Part shown: positions 1-64,000 of the stretch, one piece after another | How positions within the stretch are numbered: the first letter of the stretch is position 1 | Layout: each line of letters begins with the position of its first letter | DNA from: a bacterium | GTDB lineage: Bacteria; Electryoneota; RPQS01; DYHQ01 | Length of the DNA stretch: 64,000 bases | NCBI GenBank assembly: GCA_030622545.1 | Contig: JAUXGA010000003.1 | Coordinates: 86,748 to 150,747, forward strand | Direction: 5' to 3' | Notes under the pieces: model-generated | Seen by the model: only the letters and a program-made list of their open reading frames with translations | What the model was told of the DNA's origin: nothing | Databases searched by the model: none | Translations under genes and position numbers: made by a program

Positions 1-30
1 AACATCACGAAGCGCACGAGACAGTCTATG

Positions 31-1155
31 TCACTTTAGCAGGATGCACCTCTTCGTAGCGGTAAAATTTTCTGAAGACATCCGGTAGAAGTAAACTCCT
101 GAGCTGTATAACTCCGCGTTCCAAGTCACTGAATAAAAGCCGACCGAATGATTTTCTTCTACAAGAGTGGTAATGTTTCGACCGAGAATATCCCACACAT
201 CTATTCGCAGAGGAGTAGAGCGGGGAAGGAAGTATGAAATCGTCGTCTGCTGGTTGAAAGGGTCGGGGTAATTTTGAAATAGCTCGAATTCTTCCGGAAG
301 ATACCCCTGATTTGTTCCGCCTGTTTTAGAATCATCGAGAGAAAAGACGGTCATTACTCCGAGGTGATCAGAGCAATAGTGGCTGTTGTCGTAGGTTTCA
401 TCCATGACAATCAACGATGTGTCGATAGCGGCATTTCCGGTGTTGCGATAGAAGATGTAATCGATTCGGGATGTTGGTGCGCCGGCGGGGATGGTGTAGC
501 CATTTGCACCGGGATTTGCCTCAGCGAAAGTATCGTAGTAAAACGTATCCGAGCCTGTGCTTACTAAAAGCGATATGGGTTCAGAATCCGGCGTGCAATT
601 GAAATCTCCTCCAACAATAGCGGCAATGGATGGGAAATCTTCTTCCTTCTGCGAGATGTAGTCGATAATTTGTTCGACTTGTTGCACGCGAATATGATTG
701 TGTTCCGGTAAATATGAAAGGTGGGTGCTGAAAATATTGACCAATCCGATAGGAGAATCAACGTGATTCCAGACCACTTTGCGCAGGAACACTCCGCGCG
801 GCAGCGAATGAAATCCTTCTTCAATAACCGGATGTTTGCTGACAATACCCACACCTTCCCGAAATTCGTCCCACGCGATGTGAGTTTGACTGAACGTATA
901 ATGGTAGGGTATACCGAAGAAATCGCCTAACGAATCCGCGATGACGCGCGCCATGTTGTCTTCCCCGCCGCCATCGAGCGTTTCATTGATTTCCTGCATA
1001 CAGATGATGTCCGGATTTAGCTCCTTGAAGAACTGAACCATGAAATACAATCTCACCTGATAGTTCGTGCCGGGACGCATGCCCTGCAGGTTATAGGTCA
1101 CGACCTTTAGTTGCTCTTGTGCAAAGAGGGGTAGCGCAATCGCTATTGTAAACAC
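31..1155 (-). CDS. Endonuclease/exonuclease/phosphatase (EEP) family protein with a T9SS C-terminal sorting domain
   Basis: N-terminal signal peptide. EEP-like body. The C-terminus, LFQNYPDPFNQQTTISYF...GVYFYRM...ILLK, matches the T9SS tail seen in six other proteins here. Confidence 0.7.
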   Translation of the reverse strand: MFTIAIALPLFAQEQLKVVTYNLQGMRPGTNYQVRLYFMVQFFKELNPDIICMQEINETLDGGGEDNMARVIADSLGDFFGIPYHYTFSQTHIAWDEFREGVGIVSKHPVIEEGFHSLPRGVFLRKVVWNHVDSPIGLVNIFSTHLSYLPEHNHIRVQQVEQIIDYISQKEEDFPSIAAIVGGDFNCTPDSEPISLLVSTGSDTFYYDTFAEANPGANGYTIPAGAPTSRIDYIFYRNTGNAAIDTSLIVMDETYDNSHYCSDHLGVMTVFSLDDSKTGGTNQGYLPEEFELFQNYPDPFNQQTTISYFLPRSTPLRIDVWDILGRNITTLVEENHSVGFYSVTWNAELYSSGVYFYRMSSENFTATKRCILLK

Positions 1156-1220
1156 GAAAAAAATGATTCTTTTAATGTATAGCTCCGGTTTGGCCTACCC
1201 TCCTTTGAAGGAATGAAGGC

Positions 1221-1730
1221 TTACCAACGGTCGTAATGAATTCTCTCGGCTTTGAATCGCTCGGGGGTTGGTTTCTGCTCTGCAGGATAGCCAATGGAAA
1301 TGAGCGAAAATGGGATGATATGCTCGGGAAGCGTCAGCAGTTTTTGCATCGGTTCGATACGATTTACTTCCGGATAAATACCCACCCAAACAGCGCCCAA
1401 TCCTATTGCGTGTGCTGCGAGCAGAAGATTTTGCGTAGCGGCGGAGCAATCCAACATCCAGCGGTCTTTGTATTTTTCTAAAGTGGGATCTCCGCATATT
1501 AGAATTGCGAGAGGAGCATGTTTCAACATTTTACCATGTTGGTGAAACGCGGCAATGGCGTCGAGAATCTTGCGCTCTTTAATAACAAGAAAATGCCACG
1601 GTTGCGCATTCCCTGAGGACGGCGCCATCATCGCGGCGGCCAAAAGTTCGCGGATGATGTCGTCCGAGACCGGCTGGTTTGTGTATTTTCGTATGCTTCG
1701 TCGAGTGTGAATCGCTTCAATGGTGTCCAT
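1221..1730 (-). CDS. Nitroreductase family protein
   Basis: 169 aa. RRSIRKY motif near the N-terminus and typical nitroreductase fold signatures (PSSGNAQPW). Confidence 0.8.
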   Translation of the reverse strand: MDTIEAIHTRRSIRKYTNQPVSDDIIRELLAAAMMAPSSGNAQPWHFLVIKERKILDAIAAFHQHGKMLKHAPLAILICGDPTLEKYKDRWMLDCSAATQNLLLAAHAIGLGAVWVGIYPEVNRIEPMQKLLTLPEHIIPFSLISIGYPAEQKPTPERFKAERIHYDRW

Positions 1731-1751
1731 GAGAGACCTCGCACAGAATTA

Positions 1752-2066
1752 TCAGATATCTTCGACCAGGAGCAATCTCGCGACATCGGTTAAGGCTTTT
1801 GCCATATGTTTGCCCTTTTCTCCTGCCGGGATGAACAGGCCATCGCCGGGTTTGAAAGTCACAACTGTTCCGCTGAAGTCGATTTCCAATTCTCCTTCAA
1901 GAAGCATCCCAATATGACCTCTGGTGCACCAGTCAGGCTCCACGAATTCCTTAGAGAATTCGACAAGCCGAAGCTGTCTTCCGTCTTGTTTGTGAACTTT
2001 GAAGCGGACACCGGGCGCAGGTTCTGTCCACGGAAGGGAATCGAAGTCAATCCGGTAGTTTTCCAC
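1752..2066 (-). CDS. Cupin domain protein
   Basis: 104 aa, small beta-barrel cupin-like sequence. Tightly spaced with flanking minus-strand genes. Confidence 0.5.
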   Translation of the reverse strand: MENYRIDFDSLPWTEPAPGVRFKVHKQDGRQLRLVEFSKEFVEPDWCTRGHIGMLLEGELEIDFSGTVVTFKPGDGLFIPAGEKGKHMAKALTDVARLLLVEDI

Positions 2067-2075
2067 GGCCTCCTC

Positions 2076-2600
2076 CTATTTTTGCTCTGGGACGACATAG
2101 GCATAAAGCAACTGATCAATGATCTTTCCATCTTTGACAACGCTTCGGCGCATTCGACCTTCGAAGACATAGCCAGCTTTTTCCAGCACGCGAAAAGACG
2201 CATGGTTCCATTCGTAAGGGACTGCATAGACTCGCGTCAGTTCGTGTTCTTGTACGGCGTAGCGAGTAACCGCCCGGAGCGCTTCGGTGGTTATGCCGCG
2301 ATTCCAGAAAGTTTCTCCGAGCCAATAGCCGATTTCCGCCGACACGCGTTCAACATCTGTATGCAAACCGAATCCGATTCCACCAACGGCCTGACCATTC
2401 ACCGCAATCGCAAAGAGAGTTTCGGGGTTTTGTTCGCGAGCCATTTTGATGAAAGCTTGCGCATCATTCCGAGTATATGGATGCGGGAATCCATCGCGAA
2501 GGTTGAGCCATACCTTTCGATTGTTCGCATGGAACGGCAGGGAATCCGCATCGGCTTCGCACCATGACCTTACGTCACATTTTTCGAGTTGAATGAGCAT
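2076..2600 (-). CDS. GNAT family N-acetyltransferase (RimJ/RimL-like)
   Basis: 174 aa. GNAT acetyl-CoA binding region (...GYWLGETFWNRGITTEAL...). Confidence 0.75.
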   Translation of the reverse strand: MLIQLEKCDVRSWCEADADSLPFHANNRKVWLNLRDGFPHPYTRNDAQAFIKMAREQNPETLFAIAVNGQAVGGIGFGLHTDVERVSAEIGYWLGETFWNRGITTEALRAVTRYAVQEHELTRVYAVPYEWNHASFRVLEKAGYVFEGRMRRSVVKDGKIIDQLLYAYVVPEQK

Positions 2601-2611
2601 GTTTCTGCAGA

Positions 2612-3682
2612 TCAGTCTTTGCCATATAAAGTGGATTCGATTCTTGGAAAAAGCATCAACGCAATTTCATCATAATTCGAGAGTATGATAATAGTGTAGT
2701 TGTCTCCTAAAATATGATTGAAGCTGGCGCTGACACCCGGTGCGCCGCCCATCCCACCATAAATTTCCTTACCGCAAAAGCTTCTTTCAGCCGGGATGAA
2801 TGCTGGGCCATAAGCGAACGGGCCGTCTTGAGGGGTGAACCATAATTTACCGTATTCTTCGGATAGCAATGTGTTGTTCTGCAATGCTAAATCGAATTTC
2901 AACATATCCAAAACAGTGCTGTATGCTCCGCCATCGGAAAATGCGGGCGGTTCCAAAAACGCATTATTTATCATTGAACCGGAATCATCTTTGACATAAC
3001 CGGTCGCTCTGTTTTCAACGATCTGCTCTTTGTAGAATATTCCGGTATTATTCATCCCTGAAGGCAGCCAGATATTCTCTTTTAGATAGGCATCGTATTT
3101 TTCTCCGGATACTTTCTCGATAATCGCTCCCAACACAATATAGCCGGAGTTGGAGTAACCAAATCGTTCTCCCGGTTCGGATTCCAAAGTCTCGTCCTCT
3201 ATCAGCGGCAGGACATCATCTATTGAGCGGTAGAGGTGTTTTTTATCTGCATAATCTGGATGTGTCATGTAATTGGAAAGTCCGGACGTGTGCAGCAGTA
3301 GCTGGTGTATGGTGATTTTTTTCGATTTATCCTCCGGGAAATCCGGCAGGTATTTGTCGATGGAATCGGTCAAATCCAGTTTGCCCGCTTGAGCAAATTG
3401 GAGAATGGCAATCGAGGTGAAAAACTTGCCGATAGAGCCGATGTTGAATTTCGTTTCCACTTTGTTGGGAATATTGAAATCCTTATCGGCCATACCGAAA
3501 GATTCAGAATAAATAACTTCACCGTCTTTTGCGATGAGCACGTTGCCTGAAAATTGATCAGATTCAGAGTATTCTTTCATTAAATTGTCAACTCTCTGAA
3601 TTGCAGGGCCTTGTCCATAACCCATTAAAGGCAAAGAGATCAACATGATGAGTGCTAAGGTGGCGATCTTTGGGATTTGCAC
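2612..3682 (-). CDS. Serine hydrolase, beta-lactamase/PBP-like family
   Basis: Signal peptide. S-x-x-K motif (SIGKF). Class C beta-lactamase/esterase-like length and sequence. Confidence 0.75.
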   Translation of the reverse strand: MQIPKIATLALIMLISLPLMGYGQGPAIQRVDNLMKEYSESDQFSGNVLIAKDGEVIYSESFGMADKDFNIPNKVETKFNIGSIGKFFTSIAILQFAQAGKLDLTDSIDKYLPDFPEDKSKKITIHQLLLHTSGLSNYMTHPDYADKKHLYRSIDDVLPLIEDETLESEPGERFGYSNSGYIVLGAIIEKVSGEKYDAYLKENIWLPSGMNNTGIFYKEQIVENRATGYVKDDSGSMINNAFLEPPAFSDGGAYSTVLDMLKFDLALQNNTLLSEEYGKLWFTPQDGPFAYGPAFIPAERSFCGKEIYGGMGGAPGVSASFNHILGDNYTIIILSNYDEIALMLFPRIESTLYGKD

Positions 3683-3815
3683 GGTGTCTCCTGTAATTTT
3701 TGTTAAAGAGAAAGGAATAGCGTGAACACTCAGAGAATTTAGACAGGCAGGCGCGCGAAATGTTTCAAAGACAGATCATCAATTGCTTGGGATATATAAG
3801 CGACGAGGTAGAAGT

Positions 3816-4781
3816 TTACTCCCACCACTCTCCCGCAAAGAATATTTTGGAATCGTCACTGGAAAAAACAGGCGTGTGGCACAAGAACTCGGCAGGGAAA
3901 TAGTCGGGCGTGATGTTACGGTTGTCTGCTCCGTCGGCATTCATCATGTAGATATCGTATTTTCCCTCGATACCAATCGCCGCGACGATAAAAACGATTT
4001 TATCTCCTGCGTGAGACCAACTCGCGAGACCTTGCGAGTAACCCGTGTCCGTAAGGCGCGTTTCTCCGCTGCCGTAAGGATTTATGACATAGATGTTGTA
4101 ATTGCCATGAACGCTGCTGTCGCCTTCCAACCGCTCAAAGACAATCTGTGTGCCATCCGGATTCCAGCGGGGATCGTAATCGCCGAAAGGGAGATTCGCG
4201 TTTCCCCATTCTCCCGCACGGGGAGGGTCGGTGATTTGAGTGAGTTCCGTTCCGTCAGTTTTTATACTCCAAATCTGACTGAAAGCCGTGAAAGCGATTT
4301 TGTCGATTCCCCAGTGAGGATCCGAATCGTGAGAGCCTGAATCATAGAGCTCCCGGATATTACTGCCGTCAGCATTCATTATATAGAGATCCAAATTCTC
4401 ATACCACGCAAGAAAGGCAATCTGCGTATCGGCAGGTGACCAGGTGGGGCAAAGATCGTAAATATTGTTGTTCGTGAGTCTTTCGAAACCTTCACCATCT
4501 ACACCAATGGTACAAATCTCATTGTGTTCATCGCTACTGCCGTCAATTTTTTGGTAGAAGATAAATCTGTCTCCGGCACGGTTAAGCTCCAGCCGGGAAA
4601 ACGCCTGAGGAGAACTGATGAGTAATTCGACGTCCCCTGTCGCGATGTCGAGAGCATAGATTCCCCACCTATCTTCATGCGGTACAGACCTGCTGACTGG
4701 AGACGTTGATTTGTTTTCAGAACATCCTGCAGATAGAATGATGAAGCATAGAATCATTAAGAAGAGACGCAAGGAAGACAT
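3816..4781 (-). CDS. TolB-like beta-propeller lipoprotein (PD40/WD40-like repeats)
   Basis: Lipoprotein-type signal (…LSAGCSEN). Repeated motifs such as DPRWNPDGTQIVF, PTWSPADTQIAF and HWGIDKIAF. Confidence 0.6.
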   Translation of the reverse strand: MSSLRLFLMILCFIILSAGCSENKSTSPVSRSVPHEDRWGIYALDIATGDVELLISSPQAFSRLELNRAGDRFIFYQKIDGSSDEHNEICTIGVDGEGFERLTNNNIYDLCPTWSPADTQIAFLAWYENLDLYIMNADGSNIRELYDSGSHDSDPHWGIDKIAFTAFSQIWSIKTDGTELTQITDPPRAGEWGNANLPFGDYDPRWNPDGTQIVFERLEGDSSVHGNYNIYVINPYGSGETRLTDTGYSQGLASWSHAGDKIVFIVAAIGIEGKYDIYMMNADGADNRNITPDYFPAEFLCHTPVFSSDDSKIFFAGEWWE

Positions 4782-4812
4782 TTTATTCCTCTTTTATGTA
4801 TTTTCAAGAATG

Positions 4813-5268
4813 TTATTTTGGTAATTTGCCCAGCAGTTTCCATAGCCAGCGATGAATCGCATGAATGGATGTCACCGGTTGCGCGTGCAATAGAATACAT
4901 TCACCGTGAACGACGCTGATGCTGTTTTCTTCGCAGAAGCTGATGGCTGAGGGTGATTCGGCTCCCGGTTGCATCCAAATCCGATGGATTCCCGCTTCCG
5001 CGGCGTTGCGCACCACCTGTTCTGTTTGAGCCGGTGGGACGACAACCACGACTCCTCCGACGGTTTCGGGCAGCGCGGTCAGACTCGGATAGCACGGCTG
5101 CCCTTCAAAAATTTCCATGTGCGGACTAACCGGATAAACTTGATACCCCTTCTTCGTCAGGTCTCTATGTACAATATTTCCGAACTTCCTTGTTTTTCGA
5201 GATACTCCAACGACGGCCAATTTGCGTTGCGACAGGAAGTCGTCGATAATCTTCTTCGTTACCATCAA
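4813..5268 (-). CDS. CoA-binding domain protein (YccU/YneT-like)
   Basis: 151 aa with a Rossmann-type N-terminus, LAVVGVSRK...GYQVYPV. Confidence 0.65.
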   Translation of the reverse strand: MMVTKKIIDDFLSQRKLAVVGVSRKTRKFGNIVHRDLTKKGYQVYPVSPHMEIFEGQPCYPSLTALPETVGGVVVVVPPAQTEQVVRNAAEAGIHRIWMQPGAESPSAISFCEENSISVVHGECILLHAQPVTSIHAIHRWLWKLLGKLPK

Positions 5269-5580
5269 TCATCTCCAATAGTGGATGGCCGGGTTATCAA
5301 TTCAGTTCAGTGTATAATTAAAGATTTAGACCCTGATTCAGCGATGAGGAAAATTGCAATTATCTACATGAACCCGGCTCGGCGAGATATGGGTTACGCG
5401 CGATAGCATCGTCGGTTGCGCCATTGCTGGTCTGGAGACCAACAACGGCGAGATAACCCGACTCGCGAGGGAATATTTTTCTATGCTAATACAATTTATA
5501 TCAATTCGCTTGCAAAAGCAATCGAAAAGCGTGCGTGTAGGCGATGCAAGTGTTTCGCCCATAACATGAAACACAAAAAA

Positions 5581-5618
5581 GACCGAGAGAAAAATTACTC
5601 TCTCGGCCATATCAGTTT
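5581..5618. terminator. Hairpin terminator downstream of the EF-hand gene
   Basis: CCGAGAGA-N8-TCTCTCGG stem with an A-run before and a T-run after. Likely bidirectional. Confidence 0.5.
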
Positions 5619-5717
5619 GTTTTTTATTGGATTCTTAATACATTCGACACTGCTGCAACCAGATAAACAGCTCTGGCTACAGCAGTGATTTTTTAGCCCA
5701 GGATGTGGAGGTTAGGG

Positions 5718-6770
5718 CTATTTCGACAACATCATTTTCTGGATAGATACCGCTTCACCTGTACGGAGTCGTGCGAAATAGGTGCCGGACGCAAGACCAG
5801 TTCCAAGAAAGGTAAACGAGTAATCACCAGGGGACAGCGATCCGTCATGCAGCGTCTCGACCAAGCGGCCGTTGATATCGTAAATGGAAAGCTTGACGTC
5901 GGCGGTTTCCTGCAGCGATATTTTCAAGTTCGTAGTCGGATTGAAGGGGTTGGGATAGACCGGATGCAATGTCGCATTGGCCGACGCAGCGGATGGGCTG
6001 TCAGGCGGCTCGATGTTCGGATTATTCCCGAAGCGTCCATCTCCAAACCTGTTCCTCATCCGTTCATGCATTGCCTGCGCTTCTTCGAATTGAACATAGC
6101 CGTCGCCGTTGGCATCAGCTCTTTGGAACCTCTCCTGAATTCTGTTTGCCCTGCGCATCTCACATCCCACCTCGAACTCGTCGAAGCTCAGCTTACCGTC
6201 GCCGTTAACATCTCTCTGGTTGAACATATCTGGCGGCGGCGGGTTGTTTCCGCGTCTTCCTTGTCTTTTAGCGCGCATCGCTAATGCTTCTTCATGTTGA
6301 ATGTAGCTGTCGCCATTGGTATCAATCCTTTGGAATCTCTCCTGAGCCCTGTTTCTTCTGCGCATTTCGCATCGCGCTCCGAATTCTTCGAAGCTTAGTT
6401 TACCGTCACCGTTAACATCTCTCTGGTTGAACATATCCGGCGGAGGCGGATTGTTTCCGCGTCTTCCCTGTCTCCGGGCGCACATTGTCTGTGCTTCTTC
6501 ACGTTGAATGTAGCCATCGCCGTTAGCATCGGCCCTTTGGAAATTTTCTTGAGCTCTCTCCGCTCTGCGGTTTTCATGCCCGCCTTTGAACTCTTCGAAG
6601 TTCAGTTTGCCGTCGCCGTTGAGGTCAAAGTTGCTGAACCGCTGTTCAGGATTGCAGTCGCGCCCGCCTCTGAATTGAGCATAACCAGCGGCGCTGATAA
6701 CAAAAAGCGCCAGCAGTGCTGTTAGAGACAGGTAAATCAGCGCATTGCGTTTTGATTTGATTTTTAACAT
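5718..6770 (-). CDS. Secreted EF-hand calcium-binding repeat protein with a T9SS C-terminal sorting domain
   Basis: Signal peptide begins at the internal Met MLKIKSKRNALIYLSLTALLALFV. Multiple DxNGDGxxxxEE EF-hand loops. The tail PVYPNPFNPTTNLKIS...GTYFARL...MMLSK is a T9SS sorting domain. The ORF track extends to 6824. Confidence 0.7.
   Translation of the reverse strand: MLKIKSKRNALIYLSLTALLALFVISAAGYAQFRGGRDCNPEQRFSNFDLNGDGKLNFEEFKGGHENRRAERAQENFQRADANGDGYIQREEAQTMCARRQGRRGNNPPPPDMFNQRDVNGDGKLSFEEFGARCEMRRRNRAQERFQRIDTNGDSYIQHEEALAMRAKRQGRRGNNPPPPDMFNQRDVNGDGKLSFDEFEVGCEMRRANRIQERFQRADANGDGYVQFEEAQAMHERMRNRFGDGRFGNNPNIEPPDSPSAASANATLHPVYPNPFNPTTNLKISLQETADVKLSIYDINGRLVETLHDGSLSPGDYSFTFLGTGLASGTYFARLRTGEAVSIQKMMLSK
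5980..6640. repeat. In-frame tandem repeats of about 207 bp (69 aa) inside the EF-hand gene
   Basis: The unit DMFNQRDVNGDGKLSFEEF...RQGRRGNNPPPP occurs twice nearly identically, plus a diverged third copy. Near-identical DNA blocks sit about 207 nt apart, for example around 6181 and 6388. Confidence 0.8.
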
Positions 6771-6953
6771 GGTAAGACCCTTTCTTCCATATGTTATGTT
6801 TTGTGATTTTTGCTTCCCGTTCACCCATTAGACGAACCCAACGTCTGGTTTATTCCACCGCTAATTTGCCCGGAATGCAAAAAAAACCGGAGGCGAATCT
6901 CATTGACGAGATTGTCGTCTCCGGTGGAATTCCCCGCACAGCTTTAAACGTTA

Positions 6954-7373
6954 TCAGCGTCTTCGACCGCGTCCCATTCGCTCATGTTTCATAGGTCGCC
7001 CCATTCTCTCGGCGCGGGCTCGCCTATCACCGATGTGTTTTTCAAGTCGGGCCTTCTGCCTGTCGGTGAGTAATGGTTGAAGTTCTGCAAACATGGAATC
7101 CATCACAGCGTGCATCTCAAATCGTGTTTCGCGGGTCAGATTTCGGACTTTCGAGGCTGTTTCCTCCACGATAGCCGTGACCGCTTCCCGCTGGTCAGCT
7201 TCCAGCGGCTCTATAATTTTAATCAGTCGGATAGACAACATATCCGGTCTTATCATATTATCGATTCTGCGATATCGACTGTCCGCGAGAGTTCTTGCCA
7301 TGAGCGCGCCCAATACAATTCCGATCAGCAGAGTGCCGATGATAATTAGTGCAGGTTTTACTTGAAGATTCAT
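6954..7373 (-). CDS. Periplasmic LTXXQ-motif protein (CpxP/Spy-like) with an N-terminal membrane anchor
   Basis: Two LTxxQ-like motifs (LEADQREAV and LTDRQKARL). Last gene of the sigma/anti-sigma operon. Confidence 0.5.
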   Translation of the reverse strand: MNLQVKPALIIIGTLLIGIVLGALMARTLADSRYRRIDNMIRPDMLSIRLIKIIEPLEADQREAVTAIVEETASKVRNLTRETRFEMHAVMDSMFAELQPLLTDRQKARLEKHIGDRRARAERMGRPMKHERMGRGRRR

Positions 7374-7720
7374 AGCGCATCCGTAAGGTTATAGTTAGCG
7401 ATTGATGACTCGATGGTCACAGCAGGCAAGGCCAGAGCCGCTTCAAGAGTTGAACGGCCGTTTCCCAGCGAATGTTGACTGGATATATTATAGGCGGCCA
7501 GAGCTACGATAAGAATCACAGCCGCCACAGCTACCCGCCGAAATACCCAAGCTAACGCTCGCGTGAAAGACTCTTCTGCTGCCGGGCTGGCATTGATTCG
7601 ATTCATGACGCGGGCGGAGAAGAACGGTTTGAACGAGTCCTCTGTATTCTCTCGAATCAGTTGAGCGAGATGTTCTTCTTCGCCAGCTCGTTTCGTATTA
7701 GATTTCTTTCCATTTTTCAT
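7370..7720 (-). CDS. Putative membrane-anchored anti-sigma factor
   Basis: Immediately downstream of the ECF sigma with a 4-nt overlap with the next gene. Single TM segment (VAVAAVILIVALAAY). Confidence 0.4.
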   Translation of the reverse strand: MKNGKKSNTKRAGEEEHLAQLIRENTEDSFKPFFSARVMNRINASPAAEESFTRALAWVFRRVAVAAVILIVALAAYNISSQHSLGNGRSTLEAALALPAVTIESSIANYNLTDAL

Positions 7721-7743
7721 AAGAAATAATTCCCCTAATTTCT

Positions 7744-8388
7744 CTATTCGCCCATGAATGGACGGAGTTGTTGTTTCAGTTTTTCCTGCGCTCTCGAAAG
7801 GCGAGACAGCACCGTCCCCAACGGTATCCCAAGTAATTCAGCGGTTTCTTTCGTGGAATAGCCGTTAATCATGCGCATCACAACGACCGCTCGATGTTTC
7901 GGATCCAACGATTGAATGGCGCGCTGCACAAGTTCCTTTCGTTCGCGAGCATCGATTTCCTTTTCGCCCTGCACCACAAGTTCATCCGGCAGCACTTCCT
8001 TCTCTTCATAGTTCCAGAAGCGCAATTTGCTTCTCTTCCTTCGCCTGAGCGCGTCCAGCGAGAGGTTGATAGCAATTCGGGTCAGATACGTTCCGATTTT
8101 TGCATCTCCGCGAAATTTGCCAAGAGAATGGTAAAATTTGATAAACGTTTCCTGCCCGACGTCCTCCGCATCATCTCCCTTGCCAAGCATGCCTATTACC
8201 GTGGCAGCCACAAGCGATTCATAGCGCTCCACAAGCTCTTTGAAAGCGGCCTGCTGACCTTCGCGGGCTTGGGCAAGCAATTCCGCATCCGGCTCATTGC
8301 CACTCCTTGGTCTTCGCTTATTAGACGAATCGCTCGAACGATTTATTCCCAAAGCAGTTATATCCAGTCTTTTCTGTGGCCAGCCCAT
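7744..8388 (-). CDS. RNA polymerase ECF-type sigma-70 factor
   Basis: Sigma-70 region 2 (…AEDVGQETFIKFYHSL…) and a region 4 HTH (YSTKETAELLGIPLGTVLSRLSRA). Confidence 0.85.
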   Translation of the reverse strand: MGWPQKRLDITALGINRSSDSSNKRRPRSGNEPDAELLAQAREGQQAAFKELVERYESLVAATVIGMLGKGDDAEDVGQETFIKFYHSLGKFRGDAKIGTYLTRIAINLSLDALRRRKRSKLRFWNYEEKEVLPDELVVQGEKEIDARERKELVQRAIQSLDPKHRAVVVMRMINGYSTKETAELLGIPLGTVLSRLSRAQEKLKQQLRPFMGE

Positions 8389-8702
8389 GTATCCTACAAC
8401 GCTACGGCTTCTTCTTTTCCATTCTCATAATTAGACGTGGTGAAGACTTGATTTATTCCATGCGGCAGCCAAAATCCAGATTTCAACAATGAATATACAA
8501 AATACCGATGAAAAAATCCAAACCTGCGAACGCACAGTATAAGAATTTGATAATTATTGCGTTAAAGAAGCTGGTGGTGTGGCAGGATAAGGAGAAGGCA
8601 GAAGGTATTTCTATTGTCTGGCTTTGGAAATAAAAATGCGGCGCACCATGCAACCGCAATAAACCACCCCTATCGCCACTTATTAGATAATACACAAGCA
8701 CT

Positions 8703-8727
8703 TACATTGAGCGGCTGACGGGACTCG
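8703..8727 (-). repeat. 25-nt copy of the tRNA-Gly 3' end; att-like direct repeat (putative attR) of an island ending at 16471
   Basis: TGAGCGGCTGACGGGACTCGAACCC is identical to 16447-16471. The flanking sequence diverges immediately and no complete tRNA can be folded here. Confidence 0.7.
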
Positions 8728-8844
8728 AACCCTACAGATTAACGCCCTCTAAGCCCTGTAAAATCAACAGTTACAAAATCTTCGCTTACTCTTAAGAGTG
8801 TCCTCCAGTGTGACGTAAATTGCTGTTCTTTGCTCTGGATTCTC

Positions 8845-8871
8845 CAAAAAACAGTACATTTTCAGTACAGG
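8845..8871. promoter_or_regulatory. Paired CAGTACA motifs (aaaaaacagtacattttcagtacagg); candidate integrase arm-type sites
   Basis: It shares the exact 15-mer aaaaacagtacattt with 30260-30274, which lies between integrase 2 and the tmRNA 3' end. Confidence 0.4.
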
Positions 8872-8963
8872 AAAGTAGAGGAAAGAACTTCGTCCACAGT
8901 CTCTTGAGACTCCTAAGTCTGTTCAATCTTGACGTTCATGAGCTGGACCAGTCAGAACATGAT

Positions 8964-11918
8964 TCACGACTCGTTCTTCAAACGTGCTAATCGTTTCTTG
9001 GCATCTTCGATTTTTTCTATTCCCGGATCAGCGTCCTTCCAAATGTCGAGGAACTCTTCGTATTGTCCGATAGCTTTATTCGTCCAGCCTGATTTCTCGT
9101 AAGCTAACCCCAAATGGTACTGAGCTGTCACCGCCTCAATGGCGGTCATTGCCCTGACGCCATCATACCTTGACAGCGCTTTCTCCAGTTCAGTTACGGC
9201 TTCACCCAGCCTTCCTGATTCCAAGTAAACTTCACCGGCGAAGAGCCCCATTAGAAAGGGCAGAGAGCTTGATTCTGCAGATGCCTTTTCTACGAAGGTC
9301 GCCGCCGCTTCGGTGTTTCCTTGAACCATCTCAATATTGCTCATAGCCAGCCAGTACCGATGCTTGTAGATCTGATCCCCTTTTTCAATATCCGCTTTCA
9401 AGGCCCGTGTAACTTCGTTAGCCTCTTCAATCTGGTTATTCTCCGCCAGCATCACTGCATAATAGTCCCGCTGATAAATTAAATCACTGGGATTGGCCCT
9501 GTGTAAAATTTCCGTGCATTTCTTAGCTTGAACAACGGCCGCTTCTGAATTCTTCATCTCCCGATAGATACTGGCTTTCAAGAAATGCTTCCATGCATTC
9601 TGTGTTCCACTATATTGTTCCATTCTGTCTGCGGCAAGCCCGTTGTCTAAAACCTTCAGCGCTTCTTTGAACTTTCCCTTTTGAAGAGGGATATAAGCGA
9701 GGTAGGTTCTTCCCGATGACCGAGTACCTTTTTCGCTGCCGGAGGCAAGCTCTTTGTAACAGCTTTCAGCTTTTGCGTACTCCCGTTTAAAAAGATACAT
9801 ATGTCCCAGTTTGTCCAAGGAACCGAAATCAGGTTTGATTTGCAGCGCCTTTTTGTAAGACTCAATTGCCTCGTCAATTTTACCATTGTAACCATAGAGG
9901 TCACCTCGAGTATCATAAGGATTAGCTTCATCAGGCGCGATTGAGATGTATTTGCTGATGGCCCAGATGGATTTGTCAAAATCACCAATGGCATTGTAGG
10001 CATAAGCAAGGAAATTATATGCCATCTTGTAGAGAGGATCTATCTCAATAGCTTTTGTGAAAGAGCGAATAGCTTTCTGAGGCTCATTGAGTAGATTGTA
10101 ATAAATGACACCCGACCACATATACGCGCGTTTCTCATCAGGATAGCGTTCGATTATCTTCTCAGTTTCCTTGATTGCCTGCATAAAATTTCCAGATACA
10201 GCTAAGTTCAGACTTCGTATAGAACGTTTCTCCTTCCAGCTTGCTTTGTCGGAATATTGCATGGCCTTATCTGCTAATCTTGCCTTTTCCGAACCCGATT
10301 TGAACATAGCCAAATGATAGTATGCAACGGCGAAAGTTGAGTCAAATTCCAGGGCTTTCATGAAACTCTTCTCGGCGTCGTCCCAATAGAACTTTTGGAA
10401 GAGTTCGATTCCTTCCAGATAGTGGCGATAGGCTTCCGGTGAGCTTGTGGTGACATTCTGTATGAGACGATCCGGTTCCTCTTGAGCTTCAGTGGGCAGG
10501 GCTAAGTCTTTCTTGATTTCAGCGGTCAGTTTATCAACCAATGAAAATATATCTTCGCCTTTATCGCCGGTGATTCGCTGCGAAGCAATCGCGTTGCCTG
10601 TGGAGACTTCGACCACTTGTGCCGTGATGGTAATCTGCGGTTCAACCTGCAGAATATTCCCCAGAAGCATCCACTTTGCTCCCGCTTTCGTAGCTATCTG
10701 TGTCGCAACGCTTCGGTCAACTTTTTTCTCGCCTTCCCTTCCTAAGAGCTTGAGAATATCATACAATCTCTGACTGGAAACCACTTGGACATAGTGCGAT
10801 TCCGACAGGTCAGTAATCAGGAGATTCGTAACGATCTCTCCCCATCGTTGCTCATCCTCCGCGTCGGCTACATTATCGAAGTACATGATGGCGAGTCGAT
10901 TCTCTGCCGCAACAGCTTCAGCAGCAGGTCGCACCTCGAATGTCCAGGGTTTGAAAAGGACTAGCAGCAAAGCGATGAGGATTACTATCGAACCGGGGAT
11001 GAGAAACCTCAATGCACTCCTTTTTCGGAGTGTCACAGGTGGATGAGCATAGACGCTCGATTCCGAAGCTTTCTTAAGCCGTTTCAAATCCGTCAATAAA
11101 CTCACTACTGTTTGATAGCGCGTCTCCAAATCCTTATCGAGAGCTTCGTCGATGATTCTCTGCAAATCATCCGGAACATCTGATTTATATCGTGCCAGTG
11201 GTTCGGGTGTGTCATGCACAATAGCATTCATGGTCGCCGCTTCGGTATCTCGCTGAAATGGTGACTGACCGGTAATCATCTCATATAAAACAACACCGAG
11301 TGAAAAGATATCTGATCGCTGGTCAGTTTCTTTGCCCTCCACCTGCTCAGGAGACATATAGCTGACTGTTCCAAGCGTCGAACCGGTTCGAGTGAGTTTC
11401 GCTGTTCCCTTGACCGTCGCCAATCCGAAATCAAGCAATTTTGGCCGACCGTCGGCGTCCATGACGATATTCGACGGCTTGATATCTCGATGAATAATCC
11501 CTGCTTCATGAGCCTTGCTCAAGCCCTCACAAATCTGCACAGCAAGATTAATGATGGTGCTGATAGACAACTCTTGTTTCTCGATGAAATCCCGAAGAGA
11601 TTGGCCTTCCATGAGTTCCATCGCGAAAAACGGACGGCCTTGAAAATCCCCGACTTCATAAATCGTCACGATATTCGGGTGATTCAGTTGCGCCGCCGCT
11701 TGTGCTTCGCGTTTGAAACGGGTGCGGCAGTCTTCATCTTGACATAAGTGAGGCGGGAGAAATTTCAGGGCAACTTTGCGATTGAGCTTCGTATCTTTGG
11801 CAAGATACACTTCTCCCATTCCACCGGCACCGATCTTCTCGATGATTTGGTAATGGGAGATTACCATTCCTTTGGAAAGGACAACATGTGTCTGCGTCTT
11901 GCCGTTTTCAGATTCCAT
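8964..11918 (-). CDS. Hanks-type Ser/Thr protein kinase with TM helix, TolB-N-like domain and C-terminal TPR array (paralog 1)
   Basis: Kinase motifs GAGGMGEVY, VALK, HRDIKPSNI, DFG and SPE. The likely start is the internal MESENGKTQ (the ORF track extends to 11981). After the TM segment comes LAIMYFDNVADAEDEQRWGEI, then many TPR-like repeats. Confidence 0.85.
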   Translation of the reverse strand: MESENGKTQTHVVLSKGMVISHYQIIEKIGAGGMGEVYLAKDTKLNRKVALKFLPPHLCQDEDCRTRFKREAQAAAQLNHPNIVTIYEVGDFQGRPFFAMELMEGQSLRDFIEKQELSISTIINLAVQICEGLSKAHEAGIIHRDIKPSNIVMDADGRPKLLDFGLATVKGTAKLTRTGSTLGTVSYMSPEQVEGKETDQRSDIFSLGVVLYEMITGQSPFQRDTEAATMNAIVHDTPEPLARYKSDVPDDLQRIIDEALDKDLETRYQTVVSLLTDLKRLKKASESSVYAHPPVTLRKRSALRFLIPGSIVILIALLLVLFKPWTFEVRPAAEAVAAENRLAIMYFDNVADAEDEQRWGEIVTNLLITDLSESHYVQVVSSQRLYDILKLLGREGEKKVDRSVATQIATKAGAKWMLLGNILQVEPQITITAQVVEVSTGNAIASQRITGDKGEDIFSLVDKLTAEIKKDLALPTEAQEEPDRLIQNVTTSSPEAYRHYLEGIELFQKFYWDDAEKSFMKALEFDSTFAVAYYHLAMFKSGSEKARLADKAMQYSDKASWKEKRSIRSLNLAVSGNFMQAIKETEKIIERYPDEKRAYMWSGVIYYNLLNEPQKAIRSFTKAIEIDPLYKMAYNFLAYAYNAIGDFDKSIWAISKYISIAPDEANPYDTRGDLYGYNGKIDEAIESYKKALQIKPDFGSLDKLGHMYLFKREYAKAESCYKELASGSEKGTRSSGRTYLAYIPLQKGKFKEALKVLDNGLAADRMEQYSGTQNAWKHFLKASIYREMKNSEAAVVQAKKCTEILHRANPSDLIYQRDYYAVMLAENNQIEEANEVTRALKADIEKGDQIYKHRYWLAMSNIEMVQGNTEAAATFVEKASAESSSLPFLMGLFAGEVYLESGRLGEAVTELEKALSRYDGVRAMTAIEAVTAQYHLGLAYEKSGWTNKAIGQYEEFLDIWKDADPGIEKIEDAKKRLARLKNES

Positions 11919-11923
11919 AAGTT

Positions 11924-14563
11924 TTATCCATATTTCTTTAGGAGCGCTTTGAACCGCGGATGTTCGCGGAGAGGATCCCATCTCGGATCGAGGCGAAGCA
12001 AAGGAACTGAGAGTTCGGAGGGAATCGAAAGAAGGTAGTCTATTTGGTCCAAGGCGGCATCGTACTCACCCACCATCACATAGATTTGCGCCAGGTCAGA
12101 TACGCGTTCTGGACCGATTAAAGCGTCTTTCAAGATTGGCATGAGCTCCATTCCCTGCTTCCCTTCGCGGATCGCCTCCTCCTTGCGTCCAAGGCCGGCG
12201 TAGACAATGCCAAGAGAGCTGTGAAGGCGGTAATCGTCGGGCCGCTCTTTCACTTCCGCTTCCAGCAGAATGCGGGCAGAATCGAAGGAGGCGCGGGCAA
12301 GCTCAGGCTCGCCCATGAGCCGATAAACCAAACCCGTCAATTGGACATTTGGGATGAGTCGATACTGGTCGTCCCAAGATTCGGAGGACATGGAAGCGGT
12401 CCGATCCAATGCCGCTTGGTAGTCTCTCTCATACATTTCTTGCAGAAACCATCTGTAGCCGACCTTACCGGGCATCTCTTCTAAGATGGCCCGGGACCGT
12501 ACGGTATCACCTTTCCACCGGCAGCAATTCTCGGCTTTCATGTAGTAGGAACCCACCTGATCTGGAGCTAAGAAAATGGAGCGATCGTAATAGCGCTCGA
12601 CTTCGGCGTACCTCCTCAGGTAGGTGTAGGTAACGGCGATCTCCGAAGTCAGCTTGGCATCGCGTGGGTTCAATTCGAAAGCGCTTTTCTGGCGGTCTAT
12701 GGCTTCTTTAAACCTCCCCTGCCTCCGCCAGATATAGGCTACCAAGAGATTCTTAGCGCGTGTTGGTGGGGGATGATGCTTCTCCGCGGCGGCTAAGGCT
12801 TCCAGTGCTCGATCATAATCTCGATAGCCCCAATAGTAGTAGTACCCAAGCGCCAGATGTGCTTCTGGGAGTTCCGGGCTAAGTACGAGTGCCCGATCTA
12901 CTCCTGTCTTGGCCTTGGTCAAGCACTCTTCGGTACGGTCATACCAGAAGTGATACAGGCCTGAGTAGTTCTTTGAGAGTGCGGCGTAAGCCAAAGCGAA
13001 ATTGGGATCGAGTTTTACAGCTCGCTCGAACATTTGAGTCGCCCGTCGGAAATTCTCCTCGGTACGGTCCGGTCGCGCTACATATTCAGATCCGCGAAGA
13101 TAGGCCTGGTAGGCATCGAGGTTCTCAGTCGGCTTGGCCTGTAGGTCTCGCTGCTCCGGTTCGAGCAGCGTAACGTCGAGCGCCTCGGCAATCTTGGTCG
13201 CGATATCCGCCTGCACCGCGAAGATCTGAGTCAACGACCGCTCGTAGCTATCCGCCCAGAGATGGATATCATCCGATACCTTAATGAGCTGCGGCGTGAT
13301 ACGCACCCGATTTGTATCGCCCGATTTGTCCCACCGAATAGTGCCCTCTAAAATGAATTCGACTCCAAGTTCCTTGGCAATCACCGGAAGAGTCTTGTCT
13401 GTTTTCTTGTACTGTATTGAACTGGTGCGAGAGATGACGCCAAGCTCCTGAATGCATGCAAGTCGTCCAATAATCTCATCCGTAATACCGTCAGCGAAGT
13501 ATTCATCCTCTGGAGCGCCGAGATTGACAAATGGCAACACAGCCAGCATCTTTTTCCCTTCGCTCACCCCAGCCTGTTCCTTCGGCCAGAACGAAAACAA
13601 AACAACGACTGCAACAACAGCTGCAACGACACTCCCAACCATAAACGGCCAGCGAAAAGAGCGCTTCGGTGCCGCGATTGTCGCTCGACTCTCTCTCCTG
13701 ACCGCCAGACCTTTTAAATCAGAGATGACACTGGCAGCATTCTGATATCTCAACGAAGGATCTTTCTCAAGCAACTTGGAGATAATTCGCTGCAGTTCAT
13801 CTGGTACATCGGCTTTATACCGAGCCAATGGTTCCGGTGTATCATTCTGTATGGAATTCAGAATTGCTGCTTCTGTCTCCCCTGCAAAGGGACGACGACC
13901 TGCAATGAGTTCATACAAAATTATGCCAAAAGAAAAAAGATCGCTGCGGTGATCAACTTCCTTTCCCTGTACTTGCTCGGGAGACATGTAGCCTACAGTA
14001 CCAAGAGTCGAACCGGTCCGTGTGAGTTTCTCTGTCCCCTTAACCGTCGCCAATCCAAAATCAAGCAATTTTGGCCGACCATCAGCATCCATGACGATAT
14101 TCGATGGCTTGATGTCGCGATGAATAATCCCTGCTTGGTAAGCCTTGTTCAAACCTTCACAGATCTGCAGAGCAAGATTGATTATTGACTCGAAGGTCAG
14201 CGTATTTTGTTTGATAACATCTTGCAGCGACTGTCCCTCCACATATTGCATGACGATGTAAGGTCGTCCCTGATGTTCGCTAACATCATGGATAGCAATG
14301 ATATTCGGATGATCCAAAACAGCGGCAGCCTGCGCTTCGCGTTTGAAACGAGTGCGGCAGTCTTCATCCTGGCATAAATGCGGCGAGAGAAATTTCAGGG
14401 CAACTTTGCGATTGAGCTTGGTGTCCTCCGCAAGATACACCTCACCCATACCACCAGCGCCAATCTTCTCGATGATTTTGTAATGAGAGATTAACATTCC
14501 TGGAGAGAGGATTACGAACGACTGTGTTTTCCCCATTCCATTGTCATTGACGTTTGAAGGCAT
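11924..14563 (-). CDS. Hanks-type Ser/Thr protein kinase with TM helix, TolB-N-like domain and C-terminal TPR array (paralog 2)
   Basis: The kinase domain is about 85-90% identical to paralog 1 at protein and DNA level. The likely start is MPSNVNDNGMGKTQ (the ORF track extends to 14671). LAVLPFVNLGAPEDEYFADGITDEI motif, then TPR repeats. Confidence 0.85.
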   Translation of the reverse strand: MPSNVNDNGMGKTQSFVILSPGMLISHYKIIEKIGAGGMGEVYLAEDTKLNRKVALKFLSPHLCQDEDCRTRFKREAQAAAVLDHPNIIAIHDVSEHQGRPYIVMQYVEGQSLQDVIKQNTLTFESIINLALQICEGLNKAYQAGIIHRDIKPSNIVMDADGRPKLLDFGLATVKGTEKLTRTGSTLGTVGYMSPEQVQGKEVDHRSDLFSFGIILYELIAGRRPFAGETEAAILNSIQNDTPEPLARYKADVPDELQRIISKLLEKDPSLRYQNAASVISDLKGLAVRRESRATIAAPKRSFRWPFMVGSVVAAVVAVVVLFSFWPKEQAGVSEGKKMLAVLPFVNLGAPEDEYFADGITDEIIGRLACIQELGVISRTSSIQYKKTDKTLPVIAKELGVEFILEGTIRWDKSGDTNRVRITPQLIKVSDDIHLWADSYERSLTQIFAVQADIATKIAEALDVTLLEPEQRDLQAKPTENLDAYQAYLRGSEYVARPDRTEENFRRATQMFERAVKLDPNFALAYAALSKNYSGLYHFWYDRTEECLTKAKTGVDRALVLSPELPEAHLALGYYYYWGYRDYDRALEALAAAEKHHPPPTRAKNLLVAYIWRRQGRFKEAIDRQKSAFELNPRDAKLTSEIAVTYTYLRRYAEVERYYDRSIFLAPDQVGSYYMKAENCCRWKGDTVRSRAILEEMPGKVGYRWFLQEMYERDYQAALDRTASMSSESWDDQYRLIPNVQLTGLVYRLMGEPELARASFDSARILLEAEVKERPDDYRLHSSLGIVYAGLGRKEEAIREGKQGMELMPILKDALIGPERVSDLAQIYVMVGEYDAALDQIDYLLSIPSELSVPLLRLDPRWDPLREHPRFKALLKKYG

Positions 14564-14594
14564 TTGAAACTCTCTTGAAGAAGACGTCTTCCTG

Positions 14595-16241
14595 TTATTT
14601 TTCCCTGTGCAAAACCACCATCGTAATATCATCGCTGCGTGGAACATCTCCGATGAATTTGCGTACTTCATTCATCACCAATTCTGTCAATTCTTTCGGA
14701 GATTGGTTGCGACACTGTTGGACAAATTCCTCTAACCTTTCATCACTGAATTGTTCATCCTGACAGTTGATTGCTTCAGGAATGCCATCCGTAAAAATGA
14801 ATAAATAGTCGCCAGTTCCGAACTCGAGAGATTCCTCTTTCCAAATGTCGTGATCCAGCATTCCGATTGGAACACCAGATGACTCAAGATAATCTACAGA
14901 ACCTGCATCTCGCAGAATCAACGGTGGATTGTGTCCCGCATTAACGTAACGAAAAGTATGCGCACTTGGATCGAGTACGCCGATAAAAAGCGTCGCAAAA
15001 TCTCCCGGACGGCTGAAGGTCAGTAATTGTTTTGACATACGGCGCACGGCATCCAATGGATGAAAATCCTTCGCGTTATGCAAAATGCGGAAACCGGCCA
15101 AGATGTTTGAGGCTAAGAGAGCTGCCCCCATTCCTTTACCACAAACATCCGCTACAAGAAATAGGATTCGCCCATCTTCGAATTTTGCAATATCATAGAG
15201 ATCACCACCGACCTGTTTGCACTGAATCTGAAAGGCATGGAAGCTGTAATTAGCAAGATGAGGCAACTCTTTCGGTAATAATTGCTCCTGAATTTGTGAT
15301 GCGGTTTCCAGTTCAGACTCTAAAACCTGTTTGGCTTGTCGCTCTTTGAGGAGATTGCAATTGGCGATTTTGGCGCCAAGAATATTTCCAAAAGTCGCCA
15401 TTACTCTTAGATGGTCTTCATTATAATGATGCATGGGATTGGTCGTATCCGCATACAGAATCCCCGTGATTTTATCTTCATCAAACAGCGGCACGGCCAT
15501 CGCAGATTTGATGCGTGATTCGATGATTGATTTTTGCGCTGCAAATTTACGATCCCTTTGAATATCAGACAGCAAAAGTGCATTCTTCTGATTGAGAAGT
15601 TCATGGACGACTGTTCGAGAGATGTTAAATGAATCTGAATGTCTTCTATCAGAAGTATAAGAAGCGGCAACAGCGATTTCTTCCTTTTGTTCCTCGGCAG
15701 AGAAGATGGCGATGCGTTCAACCGGAATAAGATCTTTGAATAATTCCAACGCTTGACCATACATTTCTTCCGCAGGGCCAGACAAAATAAGCATCTTTCC
15801 CAGTTCGGAGAAGGCTTTAAACAACTTCGGGTTCTCAAGTATTTTGGATGGAAGAGGTTGAAGCGCTTCCTTTATCGGCAATCGAGTGACATTCACCAGA
15901 CCATCTACAGAATCAGTAATATGAACCGAACTATGCAGAATGTCAGAAAATTCATCACGAGAAATTTTTGCTTCTATTCCGCCGAAAGTGATAATGTCAT
16001 CAAGTTGAATTTGTACAGTGCCATCGATTCTGTGTCCATCGACAGCAGTCCCATTGTGACTTCCGAGATCTGTCAGATTGATTGTTTGTTCATCAATAAC
16101 GTCGAGCTGGGCATGTTTCCGAGACACCGTTTCATCTTCTATTATCAATTCGCACTGCGGGCTCCGTCCAATTGTGTACTTACCGCGTTGCAAAGGCCAC
16201 TTCTTGTGTTTGCCAGCCGATAGAATGAAGAAGTTAATCAT
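14595..16241 (-). CDS. FHA-GAF-PP2C (SpoIIE/RsbU-like) Ser/Thr phosphatase
   Basis: N-terminal FHA domain (GRSPQCELIIEDETVSRKHAQL…NGTAVDGHRI), a central GAF-like region, and PP2C motifs (LVADVCGKGMGAALLAS, FTDGIPEA, DDITMVVL). Confidence 0.85.
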   Translation of the reverse strand: MINFFILSAGKHKKWPLQRGKYTIGRSPQCELIIEDETVSRKHAQLDVIDEQTINLTDLGSHNGTAVDGHRIDGTVQIQLDDIITFGGIEAKISRDEFSDILHSSVHITDSVDGLVNVTRLPIKEALQPLPSKILENPKLFKAFSELGKMLILSGPAEEMYGQALELFKDLIPVERIAIFSAEEQKEEIAVAASYTSDRRHSDSFNISRTVVHELLNQKNALLLSDIQRDRKFAAQKSIIESRIKSAMAVPLFDEDKITGILYADTTNPMHHYNEDHLRVMATFGNILGAKIANCNLLKERQAKQVLESELETASQIQEQLLPKELPHLANYSFHAFQIQCKQVGGDLYDIAKFEDGRILFLVADVCGKGMGAALLASNILAGFRILHNAKDFHPLDAVRRMSKQLLTFSRPGDFATLFIGVLDPSAHTFRYVNAGHNPPLILRDAGSVDYLESSGVPIGMLDHDIWKEESLEFGTGDYLFIFTDGIPEAINCQDEQFSDERLEEFVQQCRNQSPKELTELVMNEVRKFIGDVPRSDDITMVVLHREK

Positions 16242-16395
16242 ATCACCGTTTCTTTTTCTTTAGAACATAAGGACTTTCATAGGTGGATCATTATAATTTA
16301 CAGCAATTGACTCCGAAAAGCAATAGAGAAAGCGTTCAAAGAGTTCTGAAATCAAGGTATAAGCTGAAAGTATAAACAATCCATATCCTGCGAAG

Positions 16396-16429
16396 CAAAT
16401 AAAAAGGGATTAGAAAAAACCTAATCCCT
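16396..16429 (-). terminator. Rho-independent terminator of tRNA-Gly
   Basis: AGGGATTAG / CTAATCCCT stem followed by a U-run on the minus strand. Confidence 0.6.
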
Positions 16430-16446
16430 TGAATATTAACAACTTG

Positions 16447-16518
16447 AGCGGCTGACGGGACTCGAACCCGCAACACCCAGCTTGGGAAGCTGATACGCTA
16501 CCATTGCGTCACAGCCGC
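16447..16518 (-). tRNA. tRNA-Gly (anticodon CCC)
   Basis: RC reads GCGGCTG TG ACGC AATGGTA GCGT A TCAGC TTCCCAA GCTGG GTGTT GCGGG TTCGAGT CCCGT CAGCCGC T. This gives a 7-bp acceptor stem, a CCC anticodon in the loop and a GGGTTCGAGTCCC T-arm. CCA is not encoded. Confidence 0.85.
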
Positions 16519-16596
16519 AGAGTTTTTTGAAGAAGCCTTTAGCACCTGTTAATTAATGGTTTAAAAAGGGGTTTTCGGCCGGCCCGGCTTAATGGA

Positions 16597-17742
16597 TTAA
16601 TTCTTCGTAGACAAAATGGTAGACAATTCTGATGTGGAAGCTTTTCTAAGTGCCTGTTTCAAATCGGACATATCAAGTAATCCTGCATAGTTGTGGATGG
16701 TCGTCTGTATGCTGCTATGTCCCAAAATCTGTTTGACTGCGATTAAGGGAACACCGCTAAGAAGCATGTTCACGGCGAACGTATCGCGAAGGTTGTGCAT
16801 TTTCAGTGATCGTAATCCTGCTGCATCCCTGGCGCGATTGAATTTGATTGAAACATCATGTCGTATTCCCGGAAACAGTTTTCCTTTGCGTGGTTCTGGG
16901 AAAGCATTCAGAAGTTCTTTCTTCAGTACAGGTAAGATGGGAATTCGTCGTCCCCGTTTGGATTTAGTGATTCCCGCCGCTAAGATGATTTGCTCTGCAT
17001 CCAAGTCTACAATTCCGACGTTGGAAGAAATCACTTTCCTTGTGGTGTCGAACCATTCAAGTGATCGGGCTTCATTGCGCCGCATTCCTGTCAGTGATAA
17101 GACGACTAAGAAGGTTCGAATGGATACGCCGTTCTGGGTAATAGATTCGGCAGCTTCCAGCAATCGTCTGACTTCATCTGGTTTGTAGTAATCCCTGTTT
17201 ACCTGCGCGGGCACCCTGACTTCGTGAATGTGTGGGGGGTTCCATTCTTCCAGATCATTTTCCCTGACGCACCAATTCAGAAAGGCACGAAGATTACGAA
17301 GATGAATGTTCAGCGTATGTTTTGATAGTGGTCTAAGTCGTTTCTTCAAGCGGTTTCTGGCACCGCGTTTTATCAGTGCCGCCTGGAATTGGGATACGTG
17401 CTTCTTGGTTATCGCTTTCAACTGTAGATTTCCAACTACTTCCATAAAGATTTTCAGGGTGTGCTGGTGCAATTCACCGGTACGTTCACCCCATTGATGC
17501 TGCCGTTCTTCAAGGTATTCTTCCACCAGGCTGTGGATAGTTGGGCTGTCCTGCCCTTTGGCATTGGCAAAGGGATCGCGTCCGCGGTCAAGTTCGTGCT
17601 GAAGGTACTGGGCAATCTTAGTCGCTTCTTTCTTCTGGCTGGTTTGGGTGTTATGGGATTTTCGTCGGCCGTCTGGATATTTAATTTTCGCATACCATAC
17701 AGTCTTTCCATCAGCCAACGTCCTACGGTATAGTGATGTCAT
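16597..17742 (-). CDS. Tyrosine-type site-specific recombinase / phage integrase (integrase 1)
   Basis: C-terminal HxxR…Y catalytic motifs (HNLRDTFAVNML, HNYAGL). Start chosen at the internal MTSLYRR, preceded by the RBS AGGAGGG; the ORF track extends to 17790. Confidence 0.9.
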   Translation of the reverse strand: MTSLYRRTLADGKTVWYAKIKYPDGRRKSHNTQTSQKKEATKIAQYLQHELDRGRDPFANAKGQDSPTIHSLVEEYLEERQHQWGERTGELHQHTLKIFMEVVGNLQLKAITKKHVSQFQAALIKRGARNRLKKRLRPLSKHTLNIHLRNLRAFLNWCVRENDLEEWNPPHIHEVRVPAQVNRDYYKPDEVRRLLEAAESITQNGVSIRTFLVVLSLTGMRRNEARSLEWFDTTRKVISSNVGIVDLDAEQIILAAGITKSKRGRRIPILPVLKKELLNAFPEPRKGKLFPGIRHDVSIKFNRARDAAGLRSLKMHNLRDTFAVNMLLSGVPLIAVKQILGHSSIQTTIHNYAGLLDMSDLKQALRKASTSELSTILSTKN

Positions 17743-17760
17743 GGTTATCCCTCCTAAGAT

Positions 17761-17796
17761 AGAAAAACCCCGAAGTGACTGAATTGTCACCTCGGG
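17761..17796 (-). terminator. Strong rho-independent terminator between the nuclease gene and integrase 1
   Basis: 12-bp stem CCCCGAGGUGAC / GUCACUUCGGGG followed by UUUUU on the minus strand. Confidence 0.7.
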
Positions 17797-17828
17797 GCTC
17801 TTGGGTTAATGGATATGTTTCTACGTTC

Positions 17829-18635
17829 TCACGCCAGCGGATCAGCTATGCAGCTTACCTTGAATGGACAATCCACGCACTGCCATCCTGGGTTCGGGTA
17901 GAAGTGCTCCTCTCTCATGGCCTCACTTATCATCATCAGCATCCTCACAAATCGCTGTGCATCCTGATAAGTGCGATGGGTCTGGTACTTCAGGTGCAGG
18001 GGTGTTTTGTTCTTTAAAAGTACATCGAATCGAAGGTGGATGACCTCATTCTTCTCAATTGAATAGGCTTCCCGCGCCCAAAGGCTATAGGCTGTCAGCT
18101 GTAAGTTTCGTTGCACAGAATCATCAGTGTAGCGCGCACTGGCTGTCTTGTAATCCACGAACACAATATTCCCGTCATCAGTCTGCTCGATCAGGTCAAT
18201 TCTTCCGACCAAAGGCACGTCCAAAGTTTCGCCGGTTTCTCCATCCACGACATTCAGGGTGAAATCCTCTTCTACGCCCAGAACATCGCCGGGTTTGACG
18301 TTCTTCATGAAGCAATCTAACATCGCATGTCCCTGTTGTTGTATTTCTACCGGATCCTTGCCCGTCTTGAACTTCATCTCGACCTCAGCACAATCCTGAT
18401 ACAATCTCGTATCGAAGACGTCCTGAAGGTCTGTGATGGATGTTCTCTTTCTCTCTAAGTGATCGGTGTAATATTTCTCGATGGCTGCGTGAATAGCAGA
18501 TCCAAGCGTAAGGGCTGCTGGTTTGAATTGCCATTCCTCTCTGTCGATGTACTGGAAGCGATATCTCAGGGGGCAGATCAGGTACGTGTTGACTTGGCTG
18601 AAGCTGATATGGTCTGGGATGTTTGCGTAATTCAT
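17829..18635 (-). CDS. PD-(D/E)XK nuclease, Cas4/RecB-like exonuclease with a 4Fe-4S cysteine cluster
   Basis: N-terminal Cys (YLICPLRY), C-terminal C-x2-C-x5-C (CVDCPFKVSC), and a DYK-type nuclease core (FVDYKTA). Start at MNYANIPD with the RBS AAGGAGG; the ORF track extends to 18701. Confidence 0.75.
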   Translation of the reverse strand: MNYANIPDHISFSQVNTYLICPLRYRFQYIDREEWQFKPAALTLGSAIHAAIEKYYTDHLERKRTSITDLQDVFDTRLYQDCAEVEMKFKTGKDPVEIQQQGHAMLDCFMKNVKPGDVLGVEEDFTLNVVDGETGETLDVPLVGRIDLIEQTDDGNIVFVDYKTASARYTDDSVQRNLQLTAYSLWAREAYSIEKNEVIHLRFDVLLKNKTPLHLKYQTHRTYQDAQRFVRMLMMISEAMREEHFYPNPGWQCVDCPFKVSCIADPLA

Positions 18636-18717
18636 GGTGTTCCTCCTTTGGGTAAAAGGGAAGCGGCGCGGCCGATATGTTATTCGACTACGCCGCCTCA
18701 TTGCTCTGTTTAATTGA

Positions 18718-19479
18718 TTAGTTCCCGTTCAGGAAATGCCTCGATACCTGTCTGTTCCACGTCTCCGCGCGAAATGACTCCTGCCGTGTGAAGACATCAG
18801 TGAACGCATTATACAGGGCCCACTGATTATCTCCGTCCAGTGCCATGAACACATCGGCAGTGTACGTCTTGGGCAGCTTCAATTCACGGAAGGTGTTCTG
18901 GATGTCGGCTCTGTCGATGGGGATGTCCACTATCCTCTTCAGGCATGTGACTAATCCCAGCATCTTGTTAGACAGTTCTCTGATAGTGATGGCTGCTTGG
19001 GATAGCTCCTCAGTGAAGCCCTCGTTTCCGTAGTGCTTGAAACGGAAGCCCCCTAAGCGGAAGTCAACGACCATACCATTCGTGCAGATAAGTCTTTGCG
19101 CATTGAAGGCCAGTCCGAATGTCGTGCTGCCGTCATAGCTGTTAAATACGTCCACGGCTATCTGGACGATGTCGTCCTTCTGGGGTTCGAAGTTGATCTC
19201 CGGTAGAAGCCATCTTTGACGGTATCTCTTTCCATCGAACAGGTGTTTGGCTGACTGGTACTCATGGCCGGTTTTCTCCAGCACTTCTGTGGCGATCTCA
19301 CAAACGGTGTGGTTCTCGACCAGCTGATAGTCACCAGACACGATACCGACCTCTCTGTTCTCACAGTAGGGGTCAAGGATCACGGCATAACGCGAAGATT
19401 GCGCTCCGTTCTCAGTAAATAGGGGAACCTTTTTCACGGCGGCAAAGGGATCCAGGGGTTCAGTTGTTTTCTGTGACAT
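18718..19479 (-). CDS. Hypothetical phage/ICE protein, DUF932-like
   Basis: 253 aa. The central region VFNSYDGSTTFGLAFNAQRLICTNGMVV resembles the DUF932 signature. Recalled from memory, not searched. Confidence 0.45.
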   Translation of the reverse strand: MSQKTTEPLDPFAAVKKVPLFTENGAQSSRYAVILDPYCENREVGIVSGDYQLVENHTVCEIATEVLEKTGHEYQSAKHLFDGKRYRQRWLLPEINFEPQKDDIVQIAVDVFNSYDGSTTFGLAFNAQRLICTNGMVVDFRLGGFRFKHYGNEGFTEELSQAAITIRELSNKMLGLVTCLKRIVDIPIDRADIQNTFRELKLPKTYTADVFMALDGDNQWALYNAFTDVFTRQESFRAETWNRQVSRHFLNGN

Positions 19480-19568
19480 GATAGTTTCCTTTCTGGGTTA
19501 ATGGCATAAAAAAAGCCTCGACTTTCTTATGAAGCCGGGGCCTTACGATACGATAATTCTTGTTACTC

Positions 19569-20228
19569 TCATGCAGGTACATCCTCCAGGATTGTCAGTA
19601 GCTCGTCTGCCTCGTGTGTGGTCAGTGCGTACAGGGATTTCGAAAAGCGATTGCGGATCTTCTTGATTAGTTGGTTCTGGGGGATACCTTTTTGCTTGGC
19701 CACCTGGAAGATCTTGCTCATTTGGGCGTTGGTGACTCGGTGGGATTGCTCTTCGGGTTCTGCTTCCTCCTCTGGCTGTGGATTAGCTGATTCCTTGCCT
19801 CCGTTTCCGTTCGGCTTGATTTCCAGCCCGTACAGGTGCAGTCCCACACCGAACTGCGTGGCGCACTTCTTCAGGCAATCTGATGCTGCTCCTTTCAGGT
19901 CGTCTCCGATGCTCACAGGTTGGTTGTCCTGCTTGCCTCGTGTGATCGAAGATGAACCGAATTGCTGGTGTGTGATTCCGTGGGAAGATAATTCTCCAAG
20001 GACGATGACCTCGTCCTCAAGGATCAGGTGCTCGACGATGCGGAATGACCAGTATCCTTCCATCGCTTGGTTCAGGCGTTCGATGACGTAATGGGATCCG
20101 ACATAGTCCAGCATTTTGCCAAATCTGCCCTTACGTTGTTGGATTCTCTCCTCTTCGAATGGCTTGGTTAGCGCCTCAAGATTAAGGCGGCCATTACCGG
20201 TGCCGGTGGTTGTCTCGGTGGTTTCCAT
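19569..20228 (-). CDS. Rad52/Rad22-family single-strand annealing protein (phage Sak-like recombinase)
   Basis: The motif DDLKGAASDCLKKCATQFGVGLHLYG parallels Rad52 [23 protein letters not shown]. It is adjacent to the Cas4-like exonuclease, a two-gene recombination module. It has an acidic C-terminal tail. Confidence 0.6.
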   Translation of the reverse strand: METTETTTGTGNGRLNLEALTKPFEEERIQQRKGRFGKMLDYVGSHYVIERLNQAMEGYWSFRIVEHLILEDEVIVLGELSSHGITHQQFGSSSITRGKQDNQPVSIGDDLKGAASDCLKKCATQFGVGLHLYGLEIKPNGNGGKESANPQPEEEAEPEEQSHRVTNAQMSKIFQVAKQKGIPQNQLIKKIRNRFSKSLYALTTHEADELLTILEDVPA

Positions 20229-20271
20229 GATGAATTCCTTTCTTGTTGGTTAATGGTTTGAATTGTGAATG

Positions 20272-20306
20272 TGAAAAGCCCCCGCTGGAAACAGACCAGG
20301 GGGGCT
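20272..20306 (-). terminator. Hairpin terminator immediately upstream of the Rad52-like gene
   Basis: GCCCCCCUGG…CCAGCGGGGGC stem followed by a U-run on the minus strand. Confidence 0.55.
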
Positions 20307-20847
20307 CGGAACGTTTTGGATTAAGCCGGCAAACCCAAGAATAGGGTTCTGGAAATATTTCCCGAATTTTGCTCTCTATAAAGGCATCTCTATTTGTCTC
20401 GATAGGACTAGGTGGTAGTGAAAAATATGTGTGGATTTCCGGTGGAAGAAGCGGATTGGCTGCTTCTGGACATCAGATTCAGTTGGATACGCGCAAAATC
20501 ACGCCGAATTTACCACGTACACGTGCTTTAACAGTAGAAACTGATCTGACGTAAGTGGCTGTTTTTGGAAGGGGTAAGACTATGTCAGGTACTGGGCAAA
20601 TGGAAGGCAGGATGCCCCCGTAACATCTGCTGCTTTCGGATGAATGAAGCTGGGGGGACATCCCCTTGCGGGGTGGTGGTGATAGCAGGAAGGGATCTGG
20701 TATCAGTGATATGGCCTCTGCGGACTGTGATGGGGCTGGCACCTGTTACAGGCAGCTGTCGGCGGATACCACGCTGGGGACAGGTGACAGGGCCTTCCGG
20801 CCGGGGACTGCTCTTTCCTGTGGTGTGTTTGTCTGCTTCAGGGTCCG

Positions 20848-20896
20848 GCACCTTTGTCAAAGTAAAGATTTCTCTATAATATATTTTGGAAGATTC
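20848..20896. promoter_or_regulatory. Perfect 11-bp inverted repeat with a promoter-like TTGTCA…TATAAT core
   Basis: CAAAGTAAAGA(T)TTCTCTATAATATATTTTGGAAGA(T)TCTTTACTTTG. This is the most conspicuous element inside the 760-bp non-coding stretch at 20229-20989. Confidence 0.4.
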
Positions 20897-20989
20897 TTTA
20901 CTTTGGGGCTGACACAAGACCAAGACAAGCACCACAGGGGGTCTCAAGGGGCTTCCGGCGGCGCCAGCCGCGTGAATCCCAGTACTTGG

Positions 20990-23900
20990 CTACTTCATTT
21001 GCCCCATCCGGATGAAGTTCCTTGTGTCTGTTCCCAAGTCCATTTGCCTCATCCACCACTGTGTATATAGCACATCAAGCACTGGTGTCAGGCGCTGCTT
21101 GTCCTTGATACCTGCTGCCTGCCGAATGTCCGCCTTGGGCACCTTATAGACTTCGGGATTTGCAAAGGCTTCGATCAATACCCCGACCAATCTCCTGCTG
21201 CTATCAGGTGCGCTAAGCACCGATGGCCACTCTTCCGGTTCTATCCCTTTCAGTGCTTCCTTCAGCCGCCGTTTGAATTCCTTGTCCCTATTGCCCATGT
21301 ACACCGTCACGGGGCCGTTGATTCCATATTCCCTTAATTGCGTCCGGTATATCTGCTGTACCACGTCCACCAGCCAGGACTGCTGCCGGTAATGTTCTGC
21401 ATGGCCATTCAGGAACCTGCGCACTTTATCAGGGCCTGATTCAGCGTCAGCTTTATCGACAACTTCCCTTCCGTACAGGACTGCTGCCTGGGCCAGGTAC
21501 TGATCTTCATGATAGCGCAAATTCCCCACGAAGAACATCACCGTAGCTTTGCGGAAGTCATTGGATCCGGGGGTTTGACCATAGTGTTTTATCTGGCACC
21601 TTGCCTTTACTTCATCGGATAGGTGGGCTTCGATCTTATTTTCCCATTCTTTGAAAGTCAGGACGAAAGCTTCTTCATCAGGGTGAACGTAGGTCATCAG
21701 GCGGTCAATTTCTTGGGCGAATAGCTTCAGTTTTGCATCATCATTGTCGCCAAGGGACGTCTGGGACATGCTTCTGTTTTCGTCTAACCGAATTATCAGC
21801 TTATCGATATTCCTTGGCTGGTAGGATCCCAGGAAGCGAACATCAGGCCGGTTATCCAGAAGCACGTCGTAGTGGACATTGGCCAGTGCGGTTCCATCCA
21901 GGATGGTGGTCTTCACACCCACAGGCAAGTCCCGTGTCCTGTAACCGTAACTGATATGCAAGCCTTTGGCGTCCCTTCTGTAAGTTCCGCCTTCTTTGAT
22001 TATCCCCAGACTTAGCCGTAGAATATCACTATCATCATCCACGACGCTATGCACGGCACTAACATAGCCATCACTGACCTTAAAGCCTGGATCAATGGGT
22101 GGAATGAAGCCTTGCCCTGGTTCATCTTCAGGTACACGCAACTGTTCTAATTGTTTCCGCAGCGTATCAAACATACGCAGATGAAGCAATTCATGCGGCC
22201 GTTTCCTTTGTTCTTTGCGCAGGCGGTTCATGAACTGGACGAAGCTATTGTAGCTAACGGTATTCACCTTGATGAACTGGGGCACTTCATCAATGATGAT
22301 TTCGCGTCGGGGATGTCGATGTCCACTGGAATCTTGCCAGTACATGAAATCTTCCATATCCTGCATGGCCAAACGCGCATGGGTAATGGCCAAAATAGGA
22401 CTGTTGCGCTGGCGTTCCTTGTTATATTTCACGCGGCAGTTATAATTCTGGCACATAGCGCACTGCGAAGGTTTATATTTTTCGAATCCCCTGCCTTCAT
22501 AGTGTTCACAGTTTTTGCATTCCGGAAAAGTTCCATCGCCATTGGGACTTCGGTCACAGTTAACGTAGCAGAAAGCCGTGCAGATTTTCTTAGCATGGCC
22601 CAGCATGGGATAAACGGTTCTTCCGCTAACATTACGTTCCCCCGGCACGAAACGGTCAGCTTCATCGGCCAAATCTTTTGCATCATCCTGTAAAGGCAAA
22701 ACGACGATAGCGCCATAATACCGGTCCAGGCGGCGAAGTCCCTCAAGATAGGTGCGGTAGATAGAGGTCTTGAAATTCCCTGGCGCTGCTGGTACAATGG
22801 CAATATCATCAAGGTTGCGACACAGAGCCTTGACAACGGCTGTCCAGTCAGCTTGGTAGTTGGATTCAACGGACTTGTAGCGGTTTTCGAGCCTGTCGCG
22901 TATTACTCGATACACTTCACCTAATATGCGGACTGAATTCGCATCGAGGTTTGCGTAGAATCTTTCTTCTGAACGCCTGCATTCCTTCAATTCCTTGTAG
23001 AGCCACTTCGCCCTGAGCAATCCCCATTGAATAGTGGGTGGCAATCCGTTTGGGGGATTCCATCCTGCTGCTTCAATCAGTTGTTCAAAATTGTAATCCC
23101 TATCGTCACAGGAAAAGCAATGGGATTGGCCAGTCCTTAGATTAATCGACCAACTGGGATTCCGGTCATCGTGAAAAGGACAGCTGGCATTAAGTTCATC
23201 GCGACTGCGTTGTGCATTTTCGACTTTATCCCGAAGATATTCTTCAATATCGACACCATATTCAGATATGATGGAGCCAGCGATTGCCTGGTTGCCATCT
23301 TCACTGCTGATGGCTAAGCGTGCCAGTTGCCGTCTGGTACGGGATTCTTGTGGTTCTGTGCACTGCAATGATTCATGGACGTCGGCGACAAATTGCTTTA
23401 ATTCATCGCATAGCCCTGGACTTCGCTGATCTTCAGGCTGCCGGTCTTCTTTCGCCCATTCTGCAAATATGGATAGATCGTTCTGCCACAGTTCTTCAAA
23501 CGACAATGGAATCTTGTACAAACCGGTCTTGAAATGTCGGACATGTGGTGGCACAATGGCCGATGCGCCCATTCTATAAATCTTCATATCAGGAACAACA
23601 CCAGCCATGCCAGCAATGCGCTGCGCACTTTCCCCAATATCAGTCATTGTGTACGGGCTACGGGGATGTGCAAAAACATGATGCGGCATGTAAATATGGA
23701 ATCCACTGCTGCCAGTGAAATAGATCTGAATCTGGGAGTCCTGTAGATGAAAGCGCTTGATCAGAGAATCAACCAACTGCCGCGCATCACCCACAGTATC
23801 CTGTGAATCAATATCAAAAACCATATCAATATCGCTTGGGCCATCTTCCTGTTGCCAGTAATCCTGAATCGACCAAACCGCGCCGATTCTTTGATCGGGA

Positions 23901-24046
23901 TCGCACGGGATTTCCTTAACGGCTTCGTGGGCTTCGGGCAAGGGAAGAAATTGTGGTCCCTGCCGTCTAATGGCCCAGACCTTCTTGTAATATGTGATAG
24001 GATTTTCCATTAAAGGGTGCCGCCGCGCATATTTATTACCAGACAA
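20990..24046 (-). CDS. Replication protein: PrimPol (AEP) primase-polymerase + DnaG-type CHC2 zinc finger + Cys-rich cluster + helicase-like C-terminal region
   Basis: AEP motifs DIDMVFDID and FTGSSGFHIY. CHC2 finger CPFHDDRNPSWSI…CFSC. Cys-rich segment CTAFCYVNCDR…CKNCEHY…CAMCQNYNC. Walker-B-like IIIDEV. 1018 aa. Confidence 0.75.
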   Translation of the reverse strand: MSGNKYARRHPLMENPITYYKKVWAIRRQGPQFLPLPEAHEAVKEIPCDPDQRIGAVWSIQDYWQQEDGPSDIDMVFDIDSQDTVGDARQLVDSLIKRFHLQDSQIQIYFTGSSGFHIYMPHHVFAHPRSPYTMTDIGESAQRIAGMAGVVPDMKIYRMGASAIVPPHVRHFKTGLYKIPLSFEELWQNDLSIFAEWAKEDRQPEDQRSPGLCDELKQFVADVHESLQCTEPQESRTRRQLARLAISSEDGNQAIAGSIISEYGVDIEEYLRDKVENAQRSRDELNASCPFHDDRNPSWSINLRTGQSHCFSCDDRDYNFEQLIEAAGWNPPNGLPPTIQWGLLRAKWLYKELKECRRSEERFYANLDANSVRILGEVYRVIRDRLENRYKSVESNYQADWTAVVKALCRNLDDIAIVPAAPGNFKTSIYRTYLEGLRRLDRYYGAIVVLPLQDDAKDLADEADRFVPGERNVSGRTVYPMLGHAKKICTAFCYVNCDRSPNGDGTFPECKNCEHYEGRGFEKYKPSQCAMCQNYNCRVKYNKERQRNSPILAITHARLAMQDMEDFMYWQDSSGHRHPRREIIIDEVPQFIKVNTVSYNSFVQFMNRLRKEQRKRPHELLHLRMFDTLRKQLEQLRVPEDEPGQGFIPPIDPGFKVSDGYVSAVHSVVDDDSDILRLSLGIIKEGGTYRRDAKGLHISYGYRTRDLPVGVKTTILDGTALANVHYDVLLDNRPDVRFLGSYQPRNIDKLIIRLDENRSMSQTSLGDNDDAKLKLFAQEIDRLMTYVHPDEEAFVLTFKEWENKIEAHLSDEVKARCQIKHYGQTPGSNDFRKATVMFFVGNLRYHEDQYLAQAAVLYGREVVDKADAESGPDKVRRFLNGHAEHYRQQSWLVDVVQQIYRTQLREYGINGPVTVYMGNRDKEFKRRLKEALKGIEPEEWPSVLSAPDSSRRLVGVLIEAFANPEVYKVPKADIRQAAGIKDKQRLTPVLDVLYTQWWMRQMDLGTDTRNFIRMGQMK

Positions 24047-24210
24047 ATCACCTTAATTTAGACAAATATTGTGGTGGATGCAATAGGGATAGATTAGCTT
24101 CCGCTTCATGCCAATCAGTTACACGGAGTAGATACAATGCAAAGGCGGTACTTTATTCTACCGCCTTTGCTGTATGTGATGTGGAGGTAAGTTCGGGGGG
24201 GGGGTGAAGG

Positions 24211-24756
24211 CTACTTCACCAGCAGGAGCTTGCGGACTTTGGTGAAGCTTCCCGCATCCATCCTACACAAATAAATGCCTGAAGGAAGGCCCCGTGCATT
24301 CCATGTGGCAGCATACGAACCTGCCGCCAGTTTTCCATCTACCAGGATTGCTACTTCCCTTCCCACCACATCATAAATCTTCAGGGAAACAAAACCGGTT
24401 TCCGCAACGTCATATGAAATCGTGGTTATCGGATTGAAAGGATTGGGATAATTCTGGTAGAGAGCATACTGTACTGGAACCGATGGCCTTCCCGGAGTAG
24501 CCTGAGCGGTCAGTTCATATTCATGAACAGTGCCGTTGATGTCGTGTGATATGAGGCGATATGTGTAAGTTACACCGTTGATAACATCGCTATCAACATA
24601 CTGGTAATTCGAGCCAGTTACTTCATTGGTGCCTTGGACTGTTCCGACGGTAATCCAATCACTGTTTGCCTGTCGCTGTATTTCAAAGTAGTCGTTATCT
24701 TTTTCACTGGCGGTAGTCCAAGTCAGAGTCACCTGTCCATCACCTGCGATTAGCAT
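24211..24756 (-). pseudogene. Orphan fragment: Fn3-like domain plus a T9SS C-terminal sorting domain with no signal peptide
   Basis: It starts directly with AGDGQVTLTWTTASEKDNDYF, the same module that begins the conserved C-terminus of genes 30826-32685 and 44290-46332. It has no N-terminal export signal and sits next to the IS5-family element. Confidence 0.5.
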
Positions 24757-24871
24757 GAAGATGAGGATGAAGAGGAGAATTGTTCACTCCTGCTAGTTTG
24801 ATCGCTGGGAGATCTTTTTGTAACAAAGGCGCTGACGGAAAACAATCACATGCACCTATTTCAGGAGACTA

Positions 24872-25741
24872 GAGCATATCTCAAAAACATTTGCTTGTTA
24901 ACTTAGGGTGTCGTATCTTGACGGCCTCTCTCTTTTTGGAGGTTATCAAGATGGATTTAACTGAAGAACAGTGGGCGTTGATTGCCTCGTTAGTGGCTGA
25001 TCGGCCTCGAATTAAGCGACGCAAGGTGGATAGGCGGGGACGGCCCCGCGTTCCGGCGCGCCCGATCTTGAACGGGATCTTATGGATCCTAAGGACAGGG
25101 GCTCCTTGGCATGACTTACCCGACCGCTACCCGTCTTACCAAACCTGTCACCGCCGCTTTCAACAGTGGTCGCGCGATGGCACTTTTGAAAGCGTGTTGC
25201 GCGCCTTGGCCCAGGATCTATGGGAACGGGGTGAGTTAGACTTGTCCGAATCCTTCATCGACGGTACGTTCGTACCGGCGAAAAAAGGGGGCGGCAGGTG
25301 GGTCCCACCCGTCGGGGTAAAGGCACGAAGATCATGGCCGTGGCAGACGGCGCTGGTTTTCCTCTCGCCGTGTGCACAGCGAGTGCTTCCCCGAATGAAG
25401 TGACGCTGGTCGATCAGACCTTGCAGGCCCGCTTCATCGAGGAGTTACCCTGTCGGATGATCGGGGACAAGGCTTATGACAGCGATCCGCTGGATGCTCA
25501 TCTCCTGCACGACTACGGCATCGAAATGATCTCCCCCAATCGCGCCTCACGCACGCGAAAGACCCAGGATGGTCGCCCCCTGCGACGCTATCGAAGGCGT
25601 TGGAAGGTTGAACGGTTGTTTGCCTGGTTGGGGCAGTTCCGCCGCATTGCCACGCGCTACGACCACTTCGTCGAAAACTACATCGGCTTCCTGCACCTCG
25701 GATGTATGATCATTCTCCTACGATGTTTTTAAGATACGCTC
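24872..25741 (+). mobile_element. IS5-family (IS427/IS1031-like) insertion sequence
   Basis: Terminal inverted repeats GAGCATATCTCAAAAACAT / ATGTTTTTAAGATACGCTC, flanked by TA within a CTAG context. Two overlapping transposase ORFs. Confidence 0.75.
24891..25732 (+). CDS. IS5-family transposase, orfA+orfB joined by a programmed -1 frameshift
   Basis: OrfA is 24891-25403 and orfB is 25298-25732. The A7G slippery run GGCGAAAAAAGGGGG lies at about 25279-25293 in the overlap. OrfB carries a DDE region. Confidence 0.75.
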
Positions 25742-25747
25742 TAGCCA

Positions 25748-26543
25748 CAGCGGTGGAAAGTGGTGGCCCTGGATCTTGTGGTGGACCGCTCACCGGATAC
25801 CCAAGCGAGAGATTCAGAACCTCAGCACCTTGGGTTCCCGACCAGGCAATGCCGTCGGCGATCGCTTGTGTGGTTCCGCTCCCCTCATCGTCGAGAACGC
25901 GAATCGGCATGAAGGTACATAGAGGAGCAACGCCGGCAACACCCACAGAGTTGTTCGTTGCCGCAAGGATGGTTCCGGCCACATGCGCGCCGTGCGAGTC
26001 ATCGACAGTGGTTGAAGGGTCCGTATCGCCGCCAACGAAATCGTAAGGATGAACAGTCTGGACGCCCGTCCAGTCCTCATGGTCAAAGTAAAAACCCATG
26101 TCGGCTACCGCTACGACGACACTTGCGCTGCCGAGTGTGATGTCCCAGGCCTGGGGCATGTTAATTCTCGGGTAGTGCCACTGGTACCCGTAATAGGTGT
26201 CATTGGGAGTATAAGCGGCGTGTGCGATATAGTTGAAGTTGGCCCATAAAACACCATCCTGTCCACGGAGAAAACTGATCGCTTCTTCAACATCAGTACC
26301 AGAGAGGTCAATGCGGTAGAAGTCGAGCAGCGCGCTGTGGTAGGAGAGTTCGCCGTCCACTTGGGCGGCAATCGCAGTGATATCCGCCGTTTTAATGGTC
26401 GGCGCGAATTTAACGAGCACCTGACCGGGAACAAATTCATAGAAAGGTTCCCCTGTCTTCAGTAAGGGCAAGGGTTTGGTCGCGAACACTGGCGTGAGAC
26501 CAAGTAGCACGACCATAAGGGTGGCAAGAGTCCTGTGCATCAC
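25748..26543 (-). pseudogene. S8 subtilisin-like peptidase, N-terminal part only, truncated at the IS5 right end
   Basis: Signal peptide, propeptide-like region, catalytic Asp (VVAVADMG), His (HGAHVAGT) and Asn region (NLSLG). The reading frame then runs into the IS inverted repeat. The Ser (GTSMxxP) region is absent. Confidence 0.65.
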
Positions 26544-27047
26544 TGCACCTCAATAATTTTAAACGAAAATACCGAGTTGCTATCGAGCAAACTGGATGCC
26601 ACTAGAACTCATTATTGAATATCAGGAATAATGTGCATGGGGTCAGTTGTGATACGGATTTGCAAGTTGAATTAATGTGGATCTTAGATAGGATCTGAGT
26701 GACCGGTTTCGGCGCCAATACTCTGGCGATGGATTCCCGGACTGCGGGTCAGAATCGCTTTGGAACGCTTGTGACAGGATCCACAGGGAAAATGTTTCCA
26801 TGGGTCAGATGCATCTTTCGTGCTTCCCTGCATGGCAGGTAGTCTCCTGCTGAAGCGACGCATTGCAATCTCATGGATGGTGGATCAGGATGCTGAAAAT
26901 GCATTTTAGCAAATGTTTCTAAAACTGTGCAATTCAACAGATGCTGTTTAACCGTAGCCCCAATGCGCTGGCATACTAAAGATGAAGTTTGGGCTACCCG
27001 AAACGATCACGCTGCCGTCCCTGCGATACACCTTCGCATCCCATCTA

Positions 27048-28180
27048 GTGCCGTTTCCGATAAGGTAATCCCGTTGAGTCGGAACGGGCAGGTTGTGCGT
27101 AGAAGGAGTAGGGTTCCAAATCTAAAAGGAGGTTGGATGTCTACTCCGGTCAAGCTTCGACCGATTAGCGATACCGAAGGTCAGGCATTAGTGCGGACCG
27201 TTCGGCGCTCGCCAGACCCGGTTGCTCAACGCCGTGCCACCTGTGTGTTGGCGGCGGCCACAGGGATGAAGGTGCCGCAGATTGCGCGTAACCAGTTGAT
27301 TGATGAGACCTTAGTGCGGCGCATTCTGCATGCGTTTAATGCCCAAGGTCTGGCTTCACTGGGCAACCGCTATGGCAAAGGTCGCCCGCGCAAGTTTGAT
27401 GACCACACGCGCCGGAAGATTGTCGATACCGTCTGTACTCCACCGTATCAACTGAAGCTCCCTTTCAGCGTCTGGTCGCTGCCCAAGTTGCGGGACTATC
27501 TGATCCAGAAGCGGATGGTGTCCTCCATCGCCATCGAGACGCTCCGGCGGCTGCTACGCGAGGAAGGAGTCAGTTTACAGCGCACCAAGACCTGGAAGCA
27601 GTCCACCGATCCTGACTACGCCGCTAAAAAAAAGCGGTCGAGCAGTGTTACAAAGCCGCGGAAGCGGGCCGCTGGACGGTAATCTGCTTCGATGAGTTCG
27701 GGCCGTTGGAAATTCGTCCGCATCCCGGTGTGGACTGGGCCCGTCATGGTCAGGTGCGACGATTACCGGCGACCTACAAACGTCCACACGGCACGCGGTA
27801 TTTATTGGCTGCGTATGATGTGCAGACCCAGGCGTTGTGGGGTTCTATCTACCAACGGTAGACGTGGAACGAGGTGCTCGACTTCCTGAAAGCGGTGCGT
27901 CGGCGTTATCCTGACGATAGGTGGTTACACGTGGTTCTCGACAATCGAAGCAGTCACAAAAAGCAAGAGGTGCGACAGTGGTGCGCGGCCAACCGCGTGC
28001 GGCTGGTCTTCCAGCCGACTTACAGTTCATGGCTGAACCGGATTGAATGCCAGTTCACCGCGCTCAAAAAGTTCGCGCTGAGCGGTCGCTATTTCAAAGA
28101 TCACGACGAACAGAATGCGGCGATCCGTGCCTACTTAAACTACCACCGAAAATCGAGATAACCTTTCGAGAAACGGCACT
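27048..28180 (+). mobile_element. IS630-family insertion sequence with a TA target duplication
   Basis: 29-bp terminal inverted repeats (GTGCCGTTTCCGATAAGGTAATCCCG / CGAGATAACCTTTCGAGAAACGGCAC) flanked by TA on both sides. Confidence 0.75.
27136..28161 (+). pseudogene. IS630-family transposase (HTH + DDE_3) with a frameshift at an A-run and an in-frame TAG
   Basis: Starts MSTPVKL with the RBS AAAGGAGG. Frame change at the A8 run GCTAAAAAAAAGCGG (27614-27628). Stop TAG at about 27858 (…IYQR*TWNEV…). The DDE region VVLDN…SH…QPTYSSWLN is in the last segment. Confidence 0.65.
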
Positions 28181-28466
28181 AGGCGTTAAAATCAGCACGA
28201 TCCGTAAATGGACGCACTACAAGTTTATCCCTCATATTAAAATGCGGCGCACCGTACGGTTTGACCGCGATGAAATAGATGCGTGGTTAAACAGGCAGGT
28301 AAGTAGAGGGAGAACTCAAATTCGACGGCAGTCACTATCTGCCGATGGCTAGAGATCAGTTAATCGAAAGGCTCCAATTAAAGGGAGCCTTTCTTCTTAC
28401 TGGGGAGGGGAACGAAATTGGGCGGAATATTTATCTTAGTTCTTTGGCATATTCTTAATGCCGAGC

Positions 28467-29039
28467 TTAGTTGACCTGGAGAACATCATCCACCGTTCGC
28501 TTTAGGTTTCCATATGTGACTGGATCGACAAGTTTCTTGATAGTATTCAAAGTCACACTCTTTTGCTCCCTAAATTCTTTATTGATAATCTCAGTATTCA
28601 CAACATAGAATGCCCATTTGTTCAGGTCTAATATATTGGCTTGCTGGCTGTCTTGTTCGGTGAACAAACAGAAAACATAGCAATCTGAATATCGACCCTT
28701 AGTGGGTTTCTCTGTGTTCGTAGATGCATCCCAGCCTTGTTTTTTGGCTATGTCAAATACGATCTTTGATAGCTTCACCTGGGGCCATGATTGTACGTAG
28801 GCAGATGTCTTCACCTCGATTATATGACCGCGATAGCGAAGATCTACGTAATCCCACTCTATCCGTGGTTCGTTGGCGACTTCTAATGCTGTGGCTACGA
28901 GGAATTCGGCAAGCACAGACCGATTGGTATTCACCAACAAGTCGGAATACGCCCATGACCAGAAGTCCTTGACCGTAACATTCTTTGCCTTGTCGATATA
29001 TTCGGTTCCATCCAGCATCAACAGAGTTTTTGGCTTCAT
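28467..29039 (-). CDS. Hypothetical protein, possible small PD-(D/E)XK-fold nuclease; AT-rich cargo gene next to integrase 2
   Basis: 190 aa. Candidate D…EVK motif (DYVDLRYRGHIIEVKTS). Locally AT-rich relative to its neighbours. No recognisable family. Confidence 0.35.
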   Translation of the reverse strand: MKPKTLLMLDGTEYIDKAKNVTVKDFWSWAYSDLLVNTNRSVLAEFLVATALEVANEPRIEWDYVDLRYRGHIIEVKTSAYVQSWPQVKLSKIVFDIAKKQGWDASTNTEKPTKGRYSDCYVFCLFTEQDSQQANILDLNKWAFYVVNTEIINKEFREQKSVTLNTIKKLVDPVTYGNLKRTVDDVLQVN

Positions 29040-29066
29040 TATGGATACCTTTATGCTTGAATTCAG

Positions 29067-30191
29067 CTATTTCTTATCACTCTCACGCTTAGATCCAATT
29101 GCAATTTTGAGCTTCTTGATCTGTTGATGTTTGTGTTCAGGCAGTAGATTCAGGTACCGCTGTGTCTGGACGATACTGGAGTGACCGAGCCATTCCTGTA
29201 CGGTGCGGATGTCCACACCAGAGGCGAGGGCATTGGTGGCGAAGGTATGGCGGAAGAGATGAAGGCCGGTCATGTGGCGCCCTTTGTCGATGCGAACGCC
29301 TTCGTTTCTCTCTATGCGGTCAAGCAACGCAACCCATGTGTTTCGATTATGTCCCTTGGGATTGCCGTTTCGTCCTGTGAATACGTATGGAGTGGACTCA
29401 TCTCGTTGACGCCTAAGTTTCTTGAATCCTTCAATAGCTTCTGAATGAAGAGGAATAATTCGATCCTTGCGATTCTTTGTTCGGTGTGTTGTTGTGCTGC
29501 GAACTTTCAAATGTTCCTGTCCGGAAGTAAGATCTATATCCTGCCATTTCAGATACCTTGCTTCGCCGTCTCGCAAACCGGTATAGAGCAGGGTTTGATA
29601 GAAGGGTATCAGATGTTTTTGGGCATACTTGAAAATCAGTGCTAACTCATCAGGCGTTAGAATTTCAATAGGTGGTTTCTCAGCATATCTTTTGGTAATA
29701 TTAGCGGCAGGATTCCGCACAAGGTATTCTCTGCCTACTGCAAATCGGAAAAATCGTTTAATTGTGCCAAGTTCTTCGTTCCAAGTCTTAGCAGCGAGAA
29801 CTTCGGATCGATTGTCCAAGTGTTCTTCTATATCTTGTGTTGTAACCCTGACGAGGTTAATCAAACCATTGTCTTTGAGAAACCGTACAAAAGGTGAGAA
29901 CAACTGATTCAACCGCTTCGACCAAGAGGAAGACGTCTTATCGATCACACGAGAATAGAATTCCGCAATCACTTTCGGTGAACTTATACGCTGTTGGGGT
30001 AAGCCAGTAATGCCGCGTTCAAGATTCTTCTCAATATCGGCCTTGGCAAGCTCCGCCATCTTCTTGCCGGTAACTTTTAGAGATTTTTTAAGCTGTCTGC
30101 CGTTCTCCATATAAGTAATCCACCAGACTTTACCTGGTTTCTTCTGGCCCGAGGTTGGGTCGGTGATTTCACGACGATAGATTTTTGCCAT
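29067..30191 (-). CDS. Tyrosine-type site-specific recombinase / integrase (integrase 2) adjacent to tmRNA
   Basis: C-terminal LFRHTFATNALASGVDIRTVQEWLGHSSIVQTQRYLNL (HxxR…Y). Start at MAKIYRREI with the RBS AAGGAAAG; the ORF track extends to 30272. Confidence 0.85.
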   Translation of the reverse strand: MAKIYRREITDPTSGQKKPGKVWWITYMENGRQLKKSLKVTGKKMAELAKADIEKNLERGITGLPQQRISSPKVIAEFYSRVIDKTSSSWSKRLNQLFSPFVRFLKDNGLINLVRVTTQDIEEHLDNRSEVLAAKTWNEELGTIKRFFRFAVGREYLVRNPAANITKRYAEKPPIEILTPDELALIFKYAQKHLIPFYQTLLYTGLRDGEARYLKWQDIDLTSGQEHLKVRSTTTHRTKNRKDRIIPLHSEAIEGFKKLRRQRDESTPYVFTGRNGNPKGHNRNTWVALLDRIERNEGVRIDKGRHMTGLHLFRHTFATNALASGVDIRTVQEWLGHSSIVQTQRYLNLLPEHKHQQIKKLKIAIGSKRESDKK

Positions 30192-30252
30192 CAGTCTTTC
30201 CTTGTTTGCGTGGTTTAGAGTGTGACAGAATTTCGTATTGATTGCCCAAATT

Positions 30253-30274
30253 ACAGTACAAAAACAGTACATTT
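30253..30274. promoter_or_regulatory. Paired CAGTACA motifs (acagtacaaaaacagtacattt) between integrase 2 and the tmRNA 3' end; candidate arm-type sites
   Basis: Exact 15-mer match to 8846-8860. Positioned in the putative attL region. Confidence 0.4.
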
Positions 30275-30294
30275 GGATTTGGGTATAATATAAT

Positions 30295-30333
30295 AAAAAG
30301 AAAAACCCCTGTTAAGTAAGCACTTAACAAGGG
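30295..30333 (-). terminator. Rho-independent terminator of tmRNA
   Basis: CCCUUGUUAAGU…ACUUAACAGGGG hairpin followed by UUUUUCUUUUU on the minus strand. Confidence 0.65.
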
Positions 30334-30342
30334 CTAATTTGT

Positions 30343-30695
30343 GGAGACGGCGGGAATCGAACCCGCGTCCGAGAAGCGGACCACAGACGGTACCACAGGC
30401 TTCTTCGCTTGTTTAAAATCTCACTCCCAGGCCGCACAAACGACAAAACTATCAGGAGCCAGCCGCTAAATCTCGCGCGCTACTCGCGACACTGAAGCAC
30501 GCCAGCGGGTCTTAAATGGCGCTCGACTCATCAACCAACCCGCAAATCGGTGAGGAGCGTGCCACCTAATTCTTAGGCAGCAAGAGCATAAGTGCTATTG
30601 GCACTTGTGTTTTTGGGGTGTGATTATGGAGGATGCCCCAGCCTCCGCCTGCACCTTCTGCCACCCATTCATCCCGTCGAAACCAGATCGTCCCC
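30343..30695 (-). ncRNA. ssrA: tmRNA (SsrA)
   Basis: 5' end GGGGACGATCTGGTTTCGACGGGAT… and 3' end …GGACGCGGGTTCGATTCCCGCCGTCTCCA, a tRNA-Ala-like acceptor and T-arm. The internal tag reading frame is GCC AAT AGC ACT TAT GCT CTT GCT GCC TAA, giving (A)ANSTYALAA. Confidence 0.85.
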
Positions 30696-30825
30696 ATGAA
30701 TGCAGATGACGCTATTATAAGATAACACGAAATCAGCCCTGAGTCAAGTGCGCTGAAGCATATCCAATAACTCGCCGTTGTGTGGTCTCCTGACCCGCAA
30801 TGGCGTAACTAAAGAGGGGGTCACA

Positions 30826-32685
30826 TTATTTAACCAACAACAACTTCCTCACCTGCGCAAATCCCTCCGCTTCCATCCGGCACAGATAAATTCCCGACGG
30901 CATCCCGGCAGCATCCCATGTCATCGAATAAGAACCGGCGGAATGCTCTTCATGAGTCAGCGTTGTCACTTCACGCCCTAATAAATCGAATATCTTCAGC
31001 GAAACCAGTCCGGCTTCCTTCACATCATAGCGAATCGTTGTCACCGGATTGAACGGATTCGGATAGTTTTGGTGAAGGGCGAATTCAGTCGGCATCGCGT
31101 CCCTGCCGGGCGTGGTGGAAACGATATGTTCGTAGAACGTTTCGCGTCCGGCGATATCTACATCAGAAATTTGATATTCATATGTAGTGCCATTCTGCAC
31201 CCACGAATCTACAAATTGATAATCATGCGGCTCGGCGGTTGTTCCATGACCGGGGATTTCAGTTAGCCTGTGAAAATCTTCTTCTCCAGTTTTGCGTTTG
31301 TACAAGACAAAGTGGTCGTTGTTGAGCTCGCTTGCCGTCTGCCAGTGGAGCGTCACTTGCCCATCACCTGCGACAGCTTGAAACGTCGTCATTTCTACAG
31401 GTAACGGAATATCACGCCAATGCTCATAAGCTCCAATATCCGGTAATGAACCCGGTGGATTTGGTCGTGGATTACCATCCATATCAAACGGCGGTGGATC
31501 AGTCGGATCTGCTGCACCAATACAAGGGCTATAGTCGTCGAGGTGAAAATCGCTCGCTGCCGTGTCGGCAAGCAATGGATCAAGGAAGATGTTGTTGTAT
31601 TGATCACAAGAATCTCCGTTAGAATTGGTTGTTACAAGCTCTCCGATGCTTGTCGGTCCATTCGAAGGGTCATCGTTGTAAAAAGCGAAATTACCGGCGC
31701 TGTTGCCAAAGAAGTCGCAATAGGAAACCTGACTGCCTGCGCCGTCCTCAAACTCAAAGTAGATGCCCGAGCCATTAGAAAAGGCGATAATCGTGCTGTT
31801 GAAGACCAGCGAAGAATAGCCGCAATACACACCACCGCCGGTGTTTGCCGCGTTGTTGCTGAGCGTGCAATTCGTAAAGAGCGGCGAACAATAGCCATAG
31901 CAATACACCCCGCCACCATTGAATGCCCAGTTGTCGCTGAGGGTGCAATTGGTGAAGGTCGGCGAAGAATCCCAACTGAAATACGCCCCGCCGCCGGTGT
32001 CGCCTGCCGAGTTGCCGCTTATCGTGCAATACATTAAGGTCGGCGAGGAATTGGAGAAATATACCCCACCGGCGCATGAGGATGCCCAGTTGCCGCTCAC
32101 AGCGCAATTCGTGAAGCTCGGCGAAGAATACCAGTTGCACAACACCCCGCCGCCGCAGTTTGACGCCGAGTTGCTGGCGATTAAGCAATTCGTGAAGCTC
32201 GGCGCAGAATAATATTCGCAAAACACCCCGGCGCCGAAGGATGCTGAGTTGTTGCTGATAGTGCAATGCGCAAAGCTTGGTGAAGAATTGTTGCAAAACA
32301 CTCCTCCGCCGTATGTATTCGGATAGCCATCAATCGCTAAGCCTTTCTCGATGAGGCAATAGGCCAGTCGGCTACCCGAACTGCCCGAATAGAAGCGTAG
32401 TCCCTGCCAGCGGTTCGAACCTGATTGTTCCGTCGTGAATACAATCGAATCACTTTCAGTTCCTTCGGCCAAGAGCGTTCCGTAGATGCGGAATGGATAT
32501 GGCCCATCAAAGTGAAAGATCGTCCCGGGTTGAAGCGTTAGGCTATCTCCCGATTCAATTGAAATATCTCCAACAACGTGATACGTTCCGGGGCCCAAAA
32601 TACCGTTTAGAGCGCCAGAAATATCCGTCCCAAAAGTCACCTGCGCACAGGCGAGAACGAGTAAACTGATTAGAGTGTTTCGCAT
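30826..32685 (-). CDS. Secreted parallel beta-helix (PbH1-repeat) protein with Fn3-like domain and T9SS C-terminal sorting domain (cassette paralog A)
   Basis: Signal peptide. About 10 tandem 22-aa repeats of type NCxISxNSAxxGGGVYC. The C-terminal 190 aa are about 90% identical to the tail of 44290-46332. Confidence 0.8.
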   Translation of the reverse strand: MRNTLISLLVLACAQVTFGTDISGALNGILGPGTYHVVGDISIESGDSLTLQPGTIFHFDGPYPFRIYGTLLAEGTESDSIVFTTEQSGSNRWQGLRFYSGSSGSRLAYCLIEKGLAIDGYPNTYGGGVFCNNSSPSFAHCTISNNSASFGAGVFCEYYSAPSFTNCLIASNSASNCGGGVLCNWYSSPSFTNCAVSGNWASSCAGGVYFSNSSPTLMYCTISGNSAGDTGGGAYFSWDSSPTFTNCTLSDNWAFNGGGVYCYGYCSPLFTNCTLSNNAANTGGGVYCGYSSLVFNSTIIAFSNGSGIYFEFEDGAGSQVSYCDFFGNSAGNFAFYNDDPSNGPTSIGELVTTNSNGDSCDQYNNIFLDPLLADTAASDFHLDDYSPCIGAADPTDPPPFDMDGNPRPNPPGSLPDIGAYEHWRDIPLPVEMTTFQAVAGDGQVTLHWQTASELNNDHFVLYKRKTGEEDFHRLTEIPGHGTTAEPHDYQFVDSWVQNGTTYEYQISDVDIAGRETFYEHIVSTTPGRDAMPTEFALHQNYPNPFNPVTTIRYDVKEAGLVSLKIFDLLGREVTTLTHEEHSAGSYSMTWDAAGMPSGIYLCRMEAEGFAQVRKLLLVK

Positions 32686-32888
32686 GGTTTTACCCCTGTA
32701 TAAAAAAGGCTGATATGAACTTCAGGAATCTGTGTAAATAAATATAAATCAACCTGCTCGGAATTGCAAGAGAATATGCGATTTTATTTCATTTTTCCAA
32801 TGCTCTAAATTCTTTGAAGAATAGGATATTACAGATTGCCGGAGGGTTTGTGGTGGGTCAATAGTCGTTGATGCCTCTTTTGTCTCGG

Positions 32889-32923
32889 CATTCCGGGCAG
32901 ATCAGGGGATCTGCCTCGGCGAG
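32889..32923 (+). repeat. 35-bp palindrome-containing intergenic repeat, copy 1
   Basis: CATTCCGGGCAGATCAGGGGATCTGCCTCGGCGAG, with the internal inverted repeat GGCAGATC…GATCTGCC. A degenerate partial copy lies at 32963-32984. Confidence 0.8.
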
Positions 32924-33024
32924 ATGTTGCGTAACCCGGCTCGGCGGGGAGCCGACTTTCAACATTCCGGGCAGTCTGCGCGAGAGGTAAACGGCACCCA
33001 CTCGCGGCGATAAGTTGGATTGAA

Positions 33025-33059
33025 CATTCCGGGCAGATCAGGAGATCTGCCTCGGCGAG
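33025..33059 (+). repeat. 35-bp palindrome-containing intergenic repeat, copy 2
   Basis: CATTCCGGGCAGATCAGGAGATCTGCCTCGGCGAG. Confidence 0.8.
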
Positions 33060-33475
33060 TTTTTATCGAGGGACTCTGCTCGGTGGGATGAATATAATTA
33101 TGCAATTATTGCGCAACCCGTAAAATTCTTGCGCGGGGAATGGTGAGAGTTTGTTCTATGCTGAATTTGAATTCTCTAAGACAAAATGAATCAGAAATAG
33201 TAATCAAGGTCTTAAATATCCTCTCGAAGTTTATTATTATCAGTTAATAAACTCAGAATACTCGAATAGATTGAGCGTTTGAGAGAGTTCTTACAGGCTT
33301 GATTTTTTCATAGGAGTCGCTATCAAATGCGCGTGCTAAGAAGGTTGCTTATTGGCATAAAATTTGGTATCTTGTATTGATATGGAGACTATCCGCCGGC
33401 TTCTTGAAAACCGGCAATCCTCCCTTTTAATAAGCAGCAGCTTTGTAAAGGCGAATTTAGGAGGAGGTAACAGCA

Positions 33476-36400
33476 ATGCGTACGCGATTATGGGTTCTCT
33501 TATTCTTAATCCCAGGGTTTGTACTGGCTCAGACGCCCGCGTCTCAAAACGTGGAAGAAACTCACGAACTTTACCGCCAGTACTTCTCTCAGAAAGAAAA
33601 CTTAGGAAGCGGGACGGGTTTCAAACCCTGGAAGAGAGCCGAGTGGTTCTGGGGACAACGCGCTTTTCCGTCCGGAGTGATTCCGGCTGGTGCACGCTGG
33701 GAAGCTTATCAGCAGATGCTGAAAATGCCGCGCGCTCATGTAGACGACCAGTGGGAAGAACTCGGCCCAGCAAATATCGGCGGTCGCACGCGTGTTATTC
33801 GTTTCCATCCCAACAATCCGGATATCATGTTCGCCGGTTCTGTTTCAGGTGGTTTGTGGAAGAGCACTGACGCGGGTCATGTCTGGTTTCCCATCACGGA
33901 TTACCTGCCGAATATTGCGGTGGGCGCTTTCGAGTTTGATCCACTGCATCCGGACACGATGTATCTTGGCACGGGTGAAGGAACTTACAATATTGACGCC
34001 GTGCTTGGCATAGGTCTGCTTAAGAGTACCGATGGCGGCGTTACTTGGGAGCAGACCGCTCTTTCATGGCCTTATTCATCCGACGGAGCTGTCAATAAAA
34101 TCAGCGTTGATCCGGTCAATCCGGAGAATATCATTGTTGCGACACGCACGGGCTTGCGACGCACGACCGATGGAGGAGTTTCGTTTTCGACTCCTTTCGG
34201 TGGTGTAACCGGTGATTTCAAAGACGTACAGCGTGATCCGCAGAATCCGGACACTCTTCTTGCGTCAGCAGGAAATCCTTGGGGCGCAGCTACGAATGGA
34301 ATCTATAAATCCACGGATGGTGGAGCCACATGGTCTCGGCGAACGAGCGGATTGCCTCCAACCAATTCCATGGGACGGAGTATTCTTGCGTATTACGAAA
34401 GCAATTCTGCGGTTGTTTACTGCGGTATCTCGGAAACGTTCAGTGCTGGAGGGATGACGATTGGAATTTATCGGAGTATCGATGGAGGAGAGATTTGGGC
34501 TGCCATGAATACGACCACTGAGATTTTCTCCGAGCAGGGCTGGTATGATATGATGCTGGCGGTTCACCCCACGAATTCCGCGCTGGTTTTTGCAGCCGGT
34601 CGCTACATGTTCCGTTCCACGAACAGCGGAAGTCACTGGAGTCAGGTCGGACAAACGGTTCACGTGGATTTTCATGAATTCGTATTCCATCCGAATAATT
34701 CCTCTATCGTGTTTGTCGGAACGGATGGCGGCCTCTTCATGTCTTATAACTGCGAAAGTAATGTATGGGAAGAAAGAAACACGGACTACGTCACGCATCA
34801 ATACTATGGTTTCGGGAACGCTACCATCGATACGAATTTAGCCTTCGGTGGCGCGCAGGATAACGGCACGACGCGCTGGCGCGGGGCTCGCGATTGGGAC
34901 TGGGTTTATGGGGGAGACGGTGGTTACTGTGTTGTGGATTGGAGCAACGATAATACTGTTTATGCGGAATGGCAATTCGGTCACCACGTTCGGTCACTCA
35001 ATGGCGGCAACTCGTTTTATCCTATTCAAACCGGAATCGTTGGTAATGGTCCTTGGGTGACGCCCGTGATTCAGGATCCGTTCGAACCGTTCACGCTGTA
35101 CACGACAGCCGGCGCCGGGCAAATCTACATCACGACGAATCGTGGTACCCAATGGGATTCGCTGGGCAGTCCGATTGGTGGAGAGGTACTATCGATTGCG
35201 GCTTCTCCCGTATTGCCGGAGAGACTCTACGCCGCGCGCGGCGGTGGTGTCTATCGGAAAGATCCCGGTTCTACCATCTGGACGTCGGCATCATCGGGCT
35301 TACCGGGTTCTTATGTGACTCGCGTCGTCGCTGCGCTGGGGAATCCGGATGGAGTCTATGCGACGATTTCAGGCTTTGGCGGCAGTCATGTGTTCTGGTC
35401 GAGTGATGCCGGGGCACATTGGGAAAATATTACAGGAGATTTGCCTAATGTTCCCGTGCAGGATATTGCGATTAATTTGAACGACGCGTCCACGCTCTAT
35501 GTCGGCACAGACCTCGGAGTTTATCAGACGACGAATCACGGCCAGAACTGGGAAATTTTTGGTTCAGGTTTTCCGGTGGTGGTCGTCGATGATATGGAGA
35601 TGCAGGCCAGAACAGGGATGCTGCGCGCAGCGACTCACGGACGCGGTTTGTGGCAGATTCCTACGGGCAATCCATCGGTGAGTTTTCTCTATCCGAATGG
35701 GAGTGAATTGTTAGCGGTTGGCACACCGATTGAGATGCGCTGGGCGGGAGAGGATTTCAGCGGCGATGTTTCCATTGAGCTCAATCGCGAATACCCCGGC
35801 GACACATGGGAACCCTTGTATACTTCCACACCGAATGACGGCGCTGCAGACTGGACGGTGACCGAACCTCTTACGAATCATGCGCGTTTCCGAATTACGC
35901 ATCTGACTTTGCCGGATCAAAACGATACAACGAACGCGGATACACGCATCGTCGAACCCGGTTTGCGCTTAAGTTCGCCGAATGGCGGAGAAGCCATCTA
36001 CGTGACAGCGAACACCTATATCACCTTCGAAAGAATCCTTCTGAACGATACTCTGGTCATCGAATTGAATCGTGATTATCCGTCCGGCGAGTGGGAATCC
36101 ATCGATGAAGCCGTGATTGCGGATTTGGAAATACGTTGGCTGGTGCGCGGCGCTTCCAGCGATAATGCCCGCATGCGCATCACTTCGCTGACGAATCCGA
36201 GCATTGGGGATACGTCGGATGCTGATTTCTCACTTGTGACTCCTGAGATGACGTTGTTCTATCCCAATGGCGGTGAGCTGCTGTATGTGGACAGCACCGT
36301 CAGCATCGAATGGAGCGCTCCGGATATCGAAGGCCGCGTACAGATTTCCATTAATCGCGACTATCCCGATGGCGATTGGACGCATGTTTATTCCAACACG

Positions 36401-36820
36401 TCCAACGACGGCCAACAAAACTGGACAGTCAGCGAACCTATTTCAGAGAATTGCCGGATGCGAGTGAGAGCGATTATGGCGACGGAAGTCGAAGTCATCA
36501 GTGGAGATGATTTTGAAATTCAATCACTGTCAACACCGTCACTTGCGACAATCCCGACGGCTTTCCGCGTTTTGCCGCCGGCGCCGAATCCCTTCAATCC
36601 TGAGACAGTTATTACTTTCGAGTTGCCATCACTGCGGCAAGTAAAAATCGAAGTTTTTAACCGATTGGGCAGGCGCGTCAGCGTCTTGAAGGAAGAAACC
36701 ATGCCTGCCGGTGTGCATCGGGTGACATTCAATGGCGCGAGTTTGAGTTCGGGAATATACTTTATCCGCGTGCAAGCAGGCTCCGAATTCGATATTGCAA
36801 AAGTGGCTTTGGTTCGTTAA
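33476..36820 (+). CDS. Large secreted BNR/Asp-box (Sortilin/Ycf48-like) beta-propeller protein with four C-terminal ~95-aa repeats and a T9SS sorting domain
   Basis: Signal peptide. At least 8 S/T-x-D-G-G-x-T/S-W motifs. Repeated module …LYPNG(S/G)E.L…I.EL NR(E/D)YP.G.WE…. The tail is PNPFNPETVITFELP…GIYFIRV…VALVR. Confidence 0.8.
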   Translation: MRTRLWVLLFLIPGFVLAQTPASQNVEETHELYRQYFSQKENLGSGTGFKPWKRAEWFWGQRAFPSGVIPAGARWEAYQQMLKMPRAHVDDQWEELGPANIGGRTRVIRFHPNNPDIMFAGSVSGGLWKSTDAGHVWFPITDYLPNIAVGAFEFDPLHPDTMYLGTGEGTYNIDAVLGIGLLKSTDGGVTWEQTALSWPYSSDGAVNKISVDPVNPENIIVATRTGLRRTTDGGVSFSTPFGGVTGDFKDVQRDPQNPDTLLASAGNPWGAATNGIYKSTDGGATWSRRTSGLPPTNSMGRSILAYYESNSAVVYCGISETFSAGGMTIGIYRSIDGGEIWAAMNTTTEIFSEQGWYDMMLAVHPTNSALVFAAGRYMFRSTNSGSHWSQVGQTVHVDFHEFVFHPNNSSIVFVGTDGGLFMSYNCESNVWEERNTDYVTHQYYGFGNATIDTNLAFGGAQDNGTTRWRGARDWDWVYGGDGGYCVVDWSNDNTVYAEWQFGHHVRSLNGGNSFYPIQTGIVGNGPWVTPVIQDPFEPFTLYTTAGAGQIYITTNRGTQWDSLGSPIGGEVLSIAASPVLPERLYAARGGGVYRKDPGSTIWTSASSGLPGSYVTRVVAALGNPDGVYATISGFGGSHVFWSSDAGAHWENITGDLPNVPVQDIAINLNDASTLYVGTDLGVYQTTNHGQNWEIFGSGFPVVVVDDMEMQARTGMLRAATHGRGLWQIPTGNPSVSFLYPNGSELLAVGTPIEMRWAGEDFSGDVSIELNREYPGDTWEPLYTSTPNDGAADWTVTEPLTNHARFRITHLTLPDQNDTTNADTRIVEPGLRLSSPNGGEAIYVTANTYITFERILLNDTLVIELNRDYPSGEWESIDEAVIADLEIRWLVRGASSDNARMRITSLTNPSIGDTSDADFSLVTPEMTLFYPNGGELLYVDSTVSIEWSAPDIEGRVQISINRDYPDGDWTHVYSNTSNDGQQNWTVSEPISENCRMRVRAIMATEVEVISGDDFEIQSLSTPSLATIPTAFRVLPPAPNPFNPETVITFELPSLRQVKIEVFNRLGRRVSVLKEETMPAGVHRVTFNGASLSSGIYFIRVQAGSEFDIAKVALVR

Positions 36821-36843
36821 AATATTTTTCTAAAGCAGACGCC

Positions 36844-36880
36844 GGGGAGTTCTTTGTGCTCCCCGATCTGTCTCTTTTAT
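36844..36880 (+). terminator. Rho-independent terminator after the BNR gene
   Basis: GGGGAGTTCTTTGTGCTCCCC hairpin followed by a T-rich run. Confidence 0.55.
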
Positions 36881-36912
36881 TTAGATTATCACCTTTCCCC
36901 ACCTGATTTCCC

Positions 36913-37764
36913 ATGGAACTTTTCCGAATCGGATTTATTCCCGTTACCCTGATTGATGTTCTGGATGTTCTGGTCGTCACGTTTATCTTCTGGAAACTCT
37001 ATCAGATTATGCGAGGGACGCGAGCGTCTCAGATGTTCGCGGGGCTTCTCGTTCTCTTTGTCTTTGCCATCCTCTCTCGAGTGTTGAACATGAGCGGCAC
37101 AAGCTGGCTCGTACAGAGTGTCGTTACAGTCTGGGTGGTCGCGTTCGTGATTCTTTTTCAGCCGGAACTGCGGCGATTTCTGATGCAGCTTGGGCAGAAC
37201 CGGCTGGTGCGAGTGCTTTTCAAAACGGAAGGCGCGCGTACTCTCGATGCGGTGGCTCGCGCCGCCGCGCAGCTCTCGAATCGTCGTATAGGCGGCCTGA
37301 TCGTTATTCAGCGCGATTCCAACATTCATTCCATCGCGGAAAGCGGCGTGCGCATTCAAGGCGAAGTTACAGCGGAACTCCTGCTTTCCATTTTTCATCA
37401 GCGAACGCCGCTGCATGATGGAGCAGTCATTATTACCGGAACAACCTTAGAAGCCGCCCGTTGTTTGCTGCCCTTAAGTGAGAATCCCGATTTGGATTCG
37501 GAACTCGGAACACGTCATCGCGCCGCTCTGGGAGTCACGGAAGAATATGACTGCGTCACGGTGGTTGTTTCGGAAGAGACCGGAACGATTTCACTGGCGC
37601 ACGATGGGAAATTCGCCGCACGGAACCTCGGCGAACCGGAACTGCGCGACGCCCTAAATCATCTTTGCGAACGAGGAAAGATTGGCCGCAAGAAAAAAGA
37701 AAAAAAGAGAGACGCAAAAGGACAAGACGACGCGAGCGCAGAAGATATGGCAGCGTCTGGTTGA
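36913..37764 (+). CDS. cdaA: Diadenylate cyclase (c-di-AMP synthase) CdaA
   Basis: Three N-terminal TM helices. DAC-domain motifs DGAVIITG, GTRHRAALG and VSEETG. Confidence 0.8.
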   Translation: MELFRIGFIPVTLIDVLDVLVVTFIFWKLYQIMRGTRASQMFAGLLVLFVFAILSRVLNMSGTSWLVQSVVTVWVVAFVILFQPELRRFLMQLGQNRLVRVLFKTEGARTLDAVARAAAQLSNRRIGGLIVIQRDSNIHSIAESGVRIQGEVTAELLLSIFHQRTPLHDGAVIITGTTLEAARCLLPLSENPDLDSELGTRHRAALGVTEEYDCVTVVVSEETGTISLAHDGKFAARNLGEPELRDALNHLCERGKIGRKKKEKKRDAKGQDDASAEDMAASG

Positions 37765-38359
37765 ACTCTATCCGCATTCGACAGCGCTGAATCATCGCAC
37801 TCCGCTTCAGCTTTTAATCGCGGCGATTCTTTCGGCGCAGTGTACCGATGTACGCGTGAACGAGGTCACGAAATCTCTCTTCAAGAAATATCGCAAACCC
37901 GAAGATTATTTAGCGGTGCCTGCGGAAGAATTGGAAGAGGATATCCGTTCGACCGGTTTCTTTCGCGCCAAAACCAAATCCATTCGCGGGATTTGTGAAG
38001 CACTTTCTCGGGATTACAGTGGAAGAATTCCCGAAACTATGGAAGAGATGCTCAAACTTCCGGGTGTGGGGCGAAAGACGGCGAATGTTGTTTTAGGCAC
38101 AGCGTTTGGTTTGGTTACCGGCGTGGTTGTCGATACGCATGTGAAGCGTCTGGCGTTTCGCATGGGACTTACTAAAGAGACTGACCCGGAAAAAGTCGAA
38201 CGCGCTCTAATGGAGCTGTTGCCTCAAGACATCTGGATCGATTACAGCCACGTGATTATCTGGCACGGTCGCCGCATTTGCAACGCCCGCAAGCCGAAAT
38301 GCTTGGAGTGTCCAGTCGAAGATATTTGTCCACGTGAAGGAGTAACGACAAGCGCTTAA
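37682..38359 (+). CDS. nth: Endonuclease III (Nth), HhH-GPD with a 4Fe-4S cluster
   Basis: LLIAAILSAQCTD, LPGVGRKTANVVL and the C-terminal C-x6-C-x2-C-x5-C cluster (CNARKPKCLECPVEDIC). The start is uncertain because it overlaps the cdaA 3' end in another frame. Confidence 0.8.
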   Translation: MAARKKKKRETQKDKTTRAQKIWQRLVELYPHSTALNHRTPLQLLIAAILSAQCTDVRVNEVTKSLFKKYRKPEDYLAVPAEELEEDIRSTGFFRAKTKSIRGICEALSRDYSGRIPETMEEMLKLPGVGRKTANVVLGTAFGLVTGVVVDTHVKRLAFRMGLTKETDPEKVERALMELLPQDIWIDYSHVIIWHGRRICNARKPKCLECPVEDICPREGVTTSA

Positions 38360-38383
38360 TACTTTCTGACAAAAAAAGAAAAA

Positions 38384-38412
38384 GGCCGAGCTGACATGCC
38401 CGGCCTTTTTTA
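38384..38412. terminator. Bidirectional hairpin terminator between nth and the convergent YHS gene
   Basis: GGCCG…CGGCC stem flanked by an A-run and a T-run. Confidence 0.55.
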
Positions 38413-38433
38413 TTTTCGTTGAACGCTGAAGCA

Positions 38434-38928
38434 CTACTTGCAGATTTTTCTGCAGGATGGGGAGCAGGTTTTCGCACAGGATTTTGCAGAGGAGCTGGAT
38501 GTCTTGCAGAATTTCTTCATACTCCTCTTCGACGCGAAGTAATAGCGCTTGCCGTCTTGGTCGTGATAATTGGTTTTAGCGGTGACAACCCTTTTCTTGC
38601 CGCTGACAGGATCCGAAAAATGCTTCCCGGATTCATCCACACTTAGAATGTTTGCAGGTACAGCGAAATTTGCAAGCCATTTAGATGGATTCGCTTGAAA
38701 CTTGGTTTCGCAGCCCGCGCAGCAGTGATAGTAGCGAACGCCATTAATATCAGAATAAGAAGGCGCAGTACTGACGAGGCCTTCACCGCCCATGACAGGG
38801 CAGGTATAATGCTTCTGTCCATTCGCGGTTGTCCATACATTTCCTTCGGTCATGCTGACTTCAGCATACGAAACTTGCAGCGTGATTGCCATCAAGCAAA
38901 CTGCAAATATTACAGACATTTTTCTCAT
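38434..38928 (-). CDS. Secreted YHS/TRASH-type metal-binding domain protein with a Cys/Lys/Ser-rich tail
   Basis: Signal peptide. HYTCPVMG…YYHCCAGCETKF and DPVSG…RYYFASKRSMKKFC resemble two YHS-like modules. The tail is KTSSSSAKSCAKTCSPSCRKICK. Confidence 0.5.
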   Translation of the reverse strand: MRKMSVIFAVCLMAITLQVSYAEVSMTEGNVWTTANGQKHYTCPVMGGEGLVSTAPSYSDINGVRYYHCCAGCETKFQANPSKWLANFAVPANILSVDESGKHFSDPVSGKKRVVTAKTNYHDQDGKRYYFASKRSMKKFCKTSSSSAKSCAKTCSPSCRKICK

Positions 38929-39164
38929 CGTTTTTCTCCTTTTACAGACGATTGAATGAATAGGTTATACCCAAATGAAAAATTCTTCCAAGATGGCGTC
39001 CATTTCCGTCGTGGTTTCAAGGGAATCCAGAGGCTAACTACATGTAAATTAAATTTTACGACTATACGAATCTTTTAACTCCGAAAAGCAATTCTAAGTT
39101 CCAAAAAAAACGCGGGCAGGAAAAATCCATGCCCGCGCTTTGACATTAAGTGTCGAGTTGTTTC

Positions 39165-41045
39165 CTATTCCATCGCACTTAGAAGTTCCATCGATTTCTT
39201 GGGATTCATCAGCCGGATTTCCCGGTCACCTGCGGAAGTGACATCAGAGCCGCGGATGATTAAATCGCGAATTTGCGCCGGAGTTAAATCGGGCTTCACC
39301 GCGAACAGTTTACCGGCGAGGTTTGTGGTATTTGGGGAGGACATCGAGGTGCCGGACAGTTTCATTTCATCGCCGCCGGGAACATAGCTGAGCACTTCAA
39401 AGCCGTTTGAATACACATCCACTTTACCGAAGCTCGTAAAGTTAGTCTCGTCACCGGCCTGATCCACCGCTCCGACAGACATGATGTTCGGCAAATCGTA
39501 GGCACTGGGATAAAACTCCTCAAAGACCACATCATTGTTCGCGTTACCTGCCGATGTGATAAAGAGAATGTCCGGCGCGTTTTTGATCGCCGCATAGAGA
39601 GCCTTATTGACGATTTCAAAAATCTGACGCGCCAGAACCTTGCGTTCTTCCGGAGTACCACCGGCGTTGTTGGCTTCCAGAGCCGACTCCACGTCAGCGA
39701 GAGAACCGCCCCAGCTCATATTTACAGCGCGGACTCCCTGTGTTTTGAAATACTCGATGGCTTCTTCAATGGCTTTCGCATCTTTTTTGGCTTGCGCAAT
39801 CGTTGGTTCCTCAGGAATCAGGTGATGATCGTACGTGAGGCGAGCTGCTAAAATCCGCGCAAACGGATTTCCTTTCGTGGTAATACCGGCGACGTGAGTG
39901 CCGTGGCAATAGTTGCCGTATTTCGAGATGCCTTCAATAAACGGTTTCACCGAATCCTGCGCCAGAGTGCTGAGGAGCTTTTTCAAGTCTTGTGCTTCCG
40001 GGCTGTCGATGCCGGATGTGATGTCCGTCAGCCCTTTCATCTGCTTTTGCAAACGCGGGCGTTCTTTGGCAACATCTCCGATAGGATAAAGCAAATCGGG
40101 TGTTTTATCCGCATGCAAGGTGTACGCGATACCGAATACATCATCGACGTAGCCGTTATTATCATCGTCTTTTTTATTGTTCGGTATTTCCTTAGTATTG
40201 AGCCACATTTGATTTGTGAAAATATCTGTATCCACACCCGAATCCCAGACAGCCAAAACAACGGGGGCTTTACCGTCTTTTGGTGTCAAAGCGATGTCGC
40301 GCTCCGCCCAGATGTCTGGTTTTTCGACTTTGTGCGCGTCGATGGTTTCTGCATATATGGCTGCCATTTCATCTTTAAGCGGCAGGTAAGTGCGAACCAT
40401 AAAGGCGTTGTTTAAAAGACCGGTCGCGATATCCTTACTCATCTCGCCGCCGCTTTGGTCCAGCATCGGCTGGATTCTGGATTCAATCAATCCCGCGATA
40501 AGATTCCGGGAGAGGATTTCTGAGCTGCCTTTCCTCTGCTTGATGTCGGCTTCGCAATCTGCATAGGGTAGCGCATCGACCATTTTTTTCATTTCCGCGC
40601 GGAAATTCGCTGTGAAATCGCCGCTGCCTGAACGCTTGGCTTTGATAAAGGCTTGTGTGAACAGTCCGGTCATGAGCCGTGTGGCCAGCTTATCTTCAAG
40701 CTTTTTCCGCTTCTCAAGAAGTTCGAGGTACGTGTCGTAATCGCCTTCCAGCATAGCGATGATGCCGAGGTCGCCATAGTATCCCTGCAGCGTGGTTCTA
40801 TCGTCGATCTCATACGTGTCCAGATCTTTTTCCAGATCCTTTCTAATTTCGGCGGCGAGTTTCATCACCGCGGCGTCATCGTCGAGCCAATCAACAGCGT
40901 TTCCGTCAATCTTGTACGTGTACCGGGGTAAATCGTCCAGCTTCTCGATTTTGATTTTTTCCGCAGAAAGGGACGTCAGGCTTGTCCCGAAAAGCAGAGC
41001 AAAACAGCCAAACCAGATTGCCGCTGTGCGTGCTGCGCGTTTCAT
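39165..41045 (-). CDS. S8 family subtilisin-like serine peptidase (complete) with a long N-terminal domain
   Basis: Signal peptide starts at MKRAARTAAIW. Catalytic triad regions VLAVWDSGVD, HGTHVAGI and GTSMSSP. The ORF track extends to 41093. Confidence 0.85.
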   Translation of the reverse strand: MKRAARTAAIWFGCFALLFGTSLTSLSAEKIKIEKLDDLPRYTYKIDGNAVDWLDDDAAVMKLAAEIRKDLEKDLDTYEIDDRTTLQGYYGDLGIIAMLEGDYDTYLELLEKRKKLEDKLATRLMTGLFTQAFIKAKRSGSGDFTANFRAEMKKMVDALPYADCEADIKQRKGSSEILSRNLIAGLIESRIQPMLDQSGGEMSKDIATGLLNNAFMVRTYLPLKDEMAAIYAETIDAHKVEKPDIWAERDIALTPKDGKAPVVLAVWDSGVDTDIFTNQMWLNTKEIPNNKKDDDNNGYVDDVFGIAYTLHADKTPDLLYPIGDVAKERPRLQKQMKGLTDITSGIDSPEAQDLKKLLSTLAQDSVKPFIEGISKYGNYCHGTHVAGITTKGNPFARILAARLTYDHHLIPEEPTIAQAKKDAKAIEEAIEYFKTQGVRAVNMSWGGSLADVESALEANNAGGTPEERKVLARQIFEIVNKALYAAIKNAPDILFITSAGNANNDVVFEEFYPSAYDLPNIMSVGAVDQAGDETNFTSFGKVDVYSNGFEVLSYVPGGDEMKLSGTSMSSPNTTNLAGKLFAVKPDLTPAQIRDLIIRGSDVTSAGDREIRLMNPKKSMELLSAME

Positions 41046-41593
41046 AGCATTCTCCATAGAAAAATTATGAGTCTTAAAGAATTTACCATACACTCTATAA
41101 GATACGCAAAATCGTGAAAAGTTTCAAGGTTCCGAATGGGTGTCGCATTTACCACGGCGTAAATTCCCCCTATCGGCGGGCTCCCGCCCGTCGCTGCAAT
41201 GGACAGGCAGGAGCCTGCCCGTAATGAGATGTTTTTACGGAACAGAAAACAAGGCGCGGAGCAGACCTAATTCACTCCGCGCCAAAAACGAAACCATGTG
41301 CGGCTCAAGACCTAAACAACGCCTTGATCCATCATGGCATCGGCAACTTTGATGAATCCGGCGATGTTGGAGCCGTTGGCAGCTTTGCCGGTTGCCACAA
41401 GATAAGAGGATGAGGCAATAAGTGAAAAAGTACATTTGATTGAATCTTAAAGGGTTACAGAAAGGCGTTATCTGGAGAGAGGTGATGACACGTCGCAGAA
41501 ATGCCCAAATTTTAAATATGCAAAATTTGAGCTAACTTGTCAAGAGAAAAATTCCGCTCAGTTGCCTGTGGTGTTAGTTGCTGGCGGTTGATC

Positions 41594-41674
41594 TAAGCGC
41601 ACGCCGTGCGGCACTACCAGACTATGTTGGCCGCGGCGAGCTAATACCCCACCGAGGCAGGTTGCCTGACCTGC
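41594..41674 (+). repeat. Second intergenic repeat family (TAAGCGCAC-GCCGTGCGGCACTACC-GA-TATGT… / …CCGAGGCAG…CTGACC), copy 1
   Basis: It shares a roughly 40-nt core with 43949-43988 and the CCGAGGCAG sub-motif with the 35-bp palindromic repeat family. Confidence 0.6.
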
Positions 41675-41678
41675 TTGG

Positions 41679-41717
41679 AAAATAAAAAGCCCTTGTCATC
41701 AAATTTCGACAAGGGCT
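41679..41717 (-). terminator. Rho-independent terminator of the EamA gene
   Basis: AAGCCCUUGUC…GACAAGGGCUU hairpin followed by UUUUUAUUUU on the minus strand. Confidence 0.6.
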
Positions 41718-41743
41718 TTCGTGTTAGAGTTATGACCGAATGT

Positions 41744-42640
41744 TCACCCCACCGTTACTAAAATCGCTCCGGCGACGCCGACCAGAATCGCTATTGTCCG
41801 TTGCAGGTTGATGGGTTCTTTCAAGAAAAAAGCGGCAAAGACAAAGATAAAGATATTGCTCATTTGATTGAGTGCCGCAGCGATGGAAGCTTGAGCGTAT
41901 TTCATCCCGCCCAGCCAGATAATCATCGAAAGGTAAGCCCCCATAAAGGAACCCGAAAGCGTATATCCCCAGCCGCGCGACGATAACGCCGAAGCCATGA
42001 TGGCGCGCCGCGCAGGATGCAGCAACAGAATCAGCACCATCACCACGACAGATGCTAAAAGCCGAACCTCGGACACCCACAACAGCGGGGAGCGTTCGAG
42101 CAGCGGCTTAATCATGACGATTCCCACCGCCATACCTGCCAAGCCTAAAACACCGAAGGTAATTCCCAAAATCAAATCACGGCGCGAAAGACCGGCTTGT
42201 GGTTTCTCCCGCGTGGCAACAAAAACGGCTGAGATAATCAGAAGCGTGCCGACAATCTGCAGCGGCGTCATCCGTTCCCCCAGCCAGAGAACCGAAAGCG
42301 ATATAATCGATGGGCTGTAAAGGCATTCCACGATAGCGGTCAGTCCTGCACCTAAGCGGTTCAGGCACATGAAAAAGAGCGTATCCGCGATGCCGATGCC
42401 GAGTGCGCCGCTGGCCATGAGCAATAGATATTCGCTGGCGGGAACATCACGAAACAACGTTCCGCCGAATAGCCAGATGGTCGGCAGCAGCAGCACAGAC
42501 GCCAACGTATTTTTATACAGATTCAGCCCAATCGGATGAACCGTTTCTCCGCTTTTCTTGAAAAGGATAACCGCAATCGCCCATGCAATTGCCGCTCCCA
42601 AAGCCAGCGTATGTCCGATATGAGATTGGATAAAATCCAA
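41744..42640 (-). CDS. DMT-superfamily transporter (EamA family)
   Basis: 10 predicted TM helices with two EamA-like halves. Confidence 0.7.
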   Translation of the reverse strand: MDFIQSHIGHTLALGAAIAWAIAVILFKKSGETVHPIGLNLYKNTLASVLLLPTIWLFGGTLFRDVPASEYLLLMASGALGIGIADTLFFMCLNRLGAGLTAIVECLYSPSIISLSVLWLGERMTPLQIVGTLLIISAVFVATREKPQAGLSRRDLILGITFGVLGLAGMAVGIVMIKPLLERSPLLWVSEVRLLASVVVMVLILLLHPARRAIMASALSSRGWGYTLSGSFMGAYLSMIIWLGGMKYAQASIAAALNQMSNIFIFVFAAFFLKEPINLQRTIAILVGVAGAILVTVG

Positions 42641-42785
42641 GAATCGCCTTTCGATTGAACTTCTCAGGTGGCCTACAATAAAGACAAATTACATCTGATT
42701 TGCAAGTCGCATAGGCACTTGCTCAAAACGCGCGGATTTTGTATATTTTTATAGACACAAACAATTTTTAGGCAGCTCTATTACC

Positions 42786-43874
42786 ATGACTCCAAAACAA
42801 ACAGCACTGACACCGATTCATCAAAGGCTCGGGGCGAAGATGGTGGACTTCGGCGGTTTCCTGATGCCCATCCAGTACACATCGATACGAGCCGAACATC
42901 GCCGCGTTCGGACAACCGTGGGCGTGTTCGATGTTTCGCACATGGGAGAATTTGTCGTTCGCGGGCCGGATGCGGAAGCGTTTTTGAATAGAACGACTGT
43001 GAACAATGTCCGAAAATTGCAGGTTCATCAGGTTCAGTACACTTGCGCTTGTTATCCTGACGGCGGCATTGTCGATGATTTGCTCGTGTACCGTTTGCTG
43101 GATCATTATATGGTCGTGGTGAACGCGGCGAACCTCGACAAGGACTGGGCGTGGCTGATGGAGAACAAGCGCGGCGACTGCGAACTGGAAAACATTTCCG
43201 ACGCTTATTCTCTCTTAGCGGTTCAGGGACGTGATGCCGAAGCGGTCATACGGAAACTAACCACAGAGGATTTGGCCGCGATTCAATTCTACTGGTGCGT
43301 TGATAATGAAGTCGCCGGTTTACGCACGTTGATTTCCCGCACGGGCTACACGGGGGAAGCAGGATTCGAGCTGATGGTCAAGAACGACGACGCACCCGCG
43401 CTTTGGGATGCGCTCTTCGATGCGGGCAAAGAATTCGATATCGAACCCATCGGTCTGGGCGCGCGCGACAGCCTGCGGTTGGAAATGAAATATTGTCTCT
43501 ACGGAAACGACATCGATAAAACAACAAATCCTCTTGAAGCCGGATTGGGCTGGATTACGAAACTCAAGAAAGGCGATTTTATCGGTCGTGACGCGCTGCT
43601 TCGAGCAAAAGAAGATGGCATCAAACGCAAGCTCATCGGTTTCGAAATCGAAGGCGCTGGTTTCCCGCGGCCGCACTATCCGATTCTTTCGGACGGCAAA
43701 CAAGTCGGTCAGGTAACCTCAGGAACCGTTTCGCCGATGCTAAATAAAGGCATCGGTTTAGGCTACGTTCCGATTGAACTCAGCGACATCGGCACCTCCC
43801 TCGAAATCGACGCCCGCGGTCGAACCCTCCCCGCCAAGATTGTCAAAACCCCCTTCTACAACCGCCCGTATTAA
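42786..43874 (+). CDS. gcvT: Glycine cleavage system T protein (aminomethyltransferase)
   Basis: The N-terminus LTPIHQRLGAKMVDFGGFLMPIQYTSIRAEHRRVRTTVGVFDVSHMGEF is highly characteristic of GcvT. 362 aa. Confidence 0.9.
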   Translation: MTPKQTALTPIHQRLGAKMVDFGGFLMPIQYTSIRAEHRRVRTTVGVFDVSHMGEFVVRGPDAEAFLNRTTVNNVRKLQVHQVQYTCACYPDGGIVDDLLVYRLLDHYMVVVNAANLDKDWAWLMENKRGDCELENISDAYSLLAVQGRDAEAVIRKLTTEDLAAIQFYWCVDNEVAGLRTLISRTGYTGEAGFELMVKNDDAPALWDALFDAGKEFDIEPIGLGARDSLRLEMKYCLYGNDIDKTTNPLEAGLGWITKLKKGDFIGRDALLRAKEDGIKRKLIGFEIEGAGFPRPHYPILSDGKQVGQVTSGTVSPMLNKGIGLGYVPIELSDIGTSLEIDARGRTLPAKIVKTPFYNRPY

Positions 43875-43948
43875 AGAGACTTCCCCCCGCCTGCTCACGT
43901 CATCCTACGGGCTGGCTCTGCCTGTCCGTAAATACATGATGTTCGGAT

Positions 43949-44022
43949 GTAAGCGCACTGCCGTGCGGCACTACCGGATATGTCCGCCCGTTGCTTTTCC
44001 TCGCCGAGCCCGGTTACGCAAC
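43949..44022 (+). repeat. Second intergenic repeat family, copy 2, plus a GCGTAACCCGGCTCGGCG-type unit
   Basis: GTAAGCGCACTGCCGTGCGGCACTACCGGATATGTCCGCC aligns to 41594-41627. CGCCGAGCCCGGTTACGCAAC is the reverse complement of 32924-32945. Confidence 0.6.
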
Positions 44023-44054
44023 GTTTCGCCGAGGCAGATACCCTGACCCCAAAT

Positions 44055-44089
44055 CTCGCCGAGGCAGATCCCCTGATCTGCCCGGAATG
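44055..44089 (-). repeat. 35-bp palindrome-containing intergenic repeat, copy 3 (reverse orientation), with a related partial unit at 44027-44048
   Basis: CTCGCCGAGGCAGATCCCCTGATCTGCCCGGAATG is the reverse complement of the 32889 copy. Confidence 0.8.
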
Positions 44090-44289
44090 CCTAAACAACA
44101 GAGGCATAAACGACTATTGACCCACACCAAACCCTCCGGCAATCTATAAGACCATATTCTTCAAAGAATTCACAACCTTAGAAAGATGAAATAAATCACC
44201 TATTCTCTTGCAATTCCGAGCAGGTTGATTTATATTTATCTACACAGATTCATCAAATCCATACCAGCTTTTTAATAAGAGGATGAACC

Positions 44290-46332
44290 ATGCGCAGTGC
44301 TTCGATTGTTTTATTCATTCTAATCCTGCCGGTTTTAGTATTCGCTCAAGCCCCGGACAGCTTGTGGAGTCGCAACTTCGGAGGAACTTTTACGGACGAG
44401 TGCAATTCAATCCAGCAAACATCAGATGGGGGGTATATCTTGGCAGGTTACACCTATTCTTTCGGACAAGGAGGACGTGATTTCTGGTGGGTGAAAACGG
44501 ATACTGATGGATTAGCACAGTCGACTCACACCTTTGGAGGAGACCATGATGACGAATGTCGCTGCATTGAACAAACCTCCGACGGCGGCTTCATCTTAAC
44601 AGGATACACATATCCTCGCGTACCCGGGTATAATGATTTGTGCGTCATAAAGACGGATACAAGTGGTTCGCTCATCTGGAGCCGAATACTTGGTGGCAAT
44701 TCTTATGATGAGGGCCAGTCTATTCAGCAAACCTTGGATGGTGGCTATATCGTAGCGGGGCAAACGGCCTCATTCGGTGCGGGTGATTGGGATTTCTGGC
44801 TAGTAAGAATGGACTCGAATGGTGATAGTGTTTGGAGCCACACCTTTGGGGGCGCCTATCCAGATATATGCTATTCCGTTCAGCAGACAACAGACAGCGG
44901 TTACATTCTCGCGGGGTACACTCAGTCGCACACAGGAGGTCAGGATTTTTACATGGTGAAAACAGACAGTCTTGGTGATACACAATGGGCGCGAACCTAT
45001 GGAGGGGCCGACTGGGATCGAGCGACCTCTGTTCAACAGACTAGCGATGGGGGCTACGTGTTAGGAGGATGGACCGATTCGTTCGGAGCTGGAAATAAGG
45101 ATTTCTGGCTTGTGAAGACTGACTCTGTTGGCGACACTCTCTGGACTCGAACTCTGGGAGGTAATAGCGATGATGTATGCTATTCCGTTCGACAAAGTAC
45201 AGACGGAGGTTATATCTTGGCAGGATATACTTTTTCTTTCGGTGTAGGAATATCTGACGCTTGGTTAGTCAAGGTTGATGCCAGCGGGGACAGTATATGG
45301 AGCCGTACCTTCGGAGGAAGTCATAGTGATATGTGCAATTCGGTTCGACAAACCTCGGATGAGGGTTATATACTGGGAGGTCTCACCAATTCTTATGGCA
45401 CAGCGAGCTCTGGCGATTTCTGGATGGTGAAGACGGGGCCGGAATATCCGAATGTTGGGTATGTGACTTTGATTCAGCCGGGGCCGCCGGATTGGGGCTA
45501 TCAGTTGAATTGGGTCAGCGGTTCCCTGTCGCGTTTTACATTCACAAATTTCTGCGATGGAACAGTGGGCTCTGTGGGAGGAGCCGCTACTGCCGCAGGG
45601 TGGATAGCAACAAACTACGCGGACTCGATTGTGTTCATGTCTTCAACACCACTCACCTCCGGCACGATTGACACATTTTGGCTTTCGCATCCATGGTGCA
45701 GCGATGTTGTTGACTGGACGGTTGGTGACAGTTCGGGAAGTGTGGATGGGCCGTTGCCTGTGGAAATGACAACGTTCCAAGCTATCGCAGGCGATGGGCA
45801 GGTGACTCTGCAATGGCGGACGGAAAGTGAACTCGACAACGATCATTTTATCTTATACAAACGCAAAGCCGGAGAAGAAGATTTTCATGCGTTTACCGAA
45901 ATTCCCGGTCATGGAACAACTTCCGAACCGCACGACTATCAATTTGTAGATTCGTGGGTGCAGAATGGTATAGCCTACGACTATCAAATTTCTGATGTAG
46001 ATATCGCCGGACGCGAAACATTCTATGAGCAAATCGTTTCCGCCACACCCGGCAGTGACATTGTACCCACTGAGTTCTCTCTTCATCAGAACTACCCGAA
46101 TCCGTTCAATCCGGTGACAACGATTCGTTATGATGTGAAGGAAGTCGGACTTGTTTCGCTAAAAGTTTTCGATTTATTAGGTCGTGAGGTGACGACACTT
46201 ACCCATGAAGAACATTCCGCCGGTTCTTATTCGGTTACATGGAATGCTGCCGGTATGCCATCCGGGATTTATCTTTGCCGGATGGAAACGGAAGGATTTG
46301 CGCAGGTGAGGAAGTTGTTGTTGGTTAAATAA
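44290..46332 (+). CDS. Secreted beta-propeller-repeat (SBBP-like) protein with Fn3-like domain and T9SS C-terminal sorting domain (cassette paralog B)
   Basis: Signal peptide. Seven repeats of about 50 aa, (F/W)GG…D.C.S(V/I)QQT.DGGYILAGYT.SFG.G..DFWLVKTDS.GD..WS.T. The C-terminal 190 aa are about 90% identical to gene 30826-32685. Confidence 0.8.
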   Translation: MRSASIVLFILILPVLVFAQAPDSLWSRNFGGTFTDECNSIQQTSDGGYILAGYTYSFGQGGRDFWWVKTDTDGLAQSTHTFGGDHDDECRCIEQTSDGGFILTGYTYPRVPGYNDLCVIKTDTSGSLIWSRILGGNSYDEGQSIQQTLDGGYIVAGQTASFGAGDWDFWLVRMDSNGDSVWSHTFGGAYPDICYSVQQTTDSGYILAGYTQSHTGGQDFYMVKTDSLGDTQWARTYGGADWDRATSVQQTSDGGYVLGGWTDSFGAGNKDFWLVKTDSVGDTLWTRTLGGNSDDVCYSVRQSTDGGYILAGYTFSFGVGISDAWLVKVDASGDSIWSRTFGGSHSDMCNSVRQTSDEGYILGGLTNSYGTASSGDFWMVKTGPEYPNVGYVTLIQPGPPDWGYQLNWVSGSLSRFTFTNFCDGTVGSVGGAATAAGWIATNYADSIVFMSSTPLTSGTIDTFWLSHPWCSDVVDWTVGDSSGSVDGPLPVEMTTFQAIAGDGQVTLQWRTESELDNDHFILYKRKAGEEDFHAFTEIPGHGTTSEPHDYQFVDSWVQNGIAYDYQISDVDIAGRETFYEQIVSATPGSDIVPTEFSLHQNYPNPFNPVTTIRYDVKEVGLVSLKVFDLLGREVTTLTHEEHSAGSYSVTWNAAGMPSGIYLCRMETEGFAQVRKLLLVK

Positions 46333-46333
46333 G

Positions 46334-46368
46334 CATTCCGGGCAGATCGGGGGATCTGCCTCGGCGAG
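46334..46368 (+). repeat. 35-bp palindrome-containing intergenic repeat, copy 4, immediately after the paralog B stop
   Basis: CATTCCGGGCAGATCGGGGGATCTGCCTCGGCGAG. It forms an inverted pair with 44055-44089 around a 2.3-kb segment. Confidence 0.8.
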
Positions 46369-46386
46369 GATCGCGTAGGGAGAGAT

Positions 46387-47244
46387 ATGCAAATAGGTGA
46401 AGACATGTTTGAGGGACTGGAAAGCATAAACACCCGTCCTAAGCCATTTGAGTTCTATACGGCAAGTGATCTTTGGACGGATGATCATACTTCGAAGAAG
46501 ATGCTTTCTTTCCATCTGAACGAGGACATTGATGTTTCATCCCGTTGTGCAGCTTTTATCGACCGATCGGTCGAATGGATCGTTTCCCATTTCAACGTCG
46601 GCGCAGGGACAAAAATCGCTGACTTCGGATGTGGTCCCGGATTGTACGCCGCACGATTGTCCCAAAGACGAGCAGATGTTACCGGAGTCGATTTTTCAAA
46701 GCGCTCCATTCAACATGCACAGGAGGTAGCATCGTCAAAAGGATTGTCCATTCAATATGTAAATCAGAACTACCTTGAGTTTGAGAGTGACGATCGATTT
46801 CAGATCATGCTTTTGATCATGTGTGATTTCTGTGCTCTCAGTCCTAACCAAAGAAGACAAATGCTGAGCAAGTTCCACGCTCTTCTGGAACCGAATGGTT
46901 CCGTTCTACTGGATGTATATTCTCTGACGGCCTTTGAGCAGCGAGAAGAGACAGCAAAGTATGAAGCCGATCTCCTCGATGGTTTCTGGTCTCCGGATAA
47001 ATACTACGGATTCTTGAATACGTTCAAGTACGAGGAGGAGAAAGTAATTCTCGACAAATTTACGATTGTGGAAGCAGCACACACACGAACCGTCTATAAC
47101 TGGCTGCAGTATTTCACCCCTGAAACATTGGAGAAAGAACTTGTGGAATGCGGCTTTACCGTTGAAAAAATTTATTCGAATGTTGCTGGTTCACCATACA
47201 ATCCTGAAAGTCCGGAATTTGCCGTCATTGCCAAAAAGGCATAG
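46387..47244 (+). CDS. Class I SAM-dependent methyltransferase
   Basis: Motif I IADFGCGPGLY and a methyltransferase-fold length. Confidence 0.7.
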   Translation: MQIGEDMFEGLESINTRPKPFEFYTASDLWTDDHTSKKMLSFHLNEDIDVSSRCAAFIDRSVEWIVSHFNVGAGTKIADFGCGPGLYAARLSQRRADVTGVDFSKRSIQHAQEVASSKGLSIQYVNQNYLEFESDDRFQIMLLIMCDFCALSPNQRRQMLSKFHALLEPNGSVLLDVYSLTAFEQREETAKYEADLLDGFWSPDKYYGFLNTFKYEEEKVILDKFTIVEAAHTRTVYNWLQYFTPETLEKELVECGFTVEKIYSNVAGSPYNPESPEFAVIAKKA

Positions 47245-47335
47245 AATGCAAGGAGCACAGAACAAAGTGCTGCTCTCCCCCCCGCAAGCGGGGGGAGATG
47301 ATAGGGTCGGCTGCAAGCAGCCAACACCGCAGAAT

Positions 47336-47368
47336 AAAAGGAGCAGTCATGATTGGCTGCTCCTTTTT
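47336..47368. terminator. Bidirectional terminator between the convergent methyltransferase and otsA, preceded by two further hairpins at 47274-47322
   Basis: AGGAGCAG…CUGCUCCU stem flanked by A- and T-runs. Upstream lie the hairpins CCCCCCGCAAGCGGGGGG and GGCTGCAAGCAGCC. Confidence 0.6.
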
Positions 47369-47397
47369 GTGTAAATAAATCGAATTTGAATAGTATG

Positions 47398-48924
47398 TCA
47401 GGGGACTTTTTCCGTGCGGCGGGCTTCACCCATCCATAGGCCGAGGTCCATGACTTCGCTGTGCTCGTCTTCATCATCGGGTGGTGAATCCGATGAAGGG
47501 AAGTCATGCTCGCCGAAAGCGGTCAGGAACCATCCTACCCAGCGATAGACATCATTGCGGCGAATTTCCGCGCGGAGGGTTCGCATGCGGCGGCGGCGTT
47601 CGTCGGCATCCATGTGATAGGCGCGATGAATCGTATCGGCCATTCCTTCGATGTCATAAGGATTCGCCATGAGCGCGCCTTTGGAAAGCTGGTCGGCGGT
47701 GCCCGCGAATTCGCTGAGAATAAGCACGCCGTTGTTGTCAACACTGGCGGCGCAATATTCCTTTGCGACCAAGTTCATCCCGTCGCGAAGCGGAGTGACG
47801 AACGCGATTTCGCAGGCTTTGTAATGCCCTAAAAGCTGCGCCCGTTCGAGACTTTGGAAGACATAGTGAATCGGAATCCATCCGTGCTGCGAAAATTTCG
47901 CGTTGATGCGACCGACAAGACCGTCCAATGTTTCCTTCAATTTCTGATAGCCGGGCACATCGGCGCGGCTGGGAATAAGAACCTGAACGAGGGAGATATT
48001 TTCGCGCAAGTCCGGATATTTTTCCAACGCGCGTTCAAAGGACAGGAATCGTTCCGGGATGCCTTTCGTATAGTCGAGGCGATCCAGTCCCAGCAAAAGT
48101 TGTCTGCCGGGAAGATTTTCGTGGAGATACCACGCGGCTTCCGCGGCTTCCTCTGTGCGTGCTCCTTCGTCGAATTCTTTGAAGTCGATACTGATGGGAA
48201 AATGCGCCACCTTCACTGTGCGTTCGCCATACTGGATAAACGAAAGCCGCCGCTTGATGGTAACCCAGATTTCGGGGATGAGCGCTTTGACGCATTGCGT
48301 AAAATTGCGACGGTCGCGCAGTGTTTGAAATCCGAGCAGGTCGTATTCCATGAGTGCGCGAATAATTTCCCGCTTCCACGGCAGGCGGCGAAAGAGATCG
48401 AGCGATGGAAAAGGAATATGCAGGAAAAAGGCAAGAGGGCGTTTCACATTTAATTTTCTCAGATGATGAGCGACAAGCATTAATTGATAATCATGAATCC
48501 ATAGAAAATCCTTCGGGCGAATATGCTGTGAAATCGTCTCTGCAAATTTGCGGTTGACATCGACGTAAGTGTTCCAATCTTCCAAATCGAATTTGCAATA
48601 ACCTAAAAGATCATGAAAGAGAGGCCAGATGGCTTCGTTAGAGAATCCATGGTAATATTTTTCGACTTCGTCTTGTGCGAGAAAAACCGGAGCCAAATCG
48701 AACGATTGCTTCTGGCTGAAGTCGTTCAGCAAATCACCAATGGCTTCCTTTTCCCCAGGCCCAGGCCATCCAGCCCACAAGCCCCGACTTTTTTTCATGA
48801 CGGGTGTGAGCGCGGTAATCAAGCCGCCGGCTCCGGGACGGATGTGCTGATTTTCGCCATCCTGTTCGACAACAACCGGCAGCCGGTTTGAAATGATAAA
48901 AAGCCGTTTCCATTTCATTCGCAT
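47398..48924 (-). CDS. otsA: Alpha,alpha-trehalose-phosphate synthase (GT20)
   Basis: N-terminal LFIISNRLPVVVEQDGE…PGAGGLITAL and WIHDYQLMLVAHHLR, typical of OtsA. 508 aa. Confidence 0.85.
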   Translation of the reverse strand: MRMKWKRLFIISNRLPVVVEQDGENQHIRPGAGGLITALTPVMKKSRGLWAGWPGPGEKEAIGDLLNDFSQKQSFDLAPVFLAQDEVEKYYHGFSNEAIWPLFHDLLGYCKFDLEDWNTYVDVNRKFAETISQHIRPKDFLWIHDYQLMLVAHHLRKLNVKRPLAFFLHIPFPSLDLFRRLPWKREIIRALMEYDLLGFQTLRDRRNFTQCVKALIPEIWVTIKRRLSFIQYGERTVKVAHFPISIDFKEFDEGARTEEAAEAAWYLHENLPGRQLLLGLDRLDYTKGIPERFLSFERALEKYPDLRENISLVQVLIPSRADVPGYQKLKETLDGLVGRINAKFSQHGWIPIHYVFQSLERAQLLGHYKACEIAFVTPLRDGMNLVAKEYCAASVDNNGVLILSEFAGTADQLSKGALMANPYDIEGMADTIHRAYHMDADERRRRMRTLRAEIRRNDVYRWVGWFLTAFGEHDFPSSDSPPDDEDEHSEVMDLGLWMGEARRTEKVP

Positions 48925-48939
48925 AGCTTTTCCTAACGT

Positions 48940-49989
48940 TTACTTTTGAATATACAGAGTCTGTGTGGGATAAGCGAATTCGATTTTTTCTGTTTCGAAT
49001 TTGCGGCAGAGTTTCAAATTTATTTCCTGCTGAATATCCATATACAAGTTGTAATCTCCGCTTGCTACATAGTAGACGACTTCGAAAATCAAAGCCGAGT
49101 CGCCAAACTTCTGAAAGTGTGCGCGGTCGAACCGAATCTTATCAATCGATTCGATAATTTCTTTTACCATCGCAGGAATCGCTTCTGCTTTGTCGGCCGG
49201 CGTCTGATAAACCACGCCGAAAGAGAAAACAATTCGCCGTTCCTTCATGCGCTTGTAATTCTTCACGCGGCTGTTGATTAAGTCCGAATTCGCGAAAATA
49301 AGTTGTTCACCCGAAAGGCTGCGAAGGCGGGTTGTTTTCACACCGATGCTCTCCACCGTCCCCAGAAAATCTCCCACAATGATGAAATCACCGACTTCAA
49401 AGGGTTTATCCAAGACAATGGACACCGAGTTGAACACGTCACTCAAAATATTCTGCACCGCTAAGGCAATCGCAATGCCGCCAATTCCCAGTCCGGTAAT
49501 TAGCGGGGTGATTTCGATGTTCAGATTGTCCAACGCCAGAAGGATAACCACCAGCCACAAAACCAAGCGAGCGAAGAATGTGATAACGCCGTAAGCCGAA
49601 GCGCTCGCGGGATCTTCGGCTTTCTTCTTCTGAACTTCCCGGCTGATCCAAAAAGAGATAAGCGCATTTCCCCAAAAACCAACCTGCAAAAAGACAATGA
49701 TCAAAACAACAATCTGAACGATTCGTGATACGGTTTCCGGCAACACGACGAACTGCAGGCCGATATAGAGCGATAGAATTAGAAGCGAAAGATATTTGGT
49801 GTCTCTAAAAACCGCCAGAATCGCATCATCGATGTCTGTTTTGGTACGCTGTGCAATGGCGGCAAGTCGCCTGCTGACAAAACTTATGATGATTCGGAGA
49901 ATAAATGGAAGAACAATCGTTATGACGGCGGCGAGTAGCCAGCCCCACAAGGGATTGCCGTAGTATGTCGAATACAGGAAGTTCATCAA
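48940..49989 (-). CDS. Mechanosensitive ion channel, MscS family
   Basis: TM helices followed by the MscS beta-domain signature PFEVGDFIIVGDFLGTVESIGVKTTRLRSLSGEQLIFANSDL. Confidence 0.8.
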   Translation of the reverse strand: MMNFLYSTYYGNPLWGWLLAAVITIVLPFILRIIISFVSRRLAAIAQRTKTDIDDAILAVFRDTKYLSLLILSLYIGLQFVVLPETVSRIVQIVVLIIVFLQVGFWGNALISFWISREVQKKKAEDPASASAYGVITFFARLVLWLVVILLALDNLNIEITPLITGLGIGGIAIALAVQNILSDVFNSVSIVLDKPFEVGDFIIVGDFLGTVESIGVKTTRLRSLSGEQLIFANSDLINSRVKNYKRMKERRIVFSFGVVYQTPADKAEAIPAMVKEIIESIDKIRFDRAHFQKFGDSALIFEVVYYVASGDYNLYMDIQQEINLKLCRKFETEKIEFAYPTQTLYIQK

Positions 49990-50777
49990 TTACCTCTGCA
50001 AATAGTTATCCAATTTTTTAGGAACTCGATAAGATCATCCGGAGGCTGAAGCCACAGGTCTGCTGCTGTCGAACGAAACTTCGGACGCACTAAAACCGCG
50101 AGTCCTTTTCCTTTCAGCTCGCGGAAGGCGTCTTCGTCGGTTAAATCGTCTCCCAGATAAGCCATAGTCGCTCCTTCGCTCATCTCCGAAATTATTGTGC
50201 GCACCGCGACGCCTTTATCTTTTCCCGCCGCTCTCAGTTCAATTCCCCCATCAAATTCCTTCGCGATAAGGCCGGAATCCTCTGGAAGTGATGACCATTT
50301 CCGCAGCGCTTTCTCTCGAATTTCACGCACGATGCTTTCATTTGTTCCTCGCCAGTGCAGAGCGAAACCCGCTGGTTTTGGTTCGTACCGTGGCTGCAAT
50401 CCTTCTGCTTCAATCCAATCGGGCACTTGGGCGAGAACTCGCCGTATCGGTTCACTTAAATCAGGCGCCACATGTCTGCCGTCCGGCAGAAGGCGTTCCC
50501 ATCCGTGCGAGCCCCAGATTTCGGGCAGTTGTTTCAGACGCAGCAACGGGACAAGGTCGTCGATTGCGCGACCGCTGATGATAACGACTCGAAGTTGTTT
50601 CGCGTCAATCAGAGCACTTAAAAGCTCCCGGACACCCGGATAGAGTGTGGCTTCATCCCGTTCAACACGGAACGGAGCCAGCGTCCCATCGTAGTCCAGC
50701 AGGAGTGCGCGGTTCGAGGCGCGGCGCAGTTTTTTGAAAAAGGTATTTAAGTGGGTATCCTCATTGAGGATTTTCAT
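49986..50777 (-). CDS. otsB: Trehalose-6-phosphate phosphatase (HAD-IIB)
   Basis: HAD motif I LLLDYDGTLAP. The length and downstream motifs fit OtsB. It overlaps its neighbours by 4 and 17 nt, indicating an operon. Confidence 0.8.
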   Translation of the reverse strand: MKILNEDTHLNTFFKKLRRASNRALLLDYDGTLAPFRVERDEATLYPGVRELLSALIDAKQLRVVIISGRAIDDLVPLLRLKQLPEIWGSHGWERLLPDGRHVAPDLSEPIRRVLAQVPDWIEAEGLQPRYEPKPAGFALHWRGTNESIVREIREKALRKWSSLPEDSGLIAKEFDGGIELRAAGKDKGVAVRTIISEMSEGATMAYLGDDLTDEDAFRELKGKGLAVLVRPKFRSTAADLWLQPPDDLIEFLKNWITICRGN

Positions 50778-52017
50778 AGGACTGATCCGCCATAAGGCGA
50801 TCGGATAAACCCAAACGCAATCCTAACATAAGCGTCAGGTATTCGCGCAGGTGACGGGTGAGCAGGAAATTTTCTCTAACGAATTGCCGGGCGGTTTCTC
50901 CCATAACATCCATACGCTCCGGTCGTCGAAGGAGTTCTCGCATTCTCAGCGCAGCGCCTTCGGGGGAATTCACGAGGAAGCCGGTGTGATGATTGAAGAC
51001 CTGAAGACGAATGCCTCCTGCGTTCCCGCCAATTACCGGTTTGCCTTTCCACATCGCCTCGGTGACAGTAAGCCCGAAACCTTCTTGAAGCGATTTTTGA
51101 ACGACGATGGTCGATGCGCGCTGAAGCGCATTGATGGTTCGGTGAGCATCACTGGGGAGAAGGAGCACGTGGATATGCGGATTTCCCTGAGCGGCTTCCT
51201 GAACTTCTTCAAGCACAGCCGCGCCTTCCGGGTCGTCTGTTGCTCCTCCTCCGGCGAGGATGAGTTCCGCTTCCATTGTCTCTGTCAGCATTTGAAACGC
51301 TTCAATGACGCCGATGGGATCTTTGAAACTATCAAACCGAGAAACTTGTGTGATAATCGGAACATCATTCGGAATTCCGTATCGTTCCAACGTTTCTTCG
51401 ATTTCGCGGGATGGAATATCGCAGTTTTTTTCACTGAGCGGATCGATACTGGGAGCGATAATGAATTGCGGATGCTCCAGCGATTGAGCAAAATCGGGCA
51501 TCGAGTAAATGCTGGCATCATAACCCGATACTTTCGATTTTAGATAACCCCAGACTTTTCGCACCGGATGACTAACATCGATATGGCAGCGCCAGACCCA
51601 TTTTCCTTTTCGCTTCGGGCAGAGTTCCAACAGAGGCGCCGGTTGAGGGTCGTGGATAAAAACAAAATCCGCTTCTTCTAAAATTGGCCGAAGCCGTTCG
51701 GCGTTCTGGCGTGCGGTTTCCTCATAGACTTCAATCTTAGATGGAGGCAGCGTGACCGGTTTGCCCTGCAGACCGTTGTGAAAAGCTTTGGTTGTTTTGT
51801 AATAATCTTCTTTGCCTTCCACAACTTCCCAAGACGCATCTAATCCAAGATCCTGCATCAGAGGAACGAGCCAAACCAGAATTTCGGCAACGCCGCCTCC
51901 CACGCGTGTCGAATTGACATGGACGACTTTCGTTCCCTCCAAATCGTCCGCCAACTGACGCAACTGAGATACGGCAACAAGCCCGGCAACATCTTCGTAT
52001 GCTTTCAAACCCTTCAT
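50761..52017 (-). CDS. treT: Trehalose glycosyltransferring synthase TreT-like GT4 glycosyltransferase
   Basis: VHVNSTRVGGGVAEIL…LVPL, WRCHIDVS, PSIDPLSEKN, PIITQVSRFD, DDPEG and EGFGLTVTEAMWKGKPVIG closely parallel archaeal/bacterial TreT. From memory, not searched. Confidence 0.75.
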   Translation of the reverse strand: MKGLKAYEDVAGLVAVSQLRQLADDLEGTKVVHVNSTRVGGGVAEILVWLVPLMQDLGLDASWEVVEGKEDYYKTTKAFHNGLQGKPVTLPPSKIEVYEETARQNAERLRPILEEADFVFIHDPQPAPLLELCPKRKGKWVWRCHIDVSHPVRKVWGYLKSKVSGYDASIYSMPDFAQSLEHPQFIIAPSIDPLSEKNCDIPSREIEETLERYGIPNDVPIITQVSRFDSFKDPIGVIEAFQMLTETMEAELILAGGGATDDPEGAAVLEEVQEAAQGNPHIHVLLLPSDAHRTINALQRASTIVVQKSLQEGFGLTVTEAMWKGKPVIGGNAGGIRLQVFNHHTGFLVNSPEGAALRMRELLRRPERMDVMGETARQFVRENFLLTRHLREYLTLMLGLRLGLSDRLMADQSYENPQ

Positions 52018-52700
52018 CGAACTTCAACTCCCCCCTGAAAGGCAGCCTGAGCAGCCTTCACGAGAGCGTCCTTTAATTCCGAAAGGCTTAAAAAATAAAA
52101 GTCGATATGAGCAAATGCTCGAAGGAGTTCCTCGGGTTTTTCTTCCAAATCCGCCAGCCATGTCGTGAAATCATCCGTTCCATCCGGCGTGCGCCTTCGC
52201 GCTTCCACGAAATGATAATAAATCGCGCTGAGGCTCATGTCCGGCAGATGATTGACCAAATCTTCAGCCGTCTCCAATGTTGCATGTGTGTCAAAGACAA
52301 TTGTTACTCCCCGCATAAAGCGAAACTCTTCTCCCTTGGGAACCCAGGGGATATACGGAACTTCACTCAAGCGTTCGTCTAATATATCAAGAACTTTCTC
52401 GCGGAGAGAGTCGATATTTTTGAAAATATAAGGGTTGATAATTCCGAGTCTCTCGGCGAGCACGCGGTCGCGGAGATGGCGCGATGCCCACACGGCAAAA
52501 TCGTTTCGAAATTCCGGATCATCAAACGTCGGACGCACGAGTGTTTCGCAGAAGTGATGGTACAGAGTTTCGGCGGGACATACGGCGATACGTTCCCGCA
52601 GCTCCCGCAGATTCACCGCTGAACTCACTCCGCCCATGCGAGTAATAATCGCACAGTCCTGGACTTTAAAGGGAGGTCTATCCGTTTTTTCTGATACCAT
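52014..52700 (-). CDS. Hypothetical protein, first gene of the trehalose operon
   Basis: 228 aa with no recognisable motif. There is a 4-nt overlap with treT. Confidence 0.45.
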   Translation of the reverse strand: MVSEKTDRPPFKVQDCAIITRMGGVSSAVNLRELRERIAVCPAETLYHHFCETLVRPTFDDPEFRNDFAVWASRHLRDRVLAERLGIINPYIFKNIDSLREKVLDILDERLSEVPYIPWVPKGEEFRFMRGVTIVFDTHATLETAEDLVNHLPDMSLSAIYYHFVEARRRTPDGTDDFTTWLADLEEKPEELLRAFAHIDFYFLSLSELKDALVKAAQAAFQGGVEVR

Positions 52701-52863
52701 GACTTCTGTTCTTTCGGTTGAAAATACAGAGTAGGTTTCTATATCGTTTGATTACAGCGAATTATGTTGCCAAAAGACGAATTGCGGTTTAACCGCAGAT
52801 GACCCTCTTACTAACCTAAGAAGAATTTTATGGAAAATCAAGAACAAGATTAGAATCTCAAGC

Positions 52864-52897
52864 AATAAATAAAGGAGCAAGTTTCATACCTGCTCCT
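52864..52897 (-). terminator. Rho-independent terminator of the beta-propeller lipoprotein gene
   Basis: AGGAGCA(A)G…CUGCUCCU hairpin followed by a U-rich run on the minus strand. Confidence 0.5.
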
Positions 52898-52941
52898 TCA
52901 AATCTTTTTCATCGCCGCGGCATGTGTCCCGCAAATCTATT

Positions 52942-53979
52942 TTATAAATCCGGGAGAATAACGCAGGGACTGGTGCCGACGATGTAAGATGCATAAACGC
53001 TGTCGCCGCGTAATTCATCGATGCGGTTATCATCGAAGCAGGAAACGAAAATGCGTCCGTCTTCGAGAATCGCGATATCGTTTACTCCATTGCCTGTAGC
53101 GATGGGGTTTTCTGAGTCGTGCAATATCTCGCCGGTATCATACCGATATTTCAAGACAATGCCCGCAGGAGCGCCGGCGAAAGCCCAGCCTCCCGCCGAA
53201 AGATAAGCCGTCGTGTCCGGTGCAAACGCAACATGATTCGGAGTTCCTCCCGTTTCGATAATTCTGTGAATGGAAAGCGAATGGGGATTCACAATATATA
53301 CCTTGCCCGGAACGCCGGAATAGTCTCCGGTACATACCACATGCAGCCAGCCTAAAGGATCCATCAGAATATCCTGTGGATTGATTCCCACCTGCAGCGA
53401 GTCCACAACGTCCCAACTGTTCAAATCATATTTCCAAACGGAGCCTTCAAGAAACGTATAGGTACCGAAATCATAACCGGTATTCGCAACATAAGCAAAA
53501 TCTCCCGCGACAGCAATCGGCCCGGGCGCTGTGCCCGCCTCAAGGGTTCGCACGATTTGTCGCGACTCCAGCGACAAGACGCTGATGCTGTTTTGTATGC
53601 AGTTCGTGATGAGCAGGTTTCCACGTCCATCGGATGCGACTGCCCACGGATTATTATTCTGAGCAACTCCAACATCCACCACGCCGTCTGGAGAAAGTGT
53701 TCCGTCATCAGCAATGTGAAAGAAGTTCAAGTCGTTGGACAGGCTGTTGACAACAATGAGTAAATCTCCAGCGATGGTCATGTCATTGGGGGAATTCCCA
53801 AGGCCGAAAACATCATTGCTGACATCTCCCGACTCCAGATTGATAACCGACAGCGTGGTCATGTTTGCCACAAAAAGATTTGTCGGTCCGGTTTGAATAG
53901 GTGGAGAATTGTCCTCGCTCTCATCACATCCAATTGCGAAAATCAGAACAAGAAGGGAAAGTAATAAGGCACGATGCAT
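52942..53979 (-). CDS. Beta-propeller (YVTN/NHL-like repeat) surface lipoprotein, BtuG-like candidate
   Basis: Lipoprotein signal MHRALLLSLLVLIFAIGC. Repeated …L(F/I)V.N…S.(I/L)…-type blades. Located directly downstream of the riboswitch-controlled TonB receptor. Confidence 0.4.
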   Translation of the reverse strand: MHRALLLSLLVLIFAIGCDESEDNSPPIQTGPTNLFVANMTTLSVINLESGDVSNDVFGLGNSPNDMTIAGDLLIVVNSLSNDLNFFHIADDGTLSPDGVVDVGVAQNNNPWAVASDGRGNLLITNCIQNSISVLSLESRQIVRTLEAGTAPGPIAVAGDFAYVANTGYDFGTYTFLEGSVWKYDLNSWDVVDSLQVGINPQDILMDPLGWLHVVCTGDYSGVPGKVYIVNPHSLSIHRIIETGGTPNHVAFAPDTTAYLSAGGWAFAGAPAGIVLKYRYDTGEILHDSENPIATGNGVNDIAILEDGRIFVSCFDDNRIDELRGDSVYASYIVGTSPCVILPDL

Positions 53980-53998
53980 GATCGTCTCCAAGTAAAGA

Positions 53999-56299
53999 TT
54001 ATTTTTCGATAGACAATTGCAATTCATAATTGCGTCCGGGCATCGGGGAGCGCTCGATAATCATGTAGTCTTTGTTCAGTATGTTGCTTACTCGCCAGCG
54101 AATCGCGAATTTTGCGAGGGACAGTTTTTTGTTCCATCCGAGTGATAGATCGAAGACGGTGAAGGGTTTCAAATCGCGTTGCGCCGTCGAGAGCGGATCT
54201 GTGTTGTCTTCCGTCGTATATCTGCGTCCCATCATGCGTGCGCCAAAAGACCATTCGAAATTCCGTACTCGCGCTTCAACGGAAGCTCCTCCTTGCGCCT
54301 GAGGTTGAAGCGGCAGAACTTTGTTCATAAAATGCGGCTCAGGTGTCTTGTTGAGGGGCTGCTGCAGTGTAGTATGTCCTCGAACAAGCAATCTGTCTTC
54401 GAAGATAGAAATATTCCCGGAGAATTCGACTCCCTTGATTTCTCCAATCGCCAGATTATCCGGCCAGTATTGACCTCGAAAATTGCGACGCCAGACAATC
54501 ATATCCTCGATTCGATTCCAAAACGCGCTGACCGAACACTCGAAAGAGGGTAATCGGTCGCCGCGCTTGTGATGATGCCTCAATAAAAATCCGACATCAC
54601 CATCGCGACCGCGTTCGGGTTTCAGATGCCGGTTTCCCATAGCGAATTCGCTTTCGACGAGAAACAGACTGACAAACGAAGGCATTTGATAGGACGAACC
54701 GTAGCTGCCGGAAAAAATCAGATTCCATCGCGATTCCTTCAGAGGCGTTATCGCGAAATGAATTCGCCCGGTGGTATGCGTTTCGTGTTCAAGCTCTGTC
54801 TGTTCTACAGCATCGATTCGTCCCTGCGCAGTTAATTGCAAAAACTGCTTTTGTCCCGGCAAAATATGAGTGGTGCCGACACCACTGAGCGCGTTACGAC
54901 AGACATATCCCAAGCTTCGAGAGGAAAGCTGTCCGTCATTCAGGCGATCCGTTCCCCTGTATTCGTCGCGGCGAAAATGCAGACCGGCTGTGACTTGACT
55001 GACCGGGAAACGGTATTTATCATTCGTGAAAGAACCCGTGAGAAATCCGCCCCATTGGCGATTTATATCTTCCGTCCAGACGGGAGCGTGATAGTAAGTT
55101 TCATCCTCTTGAGAGTCATATTGCAAACGCGGGCTGTGATACTCCCGGTTTTGAAATGAATAATAATTCGAAAGCGTCATGCGAAAAGGAGAACGCCGCC
55201 AATTCAATTGCGAAGAGACTCGCAAGGGCTCGTCTTTGATGGTTGCCTCTGGCGTAGGAGCCTGCGAAATAAGTCCGGGCGAACCACGCTCTCGGGAATC
55301 CATATTGAATTGCGACTGCCATTGCCATTGATTGGCAAACTGCCATGTGGCTGAAAGCTGACCCATCGAACGCCGAGAGTGATTGTTTATGCGTTCTTTT
55401 TCTTCGCCATTGTCTTCGTAAGAAAAATTTCCTTTTGAACGACTGTGACGAGCATAAATTTCGAATGTCGGTCCGGGTGTGGGAATTCGCATTTGCGCTC
55501 GCCCTTCACCATACCCAAAACTTCCTCCCAAAGTGGTCAGTTTGAAAGCAGGAGATTTCTCGGCTTGAGCAGGCATGCGGGTTGTAATTCGAATCACACC
55601 GCCTAAAGCTCCCGACCCGGATAACGTCGAAGCGCCGCCGCGGATAATTTCAATCCGCTCGATTTGATCAGAAGGGAATTGGGACAGGTCAACCGCGCCG
55701 CCGGAAGCCGCGTTCATGGGGATATCATCCACTTCGACAGCAATCTGGTCCGGACGGCAGCCACGAATGGAAACCGTTTTGCGTCCCCCCCGTCCTCCTT
55801 CCTCATAAACCGTCACACCGGGAACTTGCTTCAAAGCATCCGCGGCATCTGCCGCGCCTTGACGAATAATTTCCGTGCTTTGAAGAACCGTCACTGACGG
55901 TCCGCGGGAAATATCGGGCGGCAGTGTGGAGACAGTAACAGAGGGGAGTTCAATAGGCGTTGGCTGCAACCTAAAGCCAAGAAAAGTCGTTTCGCCTTCC
56001 CGGATTTGTACATCCGTTTCGGTGAAGGTTTCGTAGCCGATATGACGGACTTGCACATCATAGAATCCGGCCGTGAGTCCTCGAATCTCGAAGCGTCCAT
56101 TCGCATCCGACAGCGTGCCTTTGCCGGTCCCCATCATAGCAACATGAGCCTGCGCGAGCATTTCTCCTGTGTCTGCATCGCGGATAATGCCGGACAGATT
56201 CACGTGTACCTGCGCGAAACCAGACTGTACAAGGAAGCAGAAGAGTATCGCCAGCCATAATATCAAGCGGAATGCGATTATTTTGTTGGGTGGAATCAT
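53999..56299 (-). CDS. btuB: TonB-dependent outer-membrane receptor with N-terminal carboxypeptidase-regulatory-like domain (BtuB-like, B12 riboswitch controlled)
   Basis: Signal peptide from MIPPNKIIAFRL…; the ORF track extends to 56332. CarbopepD_reg-like segment GIIRDADTGEML…GFYDVQV. Plug and barrel regions. The assignment to B12 uptake rests on the upstream riboswitch. Confidence 0.75.
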   Translation of the reverse strand: MIPPNKIIAFRLILWLAILFCFLVQSGFAQVHVNLSGIIRDADTGEMLAQAHVAMMGTGKGTLSDANGRFEIRGLTAGFYDVQVRHIGYETFTETDVQIREGETTFLGFRLQPTPIELPSVTVSTLPPDISRGPSVTVLQSTEIIRQGAADAADALKQVPGVTVYEEGGRGGRKTVSIRGCRPDQIAVEVDDIPMNAASGGAVDLSQFPSDQIERIEIIRGGASTLSGSGALGGVIRITTRMPAQAEKSPAFKLTTLGGSFGYGEGRAQMRIPTPGPTFEIYARHSRSKGNFSYEDNGEEKERINNHSRRSMGQLSATWQFANQWQWQSQFNMDSRERGSPGLISQAPTPEATIKDEPLRVSSQLNWRRSPFRMTLSNYYSFQNREYHSPRLQYDSQEDETYYHAPVWTEDINRQWGGFLTGSFTNDKYRFPVSQVTAGLHFRRDEYRGTDRLNDGQLSSRSLGYVCRNALSGVGTTHILPGQKQFLQLTAQGRIDAVEQTELEHETHTTGRIHFAITPLKESRWNLIFSGSYGSSYQMPSFVSLFLVESEFAMGNRHLKPERGRDGDVGFLLRHHHKRGDRLPSFECSVSAFWNRIEDMIVWRRNFRGQYWPDNLAIGEIKGVEFSGNISIFEDRLLVRGHTTLQQPLNKTPEPHFMNKVLPLQPQAQGGASVEARVRNFEWSFGARMMGRRYTTEDNTDPLSTAQRDLKPFTVFDLSLGWNKKLSLAKFAIRWRVSNILNKDYMIIERSPMPGRNYELQLSIEK

Positions 56300-56304
56300 A
56301 AAGT

Positions 56305-56570
56305 TTGCTGCATAAAAAACCCGATCTCTCATCGGGAAAGATCGGGCATGTTTTTATATCATGAGCATCTCTTCAACCCCGAAGGAGGCAACCATAGTAT
56401 TCAGAGCCGGTCTCCTGACTTGTGTCTCATCCTCTCGCGGCGCCTTCCCAACCGGCAAACCAATCCCGAAGGATTAATCCCACCGACCAGTGGCTTATTA
56501 CCGCGGTCGTCAACACTTACAGTGGCGGGGGCCATTCCCGATTCTCACGGGATTCCCGAGCACTCTGAAG
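56305..56570 (-). promoter_or_regulatory. Cobalamin (AdoCbl) riboswitch with a terminator-type expression platform
   Basis: Minus-strand sense reads GTGCTCGGGAATCCCGTGAGAATCGGGAATGGCCCCCGCCACTGTAA…GCCACTGG…GGGAAGGCG…CAGGAGACCGGCTC. These match the conserved cobalamin-riboswitch elements GGGAA…GGTG.AA.TCC, GC.G.CCCGC.ACTGT.A, GCCACTG…GGGAAGGC and CAGGA.ACC.GC. A terminator hairpin CCCGAUCU…AGAUCGGG+U6 lies at 56315-56345, 16 nt before the start codon. Confidence 0.8.
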
Positions 56571-56715
56571 CAAACAAAGCGTTGTAACAAAGAACTAATA
56601 CACTATACAAAAATATTCGGAAGATGTCAAGGAGAAAAAAATTCTTCGCTGAGAGAACAAGCCCCCGACCTGAATTCAGATCGGGGGCTAGGGTTAGATT
56701 ATCGAGAAGAACAAA

Positions 56716-59094
56716 TTACTGAATGAGCAGCATCTTGCGTGTTGCGGTGAAGTCGCCCATCGTTACCGTGTAGAAGTAAATACCCGACGTCAAACCAGTC
56801 GCATCGAATGTTGCCGTATAACGGCCGGTGTTCAACTCCTGATTCACCAGCGTTGTTACTTCCTGACCCATCACATTGTAAACCTTCAAGGTCACATGCG
56901 TCAAATCAAGAACATCATAGACAATCTCGGTGGACGGGTTGAACGGGTTCGGGTAATTCTGGTGCAGTGCATACTCTGTCACGACCGCTGCCGCGAATGA
57001 AGGTGTGGCGGCCCAAACGCTGTTGCCATCGAATTCCAGCTCTTCGCGCTGGCCGAGTTCCACGGCGACAATGCTGTACTCATACCGACGACCATTCATC
57101 AGGTTCTGGTCCACATAGGTGTATAAACCATCGCCGACTTCCAGTTCGGCAATCTTGGAGCCATCGCGCATGATTTCATACATAGTGACATCATGTTCAT
57201 CGGCCACGGAGAAGTCTAAGGTCAGTTGGCGATCTCCAATTTGAAGAATCGGTTCCGCGGTCAGTTCAACCGGCAACTGGTCGTCGAAGAAGAGGCAAAT
57301 ACAGCCCTCGCCGTCAATCCAGACTAACGTCGTCCAGTAGCCGACTCCCGGATCGCCAGTGCACTCATATGAATTTGGAATAACGCTCTGGGAAGCGGCA
57401 TCGAGCCCAAAGACGGGTCCGTTATATTCGATACACTCGGGGTCTTCGCATCCGGGTCCGTTGTAATCGCATCCCGGATCCGTGTGAAACAGGGCGGTCA
57501 TCCAAGAATCCACACCATAGGGACAGCACCAGCAGATGTTAATGCCATTATCCGGACCCGAACCGGCGAAATCAAGACAGACCGAGGTACCAATGTCTAT
57601 CCACAAGCATGGTACGCAGTTGGTCTCCTCGCCGGGGGTTCCCCGATCATACGCACTGCCAGGCCAAGGAATATCGGCGAGGCACCAGTTCGCGGGATCA
57701 TCGTTATCGTCTTCATCGTAGTAAGCGGTCATGAGCTGAAGGGATGCGCCTGGGGGTGTAGGCCATGAACTGGTATAAACCACACTGTCCTGAATCTGAC
57801 CGAGATTGTCAACGATGACAATCTCATCGGAAGTGTTGGCGAGCTGCAGACCCCACTGGTAGCCGTAGACATACTCATAATCCGTCGGAACACCGCCATT
57901 GGTTGCGAGGGTCTCATTAATGCAGAAAACGAAATACTCGCCTATATCGATGAGGTTGTCACCTTCGACGGTGTCTGCGCCGTAGTTGTCTTTGAGGATC
58001 CATCCATTTAGGTTAATGACGGCTGCCGAGGCATTGTAAACCTCGAACCACTCGCCATCATCATCATAAACAGCGCTTGGATCGCACATGAACTCGGTGA
58101 TGATGACGTCACCGATTTCGATAATATAGGAAAATCCTATTGTGCTGTTAGGAGCGATGACGTTGTCGTTCAAGTCTTCGACATTGTTCACTGTCAGAGT
58201 ATAGTTGACATAAGGAGTCAGCGAGCTGATAGTCAGGTGTACTAAAGCGTTATTGACGCCATCACGAGCTGCGCCCGATACGGCAATACCGCCATCGATG
58301 GCATAATTGCCAATCGTCTCAGCCGTTGTCTGGTCAACATCTTCATTGAACAGCACATCCACTTGGGTTGCCGTAACAACCGTAGCACTCGAAAGCTCCG
58401 GTGGATCACTATCTGGGAGCGGGCCATCATGCACACGAAGATGATCAAAGACGATCTCTTCGCTGCCGGAATCCATCCGCCAAACGACTCTGACGTCAAG
58501 GACGTCTCCTGTCGTACCCACATTGAAGCTGTAGTCCAACAAGTTGGCGTAGTCCTGGATTTCTACATCGCCAATACTATCCAAGTCTGTGTCCTGAGCA
58601 AACCTATGGGAGGATCCCGTTCCAAGTGCGGTAAATGAACCGATTAGAACCTCGGCACCACCATCCATGCTTACCCAGACCTGCAAGTAATCGCCATTGG
58701 ATTGACTGGCTTGATCATAGGCACCGTAGTCTTGTGAATTGAGCGCAATCGTAACATACAGGTCAGTGTAGGTGGTGACTGTTGCTGGATCAAGGTAGAT
58801 GTTATAGATGGCATCGCTTGGCAGACAGCCGCCCGCTCCATTCATGTCTTCGGCTGCAACAAATTGAAGGCCATCGATACTCCCGACTTGTACATAAGAG
58901 TCGTGCAAAGTACCTGCTGTGTAAAGACTGCAGTAATCGCTGTTAGCCGTAGTAATAGTCGTGTCGCAGAAATCTGGAATAACCGTATATCCCGATCCCG
59001 GTCCGGTTTCAAAACTTTCCTGTACGATCATCGTCTGGCTCTGGGCTACTCCGAAACCCATCGTCAGGCAGAGGGCAAAAAGTAAAAACCTTTT
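56716..59094 (-). CDS. Large secreted protein with a lamin-tail domain (LTD), Ig-like regions and a T9SS C-terminal sorting domain
   Basis: Signal peptide MKRFLLFALCL. LTD-like ITEFMCDPSAVYDDDGEWFEVYNASAAVINLNGWIL. Tail YALHQNYPNPFNPSTEIVYDV…GIYFYTV…MLLIQ. Confidence 0.75.
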   Translation of the reverse strand, partial: KRFLLFALCLTMGFGVAQSQTMIVQESFETGPGSGYTVIPDFCDTTITTANSDYCSLYTAGTLHDSYVQVGSIDGLQFVAAEDMNGAGGCLPSDAIYNIYLDPATVTTYTDLYVTIALNSQDYGAYDQASQSNGDYLQVWVSMDGGAEVLIGSFTALGTGSSHRFAQDTDLDSIGDVEIQDYANLLDYSFNVGTTGDVLDVRVVWRMDSGSEEIVFDHLRVHDGPLPDSDPPELSSATVVTATQVDVLFNEDVDQTTAETIGNYAIDGGIAVSGAARDGVNNALVHLTISSLTPYVNYTLTVNNVEDLNDNVIAPNSTIGFSYIIEIGDVIITEFMCDPSAVYDDDGEWFEVYNASAAVINLNGWILKDNYGADTVEGDNLIDIGEYFVFCINETLATNGGVPTDYEYVYGYQWGLQLANTSDEIVIVDNLGQIQDSVVYTSSWPTPPGASLQLMTAYYDEDDNDDPANWCLADIPWPGSAYDRGTPGEETNCVPCLWIDIGTSVCLDFAGSGPDNGINICWCCPYGVDSWMTALFHTDPGCDYNGPGCEDPECIEYNGPVFGLDAASQSVIPNSYECTGDPGVGYWTTLVWIDGEGCICLFFDDQLPVELTAEPILQIGDRQLTLDFSVADEHDVTMYEIMRDGSKIAELEVGDGLYTYVDQNLMNGRRYEYSIVAVELGQREELEFDGNSVWAATPSFAAAVVTEYALHQNYPNPFNPSTEIVYDVLDLTHVTLKVYNVMGQEVTTLVNQELNTGRYTATFDATGLTSGIYFYTVTMGDFTATRKMLLIQ

Positions 59095-59469
59095 CATGAC
59101 ATTCTCCTCCATTTTGGAATTAGCAACAAAACATGTTTCAAATCAATTTCTTGTAGTTTGCTATGATTTATAGAATTTAAACTCAAACCGCGATTAATTT
59201 ACACAGACAAAAAGGATTCTCACATGGACCCAATTTCGAAAAAATGTAAATCTCCCATGCCTCTCACGAGAAATCATTCACATTACTGACCCACCCCCTA
59301 TTTTTCAGCAAAGTAAACCTTAATAATAATAAGGATAGAAGGCTGCATTCGAGAAGAAATGCACCCTACTTAATATAGCAAGTTGTTTTGATGAAAGCAA
59401 TAGTTTTAACATAATAAATAACTTTTTCTCGCGTCTGGTAAATATGACAATTCTCCCATAATCTCTCCA

Positions 59470-59504
59470 TAAAAAAAGCCCCCGACCTGCATAGGCCGGG
59501 GGCT
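59470..59504 (-). terminator. Rho-independent terminator after the cysteine desulfurase gene
   Basis: AGCCCCCGACC…GGCCGGGGGCU hairpin followed by U7 on the minus strand. Confidence 0.6.
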
Positions 59505-59587
59505 TTGATAGAAAAGAAGATATTTTAAAGGGAGAACCTCTACTTCGCATTCACAAATATCGGGAAGCCGAAGAGGAGAGGACTCAC

Positions 59588-60724
59588 CTATGATGGTTTT
59601 AAACGGTGAAACGCTTGGGAAGTGATTTCAATCGCTCGGTCGATTTCTTCCGCCGTTGTCGAGCGACCGGTCGAGAAGCGAATCGTTCCCATGGCATACT
59701 CTTCCGGGACTTTCATCGCCTGGAGCACAGAAGAAATGTCTATTGAATCCGTGTGACACGCTGCGCCTGCTGAAGCCGCAACACTTTCCATGTTCAGCAG
59801 AAGCATGTTCGCTTCAATATTTTTAAAACCCACGCTCAGCGTATTAGGCAATCGCTGTTCCGGATGGCCGTTCAATTTCAGCTCGGGGAAATGCTTTTCG
59901 AGGCCGCGATGCAGTCGGTCACGCATGTCTTTCACGAGGTTCATGTTCTTTTCAAGATCGCGCTTCGAAATCTCGCAAGCTTTTCCGAGTCCGACGATTT
60001 CCAGCACGTTTTCCGTGCCCGCACGCCGGTTCTGTTCGTGGTCAGCGCCATGAATAAGTTTTTGGAGCTTCGTGCCGTAACGAATAAAAAGCGCGCCGAT
60101 TCCCTTGGGAGCATACAACTTGTGCCCGGCGATAGAGAGAAGATTGACTCCGAGTTCAGGAACAGTCGCGGGAATTTTCCCGACGGATTGCGCGGCGTCT
60201 GTGTGGAAAACGATGCCCTTGCTTTCAGCGATTCTTACGATTTCTTCAATAGGCTGGATTGTCCCGACCTCATTGTTCGCATGCATAATGGTGATGAGAA
60301 TGGTTTCGGGCGAGACAGCCTGTTCAAGCTTGCGCACGCTCACGATACCGAATTCATCCACCGGAACATAGGTAACGCGAAATCCGTTTTTCTCGAGATA
60401 GTTGCAGACCTGAGTGACAGCCGGGTGCTCAATGGCTGACGTAATGATATGATTTCCCTTTTGCAGGTTCGCAAAAGCAAAGCCTTTTATCGCGTAATTG
60501 TTGGATTCGGTGCCGCCGCTGGTGAATATGATTTCATCCGGTTGGCAACTCAGCAAGTCCGCCACCTGTCTGCGCGCCTTTTCAACCGCTTTTTTCGCCT
60601 CGATTCCAAACGAATGCGAGCTGGAAGGATTGCCGAAATGCTCTGTTAGATACGGCATCATGGCTTCGACGACTTCAGGGTGAATCGGCGTCGTTGCGTT
60701 ATAGTCCAGATAGACAGGTTTCAA
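59588..60724 (-). CDS. Cysteine desulfurase (NifS/IscS-type class V aminotransferase)
   Basis: PLP-lysine region SIAGHKLYAPKGIGALF and the catalytic-Cys loop SAGAACH. 378 aa. Confidence 0.85.
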   Translation of the reverse strand: MKPVYLDYNATTPIHPEVVEAMMPYLTEHFGNPSSSHSFGIEAKKAVEKARRQVADLLSCQPDEIIFTSGGTESNNYAIKGFAFANLQKGNHIITSAIEHPAVTQVCNYLEKNGFRVTYVPVDEFGIVSVRKLEQAVSPETILITIMHANNEVGTIQPIEEIVRIAESKGIVFHTDAAQSVGKIPATVPELGVNLLSIAGHKLYAPKGIGALFIRYGTKLQKLIHGADHEQNRRAGTENVLEIVGLGKACEISKRDLEKNMNLVKDMRDRLHRGLEKHFPELKLNGHPEQRLPNTLSVGFKNIEANMLLLNMESVAASAGAACHTDSIDISSVLQAMKVPEEYAMGTIRFSTGRSTTAEEIDRAIEITSQAFHRLKPS

Positions 60725-60742
60725 TCTCAGTCTCGCAAATCG

Positions 60743-61477
60743 TTATACAATTCTCATCAGAACCATAACGAGCAGCGACAACACCGCCACGGCTGGAAAG
60801 GCGGCGCGAGCGAGGATGGGTTTTCTTTCGCGTGCTTTTTGTTCTTTCAAGATGACAGCCAGTTTTTCGCCGACTTCCATTCCGAGCGGGCAGGTTACTG
60901 CGGAAAGCAGAACCGCAATCGGAGCATAGTACAAAGACAGTGGATAACCTGTTCCGGGGTAAACGCACGCCGCAATTCCGGTAAAGTGCCCGACCAAGGG
61001 AAATAAATTCACAGCGACCAGGGCCGAGAGTCCACCCAAAACCATTTTTCCATAGCGCCGTTCCTTCAAATGAGTGTTCAATACGCTGAAGAGAAAGACG
61101 AACGCCACGGCTTCCATAATGAAACCGAAAATCGGATTGGCGACGGCTCCGTGCAGTATGGGCAGATGCAACAGGTAAGCATCGAACAGTTTAAATACTA
61201 TCGCCACGCCCAATACAATCACCGGGCCCAGTATCTTTCGACTGTAAGTGGCACTGAGCGCGATAAAGAGAATTGCCACTGCCGTCATCACGGAGCCGGT
61301 TATCGTCCGGGCGCACATGCCTCGCAGATACATGCCGAGTCCCGCTTCACAGAGTCCCCAAACGGACCCGATGGCAACGAGAACAGCCAAACGATTTCCA
61401 ATACCTGTATTTCTCATAGAGCAGCCTCCTTGTAATGATGTAATCTGCTTGGGATTTTCCAACGACTCCTCCAGCAT
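60743..61477 (-). CDS. Hypothetical integral membrane protein (about 6 TM)
   Basis: Hydrophobic throughout with no diagnostic motif. Tightly linked to the cysteine desulfurase gene. Confidence 0.45.
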   Translation of the reverse strand: MLEESLENPKQITSLQGGCSMRNTGIGNRLAVLVAIGSVWGLCEAGLGMYLRGMCARTITGSVMTAVAILFIALSATYSRKILGPVIVLGVAIVFKLFDAYLLHLPILHGAVANPIFGFIMEAVAFVFLFSVLNTHLKERRYGKMVLGGLSALVAVNLFPLVGHFTGIAACVYPGTGYPLSLYYAPIAVLLSAVTCPLGMEVGEKLAVILKEQKARERKPILARAAFPAVAVLSLLVMVLMRIV

Positions 61478-61493
61478 TATTTTATAGATAAGC

Positions 61494-62426
61494 TCAATTC
61501 CCTTGCCGGAAGTCCTCCTTGGGAGTACCCGCTAATGGCGGTTTTTCTCTGTAAGTCTGTGTTATGATGATACCCCCGATGACGAAAACGGTTCCCAGCA
61601 GCGCCGGGAATCCCAGCGCTTCTCCTAAAACAATCCAGCCTAAAACAACCGCGAAAATGGGGGCGGCAAAGATCGAGAAAGAGACAGCCAAAGCGGACGC
61701 CCTTTTAATAAGCGCATAAAAAATGACGAAAGCCAGCGCTGTTCCAAAAATTGCCAGATAGCCGATACTTGCCCAAAGCTGAAGAGAACTCCAATCTCCT
61801 CCACCGCTTTCCAGCAGCCAACCAAGGATGACAAAAGCAACACCTGTCATGCCGAGTTGAGCGGCTACTTCAGGCACAGGTTCAACCTTTTGTGGTGACC
61901 GTCGCAGCCATACCAGAGCACCTCCCCCGCTGGCCGCCGCGATCAAAAGCCCAGCCATCCCCGCCCAACCAAAACGATCAACAAGTCCCACCTGGCCTCG
62001 AAACACAAGGACTAATCCCAATAGGCCAAGCAAGAGACCGCCGCATTTCCTAAGCGTAGCGCGTTCTCCCTGCAACAGGAAATGAGCGAAAGCTACAACA
62101 AAAAGCGAGTGAGTCGAAAACAGGATGGCCGCCAATCCCGATGAGATATGCACTTCACCCCAGTAAACCAGTGCATAGGGGATAATATACATGAAGAGAG
62201 CCAAGAAAAAAGTTCTTTTCCAATAGGCCCATGAGCGAGGGAAGCGATAGCCACGTGCTTTTGCAAGGAGGTAGAGCCCCGTTGCCGCTATCAGAAATCT
62301 CGGCGCTGCAGACCGAAGCGGGGGGGCGTCTTCCAATCCAATTTTAATCGCCAACCAAGTGGAACCCCAGATAAGCGCTAACAGCCCCACACCTGCGTAA
62401 ACAGCGAATGAAGAATCACGTTTCAA
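61494..62426 (-). CDS. DMT-superfamily transporter (EamA family)
   Basis: 10 TM helices in a duplicated EamA arrangement. Confidence 0.7.
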   Translation of the reverse strand: MKRDSSFAVYAGVGLLALIWGSTWLAIKIGLEDAPPLRSAAPRFLIAATGLYLLAKARGYRFPRSWAYWKRTFFLALFMYIIPYALVYWGEVHISSGLAAILFSTHSLFVVAFAHFLLQGERATLRKCGGLLLGLLGLVLVFRGQVGLVDRFGWAGMAGLLIAAASGGGALVWLRRSPQKVEPVPEVAAQLGMTGVAFVILGWLLESGGGDWSSLQLWASIGYLAIFGTALAFVIFYALIKRASALAVSFSIFAAPIFAVVLGWIVLGEALGFPALLGTVFVIGGIIITQTYREKPPLAGTPKEDFRQGN

Positions 62427-62600
62427 ATTGAAATTCCCGAATGAAATAGTTCAAAGACCGATCTCCATTTTGGATATGATATCAATATAACAAAATATCC
62501 TAAATTTGCCAGAGACCGCCCTACGAGTGAAGCCCCGGATGAATTACCGGGGCTTCGCTTTCAATCATGCTGGCAGTTTTTTTACTGAAGACTCCGTTCG

Positions 62601-63986
62601 TCAGCGCACGGAAATCACGATGTAAAAGTGTTTTTCGAAATCCGCGGCTGCGCCATAGTGAGTAAAGGATGTCTGAGGAGTATCTCCCAGCCATATTCCT
62701 TCACCCGGAGGCAGAAATTCAGGAGTATCATATCGGTAGACTTCGTAGTGATCTATTTCGATGGATTGGCCGGTGGTATCTTCCTCAATCGGTGACCAGT
62801 TCAGAACGATGTCGTTGCCCGAAAGGCGAATCACCATATCGTCGATAGCCTTTGGCACCCACGGGCCATCCACAGTCGGATCATCCAACCATTCCTTGGC
62901 CCGCGAAAGAAATCCCGGTCGCCATAAGGAATCCATCTGACTCAAATCAAAGGAGAAGAAAATCGAGTTGTAATTATCTTCTTCCAGTTTCACTCCGCAG
63001 GGCCAACCTTCAGCGTAAGCGCCCGGACCAAATCTCATGAAGGTGTGCGACGTGTCCGCCGGGTCAATGCCCGCCCAGGTGGCGGCGTAGGGCCTGAGGA
63101 CATCCGGGCTGTTCGCATAGACATCCACCGACTCGCCCCATGTCAGATAATCAATGCTCTCGCCTTGAACAACCCCGGAGCAATAGGTGATGGGGTCATT
63201 ACATAGGCCATCGCCATCGGCGCCGAGAACAAACATCGCTCTTAGATACACTTCCACCAATTGAACCTGTGGATCATCATTCGGCCATCCATAGGCGACG
63301 TCGGCCAGGTCATCGCTGGCGACCACCAGTTTACTTTTACTTTCAGGAGTACCTGCATTTAAAAAAGCCACCAGAGAATCGGAAGCCTCATCCTGCAGAT
63401 CTCCGGCATTGGCGCTGTTGGAAATGAAATAGACATAATCATAAAGGGAAAACATTCCGCCGCACTGGTACCAGTCGAAAACGTCGTAGGTTATTCCGGC
63501 GGCATCCAACGCCGCAGTGAAAACAGGATATTCCTTATGCTGCCAATCCTGACCGGCGCTATAGGCAAAGAGAACATCCACACCTGTAGAAGGCAGAATC
63601 TTGAAAGCATGAACGGAAGTGGGCGCGTCCGCAGGTTCGGTTCCACGGTTTGAATTGGCCGATGCATCGGTGGCCGCAAGGTAATACTCCACCAGTGTGC
63701 CGCGTGGCTGCGAGGGGACATGATAGTAGTAGTCATCACCAATGACGCTATCATGATAAACGGCTACCCAGCCACTTCCCACATTATAATACAAACTGTC
63801 GGAAGCGATTCCCGAAGCATCCATAATCTGGGAGGTGATTACCGGTGCCTGCTCAAAGGTGTTTACATTTGGAGTATGAGTAAACACAGGAGATTGGTGG
63901 TCTTCTCCCATATAGAATTTAATGGCGAGACCGTCATGAAATAGATTACCAACGGGAGTGCCATTCCAGAGATACTCCAGCCCCAC
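62601..63986 (-). CDS. Hypothetical protein, possibly N-terminally incomplete at the window edge
   Basis: The first Met is 14 nt from the window end, so the true start may lie outside the window. No T9SS tail and no clear motifs. Confidence 0.45.
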   Translation of the reverse strand: MGLEYLWNGTPVGNLFHDGLAIKFYMGEDHQSPVFTHTPNVNTFEQAPVITSQIMDASGIASDSLYYNVGSGWVAVYHDSVIGDDYYYHVPSQPRGTLVEYYLAATDASANSNRGTEPADAPTSVHAFKILPSTGVDVLFAYSAGQDWQHKEYPVFTAALDAAGITYDVFDWYQCGGMFSLYDYVYFISNSANAGDLQDEASDSLVAFLNAGTPESKSKLVVASDDLADVAYGWPNDDPQVQLVEVYLRAMFVLGADGDGLCNDPITYCSGVVQGESIDYLTWGESVDVYANSPDVLRPYAATWAGIDPADTSHTFMRFGPGAYAEGWPCGVKLEEDNYNSIFFSFDLSQMDSLWRPGFLSRAKEWLDDPTVDGPWVPKAIDDMVIRLSGNDIVLNWSPIEEDTTGQSIEIDHYEVYRYDTPEFLPPGEGIWLGDTPQTSFTHYGAAADFEKHFYIVISVR

Positions 63987-64000
63987 AGTATACTCATCAT

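Follow-up and report, generated by a model that had tools for sequence, protein, structure and literature searches.

A probable non-autonomous genomic island in the 3' end of tRNA-Gly(CCC) carries a conserved kinase and phosphatase operon

Positions 8733-16443 of the window (the whole stretch of DNA that was analysed, 64,000 nt) probably represent a non-autonomous or decayed genomic island that entered the 3' end of a tRNA-Gly(CCC) gene by site-specific recombination of the tyrosine-integrase type. The evidence comprises a directly repeated tRNA 3' end, the corresponding site found empty in a sister species, the domains of the three encoded proteins, the conservation of their operon in other bacteria, an odd composition of the segment and a similarity between its distal arm and the region upstream of a second integrase. 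Taken as a whole, the locus is an ordinary kind of genomic island, the cargo operon of which is common in related bacteria and is not a defence system. The features are collected in Table 1.

Table 1. Features of the tRNA-Gly(CCC) locus and of the two integrase genes (window coordinates)
Feature	Coordinates	Strand	Remarks
Distal att copy (attR), 26-nt tRNA-Gly(CCC) 3'-end fragment	8707..8732	-	Runs into native downstream flank; L002 1754-1890 colinear with window 8732-8597
Distal non-coding arm, 231 nt	8733..8963	-	Abrupt junction
Block common to distal arm and integrase 2 upstream region	8806..8869	-	Tandem motif and 56-nt alignment
Tandem CAGTACA-N4-CAGTACA, island copy	8852-8869	-	Exact match
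Kinase 1 (P0395), 984 aa	8964..11918, ORF reaching 11981	-	Hanks Ser/Thr kinase domain, one transmembrane segment, weak LpoB/FlgO-like domain, TPR
Kinase 2, paralogue of kinase 1	11924..14671, true start probably near 14566	-	Hanks kinase domain, one transmembrane segment, TPR
FHA-GAF-SpoIIE/PP2C phosphatase, 548 aa	14595..16241	-	Family-invariant residues present
Proximal non-coding arm	16242..16443	-	Terminator-like hairpin 16404-16430 directly after reconstituted tRNA
Proximal att copy (attL core), within intact tRNA-Gly	16444..16469	-	Exact repeat
Intact tRNA-Gly(CCC)	16446..16518	-	100% identical to L002 tRNA over 82 nt (window 16524-16443)
Integrase 1, tyrosine recombinase	16597..17742	-	Outside island, 78 nt upstream of tRNA-Gly 5' end, same strand
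Integrase 2, tyrosine recombinase, likely start MAKIYRRE	29067..30191	-	Canonical position downstream of tmRNA 3' end
Tandem CAGTACA-N4-CAGTACA, sole other copy in window	30254..30271	-	Between tmRNA 3' end and integrase 2 start

The Repeat and the Empty Site

The 25-mer TGAGCGGCTGACGGGACTCGAACCC is present in exactly two copies in the window (8708-8732 and 16445-16469), while 100 dinucleotide shuffles contained none, even with up to three mismatches tolerated. Identity between the two copies extends to 26 of 26 nucleotides (8707-8732 and 16444-16469), and both have the same orientation. The 25-nt repeat of the original prediction is thus real, although its coordinates (8703-8727 and 16447-16471) were off by 5 and 2 nt. 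ARAGORN and Rfam concur on a tRNA-Gly(CCC) gene on the minus strand at 16446/7-16518, and the repeat is the reverse complement of its T-arm and 3' acceptor strand plus 2 nt, which places the island downstream of the tRNA, the side on which integration into a tRNA 3' end should put it. In the 150 loci fetched, the tRNA-Gly of the sister species L002 was the only place where the 25-mer recurred, and it is therefore not a common or dispersed genomic repeat, a possibility that had been raised against the att interpretation and is ruled out for these loci.

In L002 the complete tRNA-Gly joins directly onto the flank that adjoins the 26-nt fragment in the window. L002 1699-1780 corresponds to window 16524-16443 with 100% identity over 82 nt (the tRNA-Gly), and L002 1754-1890 aligns to window 8732-8597 with 87.6% identity (flank, 86-88% at the nucleotide level; sigma factor, 93% at the amino acid level). 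The interpretation of the two copies as attL and attR was right, and the intact tRNA abutting the flank that had been named as its check was found in this one relative. The empty site would fit insertion in the lineage of the window or precise excision in that of L002. A third relative (L145) has neither the tRNA-Gly nor the first ~110 nt of the flank, indicating that the region also rearranges by other routes, and the contigs of three further relatives (L146-L148) begin past the sigma gene and do not cover the site. Furthermore, the homology with L002 also ends 6 nt upstream of tRNA-Gly and is broken on both sides of the tRNA; the upstream break is left unexplained by simple 3'-end integration and counts against the main reading.

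According to the proposed mechanism, the crossover would have occurred somewhere within the 26-nt identity, between the T-arm and 2 nt past the tRNA 3' end. The incoming DNA would have given tRNA-Gly a new 3' end and a terminator, and the original 3' end would have been pushed 7.7 kb downstream, still next to its native flank. A 198-aa fragment with 90% identity to the C-terminus of kinase 1 is present in another metagenome, so that the island may be as old as the split from the sister lineages; the idea that it is unique to this genome was rejected on the same finding. When the exact protein sequences of the phosphatase and of integrase 1 were looked up, no second contig came back.

It is very unlikely that the arrangement is an assembly artefact, that is, a metagenome chimera in which the conserved tRNA gene, the 26-nt repeat or both served as the point of joining. 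The window is part of a MAG contig of 229,905 nt, a tRNA-Gly that is identical over 82 nt between species can mislead assemblers, the break in L002 homology on both sides of the tRNA would suit a false join, and a separate Logan contig from this strain (100% identical over 2560 nt) ends within the repeat at window 8729. However, this end is not where a branch between occupied and empty sites would put it, and final contigs are normally built with k-mers longer than an overlap of 26 nt. The tetranucleotide profiles of the left and right backbone agree at 0.95-0.98, indicating that the contig joins one genome to itself, and a displaced tRNA 3' fragment beside the native flank is exactly what the biological reading predicts.

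Content and Composition of the Island

The ~7.7-kb island consists of three co-oriented genes (phosphatase, kinase 2 and kinase 1) and two non-coding arms, and the ORF check revealed no further credible ORFs within it. ORF and domain searches detected no recombinase inside, the tyrosine-recombinase HMM matching only 16600-17805 and 29070-30311 of the window. Both the three-gene content, with two kinases and an FHA-GAF-PP2C phosphatase, and the lack of an internal integrase had been predicted and are upheld, the domains being confirmed, whereas the distal arm measures 231 nt (8733-8963) and not 236 nt. Rfam gave no match in either arm. With att sites at both ends and neither integration nor transfer genes between them, the island matches in this respect a cis-mobilizable element (CIME).

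Its tetranucleotide correlation with the backbone is 0.787, and each of 35 equally sized segments of the backbone scores higher (minimum 0.869, median 0.908). By contrast, the GC content of 0.470 against 0.48-0.50 in the backbone is counted as no difference (GC3 of the three genes, 0.41-0.55), so that the GC comparison proposed earlier shows no shift and the atypical feature is the tetranucleotide signature.

Both kinases contain the Pkinase domain and the TPR that had been assigned to them, but for the domain labelled "TolB-N" kinase 1 has only weak, LpoB/FlgO-like matches. Kinase 2 is 49.6% identical to kinase 1 over 550 aa, and the kinase motifs GxGxxG, VALK, HRDIKPSN, DFG and SPE read as intact. 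The phosphatase contains the FHA residues GR...SRxH...NG and the PP2C motifs GGDLYD, ADVxGKG, TDG and SDD, which occupy invariant columns in an alignment of 34 sequences. The two single-pass kinases may sense an extracytoplasmic cue via their TPR ectodomains and then autophosphorylate, whereupon the phosphatase would dock via its FHA domain on phospho-threonine and reset the signal, and its GAF domain might receive a ligand. In Actinobacteria, PknB and PstP with their FHA partners constitute signalling of this Hanks-type kinase, PP2C phosphatase and FHA kind. The locus resembles that system in having membrane-anchored kinases with an extracytoplasmic sensor domain, encoded beside a PP2C-family phosphatase gene, and an FHA reader of phospho-threonine. 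It differs in that a single cytoplasmic protein unites FHA, GAF and PP2C and that the ectodomains are predicted to be TPR rather than PASTA.

The Operon in Other Bacteria

Of the 2460 homologues of the phosphatase, the 120 best have lengths of 546-551 aa with few exceptions; the protein belongs to a conserved ~548-aa family, the named members of which are all Zixibacteria. The names attached to relatives of GcvT are "bacterium", KSB1 and Calditrichota only. When 82 loci were examined, kinase genes were found directly after the phosphatase in nearly all of those with at least 44% identity, starting a few tens to ~200 nt past the phosphatase stop codon, and relatives have two to four kinase paralogues at this position. 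One locus (L063) has the same order of phosphatase, kinase-2-like and kinase-1-like genes (62%, 52% and 75% identity, respectively), next to a housekeeping-type gene. No tyrosine recombinase was found near any of the 82 loci in the sequence available, up to 10 kb on each side. The synteny with dcw/mraZ is conserved in one clade. In a sister clade a tRNA-Lys(TTT) gene lies just upstream of the operon, the genes upstream of it being syntenic as well. The cargo had been regarded as unusual, but the phosphatase-kinase unit is a conserved operon that occupies ordinary chromosomal contexts at the 82 other loci. Sequence comparison marks the cargo as one representative of a transmembrane Ser/Thr phospho-signalling operon found as standard among Zixibacteria-like bacteria. 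The phosphatase shares 58% identity with that of a complete Zixibacteria genome, for which the trehalose genes of the backbone give 45-67%, and this similar divergence lends no support to a distant foreign donor; a transfer across phyla from Zixibacteria, considered as a candidate, is accordingly unsupported.

The tRNA-Lys loci also bear on the possibility that the repeat derives from a second tRNA-Gly gene. In that scenario, a native operon would originally have stood between two tandem tRNA-Gly genes; one of these would have degenerated until 26 nt were left, and homologous recombination between the pair would have removed the operon from L002. Indeed, the conserved position of the operon directly downstream of tRNA-Lys(TTT) demonstrates that adjacency to a tRNA can be native. 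A history of this kind is nonetheless highly improbable for the tRNA-Gly site, where the fragment starts exactly at the T-stem, is 100% identical to the intact gene and has no trace of a tRNA upstream (the distal arm showed neither similarity to the 5' part of tRNA-Gly nor a tRNA 5' remnant), an edge that decay would not leave. Moreover, a direct repeat of the tRNA-Lys end was searched for at the sister-clade loci and none was found, and the composition of the island is atypical. A general association of the operon with tRNAs and mobility was likewise rejected, the tRNA-Lys loci being a case of conserved synteny with no repeat of the tRNA end.

The original prediction also considered an anti-phage or abortive-infection module, which would place the cassette on a defence island. 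The PADLOC search proposed for this idea returned E-values of ~1e-95 for both kinases against the PD-T4-6 models, together with matches to mad6, MkoA and C3a189, and the region is rich in mobile elements. However, these matches span only residues ~35-340 of 915-1005, where the generic Hanks kinase domain lies, and PADLOC gave no match for the phosphatase. The locus shares with the single-gene kinase defence PD-T4-6 a strong match of the kinase domain to the profiles, but its kinases are transmembrane receptors of 900-1000 aa in a conserved operon with a phosphatase, and the combination of transmembrane segment and TPR ectodomain is unlike the PD-T4-6 profiles of PADLOC (292-564 positions). Since the operon furthermore occurs in 82 loci in ordinary chromosomal surroundings free of tyrosine recombinases within the distance given above, a defence function is extremely unlikely.

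Integrases and the Distal Arm

Integrase 1 lies on the 5' side of tRNA-Gly, as had been noted, but it is not the only integrase nearby: a second tyrosine integrase (29067-30191) adjoins the tmRNA gene, 13 kb away, and is just 23% identical to integrase 1. Among the few relatives of integrase 1 that were examined, one is located 1.3 kb downstream of tRNA-Arg and one in a phage-like contig, so that, as far as this small sample goes, the family does not characteristically lie upstream of tRNA-Gly. These relatives tie no integrase to the tRNA-Gly att site, which counts against the main reading. No integrase-bearing element was found downstream of tRNA-Gly, nor any partner sharing its att site. Searches for a directly repeated tmRNA 3' end, and for any repeat that might bound an element with integrase 1, found none, and those of viral contigs gave no useful relatives of integrase 1, integrase 2, the DUF932 protein or the primase-like protein.

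The distal arm and the region upstream of integrase 2 have a block in common. The tandem motif CAGTACA-N4-CAGTACA has two exact matches in the window against 0.13 expected (none in 100 shuffles), and a 56-nt alignment covering 8806-8861 shows 68% identity, with exact anchors of 15 nt and 8 nt at a spacing of 47/48 nt. The Smith-Waterman score of this alignment is 20, compared with 10.4 +/- 1.6 for shuffled sequences, and was reached in 0 of 1000 shuffles. Neither integrase 2 at the tmRNA nor its link to the distal arm was part of the original prediction. The shared block is a candidate for arm-type binding sites or for a relic of an integrase promoter region, and integrase 2 is a candidate for a trans-acting or ancestral-type integrase of the island. 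The island would either have lost its own integrase, with remains of an integrase-2-type upstream region persisting in the distal arm, or have depended from the outset on an integrase provided in trans.

The same block enters into the question whether the segment is still an active, cis-mobilizable cassette with functional attL and attR, moved by an integrase encoded elsewhere in the genome (integrase 2 or 1), which is possible but unlikely. Both att copies are perfect (26/26), the L002 site is precisely empty, the 3' ends of tmRNA and tRNA-Gly are identical at 19 of 26 positions, the 56-nt block is significant, and the tandem motif, confined to the distal arm and the integrase 2 upstream region, has the 11-bp period typical of arm-type sites; the concept itself is documented (PMC3146451). 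On the other hand, relative to the core the block is on one side in the island and on the other in the integrase 2 element, and it may equally be a relic promoter, integrase 2 is situated at another att site (tmRNA) and is dissimilar to integrase 1, and the tandem motif was found in 0 of the 150 fetched loci, so that comparative support is lacking. A more specific version, in which a minimal cassette is switched in and out of tRNA-Gly and moves between related genomes with an integrase borrowed from a neighbouring element (integrase-2 type or integrase 1), is rather improbable.

Comparison With Known Elements

Classical tRNA islands and prophages reportedly have an attP that carries the 3' portion of the tRNA, with the T-loop/3'-end sublocation that Williams is said to have described in 2002. 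The locus agrees with these islands in that the identity begins in the T-arm and runs slightly beyond the 3' end, that an intact tRNA marks one boundary and a 3' fragment the opposite one, that a relative shows the empty site, and that the terminator is supplied by the island. It differs in having no internal integrase, in its very small size (7.7 kb) and in consisting of a single operon. Streptococcal CIMEs have an integrase-bearing partner at the same att site, in tandem downstream. For Dehalococcoides, 15 ssrA islands without an integration module and bounded by direct repeats have been described (PMC3146451). Like the CIMEs and the Dehalococcoides islands, the locus combines an intact tRNA or tmRNA 3' end with a short direct repeat of the same, contains nothing but cargo, integrase and transfer genes being absent, and lies in a plastic region beside integrase-bearing elements. 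In Dehalococcoides, however, the integrase-bearing partner occupies the same att site, in tandem downstream, and the integrase is a serine recombinase, whereas here integrase 1 is upstream of the tRNA, integrase 2 is at the tmRNA, and both are tyrosine recombinases.

Implications

The locus provides a clean, minimal tRNA-site island in an uncultured bacterium of the FCB group, in which both att copies, the empty site and exactly one operon can be read, and nothing in it would surprise a specialist in mobile elements. A signalling operon that normally occupies ordinary chromosomal contexts of the group can also sit within a recombination-bounded segment, and the complements of sensor kinases may vary between close relatives via gain and loss of islands. 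The arm block in common with integrase 2 offers a concrete lead on how integrase-less islands move. If the switched cassette were true, a whole sensory pathway would be a presence/absence polymorphism under the control of site-specific recombination.

An Island Bounded by Copies of the tRNA-Gly 3′ End

The repeat that had been proposed to represent an attL/attR pair at the 3′ end of tRNA-Gly(CCC) is real. The 25-mer occurs exactly twice in the window (8708-8732 and 16445-16469), was not matched in 100 shuffles with up to three mismatches allowed, and is part of a 26-nt identity; from its coordinates and the position of the tRNA gene, it comprises the T-arm and the 3′ acceptor strand plus two more bases. 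The 7.7-kb segment that the two copies enclose (the island) lies on the downstream side of the tRNA, matching the expectation for integration into a tRNA 3′ end. The concern that the 25-mer might be a common genomic repeat does not hold for the 150 fetched loci, where it was present in a single relative, within its tRNA-Gly. The displaced copy, or fragment, could alternatively be what is left of a decayed second tRNA, but its joint with the island arm is abrupt, without any remnant of the 5′ portion of the tRNA, which argues for a probable recombination joint. The same strain has also been assembled independently (L001, Logan SRR14923484); that contig is identical to window 8729-6170 over 2560 nt (100%) and terminates 23 nt into the 26-nt repeat, which hints at a graph branch there; this end is not where a simple occupied/empty polymorphism would put it.

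Features of the island and its surroundings (window coordinates)
Feature	Position	Strand	Details
Displaced tRNA 3′ copy (fragment)	8707-8732		26-nt repeat
Distal non-coding arm	8733-8963		231 nt
CAGTACA-N4-CAGTACA, first copy	8852-8869		in distal arm
Kinase 1	8964-11918	tRNA strand	ORF reaches 11981
Kinase 2 ORF	11924-14671	tRNA strand	
FHA-GAF-SpoIIE/PP2C phosphatase	14595-16241	tRNA strand	548 aa
Proximal non-coding arm	16242-16443		202 nt
tRNA 3′ copy at the gene	16444-16469		26-nt repeat
tRNA-Gly(CCC)	16446/7-16518	-	ARAGORN and Rfam
Mobile-element-like gene set, compact	16597-24046		directly upstream of tRNA-Gly 5′ end
Integrase 1	16597-17742	tRNA strand	end 78 nt before tRNA 5′ end
tmRNA region	24047-30695		tmRNA (tag ANSTYALAA), integrase 2, then HTH_17 (excisionase-like) ORF
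Integrase 2	29067-30191		directly downstream of tmRNA gene
CAGTACA-N4-CAGTACA, second copy	30254-30271		between tmRNA 3′ end and integrase 2 start

A search with the product of the ECF sigma factor gene that follows the fragment retrieved L002, a contig from the MAG of another species (sigma factor 93% identical at the amino acid level) that carries a complete tRNA-Gly(CCC). Its positions 1699-1780 correspond to window 16524-16443 at 100% and positions 1754-1890 to window 8732-8597 at 87.6%, the tRNA 3′ end running straight into the flank of the fragment, and a further stretch (1947-2828) matches window 8607-7731 at 86%. The empty site that the original prediction had looked for in a relative, with an intact tRNA-Gly adjoining this flank, therefore exists. 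The homology also breaks off 6 nt ahead of the tRNA: the preceding 1.7 kb of L002, which include a promoter-like TTGACT-17-TATGTT some 74 nt from the tRNA, have no counterpart in the window, where no promoter-like site was found between integrase 1 and the tRNA. In L145, a third relative, glycosyltransferase genes abut the sigma factor flank and tRNA-Gly is absent, so that three relatives show three arrangements and the interval between tmRNA and tRNA-Gly is a plasticity zone. L002 (~790-850, 1891-1946) and L145 (~2700-2760) share a recurring GC-rich REP-like sequence (approximately GCCGCG.CATG.GTC.CGC.TGCCCGG); it marks the start of the homology between L145 and L002 and is missing at the corresponding window position. 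The island was either gained in the lineage of the window or excised in that of L002; in both cases, the two att copies are a mark of site-specific recombination.

The view of the island as integrase-less and limited to three genes is borne out, as neither its ORFs nor a tyrosine-recombinase profile built from 121 sequences revealed a recombinase inside; in the window, the profile matched only integrases 1 and 2. Integrase-less islands bounded by direct repeats are already known (PMC3146451). The three genes are tightly packed on one strand, and their products retain intact catalytic and phospho-threonine-binding motifs. Each kinase combines a Hanks kinase domain with a single hydrophobic segment and a C-terminal part rich in TPRs; kinase 1 has additional weak LpoB/FlgO-like matches, and the two are 49.6% identical over 550 residues. 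A terminator-like hairpin lies in the proximal arm, right after the tRNA. Of the compositional differences suggested for the island, GC content showed none (0.470, matching the backbone), but the tetranucleotide profile is atypical, its correlation with the backbone (0.787) being lower than that of all 35 equal-sized backbone windows (0.869-0.939). The left and right backbone agree with each other at 0.95-0.98, which is evidence against a chimeric contig.

Flanking Integrases and a Shared Arm Motif

The gene set upstream of the tRNA encodes integrase 1, a PD-(D/E)XK (Cas4-like) nuclease, a DUF932 protein, a Rad52-type annealing protein, a 120-aa ORF and a 1018-aa primase-like protein with a DnaG-type zinc ribbon. 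With a tetranucleotide correlation of 0.57 to the backbone, this element is compositionally foreign; no repeats bounding it were found. Relatives of its DUF932 protein with at least 90% identity are present on another NCBI contig (516,689 nt) and two ENA contigs, and neither of two integrase 1 relatives examined occupies the position 5′ of the tRNA. Integrase 2 shares 23% identity with integrase 1. Farther along its region follow two IS transposase fragments (DUF4096 type and HTH_29/32 type) and a truncated S8 peptidase, and neither a distal repeat of the tmRNA 3′ end nor other bounding repeats were found; the region has the appearance of a decayed tmRNA island.

In the 64 kb there are exactly two copies of the tandem motif CAGTACA-N4-CAGTACA, one in the island and one beside integrase 2 (expected count 0.13; two matches reached in 0/100 shuffles), and the motif is absent from all 150 fetched loci. 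Its surroundings align over 56 nt with 68% identity, including two exactly matching anchors (15 and 8 nt) spaced 47/48 nt apart, and the Smith-Waterman score of 20 (shuffled, 10.4 ± 1.6) was reached in 0/1000 shuffles. Motif and block link the island, which has no integrase of its own, to elements of the integrase-2 type. The block may represent common arm-type binding sites, for which it is a candidate, or a relic of the upstream region of a deleted integrase gene; its side relative to the core differs between the island and the integrase-2 element, so that either reading may equally apply.

The Cargo Operon in Other Genomes

The phosphatase has 2460 homologues, and nearly all (all but a few) of the best 120 are 546-551 aa long; the best non-self match in the protein collection is 66% identical, and the named family members are all from Zixibacteria. 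Across 82 loci, two looked up and the other 80 metagenomic, the phosphatase is directly followed by one to four kinase genes in nearly all cases at identities of at least 44%, and the tyrosine-recombinase profile matched none of these loci over up to 10 kb on either side. L063 has the same gene order as the island (phosphatase 62%, kinase-2-like 52% in the sensor part, kinase-1-like 75%), with no tRNA upstream of the operon and what looks like an acyl-CoA synthetase gene there instead. The suggestion that the cargo is unusual for a mobile element thus does not hold. A defence or abortive-infection role is likewise rejected, since the PADLOC matches (PD-T4-6, mad6, MkoA) span the kinase domain only, the phosphatase has none, and the operon is conserved elsewhere. 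Taken together, these results show that the module is a conserved sensory operon of an ordinary kind and not a defence system or exotic cargo.

In the closest clade (L061/L072, L066, L067, L069, L105) the phosphatase gene is preceded, at a distance of 70-150 nt, by a co-oriented tRNA-Lys(TTT), the distance being 1.6 kb in L102; in L069 the phosphatase and one kinase are placed between tRNA-Lys(TTT) and tRNA-Lys(CTT). As a sign of mobility this adjacency was rejected: the five longer loci show synteny of the mraZ and C25-peptidase genes upstream, and no repeat of the tRNA-Lys end was found at the closest-clade loci, so that the adjacency reflects inherited gene order. Just downstream of the phosphatase-kinase pair of a complete Zixibacteria genome (L062, CP070813), adjoining an assembly gap, four exact 24-nt copies of the tRNA-Asn(GTT) 3′ end lie on one strand within 700 nt (12762-13457). 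Among the four, ARAGORN recognizes a single tRNA gene; the copies may represent either tRNA (pseudo)genes in tandem or a stack of att remnants.

Host and Origin of the Island

The GcvT of the backbone falls into a 90% cluster of nine sequences, with best named relatives in KSB1 and Calditrichota (62-69%). Within the gene 5718-6824, encoding an EF-hand protein with a T9SS sorting domain, three tandem 207-nt repeats (6068-6688) show 64-80% identity to the reference copy. A trehalose cluster (DUF5752, TreT, trehalose-phosphatase, OtsA) is arranged identically in window 47398-52700 and L062 15110-19331, with 45-67% amino acid identity; its distance from the phosphatase-kinase pair is 3.5 kb in CP070813 and about 31 kb in the window. 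The phosphatase is 58% identical to that of this genome, which is inside the range of the trehalose proteins and lends no support to a distant donor. A 198-aa fragment (P0396) on a 783-nt ENA contig is 90% identical to the C-terminus of kinase 1, indicating that at least one sister population carries this gene; by its length, the contig would extend some 186 nt beyond the kinase 1 stop codon. The att interpretation of the repeats is right, and the most fitting description of the locus is that of a small tRNA-Gly island, non-autonomous (CIME-like or decayed) and carrying a lineage-typical kinase-phosphatase operon.

Follow-up and report, generated by a model that had tools for sequence, protein, structure and literature searches.

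Organization of the locus

The window, by which we mean the whole 64-kb stretch of DNA analysed, contains a tmRNA gene adjoined by the gene for a tyrosine recombinase (integrase 2), as well as a tRNA-Gly(CCC) gene that forms one end of an island encoding protein kinases. An Rfam search of positions 8000-31000 detected no RNA genes other than the tmRNA and the tRNA. The features of the integrase-2 island, including those that we interpret below as attachment-site arms, are as follows.

28047..28352, + strand: excisionase-like HTH_17 gene in the integrase-2 island, with homology over 28179-28352
29067..30191, - strand: integrase 2, tyrosine recombinase; residues 1-59 are predicted to form a beta-beta-beta-alpha N-terminal domain
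30254..30271, - strand: candidate P' (tRNA-proximal) arm pair of the integrase-2 island, TGTACTG-tttt-TGTACTG, first half-site at +91 from the T-loop GTTCGA
30287..30292, - strand: -10-like TATATT of a putative int promoter, 17-nt spacer from TTAACA (consensus match only)
30304..30335, - strand: element-borne terminator hairpin CCCTTGTTAAGT..ACTTAACAGGGG, directly 3' of the tmRNA and kept in all family P' arms
30341..30695, - strand: tmRNA gene, attL of the integrase-2 island, with the core at 30342-30362 (T-arm to 3' end)

The kinase island and the integrase gene next to it comprise the following.

8707..8732, - strand: displaced 26-nt tRNA-Gly(CCC) 3' fragment (attR core), from the T-arm to 2 nt beyond the 3' end
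8733..8900, - strand: candidate P arm (attR arm) of an integrase-2-family island, aligning without gaps with the P arm of the P0033 element at L377
8852..8869, - strand: candidate P (distal) arm pair of the tRNA-Gly island, TGTACTG-aaaa-TGTACTG, with the geometry of the L377/L378 family P arm
8964..16241, - strand: kinase-island cargo, two Ser/Thr kinase-TPR proteins and an FHA-GAF-PP2C phosphatase
16357..16375, - strand: TTATAC-N7-TTATAC at +92 and +105 from GTTCGA, a weak candidate for a kinase-island P' pair that has degenerated or is of foreign origin
16404..16430, - strand: terminator-like hairpin AAGGGATTAG..CTAATCCCTT, 3' of the intact tRNA-Gly, unrelated in sequence to the family hairpin
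16446..16518, - strand: intact tRNA-Gly(CCC), attL of the kinase island (repeat copy 16444-16469)
16597-17790, - strand: integrase 1, adjoining the 5' side of the tRNA-Gly; 23% identity to integrase 2

The two ends of the kinase island, 16444-16469 and 8707-8732, are identical at 26 of 26 positions. Between these repeats no integrase gene was found, and 8964-16241 is taken up by the two kinases and the PP2C phosphatase. The two kinase genes are paralogs, with a 300-nt stretch (11077-11376 versus 13707-14006) that is 64% identical.

Upstream of integrase 2, the putative int promoter consists of TTAACA and TATATT separated by 17 nt, with the -35-like TTAACA located in the 3' arm of the terminator hairpin that the element brings in. 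The -35 hexamer reads TTAACA in the window and TTGACA in relatives, and TATATT is conserved at family loci where the 5' end of int faces the tRNA. The pair at 30254-30271 starts about 16 nt downstream of the -10-like TATATT.

Two CAGTACA pairs at the ends of different islands

On the plus strand, the heptamer CAGTACA starts at 8852 and 8863 in the first pair and at 30254 and 30265 in the second, giving both pairs a start-to-start register of 11 nt and a 4-nt A/T spacer (TTTT and AAAA, respectively). Read in the tRNA sense, both become TGTACTG-N4-TGTACTG. The first pair lies 120 nt inside the exact 26-nt direct repeat of the tRNA-Gly(CCC) 3' end, and the second is flanked by the start codon of integrase 2 (30191) and the 3' end of the tmRNA (30341). 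A preliminary description of this DNA had reported both sites in these positions, each with two half-sites a few nucleotides apart, and an exact 15-mer, AAAAACAGTACATTT, shared between them; all of this was borne out, apart from a trivial shift in the first string quoted, which is present but starts at 8846 rather than 8845.

Since a common k-mer could mimic such a match, occurrences were counted within the 64-kb window. The exact arrangement CAGTACA-N4-CAGTACA is found twice in 64 kb, at 8852-8869 and 30254-30271, and allowing up to three mismatches to TGTACTG-N4-TGTACTG added two further matches, both poor. The 15-mer starts at 8847 and 30260 only, even with up to two mismatches (2 observed versus 0.13 expected; 0 of 100 shuffles). 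CAGTACA by itself is mildly, about 4-fold, enriched (12 observed versus 3.1 expected), and exact 7-mer repeats at an 11-nt register occur at about 1e-4 per position in the window. In viral contigs, the pair pattern, with its 14 specified bases, matched 120 contigs by chance, none of them in a tRNA context. That the pattern arises by chance in large unrelated collections makes the case dependent on context and not on rarity alone: the raw pattern by itself is not special, but its position relative to the att cores is far beyond chance.

A conserved pair at a fixed distance from the T-loop

Forty-one homologs of integrase 2 were collected (41-72% identity), and the DNA around 13 of them was read. 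Together with the window these give 14 family loci, whose integrases are 53-72% identical to integrase 2 and whose targets are tmRNA, tRNA-Asp and tRNA-Gly-CCC genes. The most useful family loci were retrieved by exact-protein look-up; an integrase-alignment scan of genome and metagenome contigs yielded at least three close relatives (L002, L003 and L082), and a protein scan of viral contigs yielded no integrase-2 relative above 34% identity. The closest named relative among the matches listed belongs to a Calditrichaeota MAG, and the genomes of the family loci are rich in T9SS sorting domains.

Each locus was set in the tRNA sense and anchored at the T-loop GTTCGA. The insertion target is tmRNA in the window and at L003, L082, L165, L171, L374, L377 and L380, tRNA-Asp at L002, L162, L168 and L293, and tRNA-Gly-CCC at L164 and L292. 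At all of these the order is the same: the 3' end of the tRNA or tmRNA, a hairpin of the CCCTGTTAAG..CTTAACAGGG type, a spacer, and then a same-sense direct-repeat pair, which begins +91 to +93 from GTTCGA, ungapped, in 14 of 14 loci. The register of the pair is 11 nt in 13 of the 14 and 12 nt in L377.

The integrase gene itself is not arranged uniformly. Its 5' end points toward the tRNA in the window and at L162, L164, L168, L292, L293 and L377, while at L003, L082, L171, L374 and L380 an xis-int module has its 3' end toward the tRNA; at these five loci TATATT is absent and the pair is nonetheless kept at its place. The presence of the pair in both arrangements indicates that its position goes with the att core rather than with the int promoter.

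The sequence of the half-sites varies in a concerted manner. They are TGTACTG/TGTACTG in the window, L162, L164 and L292; TGTGCTG/(C/T)GTGCTG in L002, L168 and L293; TGTCCTG/TGTCCTG in L003, L082 and L380; TGTCTTG/TGTCTTG in the P' arm of L377; and TGTGCC/CGTGCC in L165, with TGTGCTA/TGTGCT(A/G) as a further variant among the family loci. Both half-sites of a pair always change together between lineages, and five half-site types follow integrase clades. A scan of all family loci on both strands for GT[ACG]C[CT]-N6 followed by the same motif returned almost exclusively the arm positions, with three stray matches, and no other repeated candidate integrase site was seen in the arms.

The displaced target-gene fragments start at TTCGA, GTTCGA, GGGTTCGA or GCGGGTTCGA. 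Several loci are tandem arrays at tmRNA (L003 1008-1027, L082 1571-1595 and L377 2647-2667), in which a later insertion parts the family element from the intact gene and tmRNA fragments of 20-25 nt lie between elements. No second core copy was found within the 10-kb flanks of L164, L165, L171, L293, L374 or L380, and no single family element with both arms was recovered among the loci examined. We also observed a threefold arrangement of TGTCCTG sites in a relative, P0027, at L380 11129-11166 (also L381 and L382); the sites are placed +91, +102 and +122 from the T-loop of the tmRNA and are contained in the 3'-terminal part of this relative's int ORF.

Integrase 2 has a predicted arm-binding domain

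Integrase 2 matches PF00589 (2.7e-27), and the catalytic residues R207, H311, R314, H337 and Y346 of its R..HxxR..Y domain are invariant in 31 homologs. Its AlphaFold model (pLDDT 85.5) has structural matches to Tn1549, lambda, XerH and Cre, and full-length lambda Int aligns structurally with it over 357-367 columns. Ahead of the core-binding and catalytic domains, the model predicts strands at residues 3-10, 17-29 and 32-37 and a helix at 43-58. A Pfam search of this N-domain recognised no family, arm-binding families included. The predicted beta-beta-beta-alpha fold resembles known arm-binding domains.

Within the N-domain, residue 39 (motif S-L-x-V) can be set against the half-site: K goes with GTAC at four loci, G with GTGC at six, Q with GTCC at two and R with GTCT at one, the exception being P0008, which has K with GTGCC. 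Residue 39 thus appears to track the variable base of the half-site, a lead that comes from few independent lineages. The preliminary description had likened the pairs to integrase arm-type binding sites, and the recurrence of a pair at +91 to +93 in 14 loci, the co-variation of its half-sites and the predicted arm-binding N-domain all argue for that assignment.

The kinase-island pair has the geometry of a distal arm

At the end of the kinase island, the pair is placed differently. Read in the tRNA sense, it lies upstream of the displaced tRNA fragment, with GTACTG starting 138 and 127 nt before the GTTCGA of the fragment. The same arrangement was found at L377/L378, a tandem array at tmRNA in which a 21-nt tmRNA fragment marks the end of the element that encodes P0033, an integrase with 53% identity to integrase 2: at this junction GTGCC-N6-GTGCC lies 138 and 127 nt before the fragment's GTTCGA, exactly as at the kinase end. 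The 8733-8900 arm and the L377 P arm align without gaps over 160 nt with 76 identities (47.5%; z ~6.5), compared with 41.4 +/- 5.3 identities, and a maximum of 61, for shuffled arms; with the pair left out the identity is 47%. Given this agreement in both geometry and alignment, we read 8733-8900 as a genuine distal (P) arm, that is, attR. The independent examples of a P arm number two, the kinase end of the window and L377/L378.

L165 uses the TGTGCC/CGTGCC motif in its P' arm and L377 uses it in its P arm, which fits one protein reading both arms. The same half-site in both arms is seen across separate elements (the P' arm of the window and the P arm of the window; L165 P' and L377 P). The kinase-end arm and the integrase-2 leader also have a GTCACACT box in common. 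Despite this shared box, the possibility that the kinase-end arm is a clipped int-upstream (P') region was rejected, because the pair precedes the core fragment and has P-arm geometry.

We consider it probable that the CAGTACA pairs are arm-type sites of one heterobivalent lambda-like integrase family, 30254-30271 being the P' site of the integrase-2 island and 8852-8869 the P site of a second, tRNA-Gly(CCC) island; the more general reading of both pairs as arm-type sites is well supported by the comparative sequence data. The earlier view of two att-proximal arms is accordingly kept insofar as both are arms, but the two are not equivalent, the site at 30254 belonging to the P' arm of one island and that at 8852 to the P arm of another. 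The apparent layout of the family, as judged from these alignments, would be 2+2, with one pair at +91 and another at about -139/-128 from the T-loop.

Origin and mobility of the kinase island

The L164 and L292 integrases share 66% and 65% identity, respectively, with integrase 2; they have an identical TGTACTG-tttt-TGTACTG at +91 and adjoin a tRNA-Gly(CCC) that is 100% identical to that of the window. As both the arm pair and the target are the same as in the window, a close relative of integrase 2 aimed at this very tRNA-Gly exists. The sequence comparisons support the conclusion that the kinase island at tRNA-Gly was made by an integrase related to integrase 2; that integrase 2 itself acted there is unproven. 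The tmRNA-type and Gly T-arms differ at two positions (GTTCGATTCCCGC versus GTTCGAGTCCCGT), and the integrase-2 island supplies a tmRNA-type 3' end, which makes it a tmRNA-specific element and a separate insertion. The suggestion that the two islands are recognised by the same or related integrases hence stands for related integrases, on the strength of the L164/L292 pair and target and the P-arm geometry, while identity is unproven in view of the tmRNA-type core.

Integrase 1 was also considered as an explanation for the tRNA-Gly island. It is 23% identical to integrase 2, lies outside the repeats and is not the maker of the 8733-8900 arm. The sole integrase-1 homolog retrieved, P0047 (L379), lies 1.3 kb downstream of a tRNA-Arg(TCT) and points away from it.

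A related question is whether integrase 2 could still excise the kinase island and mobilize it, in cis or trans, as a live passenger in the manner of the CIMEs, a concept that is established (PMC5704250). Its 26-nt att repeats are exact, its P arm bears a perfect TGTACTG pair in the family geometry, and integrase 2 is encoded in the same genome with an identical pair beside its own gene. The tRNA-proximal end is less accommodating. In the attL arm (16242-16443) neither the family hairpin nor a TGTACTG pair was found. TTATAC-N7-TTATAC, at +92 and +105, occupies the place equivalent to that of the P' pair, but it has another sequence and a 13-nt register, and a 6-mer repeat falls in that 5-nt interval with a chance of about 0.009, making it weak. 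The attL arm could be a decayed P' arm or could stem from another lineage, for example by tandem accretion followed by internal deletion. Excision of the lambda type needs arm sites on both partners, and as the kinase attL arm lacks the family module, we rate the likelihood of present-day mobilization by integrase 2 as low; moreover, the core of the integrase-2 island is tmRNA-type and differs at two positions from the Gly T-arm. Overall, we regard a live, mobilizable kinase island as unlikely, and the proposal that the island is a mobilizable passenger, which is without an integrase of its own, appears doubtful.

Other explanations for the paired repeats

An explanation to which we assign a somewhat lower probability, and which we would call rather improbable, is that the pairs bind an excisionase or directionality factor, namely the HTH_17 protein, rather than the integrase N-domain. 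An HTH_17 gene accompanies int at nearly every family locus and in the window (28179-28352). The sites of excisionases and directionality factors are typically repeats arrayed head to tail and phased with the helix. Direct repeats of 11 nt with A/T spacers would accommodate a winged-helix filament, and a tandem 11-nt repeat could equally suit HTH_17. However, the lambda, L5 and P2 directionality factors act on one arm, whereas the motif type seen here occurs on both sides of the core (P' in 14 loci; P in the window and L377), and the layout of an excisionase, with tandem sites in one arm only and placed between an integrase arm site and the core, was not observed. In addition, the arm-binding domain predicted for the integrase itself would require sites, and half-site type tracks integrase residue 39 in most lineages.

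It appears very improbable that 30254-30271 is only an operator of the int promoter, serving repression or autoregulation by Int, with 8852-8869 a relic that has no role in recombination. The promoter-like TTAACA-17-TATATT directly upstream of the pair, the retention of TTGACA/TATATT where the int 5' end is toward the tRNA and the GTCACACT box common to the kinase-end arm and the integrase-2 leader would all be in keeping with an operator, but the five loci with a reversed int keep the pair at +91 without TATATT, and the kinase-end pair lies upstream of the core fragment, in P-arm geometry, and not downstream. Furthermore, autoregulation and an arm-site role can coexist, and the former is no substitute for the latter. 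A cyanobacterial-type LexA box, a GTAC direct repeat, was considered as well and dropped because its spacing is wrong (8 nt versus 11 nt).

Finally, although the heptamer is enriched in the window and the 14-base pattern turns up in large collections, coincidence can be given negligible weight as an explanation for an exact pair that occurs just twice in 64 kb, both times at att arms and at family-specific distances.

Neighbouring elements

A second mobile module, 16597-24046, abuts the 5' side of the tRNA-Gly and encodes integrase 1, a PD-(D/E)XK nuclease, a DUF932 protein, a Rad52-like annealing protein and a 1018-aa primase. A search for the att ends of this module found none. At the 3' end of integrase 1 (16607-16626), within its last codons, GTAGACAA-N4-GTAGACAA forms a repeat with a 12-nt register; in the tRNA sense this places TTGTCTAC twice, 158 and 146 nt upstream of the GTTCGA in the intact tRNA-Gly T-loop. 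The TTGTCTAC repeat has a P-arm-like geometry that might serve a different integrase, and the integrase-1 element might use tRNA-Gly and carry the 5' part of the tRNA.

Between the integrase-1 module and the integrase-2 island, about 24860-28160 (24864-25744, 25710-26543 and 26927-28161) holds IS debris, namely DUF4096 with a DDE fragment like the IS at L171 and an HTH transposase of the IS630-like type, together with a subtilase fragment of high GC (0.59). No tmRNA fragment that would mark the distal end of the integrase-2 island was found in the 64-kb window, and the island has probably been truncated by the IS debris, which would explain the absent end.

Two other repeats were observed elsewhere in the window. 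A 40-nt family, CATTCCGGGCAGATC..GATCTGCCTCGGCGAG, occurs at 32889-32928, 33025-33064 and 46334-46373, with related copies at 41649, 44026 and 44056; it has an internal palindrome and looks like a REP-type intergenic repeat. At 6068-6688 a 207-nt unit occurs three times in tandem (the later copies are 80% and 64% identical to the first) within ORF 5718-6824, the C-terminus of which has a tblastx match to T9SS sorting-domain regions of related loci.

A model for integration and its implications

With the pairs read as arm-type sites, we propose that the T-loop region of tRNA and tmRNA genes is where integrases of this family place their islands. By analogy with lambda, L5 and HPI, the four N-domains of an integrase tetramer would occupy two sites per arm and bridge to core sites in the T-arm. 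Crossover would be placed in or near the T-loop because the displaced fragments start at TTCGA, GTTCGA, GGGTTCGA or GCGGGTTCGA. As the pair at 30254-30271 begins about 16 nt beyond the -10 element, just downstream of a putative int promoter defined by consensus match only, bound integrase could also repress int. The kinase island, for its part, would have lost its own int/xis and P' module and would now be an integrase-less remnant.

A more ambitious version of this model would make integrase 2 a shared recombinase acting in trans on several islands at different tDNA sites of this genome. If so, a single integrase lineage could move among tmRNA, tRNA-Asp and tRNA-Gly by virtue of a rigid 2+2 layout (+91/-139), just a few residues of the N-domain would determine arm specificity (at residue 39, K/G/Q/R with A/G/C/C at the variable base), and a kinase/phosphatase signalling cassette without an integrase would still be mobile by way of integrase 2. 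We give this combination little credence as a whole.

What the analysis offers is a proposed attP layout for an uncharacterized integrase family, defined from sequence alone and made up of four parts: the T-loop core, an element-borne terminator with the int -35 in its stem, a pair at +91 and a pair at -139. It would also explain the origin of an island that has no integrase and bears two Ser/Thr kinases and a PP2C phosphatase. The half-site variants, matched with N-domain variants, form a natural test set for how arm-binding domains read DNA, and the fixed geometry can be used in annotation to find orphan att arms and decayed islands. The current understanding of such systems is not overturned, and we consider the case modestly interesting for its orphan attR with signalling cargo, its rigid geometry across three targets and its series of half-sites.

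Comparison with known systems

In phage lambda, the arm-type sites of Int are P'1-P'2-P'3 beside int and P1/P2 in the other arm. Integrase 2 is likewise a three-domain tyrosine integrase with a small N-terminal beta-sheet/helix domain, and its family has short direct repeats in helical register near the core-proximal element end and further sites in the other arm; the L380 relative even has three sites (+91, +102 and +122). The family differs in its TGTNCTG-like sites, for which binding is predicted, in its target, the T-loop of tRNA and tmRNA genes, and in its apparent 2+2 layout (+91, -139), and its N-domain has no detectable sequence similarity to the arm-binding families of Pfam.

Mycobacteriophage L5 and the integrases of the Yersinia HPI/P4 type also integrate into tRNA genes and have paired, adjacent arm-type sites. 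Compared with these, the integrase-2 family is another lineage, from uncultured, T9SS-bearing, Calditrichota-like bacteria, with another site sequence, and it switches between tmRNA, tRNA-Asp and tRNA-Gly with the arm geometry kept.

The tDNA islands catalogued by Islander are bounded by an intact target gene on one side and its displaced 3' fragment on the other, with an integrase expected inside (PMC4383910). The kinase island has a regenerated intact tRNA and a displaced 3' fragment forming its 26-nt repeat, and the relatives L003, L082 and L377 have tandem arrays at tmRNA, but the kinase island departs from the definition in having no integrase gene, integrase 1 being outside the repeats and 5' of the tRNA. 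A CIME, or cis-mobilizable element, is a decayed island that has lost its integration genes and kept attL and attR (PMC5704250). Like a CIME, the kinase island is integrase-less, has att repeats at its ends and has a related integrase in the same genome; unlike a CIME, it has family arm sites on the attR arm only, with the cores intact at both ends, the related integrase sits at a different target gene and not in tandem, and mobilization is conjectural. The arm-site layout described here is a new, family-level example of lambda-type arm sites in uncultured bacteria, and the kind of system to which it belongs is already known.

Follow-up and report, generated by a model that had tools for sequence, protein, structure and literature searches.

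In Mycobacterium tuberculosis, the cluster fhaA-fhaB-pstP-rodA-pbpA-pknA-pknB contains tandem transmembrane Hanks kinases beside a phosphatase of the PP2C family and FHA proteins that read phosphothreonine, and it is in this arrangement that the locus described here resembles it. With respect to the exchange of sequence between gene copies, tufA and tufB of Salmonella provide an example of gene conversion and concerted evolution of bacterial paralogs, a subject that was reportedly reviewed by Santoyo and Romero in 2005. The exchange discussed below would likewise be a non-reciprocal copying within one genome, recognizable from paralogs that are closer than orthologs and from a lowered synonymous divergence. 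However, the tuf and rRNA genes are kept near-identical, whereas here an old stretch of about 190 nt within 0.9 kb of homology adds to a patchwork of multiple paralogs. In plants, unequal crossing-over and gene conversion shape the clusters of receptor kinases and R genes (e.g. the Xa21 family). Our locus has in common with them the tandem receptor kinases with divergent ligand-binding halves, the paralog mosaics and the fusion or deletion derivatives, but it is a bacterial operon, the exchange affects the kinase half and not the ligand-binding repeats, and its sensors, which are of ancient types and conserved in each of them, give no evidence of diversifying selection.

The window, i.e. the whole stretch of 64,000 nucleotides that was analyzed, holds the operon on its minus strand. 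The first gene (14595-16241) encodes an FHA-GAF-SpoIIE/PP2C phosphatase, as judged from matches to the Pfam profiles SpoIIE (E=4.6e-44; 151 bits, cut-off 25), FHA (E=1.2e-17; 64.5 bits, cut-off 20.7) and GAF_3 (7e-11). It is followed after 31 nt by the gene of kinase B (879 aa; 11924-14563, ATG at 14563), the stop codon of which (TAA, 11924-11926) is separated by 5 nt from the ATG at 11918 of kinase A (984 aa; 8964-11918). The original prediction of tightly packed tandem Ser/Thr kinase genes with an FHA-PP2C gene directly upstream was thus correct, both kinases having a Pkinase domain, one TM helix and TPR. The start of kinase B is backed by the N-termini of its orthologs, and the start of kinase A (MESENGKTQ) also agrees with the orthologs; an ATG at 11981 was rejected as the start of kinase A, since the gene would then overlap kinase B and the ortholog N-termini favour 11918. 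The NCBI protein P0121, encoded on a contig of 229,905 bp, is identical to kinase B. In comparison to the M. tuberculosis cluster, in which the FHA genes cluster with those of kinases and phosphatases (PMC1262709), the FHA, GAF and SpoIIE-type phosphatase domains are united in one polypeptide, the sensors are TolB-N-like with TPR instead of PASTA, and the operon, which is known from sequence alone and belongs to another phylum, Zixibacteria-type as judged from the labels of its homologs, contains no cell-wall genes. The motifs by which FHA domains bind phosphothreonine (GR, SxxH and NG; PMC1262709) are seen in the translation of the phosphatase as IGR, SRKH and NG, and it is plausible that this FHA domain reads the phosphorylation of the kinases.

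The kinase domains comprise aa 23-269 of kinase A (11112-11852; E=4.9e-56, 190.5 bits) and aa 28-274 of kinase B (13742-14482; E=1.1e-55, 189.4 bits), and in both the match to the Hanks-type Ser/Thr kinase profile PF00069 (cut-off 31.7) spans model positions 1-253 of 263. All catalytic motifs, GAGGMG (G-loop), VALK, HRDIKPSN, DFG and SPE, are present in A and B, and both are predicted to be active Hanks-type Ser/Thr kinases. The TM helix (aa 305-322 of A, 10953-11006; aa 307-325 of B, 13589-13645) precedes a membrane-proximal domain (aa 340-500 of A, 10419-10901; aa 345-490 of B, 13094-13531) and then the TPR, which match TPR families in B and many of these in A. PASTA repeats were found in neither kinase at E<=0.01 in Pfam. 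A PDB sequence search with the sensors returned generic TPR matches only, and a fold search was therefore used. The predicted structure of the domain of kinase A (pLDDT 77) matched LpoB (E=7e-9, TMt 0.71) and the TolB N-domain (E=2e-7), that of kinase B (pLDDT 85.5) more weakly the periplasmic domain of CadC (E=1.8e-4), TolB (3e-4) and PelC (5e-4); the Pfam matches of kinase A to LpoB and FlgO are weak and below their cut-offs. In these models both membrane-proximal domains have a TolB-N/LpoB/CadC-like fold, i.e. the predicted sensors resemble the CadC/TolB-N/LpoB-type periplasmic alpha/beta domain with helical repeats, at 12-23% sequence identity to the solved structures. Here, however, a Hanks kinase takes the place of the lipoprotein anchor or the ToxR-like DNA-binding domain. 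In Rhodanobacteraceae-type loci, sensor modules of the B-type were observed in arrays with no detectable kinase domain ahead of them.

Full-length orthologs of both kinases exist in other, Zixibacteria-type genomes, at up to 72% identity for the A-type and 64% for the B-type. A protein search yielded no relatives closer than the best ortholog of A (72% overall) and of B (64%), and a scan of genome contigs no genome closer than 58% to kinase B; all relatives compared are metagenome contigs. The kinase domain of A is 76% identical to P0001/P0004 and that of B 81% to P0123, the two being 70% identical to each other. The order phosphatase-B-A(-C) recurs in the loci L002, L051 (where the contig reaches only the start of A) and L052 joined to L048, and the same phosphatase gene lies upstream of kinases in L001, L002, L004, L005, L042 and L049-L052. 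The combination of an FHA-GAF-PP2C gene with multiple TolB-N/TPR kinases recurs in the examined Zixibacteria-type loci and is uncharacterized as far as we searched. The literature searches returned no work on Zixibacteria kinases, and none on conversion between genes for Hanks kinases in bacteria.

Between the kinase halves of A and B, the identity is 70.4% in protein (BLASTP, 294 aa) and 67% in DNA (first 325 codons), values of 85-91% being confined to the codon blocks ~26-75 and 126-175. The juxtamembrane region (codons 251-345) is 33-55% identical and the TolB-N-like/TPR sensor halves, at ~12-30%, are indeed far more diverged than the kinase halves. Nevertheless, in comparisons across many genomes the kinase domains, whichever of the two sensor types they belong to, are 65-76% identical throughout, which implies that the contrast between kinase and sensor mostly reflects constraint. 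A conserved catalytic half next to a divergent sensor half is the default of this kinase family and by itself no evidence of conversion. The sensors of A and B belong to separate families, found across several phyla. In a neighbor-joining (NJ) tree of codons 251-345, all B-types formed one clade (100%) and kinase A grouped with A_L2, A_L49 and A_L53 (87%), and the quartet site patterns were 142 orthologous to 26 concerted to 15 cross. The juxtamembrane region and the sensors are strictly orthologous, and A and B are ancient paralogs, each with a family of orthologs of its own. The likeness of their kinase halves stems mainly from slow evolution of the kinase domain across the whole family.

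A departure from this pattern was found within the kinase domain. The segment of A from codon 123 to 186 (11361-11552), which runs from the end of helix E over the HRD catalytic loop, DFG and the activation loop to just before SPE, has as its best non-self BLASTN match in the window and the compared loci the corresponding codons 128-191 of B (13991-14182; 87.2% over 188 nt), ahead of the B ortholog of L002 (79.8%) and the A orthologs (75.7-76.6%). The relation is reciprocal, as the segment of B is best matched by A (87.2%, versus 78.5% for B of L002). In codons 126-175 the pS between A and B is 0.38, whereas all other pairs lie at 0.51-0.86 there; outside the tract A and B reach 0.56 over codons 26-75, and 0.72-0.86 over the remaining four of six segments. 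Triplet counts were 28:4, 29:3, 27:8, 29:5 and 28:5 against five A orthologs (p 2e-3 to 3e-6); with three B orthologs they ranged from 20:7 to 36:7. In NJ trees of segments of 150-250 nt, A and B of the window paired with 92-94% bootstrap support in the tract and 0% in codons 76-125, 176-250 and 251-345, where other groupings were supported at 87-100%. At the protein level, A leaves the state of P0001-P0005 for that of B (GRPK, KGT, GKE), and only these two kinases have the M of NIVMD. These data support the copying of a tract of ~190 nt between A and B by gene conversion.

Most likely the direction was from B, the probable donor, to A. The pair adjoins B of L002 in the segment tree, which suggests this direction, and A is also nearer to a B ortholog from a different genome than to the A orthologs (+37/-13), an observation that both gives the direction and counts against an artefact of codon usage. 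In a three-taxon count, 28 sites were shared by A and B of the window, 13 by A and B of L002, and 8 by the two B genes, so that the preference of A for B of its own genome over that of L002 is moderate (28:13, p=0.028). The event appears not to be recent: as ~13% of the tract bases differ again, the conversion would lie far back, although later than the separation from the L002 lineage.

One alternative is that there was no conversion, and that purifying selection on the catalytic motifs, together with codon preferences shared within one genome, produced the likeness. This we consider unlikely. In its favour, the same blocks are conserved family-wide in protein, and in the block of codons 26-75 even kinases from different genomes are 82-87% identical in DNA. 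Moreover, for a tract that was chosen after inspecting the data, a scan statistic covering the whole alignment, valid though very conservative with its iid p=0.5 null, is borderline (A, p=0.02-0.09; B, p=0.02-0.5). Few sites are exclusive to A and B of the window, 3 among 11 sequences with 2 of them in the tract, a count that was set aside as uninformative at saturated sites. A permutation of the informative sites (p<2e-4) was likewise discounted, as rate heterogeneity alone can give such a value. However, the A-B pair of the window stands out at the synonymous sites of codons 123-186; the within-genome pair of L002 is not elevated there (pS 0.76). At identical residues in the tract the codon identity is 0.67, versus 0.35 expected from the codon usage of the window, while in codons 76-122 and 187-250 it is at chance level. 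In addition, the segment trees conflict with strong support, and kinase A is nearer to a foreign B ortholog than to its own orthologs.

Family-wide conservation does seem to account for the other block of high identity. Block 1, which holds the G-loop, the VALK lysine and helix C (codons 26-75 of A, 11694-11843; codons 31-80 of B, 14324-14473), is 86.6% identical between A and positions 14325-14473 of B, and 82-83% identical to kinases of L042, L017, L002 and L052. It was tried as a second conversion tract, its synonymous identity being in excess of the codon-usage null, and rejected, as kinases of different genomes resemble each other there almost as much and significance is lacking in the triplet tests (16:11 and 16:7); its likeness is best read as nucleotide conservation throughout the family. 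The block also contains the longest exact run shared by A and B, of 33 nt (11757-11789 and 14387-14419). Of the two long identical runs claimed originally, a 30-mer is present within this run (11760-11789 and 14390-14419), whereas the other string (14333-14368 in B) consists of 17 and 17 nt with one mismatch in between. Given the proteins and the codon usage of the window, the observed runs are longer than expected by chance (simulated longest runs, mean 15 and maximum 32; P<5e-4); runs of 20-26 nt are also shared with kinases from other genomes.

Outside the tract, further parts of the kinase domain of A have their nearest matches in other paralog types. More specifically, codons 187-250 (11169-11360) are 81.2% identical to positions 13434-13625 of L002, part of a third paralog type C, versus 73-74% to the A orthologs, and A groups with this C-type kinase at 96% NJ bootstrap over codons 176-250; a C-type gene is absent from the window. 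Codons 76-125 (11544-11693) are 82% identical to the B-type kinase of L051 (2446-2595), versus at most 76% to all else, with an NJ bootstrap of 100%. Here pN is 0.05 and pS 0.65, which indicates an older exchange. The B-type kinase of L051 in turn carries an A-type patch, and A and B of L052 have a pS of 0.31 in codons 26-75. These segments apparently derive from other paralog types, making the kinase domain of A a patchwork, and the data support patchy gene conversion rather than wholesale homogenization or recent duplication. In L049 and L050, the gene that directly follows the phosphatase gene joins a B-type 5' end to an otherwise A-type sequence, and there is no B gene. The junction lies near codon 35 in L049, from JGI sample 3300056902, and near codon 65 in L050, from JGI sample 3300062769. 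These fusions are probably deletion derivatives. It had been proposed that the kinase halves are 0.9-kb direct repeats and as such a substrate for deletion; at 67% overall DNA identity they are not good repeats of that length, but the two fusions lend the idea some support.

Could the mosaics be artefacts of assembly or binning, with assemblers jumping between similar tandem kinase domains? All sequences are from MAGs or metagenome contigs, and the structure of the fusions in L049 and L050 is exactly that expected if an assembly had collapsed over a shared block. We nevertheless hold this to be very unlikely, considering that the two copies of the tract in the window differ by ~13% and that the longest run shared by A and B measures 33 nt, which is too much divergence and too little length for a collapse, that the mosaic segments of A match sequences of other samples at only 81-82% and were thus not spliced from a co-assembled strain, and that the contig of the window is 229,905 bp long. 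Finally, the idea that recent duplication or ongoing conversion keeps the whole 0.9-kb kinase and juxtamembrane module near-identical while the sensors diversify is hardly tenable: the likeness of the kinase halves is much greater than that of the sensors and includes exact runs of up to 33 nt, but they are 70% identical as proteins and 67% as DNA instead of the 85-90% claimed for the ~310 N-terminal aa, orthologs from other genomes are nearer to each kinase domain than the paralog is, pS is saturated (0.72-0.86) in four of six segments (the exceptions being codons 26-75 and 126-175), the juxtamembrane codons 251-345 are strictly orthologous with 33-55% A/B identity, and the sensors are separate families over several phyla. 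A recent duplication is refuted in particular by the full-length orthologs that A and B each possess, and from the proposed conversion, which the quartets and the saturated pS refute for the catalytic module as a whole, a local tract at codons 123-186 of A remains.

We therefore favour, as the probable explanation, that A and B are ancient paralogs under family-wide constraint, with an old and short conversion tract from B to A within a patchwork kinase domain. In the mechanism that we propose, the operon is a conserved signalling unit of an FHA-GAF-PP2C phosphatase and two receptor-type Hanks Ser/Thr kinases, each built of a kinase domain in the cytoplasm, a single TM helix and, outside the cytoplasm, a sensor of TolB-N-like and TPR regions. 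Kinases A and B would sense different extracytoplasmic ligands or partners and autophosphorylate on the Thr-rich activation loop with the sequence TRTGSTLGT, and the shared phosphatase, recruited through its FHA domain to phosphothreonine, would reset them. On top of the family constraint, the tandem kinase domains appear to swap short segments by gene conversion, and the exchange of catalytic and activation-loop sequence may keep both kinases compatible with the shared phosphatase.

What we describe is a known mechanism, the ordinary exchange between paralogs, that appears to act in an uncharacterized kinase family. It corrects an attractive but overstated reading, as the kinases are neither recent nor homogenized copies, and offers a modest but clean case of the evolution of a bacterial receptor-kinase array by patchy exchange of segments. 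It is also a warning that kinase-domain trees of such families will not follow the history of the genes. A broader view, which we put forward tentatively and regard as doubtful, is that the kinase arrays beside a shared FHA-GAF-PP2C phosphatase in Zixibacteria-type genomes form a recombining pool of modules. Conversion of short tracts and unequal crossover would then shuffle segments and occasionally fuse or delete genes, keeping the kinases matched to their phosphatase while the ancient sensor types persist. In this view, a neighbouring integrated element, which encodes an annealing protein of the Rad52 type, could even be a source of the recombination activity. If this is true, such a pool would be the bacterial counterpart of the evolution of receptor-kinase clusters in plants.

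The operon consists of three genes lying head to tail on the minus strand: an FHA-GAF-SpoIIE/PP2C phosphatase (14595-16241), kinase B (879 aa; 11924-14563), which follows the phosphatase gene after 31 nt, and kinase A (984 aa; 8964-11918), which follows B after a further 5 nt. A and B are the only kinases in the window. Both give a full Pkinase match in the Pfam search (about 190 bits each), carry the G-loop, VALK, HRD, DFG and SPE motifs, and have a single transmembrane helix and TPRs at the C-terminal side. The FHA domain of the phosphatase has the phosphothreonine-binding motifs GR, SxxH and NG (PMC1262709). The start of A was placed at 11918 because the N-termini of its orthologs support that position; the reading frame itself reaches an upstream ATG at 11981, which would give a 58-nt overlap with the end of B (region 11919-11981). 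B is identical to a protein database entry (P0121), and the entries returned for A, whose own record lay outside that look-up, were all at most 72% identical.

The membrane-proximal extracytoplasmic domains were modelled with AlphaFold and compared with known folds. The domain of A matches LpoB (E=7e-9) and the TolB N-domain (E=2e-7); for B the matches, with E about 2e-4, are to the CadC periplasmic domain, TolB and PelC. Between the two types the sensor halves share about 23% identity, and within one type 55-72%. In five loci from MAGs of Rhodanobacteraceae and other Proteobacteria (L035, L037, L041, L044 and L046) the B-type TolB-N/TPR sensor module is matched 4-10 times in tandem, in full or in part, with no kinase-domain match ahead of any copy. 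The module appears to expand there in tandem by itself and is probably attached to other signalling domains.

The anatomy in the original prediction was borne out by the domain searches and fold matches, with the GAF domain to be added, but the proposed 85-90% identity of the N-terminal halves was not: we measured 70.4% at the protein level over 294 aa and 67% at the DNA level over 325 codons. The identity is patchy, reaching 85-91% in A codons 26-75 and 126-175, dropping to 55-61% between and after these blocks, and falling below 40% from about codon 276. The strings quoted earlier as long identical runs fall inside the first block, and no exact run is longer than 33 nt (11757-11789 versus 14387-14419). 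When synonymous codons were resampled from the window's own usage with both proteins held fixed, the longest run had a mean of 15 and a maximum of 32 nt. Moreover, codon identity at identical residues was 0.62 and 0.67 in the two blocks, where 0.35-0.40 was expected, and was at chance level in codons 76-122 and 187-250. The similarity in the two blocks therefore exceeds what protein conservation alone would give.

A recent duplication, as originally proposed, is refuted by separate full-length ortholog families, by kinase-domain identities and by synteny. A has thousands of homologs of the same full-length architecture, the best being 67-72% identical end to end, and B has a family of its own (up to 64%), with the labels Zixibacteria, Latescibacteria, Eisenbacteria, Aminicenantes and FCB group. 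The kinase domain of A shares 76% identity with its best orthologs, and that of B 81% with P0123, a database entry, versus 70% between A and B. Whichever sensor type they go with, the kinase domains from many genomes all share 65-76% identity with A and B, so the contrast of conserved kinase and divergent sensor is a property of the family. The order phosphatase-B-A recurs on a 165-kb MAG contig (L002) and in L052 joined with L048, where, as in the window, the ECF sigma and EF-hand genes come next; L051 has phosphatase-B and then the first 92 codons of A. Tandem arrays of 2-5 such kinases are common among the fetched loci. Synteny agrees with old paralogy. In L002, A is followed by a third tandem kinase, C (12867-15866; 999 aa), with an A-like sensor.

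Homogenisation of the whole catalytic module is likewise not what we found. In a codon alignment of both kinase domains with 11 related genes, full-length or partial, quartet site patterns over the whole domain favoured orthology (142 orthologous, 26 concerted, 15 cross). What is supported is conversion in one local tract, A codons 123-186 (11361-11552; B copy 13991-14182), a region picked out from the data themselves. Among the window and the loci compared, the two copies are reciprocal best BLASTN matches (87.2% over 188 nt; next best 79.8% and 78.5%). In codons 126-175 their pS is 0.38, versus 0.51-0.86 for the other pairs compared, among them the within-genome pair of L002 at 0.76. At tract sites A agrees with B 27-29 times versus 3-8 times with each of five A orthologs, and B agrees with A 20-36 times versus 7-8 times with three B orthologs; in a three-way count with the B gene of L002, A agrees with B at 28 sites, A with the L002 gene at 13 and B with the L002 gene at 8. 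In neighbour-joining trees, which are distance-based and built on short segments, A and B pair in the tract with 92-94% bootstrap, versus 9% in codons 1-25, 26% in codons 26-75 and 0% in codons 76-125, 176-250 and 251-345. Few sites carry states exclusive to the pair, and a very conservative scan statistic for conversion was borderline.

Further observations argue against a codon-usage artefact and point to B as the donor: in the tract A is closer to a B ortholog from a different genome than to its own A orthologs (+37/-13), the pair is placed beside the B gene of L002, and at the protein level A departs from the A-ortholog state to the B state (GRPK, KGT, GKE), with the M of NIVMD seen in A and B alone among the compared sequences. 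Within the tract lie the last part of helix E, the HRD catalytic loop, DFG and the activation loop. Since its copies are about 13% diverged, with a pS of 0.38 versus an orthologous pS of 0.43-0.56 in unconverted segments, its age would be roughly that of the split from the L002 lineage or only slightly less; the event is not recent.

Codons 26-75 were unconvincing as a second conversion tract: this block (11694-11843 and 14324-14473), from the G-loop to helix C, is 82-87% identical at the nucleotide level among many genes across genomes (counterparts in L002, L017, L042, L052 and L053), and triplet tests were non-significant. Its pS of 0.55-0.79 is under saturation, and frequent exchange or selection on mRNA are possible causes of this family-wide synonymous conservation.

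Other segments of A have different affinities. A-type sequence makes up codons 1-25 and 251-345. For codons 76-125 the partner in the trees is the B-type gene of L051 (bootstrap 100%, identity 82%, pN 0.05, pS 0.65), and for codons 176-250 it is the C-type gene of L002 (bootstrap 96%). Codons 187-250 are 81% identical to that gene versus 73-74% to A orthologs, though the window holds no C-type gene. Judged from these groupings, the kinase domain of A is a patchwork of segments. By similar signs, segment exchange recurs in relatives: the B gene of L051 has an A-type patch at codons 185-244, and the A and B genes of L052 share an independent low-pS region (codons 26-75, pS 0.31; nucleotide identity 0.97 in codons 41-60). 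In two further loci a B/A fusion gene lies directly after the phosphatase, with no separate B gene at either locus: in L049 (1999-4971) the first ~35 codons are B-type and the remainder A-type, and in L050 (4813-7761) the first ~64. Unequal crossover between two kinase domains would leave exactly this structure; an assembler skip over a shared block would leave the same, and the fusions reflect either one or the other.

The genes described around the operon are likewise on the minus strand. Immediately upstream of the phosphatase gene lies a tRNA-Gly(CCC) (16446-16518), and next to it come a tyrosine integrase (16597-17790), a PD-(D/E)XK nuclease (17829-18701), a DUF932 gene (18718-19479) and a Rad52/22-family annealing protein (19569-20228). 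Together (16446-20228) they look like a phage-like element with its own recombination module, integrated at the tRNA beside the kinase operon; L002 has a small HsdM_N gene in place of the integrase element. Downstream of the kinases come the gene for an ECF sigma factor (7744-8388), a pair of small ORFs without a Pfam match (7370-7720 and 6954-7373) and the gene for a secreted EF-hand protein that carries a T9SS Por_Secre_tail (5718-6824). Their order is the same in L048, and this block (5718-8388) may be an output of the kinase system. The 575-nt stretch between kinase A and the sigma factor gene (8389-8963) holds no ORF above 72 aa and is likely a site of deletion or replacement, because the syntenic L048 has Smr and nitroreductase genes there. 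A tmRNA gene (tag peptide ANSTYALAA) lies at 30341-30695.

In function, the nearest known counterpart is the mycobacterial cluster that combines tandem kinases (pknA-pknB) with the PP2C phosphatase pstP and with FHA proteins; unlike in that cluster, the window sensors are not PASTA, and FHA and phosphatase form one polypeptide. The evolutionary process here is of an ordinary sort: conversion between paralogs and unequal crossover are both familiar from duplicated bacterial genes and from clusters of receptor kinases in plants. Our literature search found no paper describing such exchange for bacterial Hanks kinases or Zixibacteria. Two receptor kinases with different extracytoplasmic sensors would autophosphorylate and be reset by one phosphatase, brought to the phosphothreonine by its own FHA domain, and the GAF domain may provide a further input from a small molecule. 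By trading the segment with the catalytic and activation loops, the two kinases could stay compatible with their shared partners, but neutral conversion accounts for the data just as well.

Follow-up and report, generated by a model that had tools for sequence, protein, structure and literature searches.

A compact integrase-bearing block beside a bacterial tRNA-Gly gene, probably a cryptic integrative element of a recurring modular class

The window analyzed here, a 64,000-nucleotide stretch of a bacterial contig, carries on its minus strand, at 16597-24010, five intact genes encoding a tyrosine integrase, a Cas4/RecB-like exonuclease, a DUF932 protein, a Rad52-family annealase and a large replicase. 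They share one orientation and are tightly packed, with a single internal terminator. A preliminary description had listed these genes, the terminator and a 760-bp non-coding region from the letters and open reading frames; all are present, and profile searches support the assignments. It had also reported the lack of capsid, terminase and tail genes, and indeed neither ORF translations nor profile searches revealed virion, packaging or conjugation genes at 8.7-31 kb in the window.

The replicase gene (20990-24010, minus strand) encodes 1006 amino acids from its ATG; the 1018 amino acids given earlier correspond to a TTG-extended ORF reaching 24046. Its product is identical to a database protein (P0001), and an exhaustive search retrieved 576 homologues. 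Three parts, all read on the minus strand, can be distinguished: an AEP primase-polymerase (residues ~53-195, nt 23426-23854), a CHC2 DnaG-type zinc ribbon (residues 255-317, nt 23060-23248; Zn_ribbon_DnaG, 8.7e-9) and, from a fold search, an XPD/DinG-like SF2 helicase (residues ~355-1000, nt 21011-22948) whose Walker A and B motifs flank a four-cysteine insert (residues 477-525, nt 22436-22582). The AEP domain is weak in a single-sequence Pfam search (E 0.009); it is supported by a PHROG primase match (6e-10), by matches to phage and plasmid primases, and by a family profile that finds the PrimPol AEP structure 6zp9 in the PDB (1.4e-4). Full-length members of the family (~960-1030 amino acids) keep the AEP DxD, the zinc-ribbon cysteines, Walker A and B, motifs III and VI and the four cysteines; in the family alignment the residues of these helicase motifs and the cysteines are invariant, and AEP motif II is H, K or Q. 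As annotated, the nearest relative (P0002, 77% identity) is without the AEP domain, a hint that its lineage has undergone decay.

In the AlphaFold model of the replicase (pLDDT 70), the helicase part has as its best Foldseek matches DinG (6fws, 1.5e-12) and XPD (9p55, 5h8w, 2vsf), and an insert of ~125 amino acids between motifs II and III occupies the position of the Arch domain. The predicted likeness to XPD/DinG Fe-S helicases extends to the four conserved cysteines between Walker A and Walker B. The replicase differs from these enzymes in its fusion to a primase and in a sequence identity of only ~10-13%, without any Pfam or PDB match to XPD/DinG at the sequence level, and its Fe-S cluster is putative. 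Of the PrimPol/zinc-finger/helicase architecture proposed earlier, the first two parts thus stand, whereas a D5/SF3 or D5/PriCT helicase was rejected on the fold search and the conserved motifs. Members of the helicase family translocate 5'->3', so the replicase would work like the T7 gp4 primase-helicase, made here from non-homologous parts. The architecture is analogous to that of T7 gp4 and DnaG-DnaB, in which a CHC2 zinc ribbon and a primase are coupled to a helicase of 5'->3' family polarity, but the primase is an AEP rather than a TOPRIM enzyme, and the helicase belongs to a monomeric SF2 family rather than being a hexameric SF4 ring.

AEP primases exclusive to mobile elements occur, according to one survey, in 'cryptic integrated MGE' (Kazlauskas et al. 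2018, PMC5862659). The PrimPol-PV1 supergroup elements described there resemble the present block in fusing an AEP, a Zn-binding domain and a helicase, in having an adjacent integrase and in lacking phage and conjugation genes; the survey also reports AEPs joined to domains that have only a remote similarity to SF2 helicases. We could not assign the AEP of the window to any of the families named there, and a search of the survey turned up neither XPD or DinG nor an Fe-S insert in a helicase.

Between the Rad52 and replicase genes, downstream of the latter, lies the non-coding region (20229-20989, minus strand), which measures 761 nt and contains only low-complexity ORFs. Its AT-rich center (30% GC at 20850-20909) falls within an imperfect palindrome with arms at 20858-20881 and 20882-20905 and outer arms at 20817-20825 and 20930-20938. 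The region has an RNA fold z of -2.6 and includes a hairpin followed by a T-run (20274-20305); iterons are weak. At every related locus examined (L006, L007, L009 and L011) a gap of 380-590 nt likewise lies 3' of the replicase gene, with 11-nt tandem repeats in L006 and 36-nt tandem repeats in L011. We infer that the gap is a candidate replication origin.

These gaps also bear on the proposal that the large protein is an enzyme of repair or end joining that resembles E. coli IEE (Z1568-like), in which case the block would be a recombination/repair or defense island unable to replicate itself. IEE is likewise an AEP-SF2 helicase fusion on an integrative element, with polymerase and microhomology end-joining activity and no unwinding (PMC9943667), and the replicase gene of the window adjoins an exonuclease/annealase module. 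However, the replicase keeps the DnaG-type CHC2 ribbon typical of primases, which IEE lacks; its helicase best matches XPD/DinG, while that of IEE is DEAH/RadD-like and serves IS excision and end joining; relatives have a non-coding gap with repeats after the gene; and sister elements have D5-type (DUF5906) or AAA+ proteins in its place. We therefore consider an IEE-like role highly improbable.

The recombination module consists of three minus-strand genes. The annealase (19569-20228, 219 amino acids; Pfam Rad52_Rad22, 5.4e-12) matches Erf-like/SSAP families in PHROG and, by tblastn, recombination proteins of Polaribacter, Thermus and Moorella phages. The middle gene (18718-19479, 253 amino acids; Pfam DUF932, 6.6e-18) matches TIGR03299 at 1.6e-10, under the cut-off; it has 69 homologues, and in the loci examined a PDDEXK_1 nuclease gene lies directly downstream. 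The PD-(D/E)XK exonuclease (17829-18635, 268 amino acids from M23, the ORF extending to 18701; PDDEXK_1, 4.4e-34) matches phrog_69 exonuclease (7.5e-29), PADLOC Cas4 (7e-16) and, under the family cut-off, TIGR00372 cas4 (2.7e-15). Four cysteines in its translation form a C...CxxCxxxxxC pattern that could hold an Fe-S cluster. The RecET/Red-like two-gene module proposed earlier is plausible in that exonuclease and Rad52 protein may form a two-component recombinase, but the conserved unit comprises three genes, Rad52-DUF932-exonuclease. As in lambda Red, RecET and Sak-type modules, exonuclease and Rad52-fold annealase genes stand side by side; the differences are the Cas4/RecB-like exonuclease with its Fe-S-type cysteine pattern, and the conserved DUF932 gene between the two.

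Downstream of the module, the integrase gene int1 (16597-17742, minus strand) encodes 381 amino acids from an ATG that is the likely start, being preceded by a GGAGG ribosome-binding site, although a GTG-extended ORF reaches 17790. The protein has SAM-like N-terminal domains besides Phage_integrase (Pfam, 2.8e-18; phrog_1, 2.6e-57) and is 23% identical to int2 of the window. Between exonuclease and integrase genes an intrinsic-terminator-like hairpin (17763-17797, minus strand), read by eye and missed by a consensus scan, combines a 12-bp stem (CCCCGAGGTGAC / GTCACTTCGGGG) with a 6-nt loop and TTTTT. Nucleotide homology to two other loci, L016 and L017 (82%), extends from 19686 to precisely 17763, where it stops; the terminator thus marks a boundary of module exchange as well.

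Elsewhere, as in the window, the genes occur in modular combinations. Across L015-L017 the trio is 82-84% identical to that of the window at the nucleotide level, and is followed by a different integrase (27% identical to int1 in L016) or by a type III restriction-modification system. In L018-L020 the trio (DUF932 50% identical) accompanies a DUF5906/D5-type replicase and an integrase, L018 being a 12.4-kb element between 60-nt repeats at tRNA-Gln. The trio therefore recurs with different integrases and replicases; its linkage to the present replicase is seen in this window only, close relatives of the trio lying on contigs too short to include the upstream gene. Distant replicase homologues are found in Firmicutes islands next to integrases, with cargo and without virion genes: L007 (Filibacter), bounded by 142-nt att repeats at tmRNA (17.2 kb, MmeI restriction-modification cargo); L011, bounded by 92-nt att repeats at tRNA-Val (11.2 kb, SIR2 cargo); and L009 (Paenibacillus), a putative island with a serine recombinase and Cap15, att ends having been examined in L007 and L011. 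Because the gene set recurs as att-bounded or modular elements, we regard it as a real class of compact integrative elements, and the 7.6-kb block at ~16.52-24.13 kb is probably a discrete, cryptic mobile member of that class.

A degraded temperate prophage, of which only the early region survived the deletion of late genes, is a very unlikely origin. The block runs from replication through annealase, exonuclease and integrase to att, with the 3' end of the integrase gene pointing outward, just as in the lambda pL operon; every protein of the block matches PHROG families; viral contigs of 28-68 kb and Arthrobacter phages carry distant relatives of the DUF932 protein; and an IS-ridden neighborhood without att repeats would suit decay. 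Yet L018, L007 and L011 are of the same compact type, with intact att repeats and without late genes, all five ORFs are intact, and the replicase start abuts the neighboring gene's terminator with no phage debris between.

The compact integrase-bearing element of the preliminary description, equipped for its own replication and recombination, thus holds; its PICI-like satellite character is not shown, no defining feature having been found. A satellite, PICI-like or minimalist, would be induced by a helper, replicate with its own primase-helicase and be packaged in helper capsids. Like PICIs, SaPI-type and minimalist satellites, the block is a small integrase island with a primase-helicase, an adjacent putative origin and no structural genes; its replicase gene and ori-like region resemble the pri-rep/ori arrangement of SaPIs; and Firmicutes islands of the replicase family bear anti-phage cargo, like many satellites. 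However, we recognized no terS, capsid-size, pac/cos or helper-interference genes among those of the block, nor a repressor or an AlpA-type activator; no att sites were found; no helper phage is known; and IMG/VR viral contigs contain neither int1 nor the close DUF932 family (at least 45% identity). The replicase is also non-homologous to that of PICIs, which are not known to carry, as a rule, a recombination module. We thus consider a satellite unlikely. Some results speak against the discrete element as well: the block has neither an excisionase or regulator gene nor flanking att repeats, plasmid, phage and IMG/VR collections yielded no related sequence, and we found neither an independent circular contig of the element nor an empty site in a related genome.

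The ends of the favored integrative element would fall in two junction zones. On the left, a 78-nt zone (16519-16596) separates the int1 stop from the 5' end of tRNA-Gly(CCC), which lies on the minus strand at 16446-16518, so that the integrase adjoins the tRNA at its 5' end, as noted earlier, which is not the canonical position. On the right, 89 nt (24047-24135) separate the extended replicase ORF from the terminator of a T9SS-tailed gene (24139-24170); the replicase promoter and the element's right end must both lie within them. No repeat was found in either zone, and no direct repeat of at least 10 nt links 16380-16640 with 23990-24260. The attachment-site puzzle already raised is a real one; the only att-like repeat found lies on the opposite side of the tRNA. 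An exact 26-nt core on the plus strand (16444-16469), comprising the 3' 24 nt of tRNA-Gly plus 2 nt and facing away from the element, recurs 7.7 kb off at 8707-8732 (blastn E 2.6e-9; two exact copies versus none in 100 shuffles). The copies flank a 7.7-kb integrase-less island (8733-16443) with two Ser/Thr kinase-TPR genes and one FHA-GAF-PP2C gene.

It is conceivable that int1 works with this tRNA and that the integrase element and the kinase/phosphatase island form one composite system, either as a single element with a tRNA-bearing attP or with int1 acting in trans on an integrase-less, cis-mobilizable island. Exact repeats bound an island without an integrase of its own, int1 being the nearest one, 78 nt from the tRNA; moreover, ~420 nt past the exonuclease gene of L015, there is a stretch of 56 nt that matches window 16276-16330 at 80% identity, the window segment being inside the kinase island and beside the tRNA terminator. 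Against this, no third copy of the core lies at the replicase end or elsewhere in the window; a tRNA-bearing attP, tandem accretion, inversion and assembly across attP all fail to give the observed gene order; the island genes resemble ordinary host signaling genes; and a shared promoter could explain the 56-nt match. We consider this composite quite unlikely.

For the discrete element, which may still be mobile, we envisage three modules. The integrase would mediate site-specific insertion and excision; the single-polypeptide replicase would probably use an origin located in the 761-nt gap that follows its own gene; and the annealase, DUF932 protein and Cas4-like 5' exonuclease would resect and anneal DNA ends, in recombination-dependent replication, circularization or repair of the excised element. 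As it has no virion, packaging or conjugation genes, cell-to-cell transfer must use outside machinery, for which helper phage, vesicles or transformation may serve.

Tycheposons (Hackl et al., bioRxiv 10.1101/2020.12.28.424599) also carry a tyrosine recombinase and primase/helicase as hallmark genes, integrate at tRNA and tmRNA genes and grow by accretion beside the tRNA, which fits the tRNA-Gly to tmRNA neighborhood in the window. What makes an element a tycheposon, however, is a recombinase from one particular deep-branching clade. The host of the present element has a T9SS and is not a cyanobacterium, and the element lies on the tRNA 5' side.

Five intact ORFs, all on the minus strand and in the same orientation, make up the element at 16.5-24.1 kb of the window, and profile searches confirmed the integrase, exonuclease, DUF932 and Rad52 genes that the preliminary description had read there. 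The tyrosine integrase int1 (16597-17742; Phage_integrase 2.8e-18, phrog_1 2.6e-57) is separated from the other genes by a hairpin terminator on the same strand (17763-17797), seen in the sequence and missed by a consensus scan; the strong terminator proposed earlier is real, and its position places the integrase start at the ATG at 17742, ahead of which lies a GGAGG. The adjacent gene encodes a PD-(D/E)XK nuclease (17829-18635; PDDEXK_1 4.4e-34), in which this core domain is accompanied, in the translation, by the C...CxxCxxxxxC cluster pattern of Cas4/RecB-like enzymes, in agreement with the Fe-S exonuclease described from the sequence; the cluster itself is predicted. Cas4 models matched below the equivalog cut-off (TIGR00372 score 56.6, cut-off 65), and we therefore call the protein Cas4-like rather than a CRISPR Cas4 equivalog. 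Next come the DUF932 protein (18718-19479; Pfam profile 6.6e-18) and an annealing protein whose N-terminal Rad52_Rad22 domain (19569-20228; PF04098, 5.4e-12, above cut-off) places it among the Rad52/Sak proteins. The last gene, found by profile search to carry a DnaG-type CHC2 zinc ribbon, encodes a replicase of 1006 aa (20990-24010), and between it and the Rad52 gene lies the non-coding region noted at about 760 bp, here 761 nt (20229-20989), without any credible ORF. Capsid, terminase and tail genes had been reported missing, and indeed none of these, nor a portal gene, was seen between 8.7 and 31 kb. The plasmid and phage collections searched held no nucleotide relative of the element, and exact-protein contig look-ups with the window replicase, the window DUF932 protein and the two close database relatives of the replicase (P0001 and P0002) gave no match. 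We regard this set of genes as probably a cryptic integrative element, which would replicate and recombine its own DNA and have to borrow any transfer machinery.

Islands that combine an integrase with a primase or helicase at tRNA genes are known, as PICIs and tycheposons; with the latter, the element was compared by architecture alone. The preliminary description had proposed a PICI-like satellite or a small integrative plasmid. An integrase is indeed shared with PICIs and SaPIs, and a primase-helicase is present, but the latter is non-homologous to SaPI Pri-Rep; the window element, in contrast to PICIs, has no HTH repressor or AlpA domain among its five ORFs, the only HTH_17 gene (28160-28352) belonging to another island at the tmRNA. 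Neither flanking att repeats nor packaging and capsid-redirection genes were found, Pfam and PHROG profiles detecting no terS, cpm, ppi or capsid homologue at 16.5-24.1 kb or in the flanks. A phage-satellite life, for which no positive evidence emerged, appears unlikely.

Close relatives of the replicase in the database are limited to two proteins, P0001, which is identical, and P0002 (77%). The latter, as annotated, starts at the equivalent of residue 164 and lacks the first 163 residues, and with them the AEP domain; it is either a decayed copy or the product of a miscalled start. An exhaustive HMMER search brought the number of relatives to 576, many of them 960-1030 aa long and alignable, at 20-28% identity, up to the C-terminus from a start at either the N-terminus or the zinc ribbon; shorter ones of about 600-650 aa match residues ~507-930 only. 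Conservation was counted in an alignment of 31 full-length members. This alignment is too divergent for pattern scans; used as a query to a word-indexed database, it returned P0001 and P0002 once more and nothing else. Pattern scans for replicase relatives yielded none in species-representative genomes or IMG/VR and, in metagenomes, distant AEP domains only.

At the N-terminus, AEP motif I is formed by D66 (28/31) and D68 (30/31), and the motif II region by G103 (28/31) and a position 105 occupied by H in 19 members, K in 9 and Q in 2. Motifs I and II of the AEP signature (hhhDhD, sxH, hD), together with a match of the family profile to the PrimPol AEP 6zp9 (1.4e-4), place the domain in that superfamily; phage and plasmid primases also match the N-terminus by tblastn. 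The same profile finds DnaG zinc-binding domains in the PDB, and the C-x2-H...C-x2-C arrangement of a DnaG-type CHC2 ribbon is present (C277 in 30, H280 in 27, C298 in 29 and C301 in 19 of the 31), with PF01807 at 8.7e-9, above cut-off, and 1d0q at 5.9e-4. The C-terminal part bears SF2 motifs I, II, III and VI as they occur in XPD/DinG (Rad3) helicases: a Walker A of consensus GGGKS/T with G411 and K414, a Walker B with D574/E575, motif III with D705/T707 and motif VI with Q885/R889/R893, all invariant in 31/31. Between Walker A and Walker B lie cysteines C477 (31/31), C520 (30/31) and C525 (31/31), and a fourth that aligns in the column of either C498 or C517 (29/31, summed over both), which gives by sequence the four-cysteine insert of XPD/DinG, with Fe-S binding predicted.

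In sequence searches the helicase region matched neither Pfam (DEAD_2, Helicase_C_2) nor PDB entries, and in the homologues this part gave weak ResIII/SNF2 matches only. An AlphaFold model built on the 31-sequence alignment reached pLDDT 70-94 across the helicase (a two-sequence alignment gave a useless model, pLDDT 31), and its best Foldseek matches in the PDB, from 1.5e-12 to 1e-9, are DinG (6fws, 1.5e-12) and XPD (9p55, 5.6e-11), the DinG/XPD matches having target-normalised TM of 0.48-0.51, in keeping with a common overall fold; matches in a viral library were led by phage DinG/Rad3-like helicases. From motifs, profile matches and fold matches, we conclude that the protein consists of an AEP primase-polymerase, followed by a CHC2 zinc ribbon and then by an SF2 helicase that is XPD/DinG-like and contains an Fe-S-type insert. 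The primase, zinc-finger and helicase parts of the original assignment stand; its D5/PriCT type of helicase does not, and a D5/SF3/PriCT enzyme was rejected in view of the fold, the motifs and the cysteine insert. XPD/DinG enzymes translocate 5'->3', from which we infer, by analogy, a gp4-like primase-helicase logic assembled from non-homologous parts; polarity, Fe-S cluster and priming are predictions.

Replicase homologues were found in islands, two of which have defined ends. In Filibacter tadaridae (L007), the gene lies in a 17.2-kb island between two 142-nt copies of the tmRNA 3' end, together with a tyrosine integrase, a RES-domain protein, an MmeI-type restriction-modification enzyme, a ResIII helicase and a T5orf172 protein. 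At a second locus (L011), it resides in an 11.2-kb island between 92-nt repeats of the tRNA-Val 3' end, with an integrase and a SIR2 protein, and in a Paenibacillus genome (L009) its neighbor is a serine recombinase gene, and a Cap15 gene lies close by. Precomputed Pfam calls contained no virion genes at these three loci. They bear on a rival that deserves consideration, namely that the window element is an early-region remnant of a prophage: its lambda-like gene order and missing att sites would suit such a remnant, but att-bounded relatives without late genes weaken this explanation, and we hold it to be very unlikely. In L007, a non-coding segment of about 390 nt occurs twice (8041-8428 and 9536-9929, 72-88% identity), upstream of a 240-aa gene and of the replicase gene; the copies may be repeated promoter or regulatory regions.

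A non-coding gap of 380-590 nt follows the replicase gene in L007, L009, L011 and a fourth locus, L006, and contains three tandem 11-nt repeats in L006 and three tandem 36-nt repeats in L011. The gap of the window (20229-20989) showed no clear or tandem iterons; an imperfect palindrome of roughly 125 nt encloses its 30%-GC centre, and the gap folds somewhat better than shuffled sequences (z = -2.6). Given this palindrome and the repeats in the gaps of the relatives, we infer that 20229-20989 is a candidate replication origin, by analogy. At the end of the gap, about 50 nt upstream of the Rad52 start, a GC-rich hairpin followed by a T-run (20274-20305) could terminate the replicase mRNA or a non-coding transcript from the gap.

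The Rad52, DUF932 and exonuclease genes, hereafter the trio, recur with other partners. Among the loci of the 69 detectable DUF932 homologues, three metagenomic contigs (L015-L017) start with the Rad52 gene or its 3' end, continue with DUF932 and the exonuclease, and show 82-84% nucleotide identity to the window. In L016 and L017 the homology passes through the terminator and ends at window position 17763, beyond which lie the gene of another tyrosine integrase (27% identical) and then a tRNA-Ser with its 3' end toward the element; in L015 it ends at the exonuclease stop codon and gives way to a type III restriction-modification pair. Three further loci (L018-L020) have a 50% identical DUF932 between Rad52 and exonuclease, in the company of a DUF5906 (D5-type) replicase, an HTH_17 protein, a T9SS-secreted cargo protein and an integrase, and in L018 these form a 12.4-kb unit whose ends are a 60-nt repeat including the tRNA-Gln 3' end (5039-5098 and 17454-17513). 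At L024, DUF932 and the nuclease lie beside an integrase and a weak AAA+ match, abutting housekeeping genes. Together, these loci establish the trio-based gene set as a recurring, modular and demonstrably integrative architecture, within which, as judged by sequence comparison, integrase and replicase are exchangeable. They also bear on the proposal that the large protein has an IEE-like repair role (PMC9943667): because it carries a zinc ribbon and sister elements have other replicases in its place, we consider such a role highly improbable and retain that of a replicase. The Polaribacter phage with the best Rad52 match has no recognizable DUF932 or nuclease neighbor. A 20-nt tandem TTGGCACAT motif is present close to the 60-nt repeat at both ends of the 12.4-kb unit in L018 (5227-5246 and 17422-17441), as candidate arm-type binding sites of the integrase.

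Fusions of AEP primases with zinc-binding domains and a variety of helicases are on record (PMC5862659), among them fusions to domains only remotely similar to SF2 and cases in 'cryptic integrated MGEs'. Three points appear to be new: the explicitly XPD/DinG-like, Fe-S nature of the helicases in this family, their association with att-bounded islands bearing defense cargo, and the conservation of Rad52, DUF932 and the Cas4-like exonuclease as a trio that can be exchanged as a module. In the literature searched, ten papers mention DUF932, none of them in title or abstract. The protein gains a role by association, its gene being the constant one in the middle of a module of annealase and exonuclease; the swap at the terminator puts one recombination block beside unrelated integrases. 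The replicase family is annotated only as 'hypothetical protein', and the union of an archaeal/eukaryotic-type primase with an XPD/DinG-like Fe-S helicase would be a new primase-helicase design. As a joint reading, we tentatively propose, while regarding it as doubtful in its full extent, that the 1006-aa protein founds an unannotated, widespread class of single-chain AEP, DnaG-type zinc ribbon and XPD/DinG-like Fe-S 5'->3' helicase proteins, the hallmark replicase of small integrative islands that occur in Firmicutes and in T9SS-bearing bacteria, many of these islands with anti-phage cargo, and that Rad52, DUF932 and the Cas4-like exonuclease form a three-component recombinase in which DUF932 is obligatory. 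If true, self-replicating integrative elements that are neither viral nor conjugative would form a new lineage, in which integrases and replicases are swapped at defined borders between modules. Within the mobilome, small integrative elements that encode a replicase but no transfer genes are poorly charted, and they often carry defense systems.

The ends of the element have an unusual geometry. Rfam found only a tRNA and a tmRNA, the former a tRNA-Gly(CCC) at 16446-16518 on the minus strand; 78 nt separate its 5' end, the side reported initially, from the integrase stop. Att repeats sought around the element (16519-24135) were not found: the junction zones 16519-16596 and 24047-24135 share no direct repeat of 10 nt or more, and local alignment and k-mer comparison of these zones, of the tmRNA 3' end with the window and of the tRNA 5' half with the right junction gave chance 8-9-mers only. 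The 3' 24 nt of the tRNA-Gly plus 2 nt (16444-16469) are copied exactly at 8707-8732 (E 2.6e-9), a second copy that arose in none of 100 shuffles; this 26-nt core has no match in IMG/VR. A repeat of a tRNA 3' end is the classical signature of an island at that end, and the two copies bound a 7.7-kb island (8733-16443). This island has no integrase, is separated from int1 by the tRNA, and encodes a pair of Ser/Thr kinase-TPR paralogues (8964-11981 and 11924-14671) and a phosphatase with FHA, GAF and PP2C domains (14595-16241). With the int1 element 5' of the tRNA-Gly and the repeat bounding the other side, the arrangement is unlike a canonical tRNA island, and a functional tie of int1 to the tRNA-Gly core or to the kinase island seems quite unlikely. 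None of several rearrangement and misassembly models for the tRNA-Gly geometry, among them a tRNA-bearing attP, tandem accretion, inversion and assembly across attP, reproduces the observed order. No empty site or close host relative was found, a search through the flanking phosphatase gene giving relatives of 21-22% only. A 56-nt stretch of L015 (2766-2821), 420 nt after its exonuclease, is 80% identical to window 16276-16330, in the kinase island and adjoining the tRNA terminator; it may represent an arm or promoter sequence common to both, or else hint at the true structure of the element.

Beyond the replicase gene, a subtilase-like gene (24211-26543; protease identity read from translation) is split by an IS5-like insertion into a C-terminal piece with a T9SS sorting tail (24211-24756) and an N-terminal part (25710-26543). 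The two IS5-family transposase ORFs (24891-25403 and 25298-25732) overlap, which suggests a frameshift. An IS630-like element, recognized by eye from translation (~26927-28160), has its transposase in several ORFs, frameshifted or decayed, and is inserted in and truncates the HTH_17 gene, which is excisionase-like. A 190-aa protein without match in Pfam, PHROGs, NCBIfam or PADLOC follows (28467-29039), then a second integrase (29067-30272) abutting the 3' end of the tmRNA (30341-30695, tag ANSTYALAA); these belong to a degenerate second island at the tmRNA 3' end (28047-30695). Since no distal tmRNA repeat was found in the window, a single tmRNA-anchored composite island reaching int1 was rejected. 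The islands and IS insertions between tRNA-Gly and tmRNA mark this interval as an accretion zone for mobile DNA, a hot spot of at least three islands and two IS elements that shows how islands grow. On the far side of the tmRNA, a 619-aa T9SS-secreted protein (30826-32685) contains six tandem repeat units of 78/81 nt (31830-32313), which by eye look like a parallel beta-helix; over its last ~180 aa the protein resembles the C-terminal end of the IS-split gene product.
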